The translations under genes and the position numbers were made by a program. Under the pieces are notes generated by a model. It made no database searches and was not told the origin of the DNA. It saw nothing but the letters and a program-made list of their open reading frames with translations. From positions 357,554,001 through 357,618,000 of the forward strand of contig OZ024742.1 in assembly GCA_964016885.1 (NCBI GenBank): a DNA stretch of 64,000 bases, in the 5' to 3' direction. Source of the stretch: Eledone cirrhosa. Lineage: Eukaryota. Below are positions 1 through 64,000 of this stretch, one piece after another. Positions within the stretch are counted from its first letter, which is position 1. Every line of letters starts with the position of its first letter.

Positions 1-267
1 AATCATGCTATTACTTCTAAAATAGATAACATGGAAACAAAAACTTGAATAAATAATTGTTCTCCAATAATTTTGTTGAGTATTTGGTTGTACATATAAT
101 TTACATGGCTTAGTTTGTCTAACTATTGGAGATATATAGCAGATTACATGGGAATGGTACCTATGACAGATTGAGGTTCTGTGTCCAGGAAGATATAGTA
201 ATTATTTTCACTATAAAGGGTGCTCTTCCTCCTCCCCCTCCCCATCTTCGTAGTTGTCATTGTCAAC

Positions 268-323
<56 letters not shown>

Positions 324-392
324 TATTATCACTATCATTGTCAACTTCATCACCATCATTTCCATCCTCCTCCTCATCATCATCAACATCAC
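268..392. repeat. (CAT)n microsatellite, probably the tail of an old RTE LINE on the minus strand
   Basis: Pure (CAT)n at 268-322. It is followed at 460-535 by a degenerate copy of the RTE 3'UTR motif (ggatgcccttcctaacaccaacc) seen at 6090 and 22310. Confidence 0.8.
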
Positions 393-581
393 TGTAGATA
401 ACTATCAGGTACTGAGGCCAGACTGATAAGGTGACTAGTTCCTGCTACTACACTTTGATTTGGTTTGCTTTCTATGGCTGAATGCCCTACCAAACAGCAA
501 CCATTTTACAGCATGTACTGGGAGCATTTTCATAACTCAAACACCACCACCTGACAGGGAAAACTATGTACCTTTTAATAT

Positions 582-3320
582 GGCACCAGCACTAACCCCT
601 TAGAGGTTGAGCTGTATGCTTTTTGCTGTGGCACCAGAACTACCCCTTCAAGGTTGAGTTGCATGCTTTTTTTTGTGGCACCAGCACTACCCCCATCAAG
701 GTTGAGCTGCATGCTGTTTGTTGTGGCACCAGCACTACCCCCTTTACGGTTGAGGTGCATCCTTTTTGTTGTGACACCAGCACCCTTCAAGGTTGAGCTG
801 CATACTTTTTGTTGTGGCACCAGCACTACCCCCATCAAGGTTGAGCTGCATGCTGTTTGTTGTGGCAGCAGCACTACCCCTTTACGGTTGAGGTGCATCC
901 TTTTTGTTGTGGCACCAGCAATACCCCCTTCAATTTTGAGTTGTATGCTTTTTGTTGGTGCACCAGCACTACCTCCTTCAAGGTTGAGCTGAATGCTTTT
1001 TGTTGGTGCACCAGCAACACCCCCTTCAAGGTTGATCTGCATGCATTTTATTGGTGCACCAGCACTACCCCTTTCAAGGTTGAGCTGCATGCTTTTTGTT
1101 GGTGCCCCAGCACTATCCTTTTTAAGGTTGAGCTGTATGATTTTTGTTGGGGCACCAGCCCTACCCCCTTCAAGGTTGAGGTGCATGCTTTTTGTTGGTG
1201 CACCAGCACTACCCCATTCAAGGTTGAGCTGCATGCTTTTTGTTGGTACACCAGCACTACCCCCTTCAATGTTGAGCTGCATGCGTTTTGTTGGTGCACC
1301 AGCACTACACCCTTCAAGGTTGAGGTGCATGATATTTGTTGGTGCACCAGAACTACCTCCTTCAAGGTTGAGTTGTATGCTTTTTGTTGGTGCACCAGCA
1401 CTACCCACTTCAAGGTTGAGTTGTATGCTTTTTGTTGGTGCACCAGCACTACCCACTTCAAGGTTGAGTTGTATGCTTTTTGTTGGTGCACCAGCACTAG
1501 CCCCTTCAAGTTTGAGTTGTATGCTTTTTGTTGGTGCACCAGCACTACCTCCTTCAAGGTTGAGCTGCATGCTTTTTGTTGGTGCACCAGCACTACCCCA
1601 TTCAAGGTTAAGTTGTATGCTTTTTGCTGTGGCACCAGCACTACCTCCTTCAAGGTTGAGTTGTATGCTTTTTGTTGGGGCACCAGCACTGCCCCCTTCA
1701 AGGTTGAGTTGCATGCTTTTTTTGTTGCACCAGCACTACCCCCTTCAAGGTTGAGTTGTATGCTTTTTGTTGGTGCACCAGCACTATCCCATTACGGGTT
1801 GAGCTGCATGATTTTTGCTGTGGCACCAGCCCTACCCCCTTCAAGGTTGAGCTGCATGCGTTCTGTTGTGGCACCAGCACTACCCCCTTCAAGGTTGAGC
1901 TGCATGCTTTTTATTGTGGCACCATCACTACCCCTTGAAGGTTGAGTTGTATGCTTTTTGTTGGTGCCCAGCCCTATACCCTTACGGGTTGAGCTGTATG
2001 CTATTTGTTGTGGCACCAGCACTATCCCCTTCAAGGTTGAGTTGTATGCTTTTTGTTGGTGCACCAGCACTACCCCCTTCAAGGTTGAGCTGCAAGCCTT
2101 TTGTTGTGGCACCAGCACTACCCCCTTCAAGGTTGAGTTGTATGCTTTTTGTTGGTGCACCAACACTACCTCCTTCAAGGTTGAGCTGCATGCTTTTTGT
2201 TGGTGCACCAGCCCTATACCCTTACGGGTTGAGCTGCATGATTTTTGCTGTGGCACTAGCCCTACCCCCTTCAAGGTTGAGCTGCATGCTTTCTGTTGTG
2301 GCACCAGCACTACCCCCTTCAAGCTTGAGCTGCATGCCTTTTGTTGTGGCACCAGCACTACCCCCTTCAAGGTTGAGTTGTATGCTTTTTGTTGGTGCAC
2401 CAGCACTACCCACTTCAAGGTTGATCTGCATGCTTTTTGTTGGTGCACCAGCACTAACCCCTTCAAGGTTGAGCTGCATACTTTTTGTTGTGGCACCAGC
2501 ACTAACCCCTTCAAGGTTGAGCTGCATGCTTTTTGTTGTGGCACCAGCACTACCCCCTTCAAGGTTGAGTTGTATGCTTTTTGTTGGTGCACCAGCCCTA
2601 TCCCCTTCAAGGTTGAGTTGTATGCTTTTTGTTGGTGCACCAGCACTACCCCCTTCAAGGTTGAGTTGTATGCTTTTTATTGTGGCACCAGCACTACCCC
2701 CTTCAAGATTGAGCTGCATGCTTTTTGTTGGGGCACCAGCACTACCCCCTTCAAGGTTGAGTTGCATGCTTTTTGTTGGGGCACCAGCAATACCCCCTTC
2801 AAGTTTGAGCTGCATGCTTTTTGTTGGTGCACCAGCACTACCCCCTTCAAGTTTGAGTTGCATGCTTTTTGTTGGGGCACCAGCACTACCCCCTTCAAGG
2901 TTGAGCTGCATGCTTTTTGTTGGGGCACCAGCACTACCCCCTTCAAGGTTGAGTTGCATGCTTTTTGTTGGGGCACCAGCACTACCCCCTTCAAGATTGA
3001 GCTGCATGCTTTTTGTTGGGGCACCAGCACTACCCCCTTCAAGGTTGAGTTGCATGCTTTTTGTTGGGGCACCAGCAATACCCCCTTCAAGTTTGAGCTG
3101 CATGCTTTTTGTTGGTGCACCAGCACTACCCCCTTCAAGTTTGAGTTGCATGCTTTTTGTTGGGGCACCAGCACTACCCCCTTCAAGGTTGAGCTGCATG
3201 CTTTTTGTTGGGACACCAGCACTACCCCCTTCAAGTTTGAGCTGCATGCTTTCTGTTGGGGCACCAGCACTACCCCCTTCAACATTGAGTTGTATGCTTT
3301 TTGTTGGGGTACCAGCACAA
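582..3320. repeat. 48-bp minisatellite, about 57 copies (consensus ggcaccagcactacccccttcaaggttgagctgcatgctttttgttgt)
   Basis: Direct tandem periodicity. The 16-aa repeats in all ORF-track frames (e.g. MQLNLEGGSAGAPTKS) are a by-product. Confidence 0.97.
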
Positions 3321-6002
3321 TCTCATTACAACATTAAGGTACTCAGTGTTCTCGGTGTTACTAGGGAGGCATTGGTGGATCTTTTTGTCTAGGGAACAGA
3401 CAACACACTACTGGTTGGTTGCAGGTCATAGTGATTGTGAAGCAAGTGGTTGGTGTCTAACATGTTGTAAGGGTTCTAGATTTTCTTGATGGTCAAAAAT
3501 GGATTTTTGTATGGTGTTTCCTTGGTGGGGGCAATAACACATTCTTTGAATATAATCACAGTTAATTGAACTTTGTTCCACCAGTAATATTAATATTACA
3601 AGATTCCACTTGTAGGTGTACAGTTTATGTACAGCCCTCCACACACTTCCTCAGACGATTTCACCTGTAATCTTTCTTTAGACATAACATACGCATACAT
3701 ATGTGTGTGTTTATGTATGTGTGTATGTGTGTGTGTATGTATATGTGTGTATGTGTATGCATGTGTATGTGTGTATGCATGTGTGTGTGTGTATATAAGT
3801 GATGAATTCCACACTGTGAACTGACAAATAACTTGTCAGCCTGTAATAATTGTATGGACCAATGGCAGAGGCTCCATATTGTCACATGACCTAGTGTAAA
3901 TAGTAGTCAAAACTTATTTGAACAACATCCTAACAAATTAAACCTTTTAATACTAAACTACCTGAAACAACCCTGGGTCTATGGTGAAAAATGTTATATT
4001 CAAATGTTCCTCCTTCTATCATAATTTTATGTAAGAACTTTTGTTAAGATTATGGTAAATGGTAATGGTAGTTCCAACATATGATTAAATATATACATTT
4101 TAGTGATTTCAAATTAAATTGTCTTAAGTGTGAGTGTGTCTGTGAAACTTATACATACACACCAGGTCAGAACACAAAGGAACCAAACTCCCACTGTCTC
4201 TGTCTCCATCTCACCTGTACTCACCATCTCTCACTATTAAGAGCAAATGTTCCAAAAACCAAGTTAATCCCGTGAAAGTTAGTTATATTACTAAATCTCT
4301 CCAAATTCTTGGTTATATTCAAGATTATTTTAACTACATAGGTAGTGTCTGTCATTAGAAATATGGGAACAAATGTGTTTAAAAAGACACAATATATGTA
4401 TACACTCTTTCTAATGAATTAAAATACTGGCTAAACAAAATGTAATAGCTGGAAAGCATTTGAAACAAGACAGGGGCAGATTAAGTTATTTTAAGGACTG
4501 AAATACTTAGATGATGGTGCACTTTATTGTTTATTGTGTTTTATTATGTATGTGACCGACACTGACACCCCTTCAGTTCGTTGGGAAATTGTGGCGCAAA
4601 TATGTTGGGGACTGCTGATAGACAGGACTCATTTCTGCTCTCTCTGCAGTCTGAGTTCAAATTTTGCCAAGGCCAACTCTGCTTTTCATCCTTTCAAGGT
4701 TGATAAAATATGCTAATTCAGTAGAGGAGGTGATTCCTCCCTCTGTATCTCTTTCTCACTTCCTCTCTCTCCCCTCCTGGAAGAAATTGGCTGCATTCAG
4801 AGGTGGAAAGGGGATGGACTCTACCAAGTCAAAGGTGCCCGAGATATACCATATGTCACTATGGTACCCCTTCAACTTCACCAGAAGTTATGGGTTCAAA
4901 CATACATACTTATACTATTACTATGGCTAAATGTACTATAAGGAAGAATGAAATCATTACTGAATATAACTACAATTTTATATGGCTTAAGTCCTTTCAG
5001 CTGTTATTGACTGAAGTTGTGTTGAAGCAGTGTATCAGGTCTGTATGATATAGCAAGTTAATATAATGTACTAAGAGAAAGAATAGAGAAAGTCTAGGTG
5101 AATTGTGAATTGTTTGAATAAAATAAATGGTGTACAATTGAATGAAATATAAATAAAAATGGAAAGAATAGAAGCAAAGTAGCTCCATTCTTTCTTTTCA
5201 ATTATACACAGAGCTAGGAAATGAAAAACTTATTGGTTTTAATACATCACTTTTAAGATTAGCTGAGTGAGTGATATGACATAGAAGTGTAATATTATTG
5301 GCATTATTCATCTCTCACTTAATAATTTATAATATGACAGCTAAAATGCTTTTGTGGAACATTATTTGTGGAATTTTGAGGTATAGGCTGGGAAGTTAAG
5401 GAAGACAGTATTGAGAAAACAATGTCAATCGTGATTTGTAACTGTTGTTGGTACTTAATTAACCAGTGATGAAATGCAATAAAAATGTCCTGGCAAATCA
5501 TTGAGATGGGACATTACGAAGAGTCTAACAGCTGCTGGTTTTTAGGAAGCTTCTCAGGTGGCACAACATTTATTAAGTAGAACTCATGAATATAATCTGA
5601 AAATTGGTTTTTTTCACACAATGTCTTTACACTCAAATAATGCAAGACTGAAAAGAATGTAAAGGATTTGTGGATGTTACATTATTTTAAGTGTTAGTAT
5701 ATTTGCACGTAAATATGCTTGTATTGATATTAAGAATGTATGGAAAGTAGATAGTAACCTCTTAATGAGAAAGTATGCAAATAAATCTTGTTTTTCAGGC
5801 TTAGAGAATTAAAAATATCCTATTTTATAGTCATACACGTACACACATTATTCTTTGCACTGAAATAGTCACTTACTACTCTGGAATTTCCCTAATATGT
5901 AGTCAGATTATATATATGAACCTGATATAACTGTGTAATCTTGCCTCCTGGGTTTCGTTTTATTTACTCTATTAACCATATATATATATATATATATATA
6001 TA

Positions 6003-6180
6003 TCATCATCATCATCATCATTTTATGTTCACTTTTTCCCTGCTTGCAAGGGTGGGACAGGAACTGATTCTGGCTTGATTTCTACAGCTGGATGCCCTTC
6101 CTAACACCAACCTCATTTACAGTGAGTGCTGGGTGCATTTTTTGCTGTGGCACCTCCACGACCACTTTGCAGTGGAATGA
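6003..6180 (-). mobile_element. RTE LINE 3'-end fragment with (CAT)n tail (other copies about 8600-8818 +, 20190-20350 -, 63810-64000 -)
   Basis: Shares ggatgcccttcctaacaccaacc...ttacagtg with the 3'UTR of the RTE at 22186-24575. Confidence 0.75.
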
Positions 6181-6184
6181 TAGG

Positions 6185-6340
6185 GACCCCAGTCTCTATC
6201 ATCTTATTTCTAATGCTGAGTAAACTGGAGCAATAAAGTGCCTTGCTCAAAGAAACAACACATCACCCGGTCTGAGAATTGAACTCACAACCTTTCGATT
6301 GCAAGGCCAATGCTCTAACCACTAAGCCATGTGCCTTCAT
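6185..6340 (-). mobile_element. tRNA-derived SINE, family B
   Basis: Reverse complement of 12393-12560: A box tggcttagtgg, B box gagttcaattc, core cttgagcaag. Confidence 0.75.
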
Positions 6341-6348
6341 TATATATA

Positions 6349-6526
6349 TTGGCAGTATCAGTAGAGGGTCAGACGCCATGCTTTCCAGCATAGTTACGTC
6401 CCTTTACGATCTGAGTTCAAATCCCACCGAGGTTGACTTTGCCTTTCATCCTTACGGGGTCGATAAAATAAAGTACCAGTAATGCACTGGTTAATTGCTT
6501 GCCTTGTGCCAAAAGTAGAAACAATT
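6349..6526 (+). mobile_element. tRNA-derived SINE, family A
   Basis: B box gagttcaaatcc, then gactttgcctttcatcc...gtcgataaaataaagtaccag. Near-identical to 38067-38250 (-) and 63408-63595 (+); degenerate copies about 4640, 10478, 12005, 13770. Confidence 0.8.
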
Positions 6527-6558
6527 ATATATATATATATATATAAATATATATATAA

Positions 6559-6753
6559 TAGGAGAGAGTATGACCCTGACGGCAGAGCTCAAGTCGATTC
6601 GACGGTTATTTCAGTCCAGAAATAGCCGTGGAAACAGCTTGAGCTCTGCCGTCGGGGTCATACTCTCTCCTATTACCCACTCTCCTACCCTAAGTATTAA
6701 GTACTCTGGTTCGTTATGGTCCATCTGGTTCCTTACCAAAACTCCTCCATTAA
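6559..6753 (+). mobile_element. Short (TA)n-inserted PLE-type fragment with a terminal fold-back and the 3' half of a hammerhead
   Basis: About 55-bp inverted arms at 6559-6672; GAAA-CAGC...GCCG-TC-GGGGTC. Homologous to 32008-32197 and 49760-49958. Confidence 0.75.
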
Positions 6754-6834
6754 ATATATATATAAATATATAATAATAATAATAAATTTGATAAGGATAA
6801 ATATATATCAAATATATAAGAACCGTAGAGCAAA

Positions 6835-7310
6835 TATTTATTAAAATAACAGATTAAAGTTTAAGCAAAGAATCGCTGCTTTCAGCCTTAACGGGATCTT
6901 CTGAAATTAAAAAAAGTCAATCTGTAAACGCAGAAGTGGATATTTCAAAAAAACGTTGCAACCAGAGGAAGACAGGAAGACGATACTTTGGTTCGTGGAA
7001 ACGTTCTCTGGCAAAGAACGGGAAAATACGAAGATAATGCGTCATTATTTGGAGTGGTGAAAAACAATTATACGCAAAGACAAAACCACGTTTATGGTAT
7101 AAAAGAAGTTGTAGACTAATATTCTATTAGATGGTTCATAGAGACGTTCTCTGGCAATGAACGGAAATAACGAAGATAATACGTCATTATGTGGAGCGAG
7201 AAGAACAATTGCACGCAAAGACAAAACCACGTAAATGGTATAACTGAAGTCGTAGACTAAAATTCTAACTCGGAGACTGAATGATTCTCAGCTTCAGAGT
7301 TAAGAATAAA
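6835..7310. repeat. Non-coding (TA)n-associated repeat with an internal duplication of about 140 bp; second copy inverted at 26612-26905
   Basis: 7002-7125 is repeated at 7144-7265. The reverse complement matches 26612-26905. Confidence 0.7.
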
Positions 7311-7466
7311 GTAAATAAAATACAGAGGTAATTGAAATCAATTAAATACATACACACATCCATATACGTACATACACAAGCATACGCGAAAACACTCGCC
7401 ATAGGTATACAAATACAAGCACGTACACACAAAAAACCCGCACGCACATACAGAACCCACGTAACC

Positions 7467-8437
7467 TAGGCAATAACAGAGGAGTTTAAGACCGGATGCC
7501 CATGGGAACTCCTGTATGCAGATGACCTCGCACTTATAGCTGAATCTATGGTAGAACTAGAGAAGAAATTCCAAACTTGGAAGCAGAGACTAGAAAGAAA
7601 GGGTCTCAAAGGCAACCTGACAAAGACTAAGGTCCTTATATGTAGACGAGAAAACAGAACCCATATCCCCTCAGGGAAATAGCCTTGCTCAGTATGTGGA
7701 CATGTCCACAAAGTCAGAAAACAGCACAGTTCCCATGACTTTCGGAAACATCTTTTTCATGCTGAGTGTTGCTGAAGCATGGAACAAACTACCTGCATCA
7801 GTTGTTAGCTGTCGAGACTCTGCATCCTTTAAAACCTCCATGCTTCCCGAGATTCACCAACACTACACCTAACGTTCCCCCTCCACACATATGCACACAT
7901 GTATATCATGACTCATACACTGTTCACTTCCCTGACATTTGTATATTATTCTATGTACTATACATGCACCTTTGACGAGTTGTAGTGCACCTGAGCACTT
8001 TACACAATAATTTCATTATTATTATTATTATAAAGGTAGGAACTCCATTCTCTGCCCCAAATACAAACAATGGGTACACAAGAGATGTAGCGGGATCTCA
8101 GGAAGCTTAACTAAGAATGTAGGCTTCACATGTATCAGATGTGCTGGGACAGCAAGCAGCAAACAGCCACAGGAAACAACGACCACCAAACTCTGGGAGG
8201 GCTCTGTAGAAACAGTAGACAGCTTCTACTATCTAAGTGACCAAATTAGCAGTGGAGGTGGGTGTTCGGAAAGTACTATAACTAGCATAAGAACGGGATG
8301 GAAGAAGTTCAGGGAGCTACTGCCACTGCTAGCTGCAAAATGCTTTTCCCTCAAAATGAAAGGCAGACTGATTGATGTGTGTATACGAACAGCAATGTTA
8401 CATGGTAGTGAGACCTGGGCGCTGTCTGTGGAAGACT
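7467..8437 (+). pseudogene. RTE-clade LINE reverse transcriptase fragment, interrupted by a CR1-like insertion
   Basis: Translates AITEEFKTGCPWELLYADDLALIAES, then resumes at about 8031 (GRNSILCPK...YLSDQISSGGGCSES...LHGSETW). Contains stops. Confidence 0.85.
7705..8030 (+). mobile_element. CR1/L2-like LINE 3' fragment with (TTA)n tail nested in the RTE
   Basis: FFMLSVAEAWNKLPASVV...SFKT resembles the CR1 ORF2 C-terminus. Ends in a (tta)n tail. Confidence 0.65.
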
Positions 8438-8526
8438 TCGACTGGCAACTGCTCTGCTTAATCAGCTCTTAAACATCACTGGAATTCTATAAGAATCAAG
8501 CTTCGATAAGTCTCAGTAGAAGCGGA

Positions 8527-8583
8527 GGGATAAGCAATCTTGAAAACCGTTAACAAACGAGAAACATCTGTCGGTTGCATCCC
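8527..8583 (+). ncRNA. Type I hammerhead ribozyme, U3-A8 core variant
   Basis: GCAATC-TTGAAAA-C-CGTT aaca AACG-A-GAAA-CA tc TG-TC-GGTTGC: 6-bp stem I extended by GGGAT/ATCCC, GUC site at 8570-8572. Confidence 0.8.
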
Positions 8584-9494
8584 TTTATTTTTGCCGAGAG
8601 GAGCCACGTGGAGGTGCCACGGCAAAAAAGCACCCAGCACTCACTGTAAATGAGGTTGGTGTTAGGAAGGGCATCCAGCTGTAGAAATCAAGCCAGAATC
8701 AGTTCCCGTATGAGCAAGAGAAGGTTAGCCGACCGGACACTGCCCACAACAGGACAACCCATCTAACCCATGCTAGCGTGGAAGAATGGATGTAAAACGT
8801 TGATGATCATGATGATGATATATATATACGGTGGTTGTGGTGATCGTGGTGGTTGTGGTGTTGGCAGAGAAATATTTGTAAAATAAAAACTAGATAATTG
8901 CTTCAAGACATACAATTTTATATTGATTCCATCTACGTCAAATGAACATTTTAGAATTTCAATGTTTAATCTATTTCTGTCTTTGATTTGCCAACTTCTG
9001 AAGCTGGATCTACATATTGTTCTACAAGTGTATGATCATTATACATGTGTTGCTGAAATAGAGTGATACTTGATTTTAGAATCGGTATATTATATTATAA
9101 TAGTCTGTCTCAAGCCAGGGGGTTCATTGGGCCAGTGCTTATTCCGGTTTCCACAGTTTGAAGCAACTGAGAATACAAGATTACCCCCTGGAGAGGATGT
9201 CAGTCCATCACAAGGTTAAACTCCAGCTACTGCTGGTACTCATTTTTAGCCCTGTATACTGGAGCAACATGAAATGAAGTGTTTTGCTCAAGAACACAAT
9301 ACACAAACCAGTCAAGGAATCAAACCCATGGCATTATGACCGTAAGTTCAATACCCTTACCATAAAGCCATAAAACTTTATTATGTTGTAAAGTCAACTA
9401 AAGTGCTTGACATCAGAAAGGACATTTGACCTTAAAATCTGTTACAAAATGTGTCGTCTGAACCATGATTTTGTATACAGTTTAATTCTAACAC

Positions 9495-9848
9495 TTCATT
9501 GGATGTGCAATGTGTGAGAGAAAGGCAGAGCTTGGATGAACTGAGGGAAAAACTGGGTTTAAGAAGAATCCGAGGTGGTGTGTAAGAGAGAAGACTGCAT
9601 TGGTATGGACATGTGATGCACATGGACTTTGATCAATGTGTGAAGAAGTGCCAGGAAATGACAGTAGAGGTACACTGAGAAAGACCTAGGTAGAGGTGTT
9701 GAGAGCTGACCTCAAATCGCAGAGACTCACATAGGAAATGACAAAGGCATATTTTATTTGGAGAGATGCTTTGCTGAAAAAGACCCATCCAACACATGCA
9801 AGCATGGAAAGACGGATGTAAATCGACGATGATGATGAGGATGATGAC
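9495..9848 (+). mobile_element. Degenerate RTE LINE 3' end
   Basis: ELREKLGLRRIR...RLHWYGHVMHM, followed by catgcaagcatggaaagacggatg and (GAT)n. Confidence 0.7.
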
Positions 9849-10427
9849 ATCAGCTATAATATTTTTGATGCCATATGCTTTAATATTTATTTGTTTTGCA
9901 CTGCATCAGTCCTGGTCAAGCAGTCTAATGCGGAAAGACATTCAAGCCATGATCATCTTGTTTAGTTTCAGGAATATTATAAACTTCAATACATTATCTA
10001 CAGTGTAATCCTTTATGGCAGAAAAGTGTGATTTGAGAGGGTTATGACAACTATTTCTAGCAGGCCAATTACCACATAGATGGTCTGTTTGCCTTGTTAT
10101 TTTAGAAGTGTGTACAGACTTACTACAGCAATTGAATTGATTTCACTTTGAAAGAAAGGAATCCCCTGTTTTATGGTGTGTAGATCTCAAAAGTATTTCT
10201 TAGTAGTTTGCTCTTACTTTGATCTTTCTCTCATATTTACTTTCATCAATATGATATAAGGCATATATAGATAAATAGCTTCTTTTGAAGACTCTTATCA
10301 TTTCGCATGACAGAATTTAATTCCATTTTTTTTTTTTTAAGTTGTAAAGCTAGAATTATAGTATTCTCATTTGTAATTATGTTATGAAACTTCAGGTCAA
10401 CCTTGCAGCACCTTCCAAGTTTCATCG

Positions 10428-10475
<48 letters not shown>

Positions 10476-11070
10476 GGGCGTTGGATTGGCTTCGCAACAT
10501 TTTTAGAGCATCGTACAAAATGCTTTGCGATGTTTAGTTATGATTTTTTATATTCTGAGTTCAAACCTCTGCAAGGCCAACTTTGCCTTTTATCGTTTAA
10601 GCACCAGTAATGCACTGGGGTAAATTTTATCGATTTTCCCCTTCACTTCAAATTACTGGCCTTGTGCCAAAATTAGAAACAATTATTATTATCACTTTGT
10701 ATTAGAGCAGTGGATTGAGATTATCACAAGAACATTGGATAAAGATTACCTTTCCTTTCCCTGAAGTTTCTGGCTCTGTGTAACTGTTAGAAACAAATAT
10801 TATTAACTAATATATATTAGTCTGAAGGCACATGGCTGAGTAAGGTTTTGTGTTCGATTACTGGACCGGGCAATGCGTTATGTCCTTAAGCAAAAATCTT
10901 TATTTCATGCTGTTCATTCTGCATGGATTTGCAACCGGTAGATAGTATTAGCAATTGGAAAGACCAATGGAAACATTGTTTCCTTGGTCTGATTTGATGA
11001 GCTCTATCCCACTCGTTATGAAAAGGATGTCTGGGATGTTGTCAACTGACTGTTTTTATATCTATCTATC

Positions 11071-11600
11071 TAGGGCGGGTAATATTCCCGAAATCCATGG
11101 ATGAGTTCTCTCCAGCGGTCTCTGTCCCTCATCATCGCTGCCATGTCCTACATCTCCCAGAGACCAGTGTCTGTCCTTAGGGCATCAACATATGTCAACC
11201 TCGGTCTTCCTCTTCCAGCGTGTCCATGCAGTGTCAACTCTGGATGTCGGTGAGTATGTCCAGCTAACCTCAGTCTCCCTACCTTTTTATCATTGCAGTG
11301 GACTATTGTATGCACCTTGTGCTGGAGAAACACCAGGACTCTGGCTTTACTGTAACACTGGCTCAGAGCAGGAGAGTTAAGGCAAAAAGGATATTGGATG
11401 CTGAATTTGCTAACGACATATTTCTGGTGACAAACACAGTGAAGGAGGCAGAGGAGTTGATGCAGGAGGTGGAGACTGTGTTGATGAGTGTGGGGCTGAG
11501 AACAAATGAGACTAAAACGACGTATCTGGTAGAGAAATATTAAGAAGCCAGAAAAGATTACTAATGAAGGTGGGAACCTCCTGGAATTGGTTGAGGGCTT
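11071..11600. mobile_element. RTE-like LINE fragment with internal inversion
   Basis: 11071-11280 is the reverse complement of 33620-33857 ([20 protein letters not shown]). 11300-11600 (+) encodes a degenerate FADD region (EFANDIFL). Confidence 0.7.
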
Positions 11601-12392
11601 CCTGTTTTTATGTATTTGTTATTAACCTGTATGGATCCAACTCACGGTGAGTGTGGGAAGGGCTGCTAAGTTTTACTGGATGAAAAATGTTTTATTTTGC
11701 AATATCTGAGATAAAAGTAAAGTCTGTTTTTCACACATTTCATTTTAATATCTATAGTAAATATCTTATGTGAGGTGTGGTAAGAGGTATAAATACAAGA
11801 GGAGGTAGCACAACAAATGCTGAATCAAAATAAAAACCAAAATAATATTCTGTACTCAATAGATACTGAAAGGAGTTTAACAAATGACAAATATTGTTTA
11901 AAAAAGGACAAACACAAAAAACGATATTGAAACAAATACTGAAATATATAGATAACAGCCACAATCTTATGCCTGAAGATGATGATTTTGATAACATGTC
12001 CTTCACATTCAGAGTTCAAATCCTGCTCCGGTTAGCTTTGCCTTTCATCCTTATGGGCTCAATAAAATAAAGTACGAATTTCCACTCCCCAAAAACTATT
12101 GGCCTTGTGCCTATTTATTTATTTATTCAATTTAAATGTCCATATAGAGCTAGTAAGCCATGGCAGACTAGGGGAAGTATTGAGTACTCCTTACAGTTGG
12201 TAATGAAAAAAAACTAGTGAGACAAGTAATAAATCAGAAATCATTAATAAGGGCCATAACAATAAAAACGAACACACATACAAACTTTGACACTTACACA
12301 GGCACAAACGTTGTTCACTATTGTAGCATTCCATACTGAATGTTTAGATTTGGTGAAAGTGAAGTCAAAACAAACCAATGGCTGCAGTTGTG

Positions 12393-12560
12393 AAGGTGCA
12401 TGGCTTAGTGGTTAGAGCATTGGGTGTGCAATCGAAAGGTTGTGAGTTCAATTCTCGGACAGGGTGATGCATTGTTTCCTTGAGCAAGACACTTTATTTC
12501 ACGTTGCTCCAGTTTACTCAGCTGTAGAAATGAAATGATAGGACTGGGGTCCCTATCATT
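12393..12560 (+). mobile_element. tRNA-derived SINE, family B (also about 20350-20505 -, and related heads at 10825 and 61645)
   Basis: A box tggcttagtggtta, B box gagttcaattc, core ccttgagcaagacacttt. Confidence 0.8.
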
Positions 12561-12931
12561 AAATCACCCAAGACACCTCTGAGATATACCATGGAGGAGG
12601 CCAGCTAAACCTGCATAAGTGTGAGCTGTCACACACACAAACACAATGGTTGCAGTGTATTCAACGAAATTGTGTCTCCTTGCCTAAAGAGTATATTTAG
12701 AATTAAGCCTAGAGAAAAGTGATTTATCTTTGTTCCAAAATGAATTTAAACCACCTGGACTGAGATTTTAGATATACAAAAAAAAAGCAAATTCTATGGG
12801 ACCATCTGCTTTACTTTTGAGAAAGATGCTACAATTCCACCATCTATTGAGTACCTCTCCACCTCCTTCATTAATGATGACGAGGAGAAAATTGAGGTTG
12901 AGGAATGCCAGCAGTCTTTTATATCAGGGGT

Positions 12932-13126
12932 AGAAAAGAAAAGAAAAGAAAAGAAAAGAAAAGAAAAGAAAAGAAAAGAAAAGAAAAGAAAAGAAAAGAA
13001 AAGAAAAGAAAAGAAAGGAAAAGAAAAGAAAAGAAAAGAAAAGAAAAGAAAAGAAAAGAAAAGAAAAGAAAAGAAAAGAAAAGAAAAGAAAAGAAAAGAA
13101 AAGAAAAGAAAAGAAAAGAAAAGAAA
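12932..13126. repeat. (AAAAG)n pentanucleotide microsatellite
   Basis: About 39 near-perfect units. Confidence 0.97.
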
Positions 13127-13914
13127 ATTTTGGAATAAAACCAGAAAAAACCCCCAGCTCTCTCAGAAATACTAAAAAAAATATGATTTTGAACAGCATG
13201 TTGGTCCTGACAACTTTGTATTTCAGGAAAACAACACTGGGTTGCATCATGTATGTATGAAATGGAAGAGGGGGAACCTATGCAATAAGTGGATGAACTT
13301 GCAAATAAAGAATTGTTACCAAGAGCTCACAGATGTTAGGTTCTTATTTCTAATGACATTATAAGTCTAAGAGATAAAGCACCAGTCCAGAGTAAGTGGA
13401 AGCTTTTGTTGTTGAACCTCCCATAGAAATACTTTTGGATGATTTGGGTGATCTCCGAATAGTACATAACGAATGGTGGGTGAGAAATAATTGGATACGT
13501 ACTGACTCAAATTAACTAGTAGGTTCCTACCTTTATAGGAGTTGGGGAGGGGGCTAACCCTAAATACTTTTCTGTTATATATAATAGTATGCTATGGACC
13601 CATAACATATTGATATGCAGTGTTTCATAGTGCATCTTTAAACCTGGGGGAGCCCATCCCTTCTCCAGTTCTGAGTACAGCAGATTTCTTTTAGAGAAGG
13701 ATAGAGAGTGATAGAAGGAAATGAGAAAGAGATATAGAAAAAAGATCAACCCCCGGTACTACACTGGTACATTTTTATCGACATGGAATGGATGAAAGGT
13801 GAAGCTGACCTCTGCAGGATTTGAACTGAGAGAGCAGAGATCCAGAACAAATAGTGCAAAGCATTCTATCTGACATGCTAATGATTCTGCCAATTAGCCA
13901 CCGTTTATATATTT

Positions 13915-14225
13915 TCTTCTTCATCCACTTATTCCTGAGAAGGTCGTTTGGCAGAGTCCTCAAACACACCTTCCAGCGGGTCCTGTCACAAACACCCGTC
14001 TCCAACTGATCCAACTGGATCCCTAAGTGTGACCAGCCAAACTCATGAATGTTATCCAATGATCTTGCTTGGGGTCTACCCCTGGGTCTCCTGCCATTTG
14101 GTTTTGCCCATAAAATCTGTCCAGCGATTCTCTCCTGGGATATTCTAACCACATGCCCATAGTATTGGAGCTGTGATTGCTCAATTTGGAGAAGTAGCAA
14201 CTCTACCTGGACTGAATCTTTTCCC
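13915..14225 (-). mobile_element. RTE LINE 3' fragment (related copies about 17560-17820 + and 19065-19325 +, with (GAA)n tails)
   Basis: IEQSQLQYYGHVVR...GRRPRGRP...DRTRWK is a typical RTE C-terminus. Confidence 0.75.
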
Positions 14226-14439
14226 ATATACATATATATATATGTTCATTATTGTTCATTTTATGATCATTTTATACTACTTGAATGTTTTATAAAATTA
14301 ATCTGTCAAGTATGTAACATACTTATCCCTACCCTTGTTTTCATATAACTTTCTCAATCTTTCATATAACTTTCTCAATTATAAATATTGTTTTTTCTGT
14401 ATTCTATGTGCAAACACAATTCAAAGTATTTAGCTACAC

Positions 14440-15930
14440 AGACCTCAAATTTGTGATCTGTATAGTCGACTTAGAAAGACTTCATAGAGAGGGACCCAAT
14501 GGGTGGAAGCTGAAAGCATCATTTCTGATAAACAAACCTACAGAGACAGGATTAGGGAATTAGTTAAGCGGGCAGTGATGGGAGCAATTGTCAACAATGA
14601 ATAGTGGTTCACGCTGAAAAAGGCAGAGTACAATCTATTAGCTTTATTAAAAGAGTAGTGATAGGGAAAACTAGACTAGTGGGAGAGCTACTTAAAAGCA
14701 AGAAGAGGCATTTAGGAAAGCTATCATAACTGACATACTTGCAGCAAGATTAGTTCTTGACAAACTCTTCAACACAAGCGTAAAGACTGCATCATTAGAT
14801 TTAGTGTGCATTTGATGGACCTAAGCAGCAGATGTGCAACATGGCAACAAAGCTACAATCGACTCTTTGGCAGACCATGATGGGTGCATGTTCCTCAATC
14901 TTTAGCATATGTGTGTGGCTTTTCAGCAACAATTCGCTCAAATGTTCAGGATTGGTGGTGGGCCAGATCATGAGATAGACTTCTGTGCCTACCTCGATAG
15001 CCTGCTGCAGCTCTCAGCCACACAGACAGAATGTTGTGGAAAGCCAATAACAGCCACTAAAATATGGGTGACTGACTAATTGCACAAGGGATAAATTGCC
15101 TGGTCTGGATGGTTTGCCCAACAAGTTTCATGCTTATGTACCAGGCTTGTTTGGTGATCGCTTAGCTGATGTCTATTGCAATTGGCAGCAGAATGGGAGA
15201 ATTCCCAGTCCTGTTAGCCAAGAAGCAATGGTACTGCTGAGAAAGGACCTGAACAAGGAGAACATAGCCAGTTTTTGATAAACTCTACAGGCATGAAAAT
15301 GGTGTCAACCAAGCTTGTCTGAAATTTGTGCAGGGTGACAAAACTATCCTGCCTACTCTAATCGGGTGTCTGGGTATTGCTGACTTGTGGGTTTATATTG
15401 AGCATCTGCTCTCACATTTAAAAAGGATCCAACTATCAGCTGAATCCATAGTGAACATCACCCTACCATGTTCCTTTAGCCGAGAAGGACAGGCAGTTTT
15501 TATCTGCCTGGTGGAGAAAGAGGTTGCGTGGTGGTCATATTTGAGAGGGTTGAAGACAAGCACTTTCCTTTTTAGTGAACACCTGATTAACTTTTTCAGA
15601 TTTCACTTGAAGAAAATAAAGGTGGAGAGGGAAGTGCTACCTTCAGAGTTTATTAAAAGGTGGGTAAGAGTTGCGAGGATCTTCTGAGTAAATAGGCCTT
15701 GTCTCAATATGAGCCATAGCGATCAGTGTGACCATGGCTTTTTGTGGGCTCTGTCCCTGAGTGACCCTCAGCAGTCTCTTCCTATTGGAGCATTTTTTTG
15801 TTTCATTTCTAAATATTTAATTTTTTAGTTTTTGTTATAACATATTTTACACACAAAAACCCACACTATAGTATCCTGTGTTGTCTCTATTGTTTGCTTA
15901 ACGTAAGCCCTGTATGGCTAATAAAGAAAC
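14440..15930 (+). pseudogene. Highly decayed L1/Tx1-like LINE
   Basis: Remnants WKLKASFL, PGLDGLPNKF, MVLLRKDL, LINFFRFHLKKIKVER. Ends near aataaag at about 15920. Confidence 0.55.
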
Positions 15931-18533
15931 CTTTATTATCATTTTTATTATTATTATCATCATTATTATTGGATGTAAGGAGCATAAGGTATTTTATGCT
16001 TATTGAAGAATCTTCGCACTTACTTAAAAGAAATTCTATGCAATATTTTTTTTCTTTTCTTCCCAATGTTATATTATATAGTGTGGATTGAGGTGTAAAA
16101 TATGTATTTTTAAAATATAGTGTTACAGGGATTTTTCTTCAGTTGTTGATATTTGATCTTTCCTTTGTAGATGATAACTTTAACAACATCTTCAGTTTTT
16201 TCCTTTCTATAATTCTTTTTACTTACACATGTCCAATTCCTTCAAGTTCGAAGGACGGGAGAGGAAAGAAATGAAAAATTGTCTCAGATTCTGCTTCATC
16301 CCAAGAGAAATCAATGAATATAAAATACAATAATCTTTACTCAGCGTTTTTTTTTTGTTGTTTTTTTTAAAAAGGTTTCTCACTTTCTATCCTTGTCATC
16401 TTTAACTGCAGCACAAACCTAACACTTTAACTATTTTATTCTGCCTCCCTAAGGTAAATTTCACTGATTTTCTTACTCTCAACTCTATGGATTTATCTTG
16501 TGTTTTTCATTACTGTCTTCTCTTTTTCATTCTGTCTATCTGTCTGTCTGTCTGTCCCTATTTCTGCATATAATTCATTTTTTTCACTCATACTTCTCAC
16601 ATTCTTCATTTATCCGCATCTCAAATTCCCTTGTAGAATTGATTTCCCATCTGTCTGCTTCTCTTTCTACACACACACACACACACACATACATACATAC
16701 ATATATATGGCTGTGTGTATTTGGTTTAGAATAGGCACACTGTTGTCCATATGTATCATAAGAAGTAACTTGAAAGGGCATCTAGCTGTAAAACAGTGCT
16801 TCAAAAATCCAGTGCAACCCATACCACCATGGAAAGGTCGATGTAAAAATGATAATATATATATATGTATATCATTGCCTACTGCTGAAGGTCCTGTCAT
16901 GCTAGTAGTCCTATGGTGATTCACATTGGATAAGCAAGATTCCATCCTTCTCTCTTTCCATACTTCATCATCTGTTGATGAAGCAAATGCAGTTTGCAAG
17001 TTGCAGTTGCACTTGTTTTCTGCATTTAGAGAAACCTAGGTTTTGACTAAAATAGGTGCATATGCCACATTGCTAATATACACTTGGTAAGCACGCTGAG
17101 AGGGGTTTTGTTCCGTTCAGGTTTATTCCATAAGTCATTGAGTGAGGAATGAGTGCAAGGATATTATAGTTGATATTATAATCCTGTCAATATACATATG
17201 TGTGTGTAGTAAACAGCAAAAGTGTTGCTGCTTTGCAAAGAAATCAGGTTCTATACTAATGAAATTTAATGAGAAGAACATTGAATACAAATGATTTTAC
17301 TCTTGAAAAAACGTGACAAATTGTCATATAGTTGTTTTAATGAGCCTGTGTAAATGACTGGTACTTATTGAATTGAAACAAGAGTGGTGAAAGCCAAAGT
17401 TAATCTTGTGTGACTTTTTAGCTAATCAATACTATTTACAAGTGGTTGAAATGGGTTCTTCTGAGGGGTCTTTGGGGTAATGTTACTCAAGTGAGTGTGT
17501 AGCTCAGAGATAAGAGAGTCACTCCAAGTAGAGGTGCTACCTTTTTGAATTGAGAGATCACACCTCCGGCATGTGGTTAGAATGTCTCAGGAAAGAACAA
17601 CGGGACAGATTTTATGGGCAAAACAAACCAGCAAGGAGACCCAGGGGTAGATCCTGAGCCAAATGGTTGGATAACATCTATGAGCTTGGCTGGTATTGCT
17701 TGGAGATCCTGCCAGATCAGTTGGAGATGGTTGTTTCTGACAGGACTGGAAGGAGTGTTTGAGGACTCTTCCCCACGACCCTCCCAGGAATAATTGGGCG
17801 AAGAAAAGAAGAAGAAAAACGAGGAGTAGGGCGATGAGGAGAAGAATATTTACAATAGAATAAACAATATTCCCAACAGTTATTTGCTGTCGAAGAGAAA
17901 TATGTTTGTGTTCTTGATGTTGTTTAGCATATTTATGATGGAATCATGAGAGAGCTGTATAGAACGATAACCTTGAAAGCAAGGTTATAAAGTTAGCTGG
18001 CTCTGTGGAGTAGATACTATTGTAGTAGTCATAGAAGATGCAGAAAGACAACACATCACACCTGTGAGTTAATAGCTGAAAATTTACTTTACATGTTATG
18101 ATTGATTTATTCATGATCAGAGAATGTAAGGGAGAAGATTTTCTTTCATATGTGTAGTGATTGTGTTTTTGTGCTATTGAAAGAGATAAGGATGGTAGTA
18201 TATCCTTATTGAAGGATTTACTGAAGATCCCTGACTATAGATCTACTTTATATCTGGCTTCAAGTGTTTAGGTTACATAGGGATGATAATATAAGTGTGG
18301 AAGCTTATGAAAAAATATGACACATAAATAATATTATTTGCAAGGAAATGACTAGATGTGTATTGCTAGAAATGGCAATACATCGTCCATTGCTTTGAGG
18401 TGTAATAGAATGAATAAGATATTTATTGTAGGAAGTTCTATTGACACAAGTTAGAAGGGGGAGGGGCCTAAGACAAGAAGTTACTGATCAAGGAATTAAG
18501 ACAAATATGACATCCACAGCTAGGAAGGTTTAA

Positions 18534-18756
18534 CCCTTTAGAATTCAAACCGGCCATATCCGGCCAATATTCTCTCAACTCTTTCACTTCAAACTAGCTG
18601 TAACTGGCTACTCATACTGACGTTAAGGTATTTTTCTCAAAATAAATAACATCAAAATCTCGTAACTTCGATATTATGTGAGATAATTTTGTGAGATAAA
18701 GCCTTTTCCATGAAAATACAATAGTATATATATAGAGTAATGTAAATGCTAAAGGG
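18534..18756. mobile_element. piggyBac-type MITE
   Basis: TTAA at 18530-18533 and 18757-18760 flanks terminal inverted repeats CCCTTTAGaATT / AATgCTAAAGGG. Confidence 0.8.
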
Positions 18757-19483
18757 TTAACTAGAAGATTTTAATACCATACCTGGTGCACCCAGCAGAG
18801 TATGTCAGTTTATGTGAGATACACCCATCACCCTATCCCACACATCAATGAGGTCAGGAGCTCTGATTAAGTACTGACCTGATCAGTGACAAACCATCCA
18901 ACCCTTGCTAGCTGGAAAAACAGATGTTAAATTATAATGAAGAAGATGATGATAGTTCAGATTCATAGATGATTGAAATGTCTTAGTCTTAGTCTCCCCT
19001 ATGCACTAGGGCATATGGGGCTATGAGTCTTCACAAATTTACACAAATTAAGATATCATAGCCCCGGTACTATAGACATGTGGTCTTACTGGACAGATTT
19101 TATGTGCAAAACCAGCCAGCAGGAGCCGCACGTGTAAACCTCAAGCAAGACGGTTGGATAACATCCATGAGCTTGGCTGGTCACACTTGGGGATCCAGTT
19201 GGATTATTTGGAGATGGTTGCTTCTAACAGGACCTGCTGGAAGGAGTGTGTGAGGACTCAACCCCACGATCCTCTCAGGAATAAGTGGATGATGAAGAAG
19301 AAGAAGAAAAAGAAGAAGAAGAAGAATGTCTTTTGCTACTTTTTTTCCATGTTGATGAAATATTTGGTGATGATGAGTGGGGGAATACCATTGTCAATGA
19401 AATAGATTTTCTTTCAGCTTCAAATATATTTTCATAATTGTCTAATATTTATCAACCAAATAATTGTTTTGACAAGTTCATTA

Positions 19484-19543
<60 letters not shown>

Positions 19544-19747
19544 CGCTAGGAGATTGACTTTATTTGTGACTGTTTATCACTGTGAAAGACATTTAGAAAA
19601 TTTTAAATCATTGCAATAATTATTTTTAGTGTCATTTCTCATCATGTCAATTGTTCTTGATACCAAGACACAGGATTGCTCATATTATTATTATATTGTT
19701 TAAATTTATCAGAGATTTATTAGTTTATATTTTTGTTATATTACAAG

Positions 19748-19816
19748 GTGTCAGCAATATTACCATTGGTTACATGCTTCCAACGGGAAGATCACTTGTT
19801 TACAGTATTTCTGATG
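19748..19816 (+). CDS. Possible 69-nt host exon (VSNITIGYMLPTGRSLVYSISD)
   Basis: ttacaag/ acceptor and /gtgag donor, symmetric phase 1-1, open frame, non-repetitive sequence. The acceptor is weak and I recognise no homology. Confidence 0.25.
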
Positions 19817-20518
19817 GTGAGAGGGACAAGGGAGTGTTTGCAACTCATTGTAGAACAAATATCTCAACAGGACATTTTTCATTAAAAACCATAATCTTGA
19901 TTTTCTTTAGTAAGATTACATCCTTGGCTGATATACATTGGGGAAAAATAAACAAATTCATATACATGTGCTTATGTGTGTATGTGTGTGTTTGTAGGTA
20001 TATATATATATACCTATATATAATTATAGATATATATATTGGTATATATATATATATATGCAAGTTAAAACAATGAAATAAAACTTCAGGTACATACTAC
20101 GTACGTCTGTGTACATATATGTATGAACAAGTACTTATATATATATATAGGTATATATATATATGTAGGTATATTTCATTTCATTCATTTCATTTTACGT
20201 CTGCTTTTCCCTGCTTGCAAGGGTGGGATGGGAACTGATTCTGGCTTGCTTTCTACAGCTAGATGCGCTTCCTAACACCAACCTCATTTACAGTGAGTGG
20301 TGGGAGATTTTTGCGTGGCACTTCCACGACCACTTTACAGTGGAATGATATGGGCCCCAGCCCCTATCATCTCATTTCTACAGCTGAGTAAACTGGAGCA
20401 ATGTGAAATAAAGTGTCTTGCTCAAGGAAACAACACATCACCCAGCCTGAGAATTGAACTCACAAACTTTCGATTGCAAGGCCAATGTTCTAACCACTAA
20501 GCCATTATAAATATGTGC

Positions 20519-20595
<77 letters not shown>

Positions 20596-20602
<7 letters not shown>

Positions 20603-21441
20603 GAATAATCGAGTATCGAAAAATCGGCGCACGAGTTCACGATAAACAAAATTCGAGATGAGCGGCAGAGGGCTCGATAATTCAAATAAATCAGAGCTAT
20701 AACTATCGTTAAAATACCGTCACACGTAGAATATGTCTACAATCAACCAAACAACCGAAAAATTGCGATATGGAAGATTCGGGACACTCAGATAAATTAT
20801 CAATAAATCAATAAATCAAATGAATGTAAAAAGCATACCCGGACCCACTAGAGAGATGGTATATCTAGCTTCTTGGGTTTCTGTAAATCCTTAAACCGTC
20901 CTCTATCAGCTCACATAAAAATATAATACTTACAGACGACGGGGGACTGGAGTTACTTCTTCAACGAGCTTTAGTCCGAACGGATGAAAAGACAAAACCC
21001 AGGCTGAAAATACGCACATGGATTTCAGCAAGGGAGATAACCCTTATATCCGCAAAAAATATTCGGGAAAATGTGGAATAACACATATCGAATAAGAGTG
21101 CTCAATAGACATGTTAAAATAAACAGGAGCTATTCATCATTTAATAGAATCGATAAAAAATGAACAATAAAATTAACTGGTCAATAGCTAGGTCTAGAGC
21201 TAAGTATAGTAGAATAATCGAGTATCGAAAAATCGGCGCACGAGTTCACGATAAACAAAATTCGAGATGAGCGGCAGAGGGCTCCATAATTCAAATAAAT
21301 CAGAGCTATAACTATCGTTAAAATACCGTCACACGTAGAATATGTCTACAATCAACCAAACAACCGAAAAATTGCGATATGGAAGATTCGAGACACTCAG
21401 ATAAATTATCAATAAATCAATAAATCAAATGAATGTAAAAA
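20596..21441 (-). mobile_element. Retrozyme-like module, 609-bp unit, about 1.4 copies, in (TA)n
   Basis: 20596-20831 is repeated at +609. Non-coding; HHR at 20837-20969. Confidence 0.8.
20837..20969 (-). ncRNA. Type I hammerhead with long stems II and III
   Basis: Minus strand: GCTCG-TTGAAGA-A-GTAAcTCC...GGAtTTAC-A-GAAA-CCCA..CTAGA..TCTAG-TGGG-TC-CGGGT. Confidence 0.7.
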
Positions 21442-21476
21442 TATATATATATATATAGGTATATATATATATATAT

Positions 21477-21678
21477 GGCAACATTGAGGACCGAGTAAGT
21501 TAGATTACCGATATAAAAGACACAGAAGCGAGAAGCGAAAACCAACCAAACAGTGAGTGTGTTCTGTTATTAATTCTGGCAATATTACACAAATATGACC
21601 CTCCCCAAGTATAACAATATTTGTTTCGACAGACGATTTCATACAAAAAACCTCGCAAAACTAATTCATCGCCGCTAT

Positions 21679-21680
<2 letters not shown>
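21477..21680 (+). mobile_element. 3'-terminal fragment of the PLE family at 53304-54688
   Basis: Near-identical to 54489-54688; flanked by (TA)n. Confidence 0.85.
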
Positions 21681-21725
<45 letters not shown>

Positions 21726-21726
<1 letters not shown>

Positions 21727-22010
21727 TAATTTAATATATCTACTAACATAAGCGCACAGATGTACGCTAATGCCAGCAAATACACAGGTTATGTCATAGT
21801 ACCTAGGTGGTTCAATGCAGGAGGATGCAGAACAATAATATAAAAGACGTAAAATAAGAAAATAAAAAAAATAAAAAAATAAAAAAAATTAACTTACTTA
21901 AATTTTCACTCCAACTAATTAGTTTCTGCAATGGGATAAAGACAGTTACGTAATGAACTGTTGAGAATTTCATTGCGTCATCAGGGAGATCTATTCTCAG
22001 CCAAGTCTCA
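21726..22010 (-). mobile_element. Partial copy of the 548-bp HHR module (38.5-40.6 kb family), with an internally deleted HHR
   Basis: Matches 38515-38788, including ctccaactaattagtttctgcaatg...cattgcgtcatcagggag. Confidence 0.85.
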
Positions 22011-22072
22011 TATATATATATATATAGGTATATATATATATATATATATATACCTATATATATATATATATA

Positions 22073-24574
<2,502 letters not shown>

Positions 24575-24575
<1 letters not shown>

Positions 24576-24950
24576 GCACGCAGATGATCTAACGCTCATA
24601 GCTGAATCAATGACCGAGCTAGAGAAGAAATTCCAAACATGGAAGCACGGCCTAGAATCAAAAGCCCTTAAAATTAACCTAGCTAAGACTAAAGTTCTAG
24701 TTTGTAGGAAAGAAAATAAGGCGGCGGTTCCTTCCGGGAAATGGCCATGCTCAGTGTGTAGAAAAGGCGTAGGTAGAAACTCGATTTTATGTCCCAAATG
24801 CAAAGTATGGATGCAATAAAGATCTAGTGGGATCACACGTAAGCTAACTAAGAACATAGATTTTACATGCGGCCGGTGCTCTGATGCAATAAGTAGCAGC
24901 AAGTGCCCACAAAATACTAGCTCCTTCAATTGCGCAAAGGGATCTATAGT
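24575..24950 (+). pseudogene. Inverted second RTE RT segment
   Basis: HADDLTLIAES...KINLAKTKVL; a diverged inverted homologue of 23150-23505. Confidence 0.8.
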
Positions 24951-25250
24951 GTGTCCGCATGTATCTATGCGTTTCTCAATATATTGTTTATAACTCCCTC
25001 TGGTCGAGTAATCTTTGAAGTGTAGTGACTGCTGGAAAGCTGCCATTACTCATACTTCTCACCTCCTTAACCACCTCTTCTACGGCCTCGATATAAATAC
25101 CCCCTCCGCCTCCGTGGTATTTTTTTCAGGGTTATAAGGGGCTTAGCTTTGTTTCTTGACCGTTGTATCACGTGACTGACTCCCTCTCCGCCTTTTGGGA
25201 TTATATCTCACATCTTATAGACATGTTCTTGAAGCTAGTAAAATGAGGTC

Positions 25251-25340
25251 TCCTCTTGATAAGTCGGCAGACCTCACAAAGGCTCTATATCTCTATGATG
25301 TATTGTTTTTGATTATGCCACAAAACTACGTAGTCGAGGA
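25251..25340 (+). ncRNA. Type I hammerhead, U3-A8 core, G12A (probably inactivated)
   Basis: TCCTC-TTGATAA-GTcGGCA...TGCCAC-AAAA-CTACGTAG-TC-GAGGA. Lies at the end of an insert (about 24950-25410) that runs into (TA)n. Confidence 0.72.
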
Positions 25341-25555
25341 ATCTAGAAGCAGTTTAGGTATGATACATCTTATTACTAATTATATCTAAATGTTTCTTCT
25401 CTCTTCATAATATATATATATATATATACATCTTACGTTAATTATTTTCCATTTTGACATTATAGTCACTTATATGTTATGAAATACTGTTGGCTTCACG
25501 CTCACAATAATTTCTATACTTTCATTTATATATATATATATATATATATAGGTAT

Positions 25556-25655
<100 letters not shown>

Positions 25656-25726
25656 GAGAAGAATGAATACTGCGTGGTTGCACATGAGTTACATATGGTA
25701 AAAATAGTCCTTCATCAGTGATTTTT

Positions 25727-25867
<141 letters not shown>

Positions 25868-25869
25868 TA

Positions 25870-26534
25870 TATATTACTCTTTTACCTGTTTCAACCATCC
25901 GGCTGAGGCCATGCAGGGGCACCGCCCTTGTTGCTACACATTTTATCTCCAGCCTATATAGGTTGGCCACTGGTGTAAGAGGGAATTTGTTGCTGTTGCC
26001 CTTAGGTTTCCCTCGTGCCATGCTGTGGGCTCATCCGGGATCATGGATAGCAAGGTTTCGAGATATTTCTTGAAGACATCCACCTCCACGTCATGCAAAT
26101 CTCTCAGGTCCCTCGGCAGCTTGTTGAAGAGTTGAGGGCCCTTGAATCCCAGGCTATTGCAATACCTGCTCCTTATTCTAGATGTGGAAGACGGGACATT
26201 TGGCACCACAGAGTGTCGTCCTGTTCGACAGTTGGTCCAGCTCCCAATGCCAAAGTTTGGTGCTAGTCCCTCCAGGATTTTCCACAAGTAGATCACTGCG
26301 TATCTCCCGTCTTCATTCCAAGGATAGAGGTTCAGTTCCTTTAGCTTCTACCAGTAGCGTGTTTCCTTCATCGTGGCAATCCTCTTGGTGTAGCTTCGCT
26401 GGATTGCCTCAAGCTCCGTGTTTAGTTTGATACTATGGGGTGACCACAACTGGGAGCAGTAGTCCAGGCGGCTTAGGACAAATGTCCTCCATAGTGTCAA
26501 CATGGGTCTCGGTCTCTTGACCGGAAAGTCTTCA

Positions 26535-26536
<2 letters not shown>
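25870..26536 (-). mobile_element. CR1-like LINE 3' fragment
   Basis: FVLSRLDYCSQLWSP...RYAVIYLWKILEGLAPN...GPQLFNKLP...FKKYLE...PDEP. Confidence 0.8.
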
Positions 26537-26584
<48 letters not shown>

Positions 26585-26920
26585 CTTGAGGACTATATAT
26601 ATATATATATATCTTGAACCACCTAAGAGAACATTAGTCTACGACTTCTTTTATACCATAAACGTGGTTCTGTCTTTGCGTGTAAATGTTTTTCACCGCT
26701 CCTATTAATGACGTATTATATTCGTTTTTTTCCCGTTCTTTGCCAGGGAACTTTTCCACGAACCAAGGTATCGTCTTCCTGTCTTCCTCCGGTTGCAACG
26801 TTTTTTGAAATATCCACTTCTGCCTTTACAGATTGACTTTGTTAGTTTCAGAAGATCCCGTTAAGCGATTCTTTGCTTAAACTTTAATCTGTTATTTTAA
26901 TAAATATATATATATATATA

Positions 26921-27636
26921 TACAAATAAATTATCGAGAATCGGAACTTCGGCCCAGGAAATAACGAAACACAATCTTCGAAATGTGCGGCAAAGTGCTC
27001 AATGCTTCGGATAAACCAGAGCTATAACTAACGTTTAATACCAACACACTGAGATGATGCTTAAACAATCATTCGCACAGCAAAAAATACGACCAAGAAA
27101 ATTCGGGTCAGACAAATAAAAATATATATGAATGAAAAATTTACCCGGACCCCCTGGAAAGATGGTAAATTCCAGCATTTGGGTTTCTGCGGCTCCTAAA
27201 TGAGTTACCGTCAGCCTACATAAAGAATATCCGGCATCTGGTAAGAAGATGAACAAGGAAGTCACTTTTTCAGCAGGCGTTTAGTTCAATAATAATACAG
27301 GGGAAGACCGTTACTAAATCCACGTGGGGACCAGCAAGGGAGGGAACCCCTATATTAGGCGAATGAATTCAGTTGTGTATATTATTGTAAGAATACAAAA
27401 TATCACAAATCGAATTAGAGTTCTCAACAGACGGGTTAAAATTAACATGAGCTATTCATCAGTCAATAGGATCAACTAAAAAATCAATAAAATTAACTGA
27501 TCAATAGCTAGAGACTGGAGATAAATACAAATAAATTATCGAGAATCGGAACTTCGGCCCACGAAATAACGAAACACAATCTTCGAAATGTGCGGCAAAG
27601 TGCTCAATGGTTCGGATAAACCAGAGCTATAACTAT
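26921..27636 (-). mobile_element. Retrozyme-like module, 605-bp unit, about 1.2 copies; diverged relative of 20596-21441
   Basis: 26921-27033 is repeated at +605. HHR at 27143-27278 (GCCTG-CTGAAAA-A-GTGAC...GCCGC-A-GAAA-CCC...GGG-TC-CGGGT). Confidence 0.8.
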
Positions 27637-27676
27637 ATATATAGTTATAGCTCTGGTATATAATATATATAATATA

Positions 27677-27730
<54 letters not shown>

Positions 27731-27744
27731 TATATATATATATA

Positions 27745-30700
27745 AAGAAAAAAAGATGAAATCATAAATGCAACTGGAGTCTTATTTTAAAATAATATAT
27801 ATATTTATTCGGTTCCTTTACCGGTTTCGCAGTTCTTCTGCTTTTCAAAAGAAGAGTTGAGATGGAGGGTCTGTGGTTTTTCTCACATCTGGTTGGTCTC
27901 TGAATGTTACTTGTTTAATATGGAAAAAGTGGCTCGAAATTCCAGGTTTTTCGAGAAGTAATTTGATTGGTTGGTCAATAATTATAATACATTTCGCGCC
28001 AGTTCACGCTACAAAGTTCTTCAAACGAGGAGGGGTGTGTCTCAGGTTGTTTTTTCATATATGAGTGTTTAAATTTCTTTTTACTTAATAAAAGGGGGGG
28101 GGGGACTCACGAAGGTTTTTTTTTTAATAAACGTAATTTGATTGGTTATAAATGAAATTATGGCTGTCACGTGAACAAGTTTTCATTAAATTTTCGTGTC
28201 CTTATTTGGAAATCTATTCTGTAGCCTTTTTAGAGAATTTTATGAGAAGTAAAAGATAATGGTCAAGAGAAATTGGATGGGAGAATTGGTCTGGTTCAGT
28301 GAATATGGTTAGTTCGCTGGGGTGTCAGAATTAAGATTTTCTATTGAATAAAGAAAGTAAAGATATGTATGTTTATTTGTGTGCTTGTGTGTGTATGTGT
28401 GTGTATTGGAAGATGATTCTATTAGTAGAAATTGGGGAAGGAGTTGTGTGTGTGTGTGTATGTGTGTTATGTGTGTGTGTGCGTGTGGGAGTATGTTAAG
28501 ATGGAGAGAATATATATATTTTGCGTGTGTGTATATATGTGTGTAGGAATGTGATTCTATTAGTAGAAATGGGGGAGGGAGTAGTGTGTGTATGGGTGTT
28601 ATGTGTGTGGGAGTATGGTTAGCATGTTAGGATGAAGAGAATATATATATATTGTATGTGTGTGTGTAGGAAAATGATTCCTTTAGTAGGAATATTTTTG
28701 AATGAACATATTTTCCTTATTCGTATTTGTTCTGTTGTATTGTCAGTGCAAACGTATGCTAAGGTTTATTTAGTTCGGGTTTTTATTTTCTAAAGTAGAA
28801 GGTGTTATGTGTGTGTGTATGTGTCTGTTTGGATGGTTAGCATGTTATGGTGTTGACATAATGTATATTAAACCATATTTAATGCTGGTCTATATTTTTG
28901 AATAAACATATTTTCCTTATTTATTCGTAATTGTTCTGTTGTATTGTTAGCGCAAAGGTAAAATGGGAAGACTTGGAATTTGGGTGTCTTATTACTTGCG
29001 CATATGTCTAGATGAGCGCTTAGTGGTATCTGTCTCGTGGTTGGATCTCGTAATTGTTGGCGATGAACTGTCATTCTGTTTCTGAGTGTGAGTTTAGTTT
29101 GTCCTATATAATCTTCATTGCATCCTTTACATTTAATGGCATAAAGTAGATTTTTTGATGAGCAAGTGAAGTGATTTTTTACAGTAAAATTTTGTCCTGA
29201 TTTAAATGTATACGTGTTGCCTTCAATGAGGTGAGTGCAGGTTCCACAATTAGAGCGACCACATTTTTTGACAGTTGGTTGTGGGTTTGTGGTAGGTAAT
29301 TTGGCATTGGTGAGTAATGTTTTCAGTGATTTCGGTTGTCTTTTGCTTTTGATTATTTTGTGTGTTTCAAGGGCTTTTTTCATTCATGGGTTTTGTTTTA
29401 GTAGTGTGATGTTCTTGTGAATAATGTTGTAAACTTCCGCATTTCTTGGGTTGTGTGTTGAGATATATGATAGAATATTGGACGTACCTTGAATTTATTT
29501 CTGTTTTCGTAATTCATCAATGCCTATTGCTTTAGCCCTTTCTATTCCATTATTTATTAGTAATGGTGGGTACTCTCTTTTGAGTAGAATTCCTTTAATT
29601 CTTGAAGTCTTTTATTTCGCGTTTCATAATTGGAGAACATTGTGCAAATTCTTCTTGCTAGGTTAAAAGGAATGTTCGTCTTCCTGTGCATTGGATGGTT
29701 GGAGGTGCATAGCAGGTATTGTTTAAAATCTGTTGGTTTGTAGTGTATGTCAGTTTCAATATTTGTGTATTTTTTAAGATTAAGATGTCCAGAAATGGGA
29801 ATTGATCTTGGCTGTATTCCATTGTGAATTGGATGTGGTTATTGATGCCGTTTATTAAGTTTTTGAAATCCTTCAGTTGGTCGAGTGTGTGGGACCAAAG
29901 AATGAGACAATCATCCAAGTAGCGTTTCCAATTCTATGATAAATATTTGTGGAAGTTCAATTCGTATTTTGATTTGGACTGTTCATATATCTGGACTTCT
30001 AAGTATGCCATGACTAAGTTGGCATACGTTGGAGCGGCTTTTGTACCCATCTCAGTCCCCGATATTTGCTTGTAAGTACTGCTATCGAAATCAAAAAAGT
30101 TGTTCTGAAGATGAATTTTAATCCCTCGGTGATGAAGCTTTTTTCTATTCTGCCAGGTATCTCATTGGGATGTTTCTCTAGCCAGAATCCTATTGCTTCT
30201 AGTCCGTATTGGTGTGGGACCGTTGTGTAGAGATTCACTACACCGAAAGACACAATAATAGTGTCGTTGTTGACATGTTTGGGGAGGTGGTTTAAGAGGT
30301 CCAGATCGTCTCTTACAAGGCTTGGTATGTGTTTGAGAATTGGTTTTAATAGTATGTCTATAAAGTTGCTCAGTCTGTGTGTTTCATATTTGTGGGCCCA
30401 CTACAATTGGTCTTCATTTAAGGTCTGTGGGGTATTGTGTGTTCACGCAGGCTGAGGTGGATTGTTTACAGACATCGTTAATTATTTTATACTTGTGGAT
30501 CTTCGGAAGTCCGTAAAGGTTGCTGGTTTTGTATTCAAAATGTGTTAAATAATCGCGTTCCTTTTAAGTTTGGTCTTCCGGGTATCGATAAATCAGTGTG
30601 TTTAATCTGATCATTGTTTTTGATTGCTGGTAGTTTTTTACTCTTTCATAGTAATTATTATTTTGTAAGAGAGACAATATAGAACTTTTATATTTTACAG

Positions 30701-31632
30701 CCTGCATAATGACAACAGTTCTTCCTTTGTCCGCTTCTTTAATTATAATGTCCGTATTGTTTTTTAGTTCATGGATAATCTCCCATTCCCTTCGACTCGT
30801 GTTGAGTTTGGGTTTAGGTTGCGGTAGTTCATGGTATCGGAAAGTAGCTATGTGGTCACAGAATTTTTCCAGAGCTCTGTTTCTACCTTTTGTTGGGTTG
30901 CTTTTATTCCGTACAATTGATTCGTCGTTATTCTCCTTGTCAAAGAATTCCTCTGAGAGACGTAATTTTCTACAGAAGTGTGAGATATCGTCATTTATCT
31001 CATTGGGGTTAGAGTATTGTGGTGTTAGTGTGAATTTCAGTCCTTTGGAGAGAATATTTACTTTTGGGGCTGAGAGGTTTTTATTTGAAAGGTTGATTAA
31101 TTCGGTTTTTCAAAATCGTTTTATGCCACCGGGTGTCGTGGGTCCTGTAGCCTTGGTCTAAAAAATGATTTTTCGGGAATGTTTTTTCAATGGTATTATT
31201 ATATCTAATGGTATTTCCCCTGTTGTTGTGTGGTCTTGTATAGATGTTTCGGACGTATTGAGGTTCAGTTTGTTGATAGTCCGGGTTGTAGATTTTGTTC
31301 CTTTGTGTGGGTTGGAAATTTATTATAATTAGTGACCAACCAATCAAATTACTTCTCGAAAAGCCTGGCATTTCGAGCCACTTTCTCCATATAAAACAAG
31401 TAACAATTCAGAGACCAACCAGATGTCAGAAAAACCACAGACCCTCTATCTCAACTCTACTTTTGAAAAGCAGAAGAGCTGCGAAACCGGTAAAGGAACC
31501 AAATAAATATATATATATTTTTTAAAATAAGACTCCAGTTGCATTTTCGATTTCATCTTTTTTTCTTTATACTTTCACTCGTGTAGGACACCTCGGTTAT
31601 GTTTCATTTTGTTAAAAAATCCCTCACTTTCT
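27745..31632 (-). mobile_element. Decayed Penelope-like element (RT + Zn-linker + GIY-YIG) with an inverted pseudo-LTR
   Basis: LSKGLKFT, RYLDDCL, FPFLDI, CGRSNCGTC, LLYAIKC..YIGQT (28868-29383). 27745-27987 is inverted at 31320-31570. Confidence 0.93.
27814..27853 (-). ncRNA. Minimal type I hammerhead (U3-A8) in a PLE pLTR; second copy at 31458-31497 (+)
   Basis: TTCTT-TTGAAAA-GCAG aagaa CTGC-GAAA-CCGG-TA-AAGGA, with a palindromic CCGG stem III. Confidence 0.8.
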
Positions 31633-31645
31633 AATATATATATAT

Positions 31646-31782
<137 letters not shown>

Positions 31783-31800
31783 TATATATATATATAGGTT

Positions 31801-31872
<72 letters not shown>

Positions 31873-31874
31873 TA

Positions 31875-31924
<50 letters not shown>

Positions 31925-31954
31925 TATATATATATATATATATATATATAGGTA

Positions 31955-32007
<53 letters not shown>

Positions 32008-32011
<4 letters not shown>

Positions 32012-32193
32012 CGAAGGAAATGTGGTAAAGAAACAGGTGGACCATAACGCACCAAAGTACTCAATGCTTGAGGTAGTAGAGTGGGTAATAGGAACCAGTA
32101 AGACCCCGACAGCTGAGCTCAAGCCGTTTCGACGGCTAATTCAGAATTAGCCGTCGAAACGGCTTGAGCTCAGCTGTCGGGGTCTTACTGGTT

Positions 32194-32197
<4 letters not shown>
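32008..32197 (-). mobile_element. Short fold-back PLE-type fragment with half hammerhead
   Basis: Perfect inverted arms of about 54 bp centred near 32143; GAAA-CGGC..GCTG-TC-GGGGTC. Confidence 0.8.
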
Positions 32198-32286
<89 letters not shown>

Positions 32287-32312
32287 TTAGGTATATATAT
32301 ATATGTATATAT

Positions 32313-32421
<109 letters not shown>

Positions 32422-32443
32422 TATATAAATATATATATATATG

Positions 32444-32535
<92 letters not shown>

Positions 32536-32548
32536 TACATATATATAT

Positions 32549-33853
32549 ATCTTCATCAGGCAGTAACGGTCCACAGAATCAAAGGCCTTCCTAAAGTCAA
32601 TGAAAACCATGACCGCAGGAAGGCACTTTGCTCTAGCTCCCTCTAATATCCTCCTCAGCATCAGGATGTGACTGGTGGTTGATCTACCCTCTCTGAAAAC
32701 GTTCTGGTTGTCCCTGAGCTTCTTCTCCATCTCAGGCTGGATCCTGTTAAGAATCATCCTGTTGAGGGTCTCTGCCACAAGTGACGTCAGTGAGATCCCC
32801 CGGTAGTTGTTGGTGTCAGAGAGATCTCCCTTCTTTGGCACTGGGACGATGTTACTGATCCTCCACTGATTCGGGGCAACTCCTTTCTCTAGTGCCCCGT
32901 TACAGAACCCCAGGATGATATCATCAAAATCACACCTCTTCATCACCTCTGATGCCACTCCATCTTCTCCATGAGCCTTGCCCTCCTTGATCTTCTTCTT
33001 GGCTCTCTGAAGCTCCTCTCTGGTGAAGGGCTCTGTCTCAACATCCAGTTCCTCAAACAGCCGCCTGATCTCCCCAGTGCTCTGGGCTGTGGAGGGTGGC
33101 TCTCCTAGTAGGGTCATAAAATGGTCTAACCATTTCCTCTTCCTATCCTCGGGCCCCGTTCCCTGGATCTGACTCGAACACCTTTTCTTCCTCCCTGTGA
33201 TCTCGTTGATGATCATCCAGCTCTCCTTACATCCAGATCTGTCAACTGCTCTCTCCACACTTCTGATCTTCTCTATCAGTGCCTCCTCTCTGACCTCAGT
33301 GTAAGCGGTACAGAGCTCTTCCCTCATCACCTCCACAGTCTCCATCTTCTCCTCCGTAGGATCAGCATAGAATTGGTCCCTGGCAGCTTTCAGGTGTTCT
33401 CTGGCTGCACACACTTTTGGGTTTGCAGAGCTGACGTGCTTCCCTTTGTTCTTTTTCCTCGGCACCAGGGTTTCACTTGCTTTCGCCACTGCATTGGTGA
33501 AGTGCCCGTACCACCTCGTCACACTCTCCTCAGTCCATCCAATCTCTCTCTCCTCTGACTCTCCACACAGAGCACTAAAGCTGTATGGGAGCATCCCAAA
33601 AGTCAGCTCAAAAGTGACACAGAGGAGACTGAGGTTGGCTGGACATGCTCACCGACATCCAGAGTTGACATTGCACTCAGTGCTCCTTTGGGAGCCCCTA
33701 CATGGACACACTAGAAGAGGAAGACCAAGGTTAACATATGTTGATGCCCTAAGGACAGACACTGGTCTGTTGGAGATGCAGGATATGGCAGCGATAATGA
33801 GGGACAGAGACCGCTGGAGAGAACTCGTCCATGGATCTCGGGAATTTTACCCG

Positions 33854-33857
<4 letters not shown>
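32549..33857. pseudogene. RTE-like LINE with inversion (RT N-half on -, 3' end on +), in (TA)n
   Basis: Minus strand: [38 protein letters not shown]. Plus strand 33575-33857: [21 protein letters not shown]. Confidence 0.88.
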
Positions 33858-33884
<27 letters not shown>

Positions 33885-33888
33885 GATA

Positions 33889-33996
<108 letters not shown>

Positions 33997-34015
33997 TATA
34001 TATATATATTTATAC

Positions 34016-34098
<83 letters not shown>

Positions 34099-34100
34099 TA

Positions 34101-34142
<42 letters not shown>

Positions 34143-34144
34143 TA

Positions 34145-34210
<66 letters not shown>

Positions 34211-34250
34211 TATATATATATATTTATACATATATATATATATATATATA

Positions 34251-34992
34251 GAAAGATTTGAATGGATACAGTTTAGTTGAAAGGAATTTATTGACACGTG
34301 TTTCTGTAACAGTTACATAACCTAAAACAGCTATCTACAAACTTTTAGTTATGCAGACATTCAATATTTCAATGTTATTATTTACTGTCATTTCATCAGA
34401 ATAATATTACTGAGGACCTATTTAGTTTTTATAGAGAATATTAGGAGGGAGGGGTGAAGTTGTTAGAAGAATAGTTGAAGGAGTGGTTTTTCGATAGCAG
34501 TGAGAATTCTTGGTGGCAGTGAGTAATTAGATTCCCATCTGTTGTTTTGACATTTTTTATGGAATATATTATTGGTTATTTTTCTAAATCTATAGAAGGA
34601 TTAGAGATAGTAAAGATATGCGTGGTTGGTTTTGTGTTTGCACTTAACATTCAGACTTAAATTTTTCTTTCAAGTGTACGTATTCTTTCACCCACGCATT
34701 CACACAAATATATTTGCACACCTCTACAAAATACATATACTCATAATTCACATATTCATACTTACATACATATACACATGCATACACATATATATACACA
34801 CATGTATTCATGTACATACATACGCGCTCATGTGTATACATTTTCATACTCAACTTATCTTTATATATACACACGTATAGACACACACATATATACATAC
34901 ATACTCTAGTCCATGTGTACACACATACGCATACATACACATCCACATACACATACATACATACACATATATATATATATATATACATACAC

Positions 34993-35061
<69 letters not shown>

Positions 35062-35759
35062 CATATACCCACACACACACATATACACATACACACATAT
35101 ATATATATATATAAGCACTTTAATACATGAATACACTTACATCTAACTATAGGCATTCTTACTCAATAAAACACCAGAGCCAAAGAAATGTAACAACTTT
35201 AGCAGAAAAAGCTTGGACGCTCAGGGATAGCAATCAAAAGTTTACCCTAAAATGGGAGAAATTAGCTAAAACCCAAAGCTTTTCCAGGAGCCAAAATTTC
35301 TGCAAATTGTGTAATCTTGAGATTTATTACATAATCACACACAAGAAGAAACTGCTGAATAACAGAATTGAACGAACATTATTCTGCCGTCACAGAACTA
35401 AAACCCTTTTTTCCCACTACAAGCCGAATATTACATAAAAGAGGGACATCCCCCAACTATATAAACCTTAATCTAGTTAGAAAAATATAAAAACAATCTC
35501 TTCTCAACATATATTAATAACCTTAAATTACCATACTAATAATGAAAAGATATGCTGATGAGAATAGGTACAAATATGCGATAATGAATGTGTCTAAAAA
35601 CGTCCATAAGTATGTATATATATGTGAAAATGTATATAAATAAGTAAATATATATATATGTTTGATGTGTATAGTTAGATGTAAGTGTATTCATGTATTA
35701 AAGTGCTTATATATATATATATATGTGTGTATGTGTATATGTGTGTGTGTGGGTATATG

Positions 35760-35828
<69 letters not shown>

Positions 35829-36680
35829 GTGTATGTATATATATATATATATATGTGTATGTATGTATGTGTATGTGGATGTGTATGTATGCGTATGTGT
35901 GTACACATGGACTAGAGTATGTATGTATATATGTGTGTGTCTATACGTGTGTATATATAAAGATAAGTTGAGTATGAAAATGTATACACATGAGCGCGTA
36001 TGTATGTACATGAATACATGTGTGTATATATATGTGTATGCATGTGTATATGTATGTAAGTATGAATATGTGAATTATGAGTATATGTATTTTGTAGAGG
36101 TGTGCAAATATATTTGTGTGAATGCGTGGGTGAAAGAATACGTACACTTGAAAGAAAAATTTAAGTCTGAATGTTAAGTGCAAACACAAAACCAACCACG
36201 CATATCTTTACTATCTCTAATCCTTCTATAGATTTAGAAAAATAACCAATAATATATTCCATAAAAAATGTCAAAACAACAGATGGGAATCTAATTACTC
36301 ACTGCCACCAAGAATTCTCACTGCTATCGAAAAACCACTCCTTCAACTATTCTTCTAACAACTTCACCCCTCCCTCCTAATATTCTCTATAAAAACTAAA
36401 TAGGTCCTCAGTAATATTATTCTGATGAAATGACAGTAAATAATAACATTGAAATATTGAATGTCTGCATAACTAAAAGTTTGTAGATAGCTGTTTTAGG
36501 TTATGTAACTGTTACAGAAACACGTGTCAATAAATTCCTTTCAACTAAACTGTATCCATTCAAATCTTTCTATTTTTCTCCGGATTACTTTTGGAACTAC
36601 AACTGGAACCGTCGAGCAAACTCTACGTGAGCTGATAATCTACTGTGTGTAATATTTATATTACAACACAACGGAAAATA

Positions 36681-36684
<4 letters not shown>
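34251..36684 (+). mobile_element. 5'-truncated PLE: GIY-YIG C-terminal remnant, 3'UTR and a 900-bp inverted copy
   Basis: 35147-35438 encodes TLAEKAWTL..KWEKL..CKLCNLE..LLNNR..CRHR. 34251-35150 is the reverse complement of 35671-36570. Confidence 0.85.
36417..36533 (+). ncRNA. Type I hammerhead with canonical core and long stem II; mirror copy at 34288-34404 (-)
   Basis: TTATT-CTGATGA-aaTGACAGT...ACTGTTAca-GAAA-CACGTG-TC-AATAA. Confidence 0.82.
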
Positions 36685-36728
<44 letters not shown>

Positions 36729-36734
<6 letters not shown>

Positions 36735-37380
36735 ATACTTTGGGAGGGTCATGTTGCCAATAAGAAACACACGCACCAGTGTTTTCACTTCAATTTATTA
36801 TATATTTATAAATTTATAAATTTATAAATTTACAAATCTACAAACTTATAAATTTCTGGTTGGTTGGTTGGTTCCACAACCAGATAGTTGTTTATATATA
36901 TAGTCATAGTCCTTTCGTCAGACACTCTGTGACCTCTTCAGTGACTGGGGATTCCTTTCTTCGTTTCTGTGCCTTTCCTTTCTTCTATCCTACGCCATTT
37001 TGTTTCTGTGTGTGACACACACACAGTGTGTGTGACACACACAGAAACAAAATGGCGTAGGATAGAAGAAAGGAAAGGCACAGAAACGAAGAAAGGAATC
37101 CCCAGTCACTGAAGAGGTCACAGAGTGTCTGACGAAAGGACTATGACTATATATATAAACAACTATCTGGTTGTGGAACCAACCAACCAACCAGAAATTT
37201 ATAAGTTTGTAGATTTGTAAATTTATAAATTTATAAATTTATAAATATATAATAAATTGAAGTGAAAGCAACTGGTGCGTGTGTTTCTTATTGGCAACAT
37301 GACCCTCCCAAAGTATAACAATATCGGTTTCAACACACGATTTCAGATAAAGAATCTTGCTAAACAAATTCAGAAACGAA
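36729..37380 (+). mobile_element. PLE 3'-end fragment as a palindrome with arms of about 295 bp; HHR at 37104-37148 (+) and 36902-36946 (-)
   Basis: Inverted arms centred near 37025; AGTCA-CTGAAGA-G-GTCA..TGAC-GAAA-GGAC-TA-TGACT. The tail (atgaccctccc.aagtataacaata..acacacgatttca) is shared with 54605-54680. Confidence 0.85.
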
Positions 37381-37649
37381 ATATATATATATATATATAT
37401 ATTATATTATATTTAGAGTTGTAAACTCAAACAGTCTTTTACGATTAATTAGCTCAAAGAAAGAAGCATTTATGAGCCGTGAAATACAAGTCAATATAAA
37501 TTAATATATGATAAACACAAAAGTGTTTGTATTGTAAAAGACGAAGTTAGCTAGAATGAAATAAACTAATTCAAATAAAAATATAGATTGCCAATCTCGA
37601 TCTAATCTAATAAATCAATAATAGCAAGCCCATATTGGCAAATAGCCGT

Positions 37650-37786
37650 GGTACCTGAACAAATTTAAGTTTCAAAATCCAAACCTTTTCCGCAGATCAA
37701 TCTGAACTTAAAAATCCAAACAAGTTTCGCAAACGATAGTATAAAAAGTGAAATATTTCAATTCTCTGTGCTTATCAACAGGTACC
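37650..37786 (-). ncRNA. Type I hammerhead, U3-A8, long stem III, GUU site
   Basis: GGTACCTG-TTGATAA-GCA...TGC-GAAA-C...TTTAAGTT...AACTTAAA..G-TT-CAGGTACC, with a perfect 8-bp stem I. Confidence 0.75.
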
Positions 37787-38066
37787 CAGAAAAATTAGGA
37801 TACTTCACCTCGAAAATATTATGAAGGTCTGGTTACTAGCGCAAACGCACGAGGTATTTGCACGAGGTTTTCCAGCTCACTAGCTATGTCATATTCATGG
37901 CGCTAGAAATAACAGCCGTTTATATGGGATTAAAAATTAGATCAACAGTATGGAGCCGTAATAGTATATTATATTTAGAGTTGTAAACTCAAACAGTCTT
38001 TTACAATTAATTAGCTCAAAGAAAGAAGCATTTCTGAGCCGTGAAATACAAGTTAATATAAATTAA

Positions 38067-38250
38067 TTGTTTCTACTTTAGGCACAAGGCCAGCAATTAT
38101 CCAGTGCATTACTGGTACTTTATTTTATCGACCCCGTAAGGATGAAAGGCAAAGTCAACCTCGGCGGGATTTGAACTCAGATCGTAAAGGGACGTAACTA
38201 TGCTGGAAAGCATGGCGTCCGACCCTCTACCGATACTGCCAATCCACCGA
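38067..38250 (-). mobile_element. tRNA-derived SINE, family A
   Basis: Reverse complement of the 6349-6526 family. Confidence 0.85.
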
Positions 38251-38378
38251 TATGATAAACACAAAAGTGTTTATTTCATTTAGTTTATTTCATTTAGTTT
38301 ATTTCATTCTAGCTAACTTCGTATTTTACAATACAAACACTTTTGTGTTTATCATATATTAATTTATATTAACTTGTA

Positions 38379-38416
<38 letters not shown>

Positions 38417-38432
38417 GGTATATATATATATA

Positions 38433-38511
<79 letters not shown>

Positions 38512-38515
<4 letters not shown>

Positions 38516-40566
38516 ATATATCTACTAACATAAGCGCACAGATGTACGCTAATGCCAGCAAATACACAGGTTATGTCATAGTACCTAGGTGGTTCAATGC
38601 AGGAGGATGCAGAACAATAATATAAAAGACGTAAAATAAGAAAAATTTAAAAAAAAATTAAAAAAAATTAACTTACTTAAATTTTCACTCCAACTAATTA
38701 GTTTCTGCAATGGGATAAAGACAGTTACGTAATGAACTGTTGAGAATTTCATTGCGTCATCAGGGAGATCTATTCTCAGCCAAGTCTCCAGGCAATGCGC
38801 GGACACTGGGTACTCATATAAAAATAATAATAATTCGGTAAATGGAACAGCTATCGAGGACTGGATTCCAGGCACCGAAAATTCTCACTGCCACTGGTCA
38901 AATGGCCGATTCTAAAGAATCAATCACGTGACACAGAGGCTAGTCAGTAGGAATGGGATGGTAAGATGACAGACGCCTACTAACACCCCCAGACAAATTT
39001 AGAAGTGGTTTGGGCAGGTTTGCTCGACAAATCATTGATTTGGAGGTAAATATAGATAATTTAATATATCTACAAACATAAGCGCACAGATGTACGCTAA
39101 TGCCACTTCTAAATTTTTTGGGGGGTGTTAGTAGGCGTCTGTCATCTTACCATCCCATTCCTACTGACTAGCCTCTGTGTCACGTGATTGATTCTTTAGA
39201 ATCGGCCATTTGACCAGTGGCAGTGAGAATTTTCGGTGCCTGGAATCCAGTCCTCGATAGCTGTTCCATTTACCGAATTATTATTATTTTTATATGAGTC
39301 CCCAGTGTCCGCGCATTGCCTGGAGACTTGGCTGAGAATAGATCTCCCTGATGACGCAATGAAATTCTCAACAGTTCATTACGTAACTGTCTTTATCCCA
39401 TTGCAGAAACTAATTAGTTGGAGTGAAAATTTAAGTAAGTTAATTTTTTTTTAATTTTTTTAAACATTTTTCTTATTTTACGTCTTTTATATTATTGTTC
39501 TGCATCCTCCTGCATTGAACCACCTAGGTACTATGACATAACCTGTGTATTTGCTGGCATTAGCGTACATCTGTGCGCTTATGTTAGTAGATATATTAAA
39601 TTATCTATATTTATCTCCAAATCACTGATTTGTCGAGCAAACCTGCCAAAACCACTTATAAATTTTTTTGGGTGTGTTAGTAGGCATCTGTCATCTTACC
39701 ATCCCATTCCTACTGACTAGCCTCTGTGTCACGTGATTGATTCTTTAGAATCGGCCATTTGACCAGTGGCAGTGAGAATTTTCGGTGCCTGGAATCCAGT
39801 CCTCGATAGCTGTTCCATTTACCGAATTATTATTATTTTTATATGTGTCCCCAGTGTCCGCGCATTGCCTGGAGACTTGGCTGAGAATAGATCTCCCCGA
39901 TGACGCAATGAAATTCTCAACAGTTCATTACGTAACTGTCTTTATCCCATTGCAGAAACTAATTAGTTGGAGTGAAAATTTAAGTAAGTTAATTTTTTTT
40001 TTTTTTTTTTTTTTTTCTTATTTTACGTCTTTTAGATTATTGTTCTGCATCCTCCTGCATTGAACCACCTAGGTACTATGACATAACCTGTGTATTTGCT
40101 GGCATTAGCGTACATCTGTGCGCTTATGTTAGTAGATATATTAAATTATCTATATTTATCTCCAAATCACAGATTTGTCGAGCAAACCTGCCAAAACCAC
40201 TTCTAAATTTTTTTGGGTGTGTTAGTAGGCATCTGTCATCTTACCATCCCATTCCTACTGACTAGCCTCTGTGTCACGTGATTGATTCTTTAGAATCGGC
40301 TATTTGACCAGTGGCAGTGAGAATTTTCGGTGCCTGGAATCCAGTCCTCGATAGCTGTTCCATTTACCGAATTATTATTATTTTTATATGAGTCCCCAGT
40401 GTCCGCGCATTGCCTGGAGACTTGGCTGAGAATGGATCTCCCTGATGACGCAATGAAATTCTCAACAGTTCATTACGTAACTGTCTTTATCCCATTGCAG
40501 AAACTAATTAGTTGGAGTGAAAATTTAAGTAAATTTTTTTTTTTAATTTTCTTATTTTACGTCTTT

Positions 40567-40567
<1 letters not shown>
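38512..40567. mobile_element. Retrozyme-like array: about 1.1 units (-) joined to about 2.7 tandem units (+) of 545-549 bp
   Basis: Unit offsets of 549 and 545 (39236/39785/40330); 38512-39104 is in the reverse orientation. One HHR per unit. Confidence 0.9.
39344..39423 (+). ncRNA. Type I hammerhead with canonical core, extended stem II, palindromic stem III (copies about 38688-38767 -, 39893-39972 with U4C, 40438-40517)
   Basis: CTCC-CTGATGA-C-GCAATG...CATTGC-A-GAAA-CTAATTAG-TT-GGAG. Confidence 0.85.
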
Positions 40568-40599
<32 letters not shown>

Positions 40600-40604
<5 letters not shown>

Positions 40605-40930
40605 AACACACACAGAGAAACAATATGGCGTAGGACAGAACAAAGGACACGCACAAAAACAAAGAAAAGAATTCCAGTCAGTGAAGAGGTCACAGAAAGT
40701 GTGAGGAAAGAACTTTGACAATATATAAACAACCATCTGGTTGTGGAACCAACCAACCAACCGGAAATTTATAAATTCCTAAATGTATAAATTTATTATA
40801 ATAAATTGAAGTGAAACAACTGGTGCTTGTGTTTCTTATTGGCAACATGACCCTCCCAAATATAACAATATCGGTTTCAACACACGTTTTCAAATAAAGA
40901 ATCTTGCTAAAAAATTCAGAAACGAAATAC
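40600..40930 (+). mobile_element. Diverged copy of the 37030-37380 PLE 3' end with a mutated HHR
   Basis: agtca-GTGAAGA-ggtcac..GAAA-GAAC-TT-TGAC and the shared tail. Confidence 0.8.
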
Positions 40931-41034
40931 ATATATATACTTCTTACGTTAATTATTTTCCAATTTGACGTTATAGTCACTTATACATTATGAAATACTG
41001 TTGGCTTCACGCTCACAATAATTTCTATACTTTC

Positions 41035-41125
<91 letters not shown>

Positions 41126-41282
41126 AAAGAATAGAGGTGTAACACATAAGTTATTATATATTGGTAAACGGAATAGAAAATGCTGACAAATTGTTCACAG
41201 TTGAAAAATGGTTTAATTAGAAATACAATAGTATTAGTGATTGTATGGGTTAGTATTCAGTTGTGGTTTTAAGTTTTTAAGT

Positions 41283-41319
41283 TTTTACCGGTTGCGCATT
41301 TCTAAATGCTTTTCAAAAA
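41283..41319 (-). ncRNA. Minimal hammerhead-like motif with U3-A8 and GCAA in place of GAAA (copies 46145-46181, about 57626-57662)
   Basis: TTT-TTGAAAA-GCATT taga AATGC-GCAA-CCGG-TA-AAA; same layout as 27814-27853. Confidence 0.65.
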
Positions 41320-41672
41320 TAATTTTGAGATAGAGTGTCCGTGCTGTTTGCTCTGATCTGATTAGTTTTGGGAATTCTACCTGTTTTTATGTTAAAAAAG
41401 TGGCTCCAGCGTTATTTTTGTGTTGCAAAAATGCTTGTGGTCAAAACAATTTTGATTGGTCGGTAGAGGTCATGTGAATGTAAAAAGTTGATTTTGCGCC
41501 AAGACTGTTTTTATGTTAAAAAAGTGGCTCCAGCAAAAATTCTTGGTCAAAACAATTTTGATTGGTCGGTAGAGGTCATGTGGATAAAAAATTGGTTTTG
41601 CGCCAAGATTGAGAAATGACTCTTTCACAACAAATATGTGTGTGTGTGTATGTGTGTGTGTGTGTGTGTGTC

Positions 41673-41725
<53 letters not shown>

Positions 41726-41807
41726 AGTAGTAGTAGTAAGGTGTTCGATGCTGCGACAATGGCCAGCAGCGATGTGTGTCAAATGGCTATTAAGATAAGT
41801 GTGTGTT

Positions 41808-41854
<47 letters not shown>

Positions 41855-42359
41855 CAGAGTAATTCGATGGTCAGTAACAATGTGTCTGAAAGCAATGGGG
41901 GGTATTTTAGCATGTCAAAAGATATTTTCAGCTTTTGTCTTATACGGAGAAGTGCGTGTGTGTGTGTGTGTATAAGTCTCTTTGTATGTTGATGTACGCG
42001 TGTGTATGTGTTTGTGTATATATGTGTGTGGGGGGGGGGGGCAGTATTATTTTCCCCCTGGTAAAATGGTGTACATTATTCGATTTTTTCAGTAAAATCG
42101 GTTCTCTTAATAGAACATCAAAAATCTTAACAATAAAAGGTGTGAAATGATATTCACTATATATATATACACATACATATATTCACTACATATATATATA
42201 TATATATATATACATATATACATACATATATATGCACATATATTTCTTTGTATTGCACCATAGAGCATGTGTGTTTACGTGTGTCATTGTGTTTATATGT
42301 GGGTAGAGATGTGTGCTGATGTAGGTATGTATGTTGACGTGTGTATGTTGTGGGTTGTC

Positions 42360-44684
42360 TTAGGGAGAAGTGTTTAGACGGGGTCCGTATTTGTTAATGA
42401 AGTAAGATTCCTTGCTGAAGCGCTGGGTGTGGGTGGCATTATCTTTAAATTTGTAGAGGGGAAAGATTCTGAAGTTGGGATGATTTGGGGCGGCACAGGT
42501 ATCAATGTGTTCACTCAGTGGTATTTTCCTGTATTCCCGTATTTTAATTTGGGATCTATGGACAGTCATGCGTTGGCGGGGGCTGTTTTTGGTCTGGCCT
42601 ATGTATTGTTCTCGACAACCTGAACAAGTTAATACATATTTTAGATTTTCCGATGCACATGTGAAATTGTGTTTTACTATAAAACGTTGTCCATCTTTGA
42701 AATAGAATTCCGAACCCTCTATTAGGTTGATGCAAATGCCACAGTTGGGTCTATCGCATTTTTTTACTGTGGGTTTCGTTGTTGTGGTTGGCAGTACTTT
42801 GGCATGTGTTAAGATGTTTTTCATTGACTTGGATTGTCTTTTGCTCTTTATGATATCGTGTGTTCGTAGAATTTGGTTCATTCTATGGTCCTTTTTCAAT
42901 ACAGGGATGTTCTGGAGGATGGTGTCAAAGGCCTCATTGTTGAGGGGGTTGTGTGTGGAGATGTATGGAAGAGCTTTTAGTTTTGGTTGTTTTACTTTAG
43001 GGTGTCTAAGGTCCTTGGTACTGAGTTTTAGGGCACGTTGGATTCCATTGTCAATTAGTGATGCAGGGTAGTCCCTGCCTATGAGTGTGTCCTTTAGTTC
43101 TTGTAGCCGTAAGTAGCAGATGTTTTTATTGGAGACTATAGTACAGATTCTCTTGGCTAAGTTGTAGGGAATATTAATTTTAACGTGTCTAGGGTGGCAA
43201 GAGTTGAAGGGGAGATATTGCTTGGGGTCTGTGGGCTTGTAGTATATGTCTGTTTCTATTTTTTTGTTATGGATCTTAATGAGGATGTCGAGGAAGGGGA
43301 GTTGTTGATGGATGTATTCCATCGTGAAGTTAATATTTGTGTTGAGCCCATTTATAAGGGTGTGAAATTCTTTAAGTTTTTCGATGTTTTCGTGCCAAAG
43401 GATGAAGCAGTCATCTAGATATCGCTTCCAGTTCCTTTCAATGTGTAAGTGGAGGGTGTTTCCAAATTTGTTTAGGACTTTAGTGTAGAGGGTGATTTCC
43501 AGGTATCCCATGACTAGGTTGGCATAAGTAGGGGCTGTTTTCGTTCCCATAGCGGTCCCAGATTTCTGCCTGTAGGGTTTGTTATTGAAAACGAAGTAAT
43601 TGTTCTCCAAGATAAATTTGAGTCCCTCTATCACGAATTCTTTTTTGATGCGTTGTGGGAGTTCATTGTGGAAATTATCCAGCCAGAATTGGATAGCTTC
43701 TATTCCTAGGTTGTGGGGGATGTTGGAGTATAGGTTGACTACATCGAACGTCACTAGTAGGGTTTGTTCAGAAAGTGACATATTAGGGAGGTGATTGAGC
43801 ATATCTAGGTCGTCCCTTATATAGCTTTTGATGTGCTTGAGGAAGGGTTTGAGAAGGGTATCAATGAAGTTGCTAAGACGGTGCGTTTCGCAAGCGGGGC
43901 CTGCTATTATAGGTCTTAATTTGAGATCATTGGGTGAGGGGACATTGATGACTATGCCTGTGGCTTCCTTGCATGCCTTACTTATTGATTCGCTTTTATG
44001 TACTTTAGGGATACCGTAGAAAAGGCTGGATTTACTTGTGAAGTCTGTGATGAAGCTGAATTCCTTGTTAGTGAGTCCTTCTTTGTATTGGTTGATTAGA
44101 GTTTTTAGGTTTCTCATAATTTTCTGTTGATTGTAGTGTTCAGCCTTTTCGTAGTATGTTTCGTTTTCCAAAGTGGAGAGCGCTAAGTTGATATAGAATT
44201 CTGTCTCCATTAGGACTACTGTACTCCCTTTATCAGCCTCTTTAATTGTAATGGTTCTGTCGGTTTTTAATCTATTTAATTCTTCCCCTTCTTTCTTGTT
44301 GAGGTTTGGCTTGTGTTTTTGTCTGTGCAAGTGTTGGTAAGGGAAGTTTGTGATGTGTTCACAGAATTCGTCCAGGATTTTATTTCTACCTTTTGAAGGG
44401 GTGTAATTGCTTCTATTTCTGGCTAATGATTCATCCTCATTGTACTGGTCGAATAGTTGTTCACTAAGTCGTAACTTTCTACAGAAGTCTGTGATGTCTT
44501 CCTTCATTTCATAGTAGTTAGGACGTAGTGGGGTCGGTGTGAATTTAAGACCTTTGGAGAGTAAGTTGATAAGGTTGGGTGTTGGTTCTGCACTAGTAAG
44601 ATTGATAATTTTTATTACTATCGGTTTCTCCTCCCTGTCTTGTGTTATTTTGTTTGCCTGTATCTGTGTGCTGTGTCTAAAAAA
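42360..44684 (-). CDS. PLE ORF2: reverse transcriptase + Cys-rich linker + GIY-YIG endonuclease
   Basis: Uninterrupted 715 aa from the ATG at 44507. The frame stays open upstream through IINLTS..LLSKGLKFTPT to the slippery site. Motifs: IKEADKG, YGIPKVHK, LRPIIA, FDVVNLYSNI, GTAMG, RYLDD, LPFLD, CDRPNCGIC, LKYVLTC..YIGQT. Confidence 0.95.
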   Translation of the reverse strand, partial: FFRHSTQIQANKITQDREEKPIVIKIINLTSAEPTPNLINLLSKGLKFTPTPLRPNYYEMKEDITDFCRKLRLSEQLFDQYNEDESLARNRSNYTPSKGRNKILDEFCEHITNFPYQHLHRQKHKPNLNKKEGEELNRLKTDRTITIKEADKGSTVVLMETEFYINLALSTLENETYYEKAEHYNQQKIMRNLKTLINQYKEGLTNKEFSFITDFTSKSSLFYGIPKVHKSESISKACKEATGIVINVPSPNDLKLRPIIAGPACETHRLSNFIDTLLKPFLKHIKSYIRDDLDMLNHLPNMSLSEQTLLVTFDVVNLYSNIPHNLGIEAIQFWLDNFHNELPQRIKKEFVIEGLKFILENNYFVFNNKPYRQKSGTAMGTKTAPTYANLVMGYLEITLYTKVLNKFGNTLHLHIERNWKRYLDDCFILWHENIEKLKEFHTLINGLNTNINFTMEYIHQQLPFLDILIKIHNKKIETDIYYKPTDPKQYLPFNSCHPRHVKINIPYNLAKRICTIVSNKNICYLRLQELKDTLIGRDYPASLIDNGIQRALKLSTKDLRHPKVKQPKLKALPYISTHNPLNNEAFDTILQNIPVLKKDHRMNQILRTHDIIKSKRQSKSMKNILTHAKVLPTTTTKPTVKKCDRPNCGICINLIEGSEFYFKDGQRFIVKHNFTCASENLKYVLTCSGCREQYIGQTKNSPRQRMTVHRSQIKIREYRKIPLSEHIDTCAAPNHPNFRIFPLYKFKDNATHTQRFSKESYFINKYGPRLNTSP

Positions 44685-45955
44685 TGGTTGGGGTAGAGGG
44701 GTTGTCTGCTGATGTTAAGTGGTCTCCTGTGTTTGTTATATTCCTTGTTGTTGTAAAATGTGGTTCGGGTTGGTGGTTGTAGATTGAATGGGGTGTTCCT
44801 GTACTGCGAGTATGGGTGTGTGTTTCTATGTGCCATGTTGTATTGTGGTGTTATAAGTGGCCTACATTGTTCGTTGTATCGTGTGGTGTGGGTTTGTTGT
44901 GTATTGTGGAAGTGAGAGTTGAGAAAATGGTAATTACCTTGCTGTCCCCTTGAAGCGGGGAAGTTGTTGCATCTATCATGGCGGTGGTATCTTTTCCCTA
45001 TGTTTGACGATGAGGAATCCGCGTAGTAGTTGAGTGATTTGGTATGGTGTCTCCTTGAAGGGGGAAAGTTGTAAATGTCATTCTGGGGGAGATGATTTCT
45101 TGGGTTTTTGTTCCTTCTTATGGTAGCGAGGTTGGGAAGTTCATCTTCGGTGTGGTGCTTCCTTCTTCGTTTGTTTGAGGCTTGGGGGTTTGAGAAGTTG
45201 TTGTGCGGTTCAGTTATGGGTTTTCCTATTTTTATGAACGGGTTATTGGAGGTGTAATCCGTTTGAAAAGTCGATTCATAGTGTAGGAACCAAGCGGCAC
45301 TTTTTTCCCAGCGTTGAAGGGATTTCAGTTCTTCTCTGTTGCAGTCCCCTTTCCATAATTTGGAGATCTTCTCTACCTTGGGGCCTTCAGTTTTGTTGTT
45401 GATTTCCAGGAGGATCTCTTCATCGATGGTTTTGATTTTTTCCTCGTTTGTCTGGGACCTCAGTTTAAGAAGTTCAATTTCTGTCTTCATTTTTTCCAAT
45501 GCCATTCTTTCCCTAAGGTGTCTTTGAGGTCCGGGTTCATTTGGAATGGACTTTATTTGTAGTTTACGGGGGAGAGTTAGAGGGGTTGAGTTAAGCCATT
45601 TTTCATATATCTCTGCTTTGTTGTGATTTTGTATCATCTTCCAGAATGAGAACTTTCTGTCTCTGAGGGATTTGTTCCATTTTGGAATTGTTCGAATTTT
45701 CATTTTGTGTGAATCAATCTCACATGGTTCTTCGTTGGTTTTTCCTGGGTTGGTAGTAGTGAACATAGTTTGGATAGTATCGCAAAGGTTTTGGAGTTTG
45801 TCGCCGATTTCGGAGGGTTTGTATCCGGTGGCGGTTTCCTTATTTGTGGAGTCAAGTTTGTCGACCAGCAAAGATAGGTTGGTGTTGATTTTCTTGAGTT
45901 CCTGTAGGATCTCTTCATTTGAGTTGATGAGGGTTGTATCCGTTTTTGTTGGCAT
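44645..45955 (-). CDS. PLE ORF1, about 436 aa: coiled-coil N-half and a basic, N/H/R-rich, probably disordered C-half
   Basis: Uninterrupted ORF (ATG of MPTKTD at 45955) directly downstream of the pLTR. Heptad-like ILQELKKINTNLSLLVDKL and ALEKMKTEIELLKL. Confidence 0.8.
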   Translation of the reverse strand: MPTKTDTTLINSNEEILQELKKINTNLSLLVDKLDSTNKETATGYKPSEIGDKLQNLCDTIQTMFTTTNPGKTNEEPCEIDSHKMKIRTIPKWNKSLRDRKFSFWKMIQNHNKAEIYEKWLNSTPLTLPRKLQIKSIPNEPGPQRHLRERMALEKMKTEIELLKLRSQTNEEKIKTIDEEILLEINNKTEGPKVEKISKLWKGDCNREELKSLQRWEKSAAWFLHYESTFQTDYTSNNPFIKIGKPITEPHNNFSNPQASNKRRRKHHTEDELPNLATIRRNKNPRNHLPQNDIYNFPPSRRHHTKSLNYYADSSSSNIGKRYHRHDRCNNFPASRGQQGNYHFLNSHFHNTQQTHTTRYNEQCRPLITPQYNMAHRNTHPYSQYRNTPFNLQPPTRTTFYNNKEYNKHRRPLNISRQPLYPNHFLDTAHRYRQTK

Positions 45956-46498
45956 TTTCTGTATCTCGTGTGAGGATATGATAGTTAAAAGAATAGAGGT
46001 GTAACACACAAGTTATTATATATTGGTAAACGGAATAGAAAATGCTGACAAATTGTTCACAGTTGAAAAATGGTTTAATTAGGAATAAAATAGTATTAGT
46101 GATTGTATGGGTTAGTATTCAGTTGTGGTTTTAAGTTTTTAAGTTTTTACCGGTTGCGCATTTCTAAATGCTTTTCAAAAATAATTTTGAGATAGAGTGT
46201 CCGTGCTGTTTGCTCTGATCTGATTAGTTTTGGGAATTCTACCTGTTTTTATGTTAAAAAAGTGGCTCCAGCGTTATTTTTGTGTTGCAAAAATGCTTGT
46301 GGTCAAAACAATTTTGATTGGTCGGTAGAGGTCATGTGAATGTAAAAAGTTGATTTTGCGCCAAGACTGTTTTTATGTTAAAAAAGTGGCTCCAGCAAAA
46401 ATTCTTGGTCAAAACAATTTTGATTGGTCGGTAGAGGTCATGTGGATAAAACATTGGTTTTGCGCCAAGATTGAGAAATGACTCTTTCACAACAAATA

Positions 46499-46595
<97 letters not shown>

Positions 46596-46615
46596 TAGTA
46601 GTAGTAATGTGTTCG

Positions 46616-46872
<257 letters not shown>

Positions 46873-47113
46873 TATATATATATATACATATATATATACC
46901 TATCTTTAATACAATAACAGAGAAAGCTTTAAGCTAAATTCTGACTGGTAGCCATCTCACTCAACAAACATTAGGATATACGTTAGTATAATCCCAATTT
47001 TGTGTTTGGGGTGCTAACTATATGTATTTTGTGGAAAGCCAGTTGTATTATTTTATATGAGATATAATTAAAATTAAAATATATCTCTCTTTCCAAACAA
47101 TTGTTTCATTATA

Positions 47114-47178
<65 letters not shown>

Positions 47179-47220
47179 ACCTATATATATATATATATAT
47201 ATATAGGTATATATATATAT

Positions 47221-47354
<134 letters not shown>

Positions 47355-47374
47355 CATGAGTATATATATATGTA

Positions 47375-48605
47375 ACATGAGTAAAATTTCCTACCTGGGA
47401 GACTTAGCCATAAGCAATCAAGCACTATGCATGGCACTAACCGAAACGCACCTGACAAGCACTATAGCAGATGCAGAAATACATATACCGAAATATACTG
47501 TATTTCGTTCGGACAGGAATGAGAGAACTCATTGTGGGGTTGCTCTGTATATCCGTGAAGATGTCTCACCAATTGTACTGTTGACACATTCAAACTCAGT
47601 CTGTGGCACACTGATAATACATATGAAGCAACTACAAACAGTATTATGTGTCACATATAGGCCGCCCGATGCCCCCCAGTCATGAGGGTAAATTTGAGGA
47701 TAGCCTAAGTAGGATAGAAGAGGTCCTTGACAAACTGGAGCAGGGTCTCAACATCTTACTGCTGGGAGACTTCAACCTACCAAAGGTCAAATGGCCTGAG
47801 GGCCACCTCCTTCCTGGAATGACGTCAATAGAACAGAGACAGACGGAATCCCTGCTGGCCCTCACACACAGGCTGTTCATGGAGCAAGCAATACTCCTCC
47901 CAACAAGAGGCGAAAATGTCCTGGACCTCTGTTTTACAAACAACCAAGTGCTCATCCACAATGTAAAGGTGACACCAACAATTCTCTCGGATCATAACTT
48001 AGTAGAGCTAATGATATGTGGTCCAAGAGAACCAACAGAGACAAAACCACCAAGAAGCTCCGGGACGCTATCCAGCCTTAACTTCTACAAGGCTAACTGG
48101 AAAAAGATTAAGAGTGAAATCCGGAAGCAAACATGGAGTGAAAACACCGCCACACAACACACTAACACACAATTTCAACACTTCATGACAACGATATATG
48201 CAAAAAGTTTGTCCCGGAGAAAGAGGCAAACAGATACAAAAATCTTATTCCCAGAGATAGGAAAATCCTTATGAGACGTAGAACTAAACTCCCAAACCAG
48301 TTGAATAGTCAACAAAACAAAAACAAGAAGGAATCCTATTTGAAACGTGCACTACTTGACACCGAGATTGCACTCAAACTTTCACATGAGAATGAGAGGG
48401 CAAAGAAAGAGAACAGGGCCATAGAAAACATTAAAACAAACCCTAAGGCCTTCTTTAAATTTGCAAAAGAAACTGCTTCAGCACACTGCAAGATTGGGCC
48501 CCACTTCCACACGGACGGTTCATTAACCGAAAACCCCCAAGAGATATGTGAAATACTAAACGAACAGTACAAAAGTGTGTTCATATGTCCACTGAGGCAC
48601 ATGCA
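47375..48605 (+). pseudogene. CR1/L2-group LINE ORF2 5' part (APE endonuclease), frameshifted
   Basis: ALTETHL, RSDR..GVALYI, YRPP, LLGDFNLP, PTRGENVLDLCFTN, SDHNLV, IKTNPKAFFKF. Confidence 0.9.
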
Positions 48606-48611
48606 AATAAC

Positions 48612-49242
<631 letters not shown>

Positions 49243-49641
49243 TTTAGTACAGCATTGATGAAGCTCTAGAATACGACCAAGCTAGCGTATATGCATAATC
49301 GTCTGTAGCTTGAACACTCAGATGAGGAAAGACGCCAGAGTAATAACATTATGTTCAGACAGCTTAGCAAATCAGATATAGCGGTCGGCAGTCCAGCCGC
49401 ATCACTAGAACAGCGAAAATACAGGACCCAGGAAAAGATTTTATACTGACCCGGATATAGCGGTGAGGCTCAGTGCAAAATATATAACCTACATCGTATA
49501 TCAACAATATAGATCACATATGGCATCCAGCATCAGCGCTAAGTTCCTGCAAATCCAAGATCGACAAATTTATATATAATGGTTTTGACGACAGAACATA
49601 GGATTTACTTCTTCAGCAAGTCTTTCGTTCTTAGTCTGAGC

Positions 49642-49644
<3 letters not shown>
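49243..49644 (-). mobile_element. Partial HHR module distantly related to the 605/609-bp family; degenerate HHR at 49448-49622
   Basis: GACTTG-CTGAAGA-A-GTAAATCC...GGATTTGC-A-GGAA-CtTAGCG...CGCTAt-ATC-CGGGTC. Confidence 0.62.
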
Positions 49645-49715
<71 letters not shown>

Positions 49716-49759
49716 CTATAACTATATAACTATATATATATACCTATATATATATATAT

Positions 49760-49954
49760 ATAACGAAGGAAATGTGGTAAGGAACCAGGTGGACCATAAC
49801 GCACCAAAGAACTCAATACTTGAGGTAGTAGAGTGGGTAATAGGAACCAGTAAGACCCCGACAGCTGAGCTCAAGCCGTTTCGACGGCTAATTCTGGACG
49901 TCCAGAATTAGCCGTCGAAACGGCTTGAGCTCAGCTGTCGGGGTCTTACTGGTT

Positions 49955-49958
<4 letters not shown>
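49760..49958 (-). mobile_element. Short fold-back PLE-type fragment with half hammerhead
   Basis: Near-identical to 32008-32197; perfect palindrome centred on ggacgtcc (about 49896-49903). Confidence 0.8.
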
Positions 49959-50009
<51 letters not shown>

Positions 50010-50042
50010 ATATATATATATATATATATAACTCTATATATA

Positions 50043-50229
<187 letters not shown>

Positions 50230-50233
50230 GTAG

Positions 50234-50288
<55 letters not shown>

Positions 50289-50307
50289 TATATATAGAGT
50301 TATATAT

Positions 50308-50356
<49 letters not shown>

Positions 50357-50387
50357 TATATATATATAGTTATATAGTTATAGATAT

Positions 50388-50421
<34 letters not shown>

Positions 50422-50527
50422 GGTATATATATAGATATAGGTATATATATATATATAGGTATATATATATATATAGGTATATATATATATATAGGTATAT
50501 ATATATAGGTATATATATATATATAGG

Positions 50528-51238
<711 letters not shown>

Positions 51239-51462
51239 AGGTATATATATAAAATTATTGAAAGAATTGATTGACCTGCGTGCATATTAATTTATTCTTT
51301 TATGTTTTGCGATGACCTCCCCTTCCCGCTTGGTGACGGTGTGAGATTTCTCATTGTGAGACTGATGGAATTTCAAATTTGGCGGTCACTCTAACACTGA
51401 CGGGTACCATCGCTGAGTGTTAATATCGGTAGGGTTTTTTTTTTTATATGGATATTGTTGGG

Positions 51463-51596
51463 CATCCACTGATGATTTATAAGACCCAACCTGCATATAT
51501 TCCTATGGACTATGTGTAGGCTTCTACATAACCTGGACATTATTTTCCCAATTTGTAGAAAACTTATAATGAAACGATCGTTTAGAAAGAGGGATG
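51463..51596 (+). ncRNA. Type I hammerhead with branched stem II, inside an insert at about 51252-51635
   Basis: TCCA-CTGATGA-T-TTATAAG [two sub-hairpins] CTTATAA-T-GAAA-CGATCG-TT-TAGA, with distal CATCC/GGATG pairing. Confidence 0.75.
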
Positions 51597-51637
51597 TATT
51601 TAATTATGTCTCATATAACTTACTTACTTAAGTTTCA

Positions 51638-53086
51638 TTGTTAGCTATCGTCAGCAACGTATACCTTCCTGCCAGATTGTTGAAAGTCCGAAAGTATATA
51701 CTTACCTTATGCATATTAAATGCTGAGTAGCCCAATTTGCATATCGAGTGGGTTAATCGGCCGGGTGCACCGAAAACGATAAACTGAAAAAATGAAACGA
51801 AATTTCATTTCCCACGCTTAGTACGGCTGTTACTTAAAATAAGTATGTATACGTACATACATATATGTATACAGACGTACAGTAGTATGTATATATATAT
51901 ACATACATGCACACATATATATATGTACGTATGGATTCACCGAACATTTATTATAATGCTCGGTGTGTTTGTAAACAAACACCCCGTATTAAGCCGCAGT
52001 GTCTAGCAACCACCGTTGCTCGTTTGTTCAACACTGACAAAGGAACGCTGTACTAGTTTCAAGCTTGTTAGCTATCGTCAGCAACGTATATCTTCCTGCC
52101 AGATTGTTGAACGTCCGAAAGTATATACTTTCCTTATGCATATTAACGGCTGAGTAGCCCAATTTGCATATCGAGTGGGTTAATCGGCCGGGAGAACCGA
52201 AAACGATAAACGGAAAAAATGAAACGAAATTTCATTTCCCATTCTTAGTACGGCTGTTACTTAAATATAAGTATGTATACGTACATACATATATGTATAC
52301 AGATGTACAGTAGTATGTACGTACGTTCAACAATCTGGCAGGAAGGTATACGTTGCTGACGATAGCTCACAAGCTTGAAACTAATACAGCGTTCCTTTGT
52401 CAGTGTTGAACAAACGAGCAACGGAGGTTGCTAGACACTGCGGCTTAATACGGGATGTTTGTTTACAAACACACCGAGCATTATAATAAATGTTTGGTAA
52501 ATCCATACGTACATATATATATGTCTGCATGTATGTATATATATATATATACATACTACTGTACGTCTGTATACATATATGTATGTACGTATACATACTT
52601 ATATTTTACGTAATAGCCTTACTAAGTGTGGGAAATTAAATTTCGTTTCATTTGTTCCAATTATCGTTTGCAGTGCACCCGGCCGATTAACCCACTCGAT
52701 ATGCAAATTGGGCTACTCAGCCGTTAATATGCATAAGGAAAGTATATACTTTCGGACGTTCAACAATCTGGCAGGAAGGTATACGTTGCTGGCGATAGCT
52801 AACAAGCTTGAAACTAGTACAGCGTTCCTTTGTCAGTGTTAAACAAACGAGCAACGGTGGTTGCTAGACACAGCGGCTTAATACGGGATGTATGTTTACA
52901 AACACACCGAGCATTATCATAAATGTTTGGTGAATCCATACGTACATATATATATGTGTGCATGTATGTATATATATATACATACTACTGTACGTCTGTA
53001 TACATATATGTATGTACGTATACATACTTATATTTAAGTAACACCCGTACTAAGAGTGGGAAATGAAATTTCGTTTCATTTTTTTC

Positions 53087-53090
<4 letters not shown>
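51638..53090. mobile_element. Retrozyme-like array: about 1.6 units (-) then about 1.8 units (+), unit 427-433 bp
   Basis: Offsets of 427 (51641/52068) and 433 (52351/52784); orientation switches near 52322. HHR CGTTG-CTGACGA-T-AGCT aaca AGCT-T-GAAA-CTAG-TA-CAGCG is intact at 52046-52086 (-). Confidence 0.88.
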
Positions 53091-53147
<57 letters not shown>

Positions 53148-53303
53148 TAAGTATGTTTTGAAACAGTGAGGAGGTTTGAAATTAGAAAATAGAATAGCTT
53201 TCACCGTATTTTTGACTAAAGGAATTTTAGCCTGATAATGGGGTTTAAAATCCTCAGATAAATGGAAAAAGATGAGTATAGGTATATATATATATATATA
53301 TAA

Positions 53304-54688
53304 GCGGAAAAAATGAAACGAAATGTGCGACCCAACAGAAATGGAAACACACATCCAACACTTCATGAACCGCATGCAGTTCTGGCTACAACGAAAGAGA
53401 CAGAGTCAGAGTATACGAAGGGTCCACGGAGAAGTATAAGACCCTCATAGAACTGGACATGAAAGGAATTTTCCCATTATACAGGAGCAAATCATGGAAT
53501 AGATTAGATAGGGCTAGACATAACATAGGGAAAGCCACCTCATGGTACGACAACCAGAGATACCAGAGTGTCATGTTTGTAGACGCTACCCCCTGGAGGG
53601 AAATTAGCTAACCAGTGTAGAAAGGCCCTGAGAAAGACCCACTTAAAGAATAAGGTGGTAGAAAAGCCAGGAACCACCATAAAATCCCTGATCAGCAAAA
53701 TCTACCCTTTTAAGAAAACCCACTGTACTAATAGGAAATGTATCATATGTAAGGTAAACCCCCTGATAAACTGTAAAACTAGAAACGTAGTCTATAGCAT
53801 AAGATGTACAGAGGCTACTTGCAGAAACATGACAAAAACATACATAGGCGAGACAGCTCGTAGCATAGGGGAAAGGATAGACCAATACTGGCGGGAACTA
53901 AAAGGATGAAAAAACGGTTCAGTAGTATACGAACATGCCAGACAACAACACAACGGTAACATAGACAACATAGAAATTAGAATAATATCTAAATATAGAA
54001 ATGACCCCGCAGATAGGCAAATTAGAGAGGCCAGTGAAATAGAACTTAGAAGGCCAAGGCTAAACAGAAAGAATGAATGGAATAACAACAACACCCAAAC
54101 AAACAACACTGACCTAAGAGACGTATAAATAAATAACTAGTTAAATAAATAAATAAATACATACACAAGCACAATAACAACAAACACATATAAACACACA
54201 ATAGTAAAGATAGAATACATTAACCAATACACAGTCACCCTATCACGAACACACATCAAACAAAACGCTATACACACGCACACGCATGCACAAAGAAAAC
54301 AAAATAAACAAATAAATAAATATATAAACAGACTAAATAAAGATGGCGAAGAAAATACAATGCAACGAGAGGAAACAATAGCACCACTGACGATGTTGCA
54401 GATGTGCAACGAAAGAACTTTGATAAACTATATATATGTGTTTATGTCTATATTGTATCTGTATTATTTTTGACCGTTGGTCAGTCAATGGCAACATTGA
54501 GGACCGAATAAATTAGATTACCGATATAAAAGACACAGAAGCGAAAAGCGAAAACCAACCAAACAGTGAGTGTGTTCTGTTATTAATTCTGGCAATATTA
54601 CACAAATATGACTCTCCCCAAGTATAACAATATTTGTTTCGACACACGATTTCATATCAAAAACCTCGCAAAACTAATTCATCGCCGC
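53304..54688 (+). mobile_element. 5'-truncated decayed PLE (RT thumb + GIY-YIG, 3'UTR with degenerate HHR at about 54383-54424)
   Basis: CKTRNVVYSIRC...TYIGETARSIGER, EHARQQH. CTGACGA-T-GTTGCA gatg TGCAAC-GAAA-GAAC-TT. Confidence 0.88.
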
Positions 54689-54710
54689 TATATATATATA
54701 TATATATATA

Positions 54711-55618
<908 letters not shown>

Positions 55619-55619
55619 A

Positions 55620-55737
<118 letters not shown>

Positions 55738-55845
55738 TATATACCTATATATACATATATATACCTATATATATATATATATATACATATGTATACCTAT
55801 ATATATATATATATACATATATATACCTATATATATATATATATA

Positions 55846-55920
<75 letters not shown>

Positions 55921-55924
<4 letters not shown>

Positions 55925-56931
55925 GACGTAAATAAGAAAGTTATGAAAATTGACTTACTAAAATTTCACTCCAACTAATTAGTTTCTGTAAGGGGATAAA
56001 TATGGTTACGGAGCGTATCCATAGAGAAGCCTTACGTCATCAGGGAGTCTATTCTCAGCTAAGCTTCCAGGCAATGCGAGGACACTGGGAACTTATATAA
56101 AAATAATTCAGTGGATGGAAAAAAGCGAGCGGGGACTAGATTCCAAGACATTGAAAATTCACTGCCTACTTGGTCAAGTGGCAAATTCAAAAGAATCAAT
56201 CACCTGACACTGAGGTTAATCAGTGAGGATTGGGGGTGCTATTAAGACAGGGCCTAGCCACTACTATTAATCATAGTAGTAATTTCGGCAAGTTTTGCTC
56301 AGAACCACAAGTTTTGCATAGAACCACAAAGTTACTAAGACAAAACATATTTATTTGCTAACATAGGTATGCATCTGTATACATATGTTGGTAGATATAC
56401 TAATTCTTTATAATTTTCTCCAAATTATTTGTTGAGCAAAACTTTCCGAAATTACTACTATGATTAATAGTAGTGGCTAGGCCCTGTCTTAATAGCACCC
56501 CCACTCCTCACTGATTAACCTCAGTGTCACGAGATTAATTCTTTTGAATTTGCCACTTGACCAAGAAGGCAGTGAATTTTTCAATGTCTTGGAATCTAGT
56601 CCCCGCTCGCTTTTTTCCATCCACTGAATTATTTTTATATAAGTTCCCAGTGTCCTCGCATTGCCTGGAAGCTTAGCTGAGAATAGACTCCCTGATGACG
56701 TAAGGCTTCTCTATGGATACGCTCCGTAACCATATTTATCCCCTTACAGAAACTAATTAGTTGGAGTGAAATTTTAGTAAGTAAGTCAATTTTCATAACT
56801 TTCTTATTTACGTGTTTCATATAATTGTTCTGCATCCCCTTGCATAGAACCACAAAGTTACTAAGACAAAACATATTTATTTGCTAACATAGGTATGCAT
56901 CTGTATACATATGTTGGTAGATATACTAATT

Positions 56932-56935
<4 letters not shown>
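55921..56935. mobile_element. Diverged subfamily of the 548-bp module (526-bp unit, inverted + direct); HHRs at 56687-56767 (+) and 55968-56048 (-)
   Basis: catagaaccac at 56317 and 56843. ACTCC-CTGATGA-C-GTAAGG...CCTTAC-A-GAAA-CTAATTAG-TT-GGAGT. Confidence 0.85.
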
Positions 56936-57009
<74 letters not shown>

Positions 57010-57040
57010 ATATATATATACCTTTATATATATATACCTA

Positions 57041-57101
<61 letters not shown>

Positions 57102-57142
57102 ATATATATATACACCTATATTTATATATATATACTTATATT

Positions 57143-57175
<33 letters not shown>

Positions 57176-57176
57176 A

Positions 57177-57253
<77 letters not shown>

Positions 57254-57347
57254 ATATTATATGTATGTATATATATATATTTATGTATATATATGTATAT
57301 ATATATACCTATATTTATATGTATATATATATAACTATATCTATCTA

Positions 57348-57447
<100 letters not shown>

Positions 57448-57475
57448 CCTTTATGTATGTATATATATATATATA

Positions 57476-58020
57476 TTTAAAAGAATAGAGGTGTAACACA
57501 CAAGTTATGATATATTTGTAAACGGAATAGAAAATGCTGACAAATTGTTCACAGTGAAAAATAGTTTAATTATGAATAAGTGATAATTAGTAATAGTATT
57601 GGTTAGTATTAAGTTTTGGTTTTAAGTTTTACCGGTTGCGCATTTCTAATGCTTTTCAAAAATAATTTTGAGATAGAATGCCCGTGATGTTTGCTCTGAT
57701 CTGATTAGTTTTGGGAATTCTACCTGTTTTTATGTTAAAAAAGTGGCTCCAGCGTTATTAAAATAAGTTTTGCGCCAATTCGTGTTGCAAAAATTCTTGT
57801 GGTCAAAACAATTTTGATTGGTCGGTAGAGGTCATGTCAATGTAAAAAATTGATTTTGCGCCAAATGTAGGTTAGGTGTCGGCTGACTGAGAAATAAGTC
57901 TAACAAATATGTGTGTGTGTGTGTGTGTAGTAGTAGTAAAGAGGTTTGTTGTTGTGATAATGGTCAGCAGTGATGTGTGTGCGAACCGCAGCCTGTTGAC
58001 AGTTCAAATGCCTATTAAGA

Positions 58021-58091
<71 letters not shown>

Positions 58092-58428
58092 CAGAGTAAT
58101 TCGTGGTAGAGGGATGGTCAGTAGGAATGTATTTGTAAGTGTGTGGGGGATATTTTAACATGTTAAAAGATATTTGTTCAGTTCTTGTCTTATACGGAGA
58201 AGTGTGTGTGTGTGTGTGTGTGTGTATGTCTCTTTGTACGTTAATGTACGCGTGTGTATGTGTGTGTATATATATATGTGTGTGTGTGTGTGTGAGAGAA
58301 TGTGTGTGTGTGTGTGGGTGGATCAGTATTTATTTCTGTTAAAATGGTGTACATTATTCGATATTTTCAGTAAAATCGATTCTCTCAATAGAACATCAAA
58401 AAACCTTAATAATAAAAGGTGTGAAATG
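57476..58428 (-). mobile_element. 3'UTR/pLTR-only copy of a relative of the 41.1-kb Penelope
   Basis: Collinear with 41123-42150. Confidence 0.88.
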
Positions 58429-58557
58429 ATATATAGTATTGGCATAATACCAAGGCGTGTGTCAGTGTGTCCAGACCGCACGTACTCCAAGGGTGATCCA
58501 TTAGGCCTTGCCGTATTGGAATACCTGTGCACAAATATGTATCTGGAGTGTGTCCAG

Positions 58558-58663
58558 AAATTGTATACCCGTGCACAAATTGTATACCCGTGCACAAATT
58601 GTATACCCGTGCACAAATTGTATACCCGTGCACAAATTGTATACCTGTGCACAAATTGTACAC
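58558..58663. repeat. 19-bp tandem repeat (aaattgtatacccgtgcac) x about 5.5
   Basis: Direct periodicity, flanked by two copies of atgtatctggagtgt. Confidence 0.9.
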
Positions 58664-58674
58664 ATGTATCTGGA

Positions 58675-58739
<65 letters not shown>

Positions 58740-58760
58740 CAGATATATATATATATATGC

Positions 58761-58813
<53 letters not shown>

Positions 58814-58815
<2 letters not shown>

Positions 58816-59663
58816 GTAATATGAAATACGTCCTTTCACGCACAAGGCGCCAAGGTACGCATGTATTGTCCAACCAAGTGCCAGTGTGGTTCAATGGCGG
58901 GTTAATAAATTAACGAGCCAGAACAAATATAAACAAGGTTTAGTAAATAATGAAAAAGTTTCAAAAAAAATTTTAAAAAATTGACTTTACCTACTATAGT
59001 TACCTTTACCGATCGGTTTCGAATCCCAAAAATAAAACGTAGGCCATACGGCCTTCGTTGCAAAGAGAGATTCTCGTCAGAAGGTTCTTTTCATTCAAAG
59101 AATATAAAATTCCTGAATTTAAATCACAAACTAGCGCTATCAAAGACTGCTCCTGGGATGAGAGTGGATGATGTAGAACAGGTTTATCAAGGGCCGTAGT
59201 AAAGATAGAGGCAAAAGGAGGTAGGTCAAACTAGCCACCGCTGTTATCAGCAGCAGTCGGAATGACCCGGTTTGTTCTCAACGTTTGTGGAGGTAGTAGT
59301 AATATGAAATACGTCCTTTCACGCACAAGGCGCCAAGGTACGCATGTATTGTCCAACCAAGTGCCAGTGTGGTTCAATGGCGGGTTAATAAATTAACGAG
59401 CCAGAACAAATATAAACAAGGTTTAGTAAATAATGAAAAAGTTTCAAAATAAATTTTAAAAAATTGACTTTACCTACTATAGTTACCTTTACCGATCGGT
59501 TTCGAATCCCAAAAATAAAACGTAGGCCATACGGCCTTCGTTGCAAAGAGAGATTCTCGTCAGAAGGTTCTTTTCATTCAAAGAATATAAAATTCCTGAA
59601 TTTAAATCACAAACTAGCGCTATCAAAGACTGTTCCTGGGATGAGAGTGGATGATGTAGAACA

Positions 59664-59669
<6 letters not shown>
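58814..59669 (-). mobile_element. Retrozyme-like module, 483-bp unit, about 1.8 near-identical copies with two intact HHRs
   Basis: 58814-59186 is repeated at +483, with (TA)n on both sides. Confidence 0.92.
59002..59085 (-). ncRNA. Canonical type I hammerhead (second copy at 59485-59568)
   Basis: ACCTT-CTGACGA-GAATC..(AACG..AGGCC gtat GGCCT..CGTT)..GATTC-GAAA-CCG at CGG-TA-AAGGT. Confidence 0.9.
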
Positions 59670-59703
<34 letters not shown>

Positions 59704-59759
59704 TAAGTACACATTCATACATATATGTACACAGACGTACACTAGTATGTACCAGAGGA

Positions 59760-60800
59760 AAAGGCTGATCTTCAGGCATTTGCTGCCAGCTCAGCCAAAG
59801 ACATAGGCGGTGTTCCCCCAAAGGGTGCTCTACGCCTTGGTCAACCTGGTCCAAAACCCAGACTCAGGCTGTCTTTTTCGGACCCTGCTGAAGAAGGACC
59901 GCTCTACAAAATGTCATGGCTCCAAGCCAGAATACTTAAACCCATACTAGACACCTTGCCGGGACTCGTAAACAGCTCCGAGAAAGTGTTGGCGCGCCTG
60001 CATCAAATGGATCCCGACACCAGAAAGGCTCACATTTATGCCTTCAGCCTTGATGTGGTCGCTCATTACACCTCGGTCCCGGCGCTTGCGGCCTTTCATA
60101 TACTAATGGAACGCGTTCAATCTACCGACCTACACTGCTTTGGGTTCACCCCCACTGACAATCACCTGCTCCTATCCGTCATCGTTGACAACACTTATTT
60201 TGGTTTTCTCAACCAAACATACCGGCAAACTCAGGGCTGCCCATGGGCTCAAGCCTGTCGGGTGTGATAGCGCTCTCATACATGGACGGCCTCGAGCGCA
60301 AGGCACTCAACACCTGCCACCCCAGCGCCGTCGCTTTCTTCTCGAGGTACGTGTACGACATCCTCATCCTCACATCTTCTCAGGAGATGGCAAGCGGAAT
60401 TTATGAGACGTTCAACAACACGGAGGAGAATATTGATTTCAGTGTTGAACACCCCAACGACGACGGGTCCCTTGCCCCCCTCGACGTCCGAATCAACATC
60501 ACGGAGCAGGGAGGGATCCACACCAACTTTTAGCACAAGGCAGCCTACAGGGACTTGTTCGTCCACTACAAGTCTGCCCTCGCTAACAGTGCTAAAAGAG
60601 GGTACATCACGAACGAGATCACGCGAGTTAAAAACAGATGTAGCGATACCGTGAGTGGTGTCACCTATACCAAGCGGTTCCTAATGGTGCTGGAGACGAA
60701 TGGATACCCAGCCTCGCTTACAAACAGAGTAAGAGACACCAGACGCAAGAGGCAGAGAAACACCCAAGGCAAGTGCTTCCTTAAAATCCCGCACCTGGGT
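59760..60800 (+). pseudogene. GC-rich PLE reverse transcriptase fragment from a different lineage
   Basis: FSLDVVAHYTSVP, YRQTQG/PMGSSLSG, RYVYDI (mutated YVDD), LAPLDV, HYKSA. Frameshifted. Confidence 0.85.
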
Positions 60801-61042
60801 GTCATGAAAAAAGCACCCAGTTCACACTCTGATGTGGTCATGTAGGTGTCATGAAAAAAAGCACCCAGTCCACACTCTAATGTGGTCATGTAGGTCTTAT
60901 GACAAAAAGCATCCAGTCCACACTGTAAGTGGTTGTGTAGGTGACATGACAAAAAGCACCCAGTCCACACTGTAAAGTGGTTGTGTAGGTGACATGACAA
61001 AAAGCACCCAGCGGACATGCTAGCGTGGAACATGGACGTTAA
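60797..61042 (+). repeat. Tandem repeat of about 44-49 bp (x about 5) within an RTE 3'UTR fragment ending in (GAT)n
   Basis: catga.aaaaagcacccagtccacact..gtggt..tgtaggt units, followed by catgctagcgtggaa..ggacgttaa. Confidence 0.8.
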
Positions 61043-63407
61043 ATGGTGAGGATGATGATGAATTCTGTTAAGTTTTCCTGTAAATCGGTGATGTAAAGAT
61101 GTTTTCTTTTTACAAATTTCTATTCTCTTTAGTTGATGGATCGTCTTTAAATCATAATAACCATTCCATGTAATTTGGTAACTTACTCAGTAAAGAAACA
61201 ACACATTGATATTTAAAACACCTGGTTACCTAATTAGTGCTTCCTGGTAGCTATTATAATCTTTATTGTGTACAATCCTAATAACTGTTTACTAGAAGTA
61301 TTGTATGTAGTTTATTAGAGAATTACTTGTATTCTACCAAACTAAGATTGTATTATTACAATGTAAATTAACAAGGAAGAGAAATACATCATTTTCATCA
61401 TTTTCATCATTATTGTCATTAAAAACCACCCTTAGGGTTGTTTTTCTGCTATAATATAAAATGTGAAAAGTGATATATGGTTAAACAATGCAAAATGGAG
61501 GGTAAGATGAGGTAACGGAAAGGTTAGTTATCTGGTAATCTTTGTTTTTGTTGCTGTTTTTTCTTTCGTCTTAATATGTTGAGACTTAAAATTCCCTTCT
61601 TCATGGTATAGGGATCCTATTAATTACCACAATTATTATCAGTAAAGACGTGTGGCTGATTGGTTAGAGAACTGGATTCACAATCGTGAGGATGTCAGTT
61701 TGATTCCTGGACCGGGCAATGCGTTATGTCCTTGAGCAAGACACATTATTTCATGTTGCTCCTTCTACCTGGAATTGTGACCGATATATAGTATTAACAA
61801 TTGGAAAGACCAATGGAAATATTGTTTCTTCGGTCCGATTTGACGAAAGTCAATCGATCTTTTGTTTATCCTGTCCCTAATTATTAAACATATCACCATG
61901 TATTAACCACTCTCATCTCACACAGCAGCCACCCACATATACCACCAGCATCCTATTAATTACCACAATTATCATCATTACTTTCATTGTATCAGCAAGT
62001 TTATCATCGTTATTATTACAATTACAATTATTTCCTATTACTATTAACATCTCTCGTCTTACTAACCATATCACCCTTTATTAAAAATGTTCCCCCTTCT
62101 TATAGATATTCACCTAAATTTCTTTATACCACCATATATTCCTGTAGGATATTTCTCTAGGCGTATTTTCAGACGTTTAATAGCTAATATAAATTTAAAA
62201 AATCATATATAATTTAACAATATAACTTACAAACATGAGAAAAAGATTTTGATTATAAAACAACGAAATACTGGAGGAAGATTCGAAAGCGAAACGATAA
62301 ATAAACCTGGAAACAAAGTGGCGGGTGCTTTTGAGTAACAATTACTCTCGTTGGTTGATTAGCCAATAAGACGATACATAACAAAAGATGTTTGGGAGGC
62401 ACCACCACGGCCAGCGATACCCCTTAAATTTTTTATTCACAAGCTACGCATATATGTCAGACACGCAGACTTAAAACATTCTGTTGTTAGTCACTGCGTG
62501 TCTGACAGATACTTACGTCTATATGTCTATAGGTACACGCAGGCCGATGTGTATGATTGTATGTGTGTCTGTGCCTGTGAACACCTATATATGTGTGTAT
62601 GTGTATATATATGAGTACAGATATGTATACGTATATACGCGTGTGTATGCCTGTAGCTATGAATATTTTGTATTTGCGTGTGTATGTGTGTATAGGTTAG
62701 CCCTTATAGTTAGTGTAGCACCTAATTCATTTATGTATTCTTCTATTTATTTATAAAATATTCATTCCCTGCACAAGCCACAGTCCTTAATCCCATCATT
62801 TCTAGTACCACATCCCCCTTTTCATACGTTTTACATACTAATCCCACCACAGAAGACATAACACTCCCTATCTCCTCCATTTTCATACTCACTTCTTTCT
62901 CGTAGTATTCTTATCCTCAGTTTATGTTCAATTTACTTTTATTTATTTATCACTAACAAACATCTGACTAAACCAAACTCCATCTCCCTTTGGTCTAGCA
63001 TTGCACCCTTTCATCTCCCATCACTTATCACCCCTAACCACCCCTACAATATTACCCAGTATCCTCACTTCACCCCATAAATGCTATAATATCTATGAAA
63101 CAGCCAAAACACCACACACCCGCAACTCACGCTAACCATTGCTTCCCAACACCACCTCTTCATTACAATCGTTCCCCCTCCTATCACACATAACAAAACT
63201 TCCTTCTAGCAAAACTACCAATCAAAATGACCTTTAAATGACCAACACAAATGAATGTGAATCATTAGATACTTTTTTCTAAGCCCTAAGAGGTTCATAG
63301 TGCCATTACCACAACAGAGGTCCGACAAGCTTTTGATTCCAGTGTCGGGCTAGGTTGATACAGATCAAACTACGTAATGAAGACATAACAAATCGCCCTT
63401 TTTATTA

Positions 63408-63595
63408 TTGGATTGGCAGTATCGGTAGAGGATCGGTCGCCATGCTTTGACGTAAAGAATGATGGCCCTTTCCATTCTGAGTTCAAATCCCGCCAAAGTT
63501 AACTTTGCCTTTCATCTTTACGGGGTCGATAAAATAAAGTACCAGTAATGCACTGAGATAATTGCTGGCCTTGTGCCAAAAGTAGAAACAATTAT
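63408..63595 (+). mobile_element. tRNA-derived SINE, family A
   Basis: Matches 6349-6526. Confidence 0.85.
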
Positions 63596-63596
63596 T

Positions 63597-63719
63597 ATTA
63601 TCATTATTACACTCTGCTCAGAGTGTAATAATGATAATTAGTACTACACCTCTATGCTTACTGGAAACTATGCATCGAGTGCTCACTCTGGTGAACCTAC
63701 AGTAACTGGACGTTACAAT

Positions 63720-63723
<4 letters not shown>
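63597..63723 (+). mobile_element. Very short PLE-type tail with a 20-bp perfect terminal hairpin
   Basis: attatcattattacactctg-ct-cagagtgtaataatgataat. The tail loosely resembles 36595-36670 and ends in (TA)n. Confidence 0.5.
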
Positions 63724-63810
<87 letters not shown>

Positions 63811-64000
63811 CATCATCACCATGTTATGTCCATTCTTCCATGCTAGCATGGGTTTGACGGGTTGTCCTCTTGTGAGCAATGCTAGGTCAAGTGTCCATGT
63901 CTTGCTTATACAGAACTGATTTGGGCTTGGTTTCTACAGTTGGATGCCCTTCCTAACACCAACCTCATTTACAGTGAGTACTGGGTGCTTTTTGACATGA

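Follow-up and report, generated by a model that had tools for sequence, protein, structure and literature searches.

Tandem hammerhead units of Eledone cirrhosa as a probable non-LTR retrozyme with Penelope-like insertion ends

Introduction

Non-LTR retrozymes were defined by Cervera and de la Pena (2020, PMC7229834), with Penelope-like elements (PLEs) as candidate mobilisers. In the passages that treat them in that paper and in Li et al. (2026, 10.64898/2026.07.22.740005) they are, like the units analysed here, non-coding tandem repeats of few laps with a type I hammerhead in each unit, without LTR and with co-occurring PLEs, and their GC content of under 45% agrees with the 36-40% found here. 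Units of 483-549 bp exceed the 150-450 bp given in PMC7229834 and fall within the 51-972 bp given by Li et al., who link retrozymes to the terminal repeats of PLEs (pLTRs) by phylogeny, favour growth of the tandems in place, and report in vitro cleavage for 1 of 9 Xenopus dimers. Head-to-head arms, a one-sided tail and (TA)n targeting, all present here, are not mentioned in these passages, and the words 'inverted' and 'microsatellite' do not occur in the main text of PMC7229834.

Compensated hammerheads with a long stem II and a palindromic stem III are typical of PLEs (Cervera and de la Pena, 2014, PMC4209133). In the sections of PMC4209133 and PMC6765202 cited here, PLE hammerheads share with the present motif a stem I of 4-5 bp, a long stem II, an unpaired base after A9 and a small palindromic stem III predicting dimers; their families are said to be 'full of covariations', with opposite-strand pairs 100-700 bp apart (PMC4209133; Lunse et al., 2017, via PMC6765202). 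A mismatch beside the hammerhead core is on record elsewhere (excerpt of PMC3088659), and File S2 of PMC8557442 contains a single C-A case, from a plant PLE. Retrozymes and PLEs are already known to have covarying hammerheads, a palindromic stem III, GUU sites and the C-A mismatch.

As hallmarks of PLE insertions, the relevant sections of PMC8557442 and PMC3846280 give a tandem plus an inverted copy, a one-sided tail of 30-40 nt and a bias for (TA)n. Hydra-clade PLEs (Craig et al., 2021, PMC8557442) resemble the element described here in their (TA)n targets and their palindromic or near-palindromic stem III, and differ in being autonomous, with a loop 2 of at most 10 nt, whereas the present element encodes nothing. 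Among the Hydra rows of File S2 of that paper, the site is GUU in 10 of 26 and a U-U stands beside the core in 14 of 26. In the Poseidon element of Anolis, as reported in the cited parts of Frangieh et al. (2024, PMC11167929), the tail is delimited in vitro by two reverse transcriptase (RT) starts at a stem-loop and an AT-rich target is cut on both strands, as would fit the present loci; the hammerhead is protein-assisted, and its cleavage is dispensable for insertion of the anole PLE.

The window analysed comprises 64,000 nucleotides of Eledone cirrhosa (assembly GCA_964016885.1, contig OZ024742.1, positions 357,554,001 to 357,618,000, forward strand), and all coordinates below refer to it. 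Its GC content is 25-46%, and (TA)n tracts and remnants of retrotransposons abound.

Organisation and distribution of the units

The features are listed in Table 1. The array was measured from cut to cut at 549 and 545 bp, in place of the 548 bp of the preliminary description, and its relative at 526 bp; the about 2.7 laps, the inverted lap and the single lap with U4C of that description were recovered. The 549-bp and 526-bp units are 79% identical over 512 aligned columns. In total, 11 of the 317 upstream positions vary among the laps, and laps 2 and 3 have two letters in common against lap 1 and the inverted arm. Both the 549-bp and the 526-bp locus consist of a partial tandem and an inverted, 5'-truncated copy placed head to head, and all loci lie within (TA)n or a related microsatellite. 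At the junction of the 526-bp locus, a 19-bp stutter combines sequence from the two arm ends, as repeated jumping between templates would produce.

Table 1. Positions of the element, its loci and neighbouring full-length or truncated PLEs in the window
Feature	Position	Strand	Remarks
(TA)n target, left of locus A	38377-38511		sequence
Inverted arm, 1.1 laps	38512-39105	-	hammerhead intact (core 38763, cut 38692); tail present, arm terminating at long end Y
Head-to-head junction	39103-39105		3-nt overlap CCA common to both arms
Tandem array, 2.7 laps of 549/545 bp	39103-40571	+	terminates at short end X, placed ambiguously within TATA at 40567-40571
Predicted distal stem I extension, lap 1	39326-39436	+	TGAGAAT 39333-39 complementary to ATTCTCA 39364-70
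Type I hammerhead, lap 1	39344-39423	+	stem I CTCC 39344-47 / GGAG 39420-23; core CTGATGA 39348-54, C39355, A39405, then GAAA, CTAATTAG; predicted cut after 39419 (GUU)
Stem II, lap 1	39356-39404	+	proximal GCAATG 39356-61 / CATTGC 39399-404; encloses 37-nt region with distal helix 39371-76/39385-90
Palindrome ACTAATTAGT, 10 nt	39409-39418	+	monomer: 3-bp stem III; dimer: 10-bp helix
Tail between X and Y, 114 nt	39493-39606	+	lap 1 coordinates
Bulged hairpin opening tail	39497-39520	+	kept in all three lineages; in the 483-bp family 2 of 8 pairs doubly changed, none broken
21-bp hairpin closing tail	39548-39593	+	12 letters differ from the 526-bp family, 1 pair broken; stable only on ribozyme strand
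Hammerhead, lap 2	39893-39972	+	core 39897, U4C at 39898; predicted cut after 39968
Hammerhead, lap 3	40438-40517	+	core 40442; predicted cut after 40513
Solo 549-bp family copy, 5'-truncated	21730-22009	-	core 21984; ends at Y; microsatellites on both sides
526-bp family locus in (TA)n	55916-56938		inverted arm terminating at X (55916), core 56043 (-); plus arm terminating at Y (56938), core 56692 (+); tail 115 nt
526-bp locus, stuttered junction	56289-56329		between inverted and plus arms
Third lineage, 483 bp, 1.8 laps	58814-59670	-	cores 59563 and 59080; G-C, not C-A; palindrome CCGATCGG; ends at Y
Hydra-type PLE, 5'-truncated	34248-36685		endonuclease end 35127-35435, hammerhead 36422, inverted arm, 110-112-nt tail
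Full-length PLE	41115-46617	-	784-aa RT + GIY-YIG frame, CX4CxxC linker (Neptune/Nematis type), 642-bp direct terminal repeats

The longest open reading frames of the 549-, 526- and 483-bp units have 31, 79 and 44 aa, at a GC content of 0.375, 0.359 and 0.395. Searches with 120 PLE-related proteins gave no match to the three units and no RT + GIY-YIG open reading frame in them; there are no tRNA genes within the window, and the units contain no tRNA-derived part.

One-lap matches were obtained in 1063 contigs of run X1 and in 8274 raw reads of another sample, the latter including head-to-tail joints of 532-549 bp. Matches under other organism codes (27 contigs in X5, 1 in X8) record presence in these runs only and do not imply a source genome. 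Pattern scans of metagenome and viral contigs returned two and one matches, rejected as short chance matches without the remainder of the unit, and a bacterial promoter scan gave a chance-level result, which is irrelevant here. Piles of read ends at 39276-79, 39363 and 39599-602, considered as element ends (Y), were rejected because they coincide with AATT, probably the restriction site used for a RAD library.

The hammerhead motif

Each lap carries one type I hammerhead with the core CUGAUGA ... GAAA CUAAUUAG UU. The 549- and 526-bp families together comprise seven copies at three loci and only two lineages; six of the seven have the core CUGANGA ... GAAA ... UH intact, with stems I-III and ends in stem I, and one has U4C, a change that lowers hammerhead activity and does not abolish it. 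The pair 10.1-11.1 beside the core is an unpaired C-A in these two families and G-C in the 483-bp family. Both C-A beside the core and a GUU site are suboptimal. From PLE hammerheads the motif differs in the 36-37 nt enclosed by stem II, which contain a second helix, and in an extra A before GAAA, which creates the C-A opposition. Rfam hammerhead models gave no match at the gathering score, and with E up to 10 on 38500-40600 four matches were obtained, none to a hammerhead family.

Complementarity between loops 1 and 2 amounts to 7, 5 and 5 bp in the three lineages, with chance probabilities of 0.02, 0.29 and 0.45; a loop 1-loop 2 pseudoknot between the two 7-nt segments named in Table 1 is thereby weakly suggested as a possibility.

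Compensatory changes in stem II

Proximal stem II reads GTAAGG / CCTTAC in the 526-bp family. As had been described, two pairs differ from those of the array on both sides (C-G to U-A and U-A to G-C) and none is broken, the second pair depending on gap placement: MAFFT opens a 1-nt gap in the 5' arm, so that this pair is lost, and a pairwise aligner keeps it. In simulations assuming independent substitution at rates taken from the whole unit, at least two compensated pairs with none broken arose with p = 0.002, or 0.008 given four changes. Among the 150 helices of at least 5 bp common to both lineages, two double changes occur in three, of which stem II is the only one free of G-U pairs. The core, the C-A opposition, the palindrome and the GUU site, reported earlier as invariant, match at 30 of 31 positions between lap 2 and the 526-bp relative, the exception being U4C, with 375 of 481 positions matching elsewhere.

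Further 5' arms following the same core read GTAAGG and then AATTCTC in 9 contigs, GTAATG in the consensus of 456 reads, and GAAAGG in one contig under another organism code; taken as 5' arms alone, without their 3' partners, they favour the ungapped register. None of the 40 listed among 134 read-variant places lies in the core or proximal stem II, from which no inference is drawn. The distal helix within stem II has two double changes and one broken pair between the 549- and 526-bp families, and among the 12 pairs of the proximal and distal helices combined, four are doubly changed (p = 3e-5 to 2e-4, with the distal and tail helices picked after looking and the distal register structure-guided and gap-dependent). 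The fold of the stem II region has z = -4.0 and -4.5 in the two lineages.

Since stem II offers a single two-lineage comparison with one pair gap-dependent, it is treated as support and not as formal covariation, and the preliminary term 'direct covariation evidence' overstates what two pairs, one of them alignment-dependent, can carry. Selection on the ribozyme fold is nevertheless the best reading of the letters, and is strengthened by the further helices and by the third lineage, the latter and the 21-bp tail hairpin giving stronger support than stem II itself.

Third lineage and dimer folding

On the 3' side of the cut, the 483-bp family aligns to the 549-bp family with a score of 80 (shuffles 28 +/- 5, maximum 48 of 300) and more weakly to the 526-bp family (score 46, shuffle maximum 51); on the 5' side of the ribozyme, the comparison with the 549-bp family gave no homology signal. 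Relative to the other families, three of four stem I pairs and two of five palindrome pairs are changed on both sides and none is broken, so that CTAATTAG has become CCGATCGG with self-pairing kept through four changes. This retention is the best sequence evidence for the predicted dimer cleavage.

Folding energies likewise agree with the earlier proposal that the palindromic stem III predicts a dimer: the dimer fold is 12 kcal/mol better than two monomer folds, and 8 kcal/mol better within a two-lap transcript. Against it, the full dimer lies 7 kcal/mol above the minimum of the two-lap transcript, and the catalytic monomer fold 2.5 kcal/mol above a misfold. Locus A has three consecutive hammerheads, the middle one with U4C, and the 483-bp locus two; by the geometry of the dimer, in one formed from laps 1 and 2 the site of lap 1 would be served by the U4C-bearing core of lap 2. 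Circular monomers compared with 12 shuffles each gave z = -5.8/-4.8, -4.2/-4.4 and -3.0/-2.0 for the two strands, values that were not used because they are not strand-specific.

Tail and insertion ends

In all three head-to-head loci examined (549 bp, 526 bp and the Hydra-type remnant), the arms end at different distances past the cut, 42-53 nt for one (short end, X) and 155-181 nt for the other (long end, Y), leaving a tail on one arm only, of 114, 115 and 110-112 nt, respectively. The solo 549-type copy and the 483-bp lineage also terminate at Y. At 114-115 nt, the tail is three times as long as the 30-40 nt published for PLEs; the Poseidon tail (PMC11167929, in the parts cited) lies within the start of the ORF, whereas the present one, of ~113 nt, is non-coding and contains two hairpins.

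For the 21-bp hairpin, likewise chosen post hoc, compensation has a p of about 0.001. It folds at -28.3 kcal/mol on the ribozyme strand versus -7.4 on the opposite strand, with 1 versus 5-6 non-pairs, and is retained through G-U-type changes on the ribozyme strand; energy and pairing thus indicate a strand-specific fold, as expected of RNA. Among six listed read variants within this hairpin, four keep or create a pair and two break one.

The tail has no sequence similarity to either PLE end tested (Hydra-type remnant, full-length PLE), and the unit scores 18 against the 3' sequence of the one Hydra-type remnant in the window (shuffles 23 +/- 4). The 549- and 526-bp loci have the (TA)n target in common with this remnant, and a tail of similar length. 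For published Hydra-clade elements, the distance from cut to consensus end was taken from Files S1 and S2 of PMC8557442 for 24 of the 26 rows, an antisense duplicate and a motif situated 5' being excluded: it is 30-70 nt in 12, 88-153 nt in 11 and 355 nt in one. Hydra consensus sequences may accordingly come in two forms, one terminating at a short end and the other at a long one. In the literature searched, which comprised neither subscription papers nor repeat databases nor the supplements of preprint 10.64898/2026.07.22.740005, no description was found of the 483-, 549- or 526-bp family or of a tail near 110 nt, such as the present one of ~113 nt, whose hairpins are conserved and whose length matches the tail of the Hydra-type Penelope remnant in the same window.

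Neighbouring elements

The remnant at 34248-36685 is assigned to the Hydra type by its motifs and its Atlas score: it has a 103-aa frame with CxxC ... E ... N ... CxH, as described for Hydra-clade endonucleases, which by eye resembles the Hydra rows in the supplement of PMC8557442, in the part seen, and scores 0.95 to a GIY-YIG-named Atlas cluster. No longer homologue of the fragment was found at E 0.001 among 20 candidates. Its inverted arms are perfect over 909 bp; its hammerhead has 88 nt between core and GAAA, two mismatches beside the core, the palindrome CACGTG and a GUC site.

In the full-length PLE, a 455-aa upstream frame overlaps the RT frame by ~70 nt, and a descriptor scan found no hammerhead. 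Relatives of it lie at 28868-31407 (-), with terminal-repeat pieces at 57469-58432 and 27817-27935. A fifth hammerhead family, in tandem and inverted laps at 51631-53092 and 54711-55560 (cores -52081 and +55125), has a U-U beside the core, the palindrome CTAG and a GUA site, with a damaged core or stem III in two of its copies, and is followed by a GIY-YIG PLE fragment at 53330-54120. Downstream of that fragment, a hammerhead-like core (CTGACGA, hairpin, GAAA) without matching stem I was noticed by eye at 54367-54393 (+). Beside the 483-bp locus, with (TA)n between, stands another PLE-type reverse transcriptase fragment (59746-60845, +), the first ~50 nt of which resemble the 52-kb family.

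Other repeats include fold-back, near-perfect palindromes of 350-600 bp (36727-37324, 40593-40939, 48615-48953), the 36.7-kb family of which also stands immediately right of locus A; 48-bp minisatellites at 582-3318 (57 copies, with long open frames on both strands) and 60798-61011 (4.5 copies); and LINE-type remnants with RT and endonuclease frames, judged from translations, at 23514-25049, 32287-33648 and 47627-48747.

Discussion

The element is best explained as a non-LTR retrozyme, that is, a non-coding, non-autonomous PLE (probability about 0.8), because every lap has a hammerhead and none codes for protein, the targets are (TA)n, the head-to-head arms have a short and a long end, and helices are conserved; this reading covers the three lineages only. 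The tandem locus would be transcribed on the ribozyme strand, and pairing of two adjacent hammerheads via the 10-nt palindrome would lead to cleavage after GUU, whether slow or helped by protein, releasing units of ~549 nt that may be ligated into circles. A PLE reverse transcriptase-endonuclease acting in trans would bind the structured tail, cut both strands of a (TA)n tract and have cDNA primed from two fixed RNA start points, X and Y, ~113 nt apart; joining of two such cDNAs head to head by microhomology would leave the tail on one arm. Multi-lap copies would call for an uncut multimer or a circle as template. Lineages whose RNA retains the folds would go on spreading, and the compensated pairs would record this selection, which most simply acts on propagation of the mobile element itself and not on a host function. 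Two published observations count against a mechanism based on cleavage, namely the eight Xenopus retrozyme dimers without cleavage in vitro and the dispensability of cleavage in the anole PLE.

As partner enzyme, a Hydra-type PLE is our leading candidate at somewhat less than even odds, a Neptune/Nematis-type one is a serious contender, and a different enzyme seems unlikely. For the template we lean slightly towards an uncut linear multimer or several molecules, a single circle being plausible and less favoured; the letters common to laps 2 and 3 are mild evidence against copying of a single circle. More tentatively, these retrozymes could be parasites of Hydra-clade PLEs, mobilised in trans and recognised by structure, not sequence. 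The ~113-nt tail would then be a putative platform for an RT-endonuclease dimer, with the bulged hairpin at the short RT start and the long hairpin at the long one, and long tails would characterise the whole Hydra clade and would have escaped notice, a proposal that we hold with the same reserve.

That the unit is instead the stranded terminal repeat (pLTR) of an autonomous PLE, truncated single insertions of which were multiplied in place by unequal crossing-over into a satellite-like array that never moved as a multimer, we consider improbable. The two letters by which laps 2 and 3 agree against lap 1 would fit such growth, the coding Hydra-type remnant leaves the same inverted, one-tailed structure, and a parent may sit outside the window. 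Past Y, however, the unit continues straight into its own 5' part in the 549-, 526- and 483-bp lineages, with no coding remnant, and the arrays start at truncation points and finish in a partial lap at exact RT-type ends, the inverted arm exceeding one lap.

It is very unlikely that the paired changes arose by chance or by DNA-level hairpin repair (template switching), with the hammerhead a relic that no longer cuts. The pairs named for stem II rest on two lineages and are all Watson-Crick, hence strand-neutral, and a relic would agree with the suboptimal C-A and GUU, with U4C in one of seven copies and with the failure of Rfam to recognise the motif; yet no unpaired letter of the core varies, against a divergence of 21-22% in the rest, the G-U-type changes of the tail hairpin fit the ribozyme strand only, and stems I, II and III are retained with other letters in the third lineage. 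Mismatches at the C-A position and GUU sites are, moreover, common among the PLE hammerheads in the rows consulted of File S2 of PMC8557442. Least credible is co-option of the array by the host, for instance as a source of regulatory circular RNA or as a transcript terminator, with conservation on that account: retrozyme circles are abundant in tissues of coral, mussel and axolotl according to PMC7229834 (in the part cited), but the copies here are young, dispersed in microsatellites, often truncated and in one case mutated in the core, which points to a spreading element and not to a conserved locus.

For a non-LTR retrozyme of PLE affinity, compensated pairs in a repeat-borne hammerhead are ordinary, since they have been published for the hammerheads of PLEs and of retrozymes. 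What the window adds is the insertion anatomy: non-coding multimers bearing the scars of PLE insertion, with a tail conserved in structure, occur here as three lineages alongside coding PLEs. If these retrozymes are indeed parasites of Hydra-clade PLEs, this would put a name to the enzyme that mobilises animal retrozymes and to their minimal cis element. In the cited parts of the published work, the link between retrozymes and PLEs is argued from co-occurrence and phylogeny; the insertion anatomy would make it testable in the existing in vitro PLE assay, and offers a candidate cis element for RNA-templated insertion.

Follow-up and report, generated by a model that had tools for sequence, protein, structure and literature searches.

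The two hammerhead ribozymes found close together in this stretch of the Eledone cirrhosa genome are parts of one insertion, 1.8 laps long, of a young and non-coding family of non-LTR retrozymes. The locus is an ordinary copy, and it is the family rather than the locus that makes open questions testable. Based on the variants, ends and arms of its insertions, we think it likely that the family is spread by a Penelope-like reverse transcriptase (RT) and endonuclease that would copy a circular RNA of 483 nt into a cut TA microsatellite.

The hammerhead pair and its insertion

In the window (the whole stretch of 64,000 nt that was analysed), the hammerheads lie on the minus strand at 59485-59568 and 59002-59085, where a preliminary description had placed them 483 nt apart. 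Comparison of the sequences confirmed this, with the H17 adenosines at 59490 and 59007 and 84/84 nt identical between the two. Both are type I hammerheads of the same sequence, with cuts predicted after 59490 and after 59007, and both contain the elements previously reported, namely the CUGACGA/GAAA core, the G10.1-C11.1 pair, a 5-bp stem I (ACCUU/AAGGU) and the GUA triplet. Stem II consists of 7 bp and a structured loop of 39 nt that itself contains a hairpin, while the 3-bp stem III lies inside a perfect 10-nt palindrome (59491-59500, with a second copy at 59008-59017, minus strand), the predicted dimerisation helix, for which a self-duplex of -16.6 kcal/mol is predicted. The pair had also been called canonical, a term that holds for the core but not for the rest, because no Rfam hammerhead model matched and no contact between loop I and loop II could be recognised. 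The Rfam search of the window returned no matches at the gathering score and no hammerhead among 18 weak matches at E<=5, and these weak matches were TA-repeat noise.

The whole insertion is a single arm of 857 nt on the minus strand (58814-59670) that comprises 1.77 laps of the 483-nt unit, from m303 to m193 in a numbering (m1-m483) in which m1 is the base right after the cut, at 59489. The monomer predicted to be excised and circularised occupies 59007-59489 on the same strand. Directly past the cut there is a predicted hairpin at m11-64 (59426-59479, second copy 58943-58996, minus strand), conserved above the level of the unit body, which is a candidate enzyme-binding element. It is followed by the short end site at m73-80 (59410-59417, second copy ending at 58927, minus strand), the putative priming site 1 and the commoner 3' end in the family, which the window arm reads through without using. 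A 108-nt tail, m81-188 (58819-58926, minus strand), separates this site from the long end site at m185-193 (58814-58822, minus strand), the putative priming site 2, which forms the 3' end of the window insertion and abuts (TA)n. The target tract has its left part at 58678-58813 and its right part at 59671-59701. At the 5' junction, 8 nt on the plus strand (59665-59672) match the short end site, possibly as a minimal second arm joined via a 6-nt microhomology, and the 6-mer concerned occurs once in the monomer.

As the preliminary description had it, the laps are nearly identical, with two differences (59633/59150 and 59450/58967) over the 374 nt that they have in common. Its view of the pair as the youngest-looking module did not hold, since the arms of an inverted pair at 34248-36573 agree at 100% over 904 nt, and other loci of the family, such as L035, have more laps and no differences. 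To call the locus the best experimental entry point was likewise an overstatement, there being no promoter known at the locus and 5-9 laps at L035 and L045; its real advantage is the near-private base at 59150 (m340), a G in 2/264 unit copies examined, which would tag RNA of its monomer. Reads joining CGGUA to AAGGU and divergent RT-PCR, both proposed as tests, are not diagnostic for circles as opposed to tandem copies, because ligation restores the genomic sequence present in every hammerhead copy. The proposal that a 483-nt monomer would be excised and then closed into a circle is sustained for the family by haplotypes, cut-site crossings, the ribozyme core and stem changes, but not for this locus in itself. 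We rejected a connection of the insertion with the Penelope RT fragment at 59746-60654, as this fragment is on the opposite strand, past the TA tract and absent from other loci.

The family across the genome

The pair is not a product of chance, since a 25-nt word from the ribozyme core has 1,142 exact copies genome-wide against none for the reversed control. Exact words spanning the junction of m80 with TA were found 590 times and those for m188 with TA, in one subfamily spelling, 122 times, with no copies of the reversed controls; the family is dispersed over many contigs in at least 590 insertions. A DNA search of the animal's own genome (3.0 Gb), in which 40 of 1,640 candidate places were scored, gave 215 matches, and among the matches listed the retrozyme copies were 98-100% identical. 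We examined 140 loci in three sets. Set A comprised the window and 39 loci from the best matches listed, set B took in 44 loci found through the core word, every new place within the first 100 of its 1,142 copies, and set C took in 56 loci found through the m80 junction, drawn from the first 100 of 590. These loci contained 148 insertions, 74 with one arm and 74 with two inverted arms, at 73-100% identity and with arrays of up to 9-10 laps (L045, L108).

Every feature of non-LTR retrozymes that could be tested was present in the family. Complete type I hammerhead cores are present in at least two tandem units in succession, one in each; the unit of 483 nt has 39.5% GC, below 50%, is non-coding and lacks long terminal repeats; and dispersed mobile copies co-exist with autonomous Penelope-like elements. 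No frame of 120 aa or more was found inside the unit, and Pol III transcription of the monomer is unlikely because it contains seven runs of four or more T.

Insertion ends and arm pairing

Among 222 arm 3' ends, 131 were at m80-84, 77 at m181-196, five at m169-176 and nine elsewhere, with none at the cut. Those at m169-176 are diverged tails in which the alignment stopped early, and altogether 213/222 ends are found at TA tracts some 80 or some 188 nt beyond the ribozyme cut. The same two sites account for 126/135 arm ends in sets A and B, whose loci had been chosen without regard to ends. Arm pairing was similarly regular, as 69 of the 74 two-arm insertions combined a short with a long end, one was short plus short (L076), none was long plus long and four were non-standard (L088, L095, L109, L111). 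The short plus long pairing was seen in 41/42 classifiable cases in sets A and B (P about 1e-11) and in 28/28 in set C, and the 69/74 insertions that follow it have the architecture of Penelope-type insertions, a head-to-head inverted arm and a one-sided tail, here of 108 nt. TA tracts on both sides of 71/74 two-arm insertions mask any target-site duplication, which in non-LTR retrozymes exceeds 4 bp when present. Several one-arm insertions (L038, L055, L103, L114, L118, L162) carry inverted stubs, 12-50 nt long, of the long end.

Both end sites terminate in ATAT, and the predicted folds place each of them after a hairpin and leave it unpaired. Homology alone does not select the end sites, because similar TATA words at m9 and m384 were never used as 3' ends, and we infer that the ends of insertions are set by two priming sites and not by the ribozyme. 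In 19/69 two-arm insertions the sequence of neither arm is contained in that of the other, and the arm starts were within 20 nt of each other in 8/69 against 5.9 expected. With containment failing and arm starts unrelated, copying by fold-back fails to explain the inversion, and the arms appear to have been copied separately, from RNA. Starts of arms at the 5' side were mildly enriched near the cut (25/222 against 9.7 expected, seven of them at a TATA word, partly through TA microhomology), which may mean that some templates are linear or stall at this point. At L139 and L144, arms jump internally between monomer positions at short shared words, which suggests template switching.

Conservation and predicted fold of the ribozyme

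Deviant calls amounted to 5/925 in CUGANGA and 1/544 in GAAA, compared with 638/12,599 in the tail and 1,763/25,348 in m189-404, counts in which related copies are not independent. On counts that are thus not phylogenetically independent, the ribozyme core is about tenfold more conserved than the rest of the unit, whose body is 5-7% deviant. Double, compensatory changes were found in stems I and II at pairs 408/2 (2/132), 417/469 (2/133) and 419/467 (4/133), each probably a single event. The stem III palindrome was intact in 130/136 insertions and was twice replaced by a different palindrome. These patterns suggest that the ribozyme is under selection.

A single active fold was predicted to be disfavoured, slightly (+2.1 kcal/mol) in the local context and by 5.9 kcal/mol in the circle, with predicted probabilities of stem III of 0.03-0.47 in linear contexts, and in these models cleavage likely needs a dimer fold of two ribozymes via the palindromic stem III. 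Conservation and fold together fit a ribozyme that cuts in multimers, as a dimer, and is quiescent in circles; both behaviours are known for such ribozymes from the accessible part of PMC4209133. Weak palindromic helices III that work when two pair are also a feature of the dimeric satellite hammerheads of newt and axolotl and of the minimal hammerheads of Penelope elements, as described in the accessible parts of PMC4209133 and PMC7229834; here, by comparison, helix III has 3 bp within a 10-nt palindrome, and the single fold is for this reason only mildly disfavoured. Cleavage is not guaranteed, because one of nine predicted dimers from Xenopus was cleaved in vitro, according to the part of 10.64898/2026.07.22.740005 that is accessible. 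Folding stability of the monomer was equivocal (z -3.4 as a circle with 60 shuffles, z -1.6 as a linear molecule with 100 shuffles).

A circular template and its alternatives

To evaluate the template, variants were called in a young set of 82 insertions of at least 95.5% identity. Of these variants, 175 were fixed in all laps, seven were partial and 103 occurred in a single lap, while in the comparison of arms 89 were fixed across both and one was arm-specific. Variants private to a locus were likewise present in every lap (7/7 in L042, and 4/4 across both arms in L041), and 326/328 crossings of the cut site had no indel. Based on the lap- and arm-fixed variants and the clean crossings, we concluded that a new variant passes a bottleneck of one unit and is then repeated seamlessly in both arms, for which a ligated monomer circle would be the simplest source.

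The mechanism that we favour would start from a read-through transcript with at least two ribozymes, which would fold jointly via the palindromic stem III and cut out a monomer. By analogy with the retrozymes of coral, mussel and axolotl, a host ligase would close the monomer, and the lone ribozyme in the circle would be largely inactive. The enzyme would then nick both strands of (TA)n, and these would prime on one and the same circle, one strand at m80 and the other at m188. The primers would run round the circle for variable distances to give head-to-tail laps, with the cDNA ends finally joining by microhomology. What the genome shows is laps arranged in tandem inside TA tracts, the 3' ends falling on two fixed positions, and half of the insertions have two inverted arms, a short-ended and a long-ended one. 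The window copy would be a one-arm product begun at the long site. Points that speak against this mechanism include the single short plus short insertion (L076), the Poseidon element of the anole, in which cleavage is dispensable for insertion and both strands share their start sites (PMC11167929), and the terminal repeats of the candidate drivers, to which the unit has no extended DNA similarity.

An alternative retains the enzyme and the two priming sites and replaces the circle with a linear uncleaved multimer transcribed from a few long source arrays, or with cleaved monomers joined by jumps, circles being by-products or absent. We consider this rather unlikely, although unprocessed RNA is the main substrate of the Poseidon enzyme of the anole in vitro (PMC11167929), arrays of 9-10 laps do occur (L045, L108) and some arms begin exactly at the cut (L104, L116, L154). 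A multimer template predicts that differences between laps would be inherited, whereas partial variants were few next to fixed ones (7 vs 175) and the private variants of L042 and L041 were in every lap; jumps predict noise or mixed haplotypes at the cut, where nearly all crossings were clean; and selection on the core would go unexplained if cutting were unnecessary. It is improbable that single units were inserted and later multiplied at the DNA level by tandem duplication or unequal crossing-over, with the inverted arm produced by fold-back self-priming. The accessible parts of the relevant papers discuss local amplification for vertebrate retrozymes (10.64898/2026.07.22.740005) and self-priming (PMC3846280), and local amplification would homogenise laps too. 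Yet one haplotype occupies both inverted arms, both arms exceed one lap in 14/69 insertions, fold-back is impossible for 19/69 and arm starts are asymmetric, the ends are constant at any lap number, and copies that are 99% identical leave little time for such a process.

We give very little credence to the idea that the duplication at this locus arose in the assembly or is an inert repeat due to chance. The flanking TA tracts would favour an artefact, as would the fact that no contig examined spans the whole stretch; contigs from four runs (at most two samples of one study, which is possibly the source of the assembly) contain the unit, with loose TA ends at both end sites, and have no bearing on the duplication because none spans the stretch. 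Against this reading, the laps differ at 2/374 sites, the same architecture recurs at 140 loci, and the 3' end falls on the long site of the family.

Candidate drivers

Two young autonomous families of Penelope-like elements, with open frames of 775 aa and 784 aa, are present in the genome, and no Penelope ORF (RT plus GIY-YIG between pseudo-LTRs) was contiguous with any arm at the 140 loci. The 784-aa family is represented in the window by a near full-length young element at 41115-46617 on the minus strand, in which a 455-aa frame precedes the 784-aa RT/GIY-YIG frame between 642-nt pseudo-LTRs that are 97% alike; RVT_1 was matched, and GIY-YIG fell slightly below its cut-off. This family has 112 scored copies at 98-100%, many of them with a 784-aa frame, and the two-frame layout may therefore be native. 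A broken two-arm copy of the 775-aa family at 27628-31634 ends at +79 and +145 past its hammerhead cut, and 11 frames of 775 aa were found in 10 loci at 97.5-98.5% identity. Both families carry a U3-A8 variant hammerhead, of a type described in the accessible part of PMC4209133, and in the element at 41115-46617 this variant also has GCAA replacing GAAA.

The same pairing of a short with a long end was found in both families, at +131/+167 in 13 inverted pairs of the 784-aa family (eight of them chosen for a visible pair) and at about +79/+145 in four inverted pairs of the 775-aa family. The letters around the cut and the distance of about 80 nt are common to the 775-aa family and the retrozyme, making this family the better candidate for its driver. 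No longer homology extended between the retrozyme unit and the terminal repeat of either candidate, and local alignments of the unit to three Penelope end regions scored within shuffles. A direct parent was also looked for with a 16-nt search that combined the short stem III of Penelope type with the 3' letters of the retrozyme, and this candidate was dropped, as none of the 11 matches adjoined an ORF within 1.5 kb; nine were pseudo-LTR fragments related to the 775-aa family and two were arms of a diverged retrozyme. In a separate observation, four dispersed fold-back minis of the 784-aa family, 440-470 nt long (L213-L216), share an identical junction, which suggests that a palindromic mini was itself copied as a unit.

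Neighbouring and related repeats

Immediately left of the window insertion and its TA tract, a 3' fragment of an element related to the 784-aa family (57469-58677, minus strand) begins with a 19-nt tandem repeat. A minimal-hammerhead family is present at 51631-53092, 54712-55564 and 59694-60797, and a stub of its end, joined to the Penelope RT fragment, lies directly right of the 857-nt insertion. The left fragment, the insertion and the right neighbour show that a single TA tract has received insertions repeatedly.

At 55920-56940, 38498-40571 and 21681-22009 there are two related families of hammerhead repeats whose palindromic stem III is a different one, and at least one of these families has a C-A mismatch at 10.1-11.1. 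They too form inverted pairs with a short (+60/+73) and a long (+177/+185) end and a tail start like that of the retrozyme family. In a further inverted pair, at 36727-37393 and 40596-40939, there are core words similar to those of hammerheads, and a tail of about 60 nt is present on one side. The inverted pair at 34248-36684, which contains the identical 904 nt mentioned above, has a tail of roughly 110 nt on its right arm and a spacer that by eye resembles the end of an endonuclease gene. Tandem arrays of a 48-nt repeat are located at 582-3318 (57 copies, with long open frames on both strands) and 60798-61011 (4.5 copies). Outside the window, L092:3700-4500 and L110:3200-4100 contain hammerhead repeats of a more remote family, whose similarity around the ribozyme is about 74% and whose stem III is the same or near-palindromic. 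At L153:4700-5250, the 5' end of a retrozyme arm is directly joined to a tandem repeat of 79 nt in which hammerhead-like core words occur.

An all-or-none A-to-G change

Position m436, in the stem II hairpin, was G in all laps of 13/84 multi-lap insertions (249 lap copies), and no insertion was mixed. The G state occurred on five haplotype backgrounds, three of which were also found with A, and recombination is an unlikely source because G conflicts with sites 11-14 nt away. Together with m15, for which there was one mixed case, m436 was the most homoplastic of 32 sites. The contexts of the two are AAG and UAG, in hairpins, and such contexts in hairpins are preferred by ADAR. A recurrent change at m436 that is never confined to a single lap points to a change in RNA before copying, and we treat the pattern at m436 and m15 as a lead, a hint of RNA editing fixed in DNA. 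As a general bias, editing was unsupported, only m436 and m15 standing out. The ratio of A>G to T>C was 10:4 among fixed and 6:13 among single-lap variants (P=0.037, post hoc), it was 22:14 against 9:11 in a larger set (P=0.27), and A>G sites as a class did not have raised homoplasy (P=0.19). Tentatively, the monomer circle may be A-to-I edited at the hairpin adenosines m436 and m15 and then copied by a dimeric Penelope enzyme, with one target strand primed at each fixed site, so that host editing would be repeatedly written into germ-line DNA, in all laps together; we hold this to be a real possibility, somewhat short of probable.

Relation to known elements

As far as the accessible parts of PMC7229834 and 10.64898/2026.07.22.740005 describe them, metazoan non-LTR retrozymes share with the present family a tandem repeat that is non-coding and low in GC and has a single type I hammerhead in each unit, as well as a short palindromic helix III, dispersed copies ranging from monomers to multimers, and Penelope-like elements alongside. 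In the same sources, tandem cDNA templated by a circle is a hypothesis for these elements. The unit of 483 nt compares with 170-400 nt in tested invertebrates (PMC7229834) and 51-972 nt in the 2026 survey (10.64898/2026.07.22.740005), and the family differs from the retrozymes of both sources in its 39-nt structured loop II, with no recognisable tertiary contact. Both papers show expression, and the family here was examined at the level of DNA. Their accessible text reports no fixed ends, inverted two-arm geometry, one-haplotype insertions or (TA)n targeting. In a literature search by title and opening of the abstract, near-strict pairing, single-template evidence and the editing pattern were not found for retrozymes.

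Endonuclease-bearing Penelope-like insertions, as portrayed in the accessible parts of PMC3846280 and PMC8557442, share with the family partial tandems, a head-to-head inverted 5'-truncated copy, a one-ended tail, microsatellite targets and microhomology junctions, but the family has no ORF and a tail of 108 nt as opposed to 30-40 nt. Those passages state that the tail is 'often' one-sided, crediting this to endonuclease resolution and the inversion to self-priming; by contrast, pairing is near-strict here and fold-back is excluded for 19/69. The Poseidon element of Anolis carolinensis (PMC11167929) is similar in that, in vitro, its RT starts inside the RNA at two tail-defining sites, both target strands are cut and extended, targets are AT-rich and a dimer is predicted. 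Its sites are adjacent, have no homology to the target and are not strand-specific, both strands using the same start sites, and ribozyme cleavage is dispensable for insertion in vitro (PMC11167929), whereas here the sites are 108 nt apart with ATAT ends matching the target, one is used per arm, and the core appears to be under selection.

How animal retrozymes move, and why Penelope insertions show an inverted arm and a one-sided tail, are open questions in the accessible parts of PMC7229834, PMC8557442 and 10.64898/2026.07.22.740005. The family yields sharp predictions on these points, namely a circular template, two mapped start sites with one per strand and a (TA)n target, and with two intact candidate enzymes in the same genome these predictions are testable in a published in vitro assay. 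Should the all-or-none switch from A to G indeed be editing, the family would provide a countable case of RNA editing made heritable by retrotransposition.
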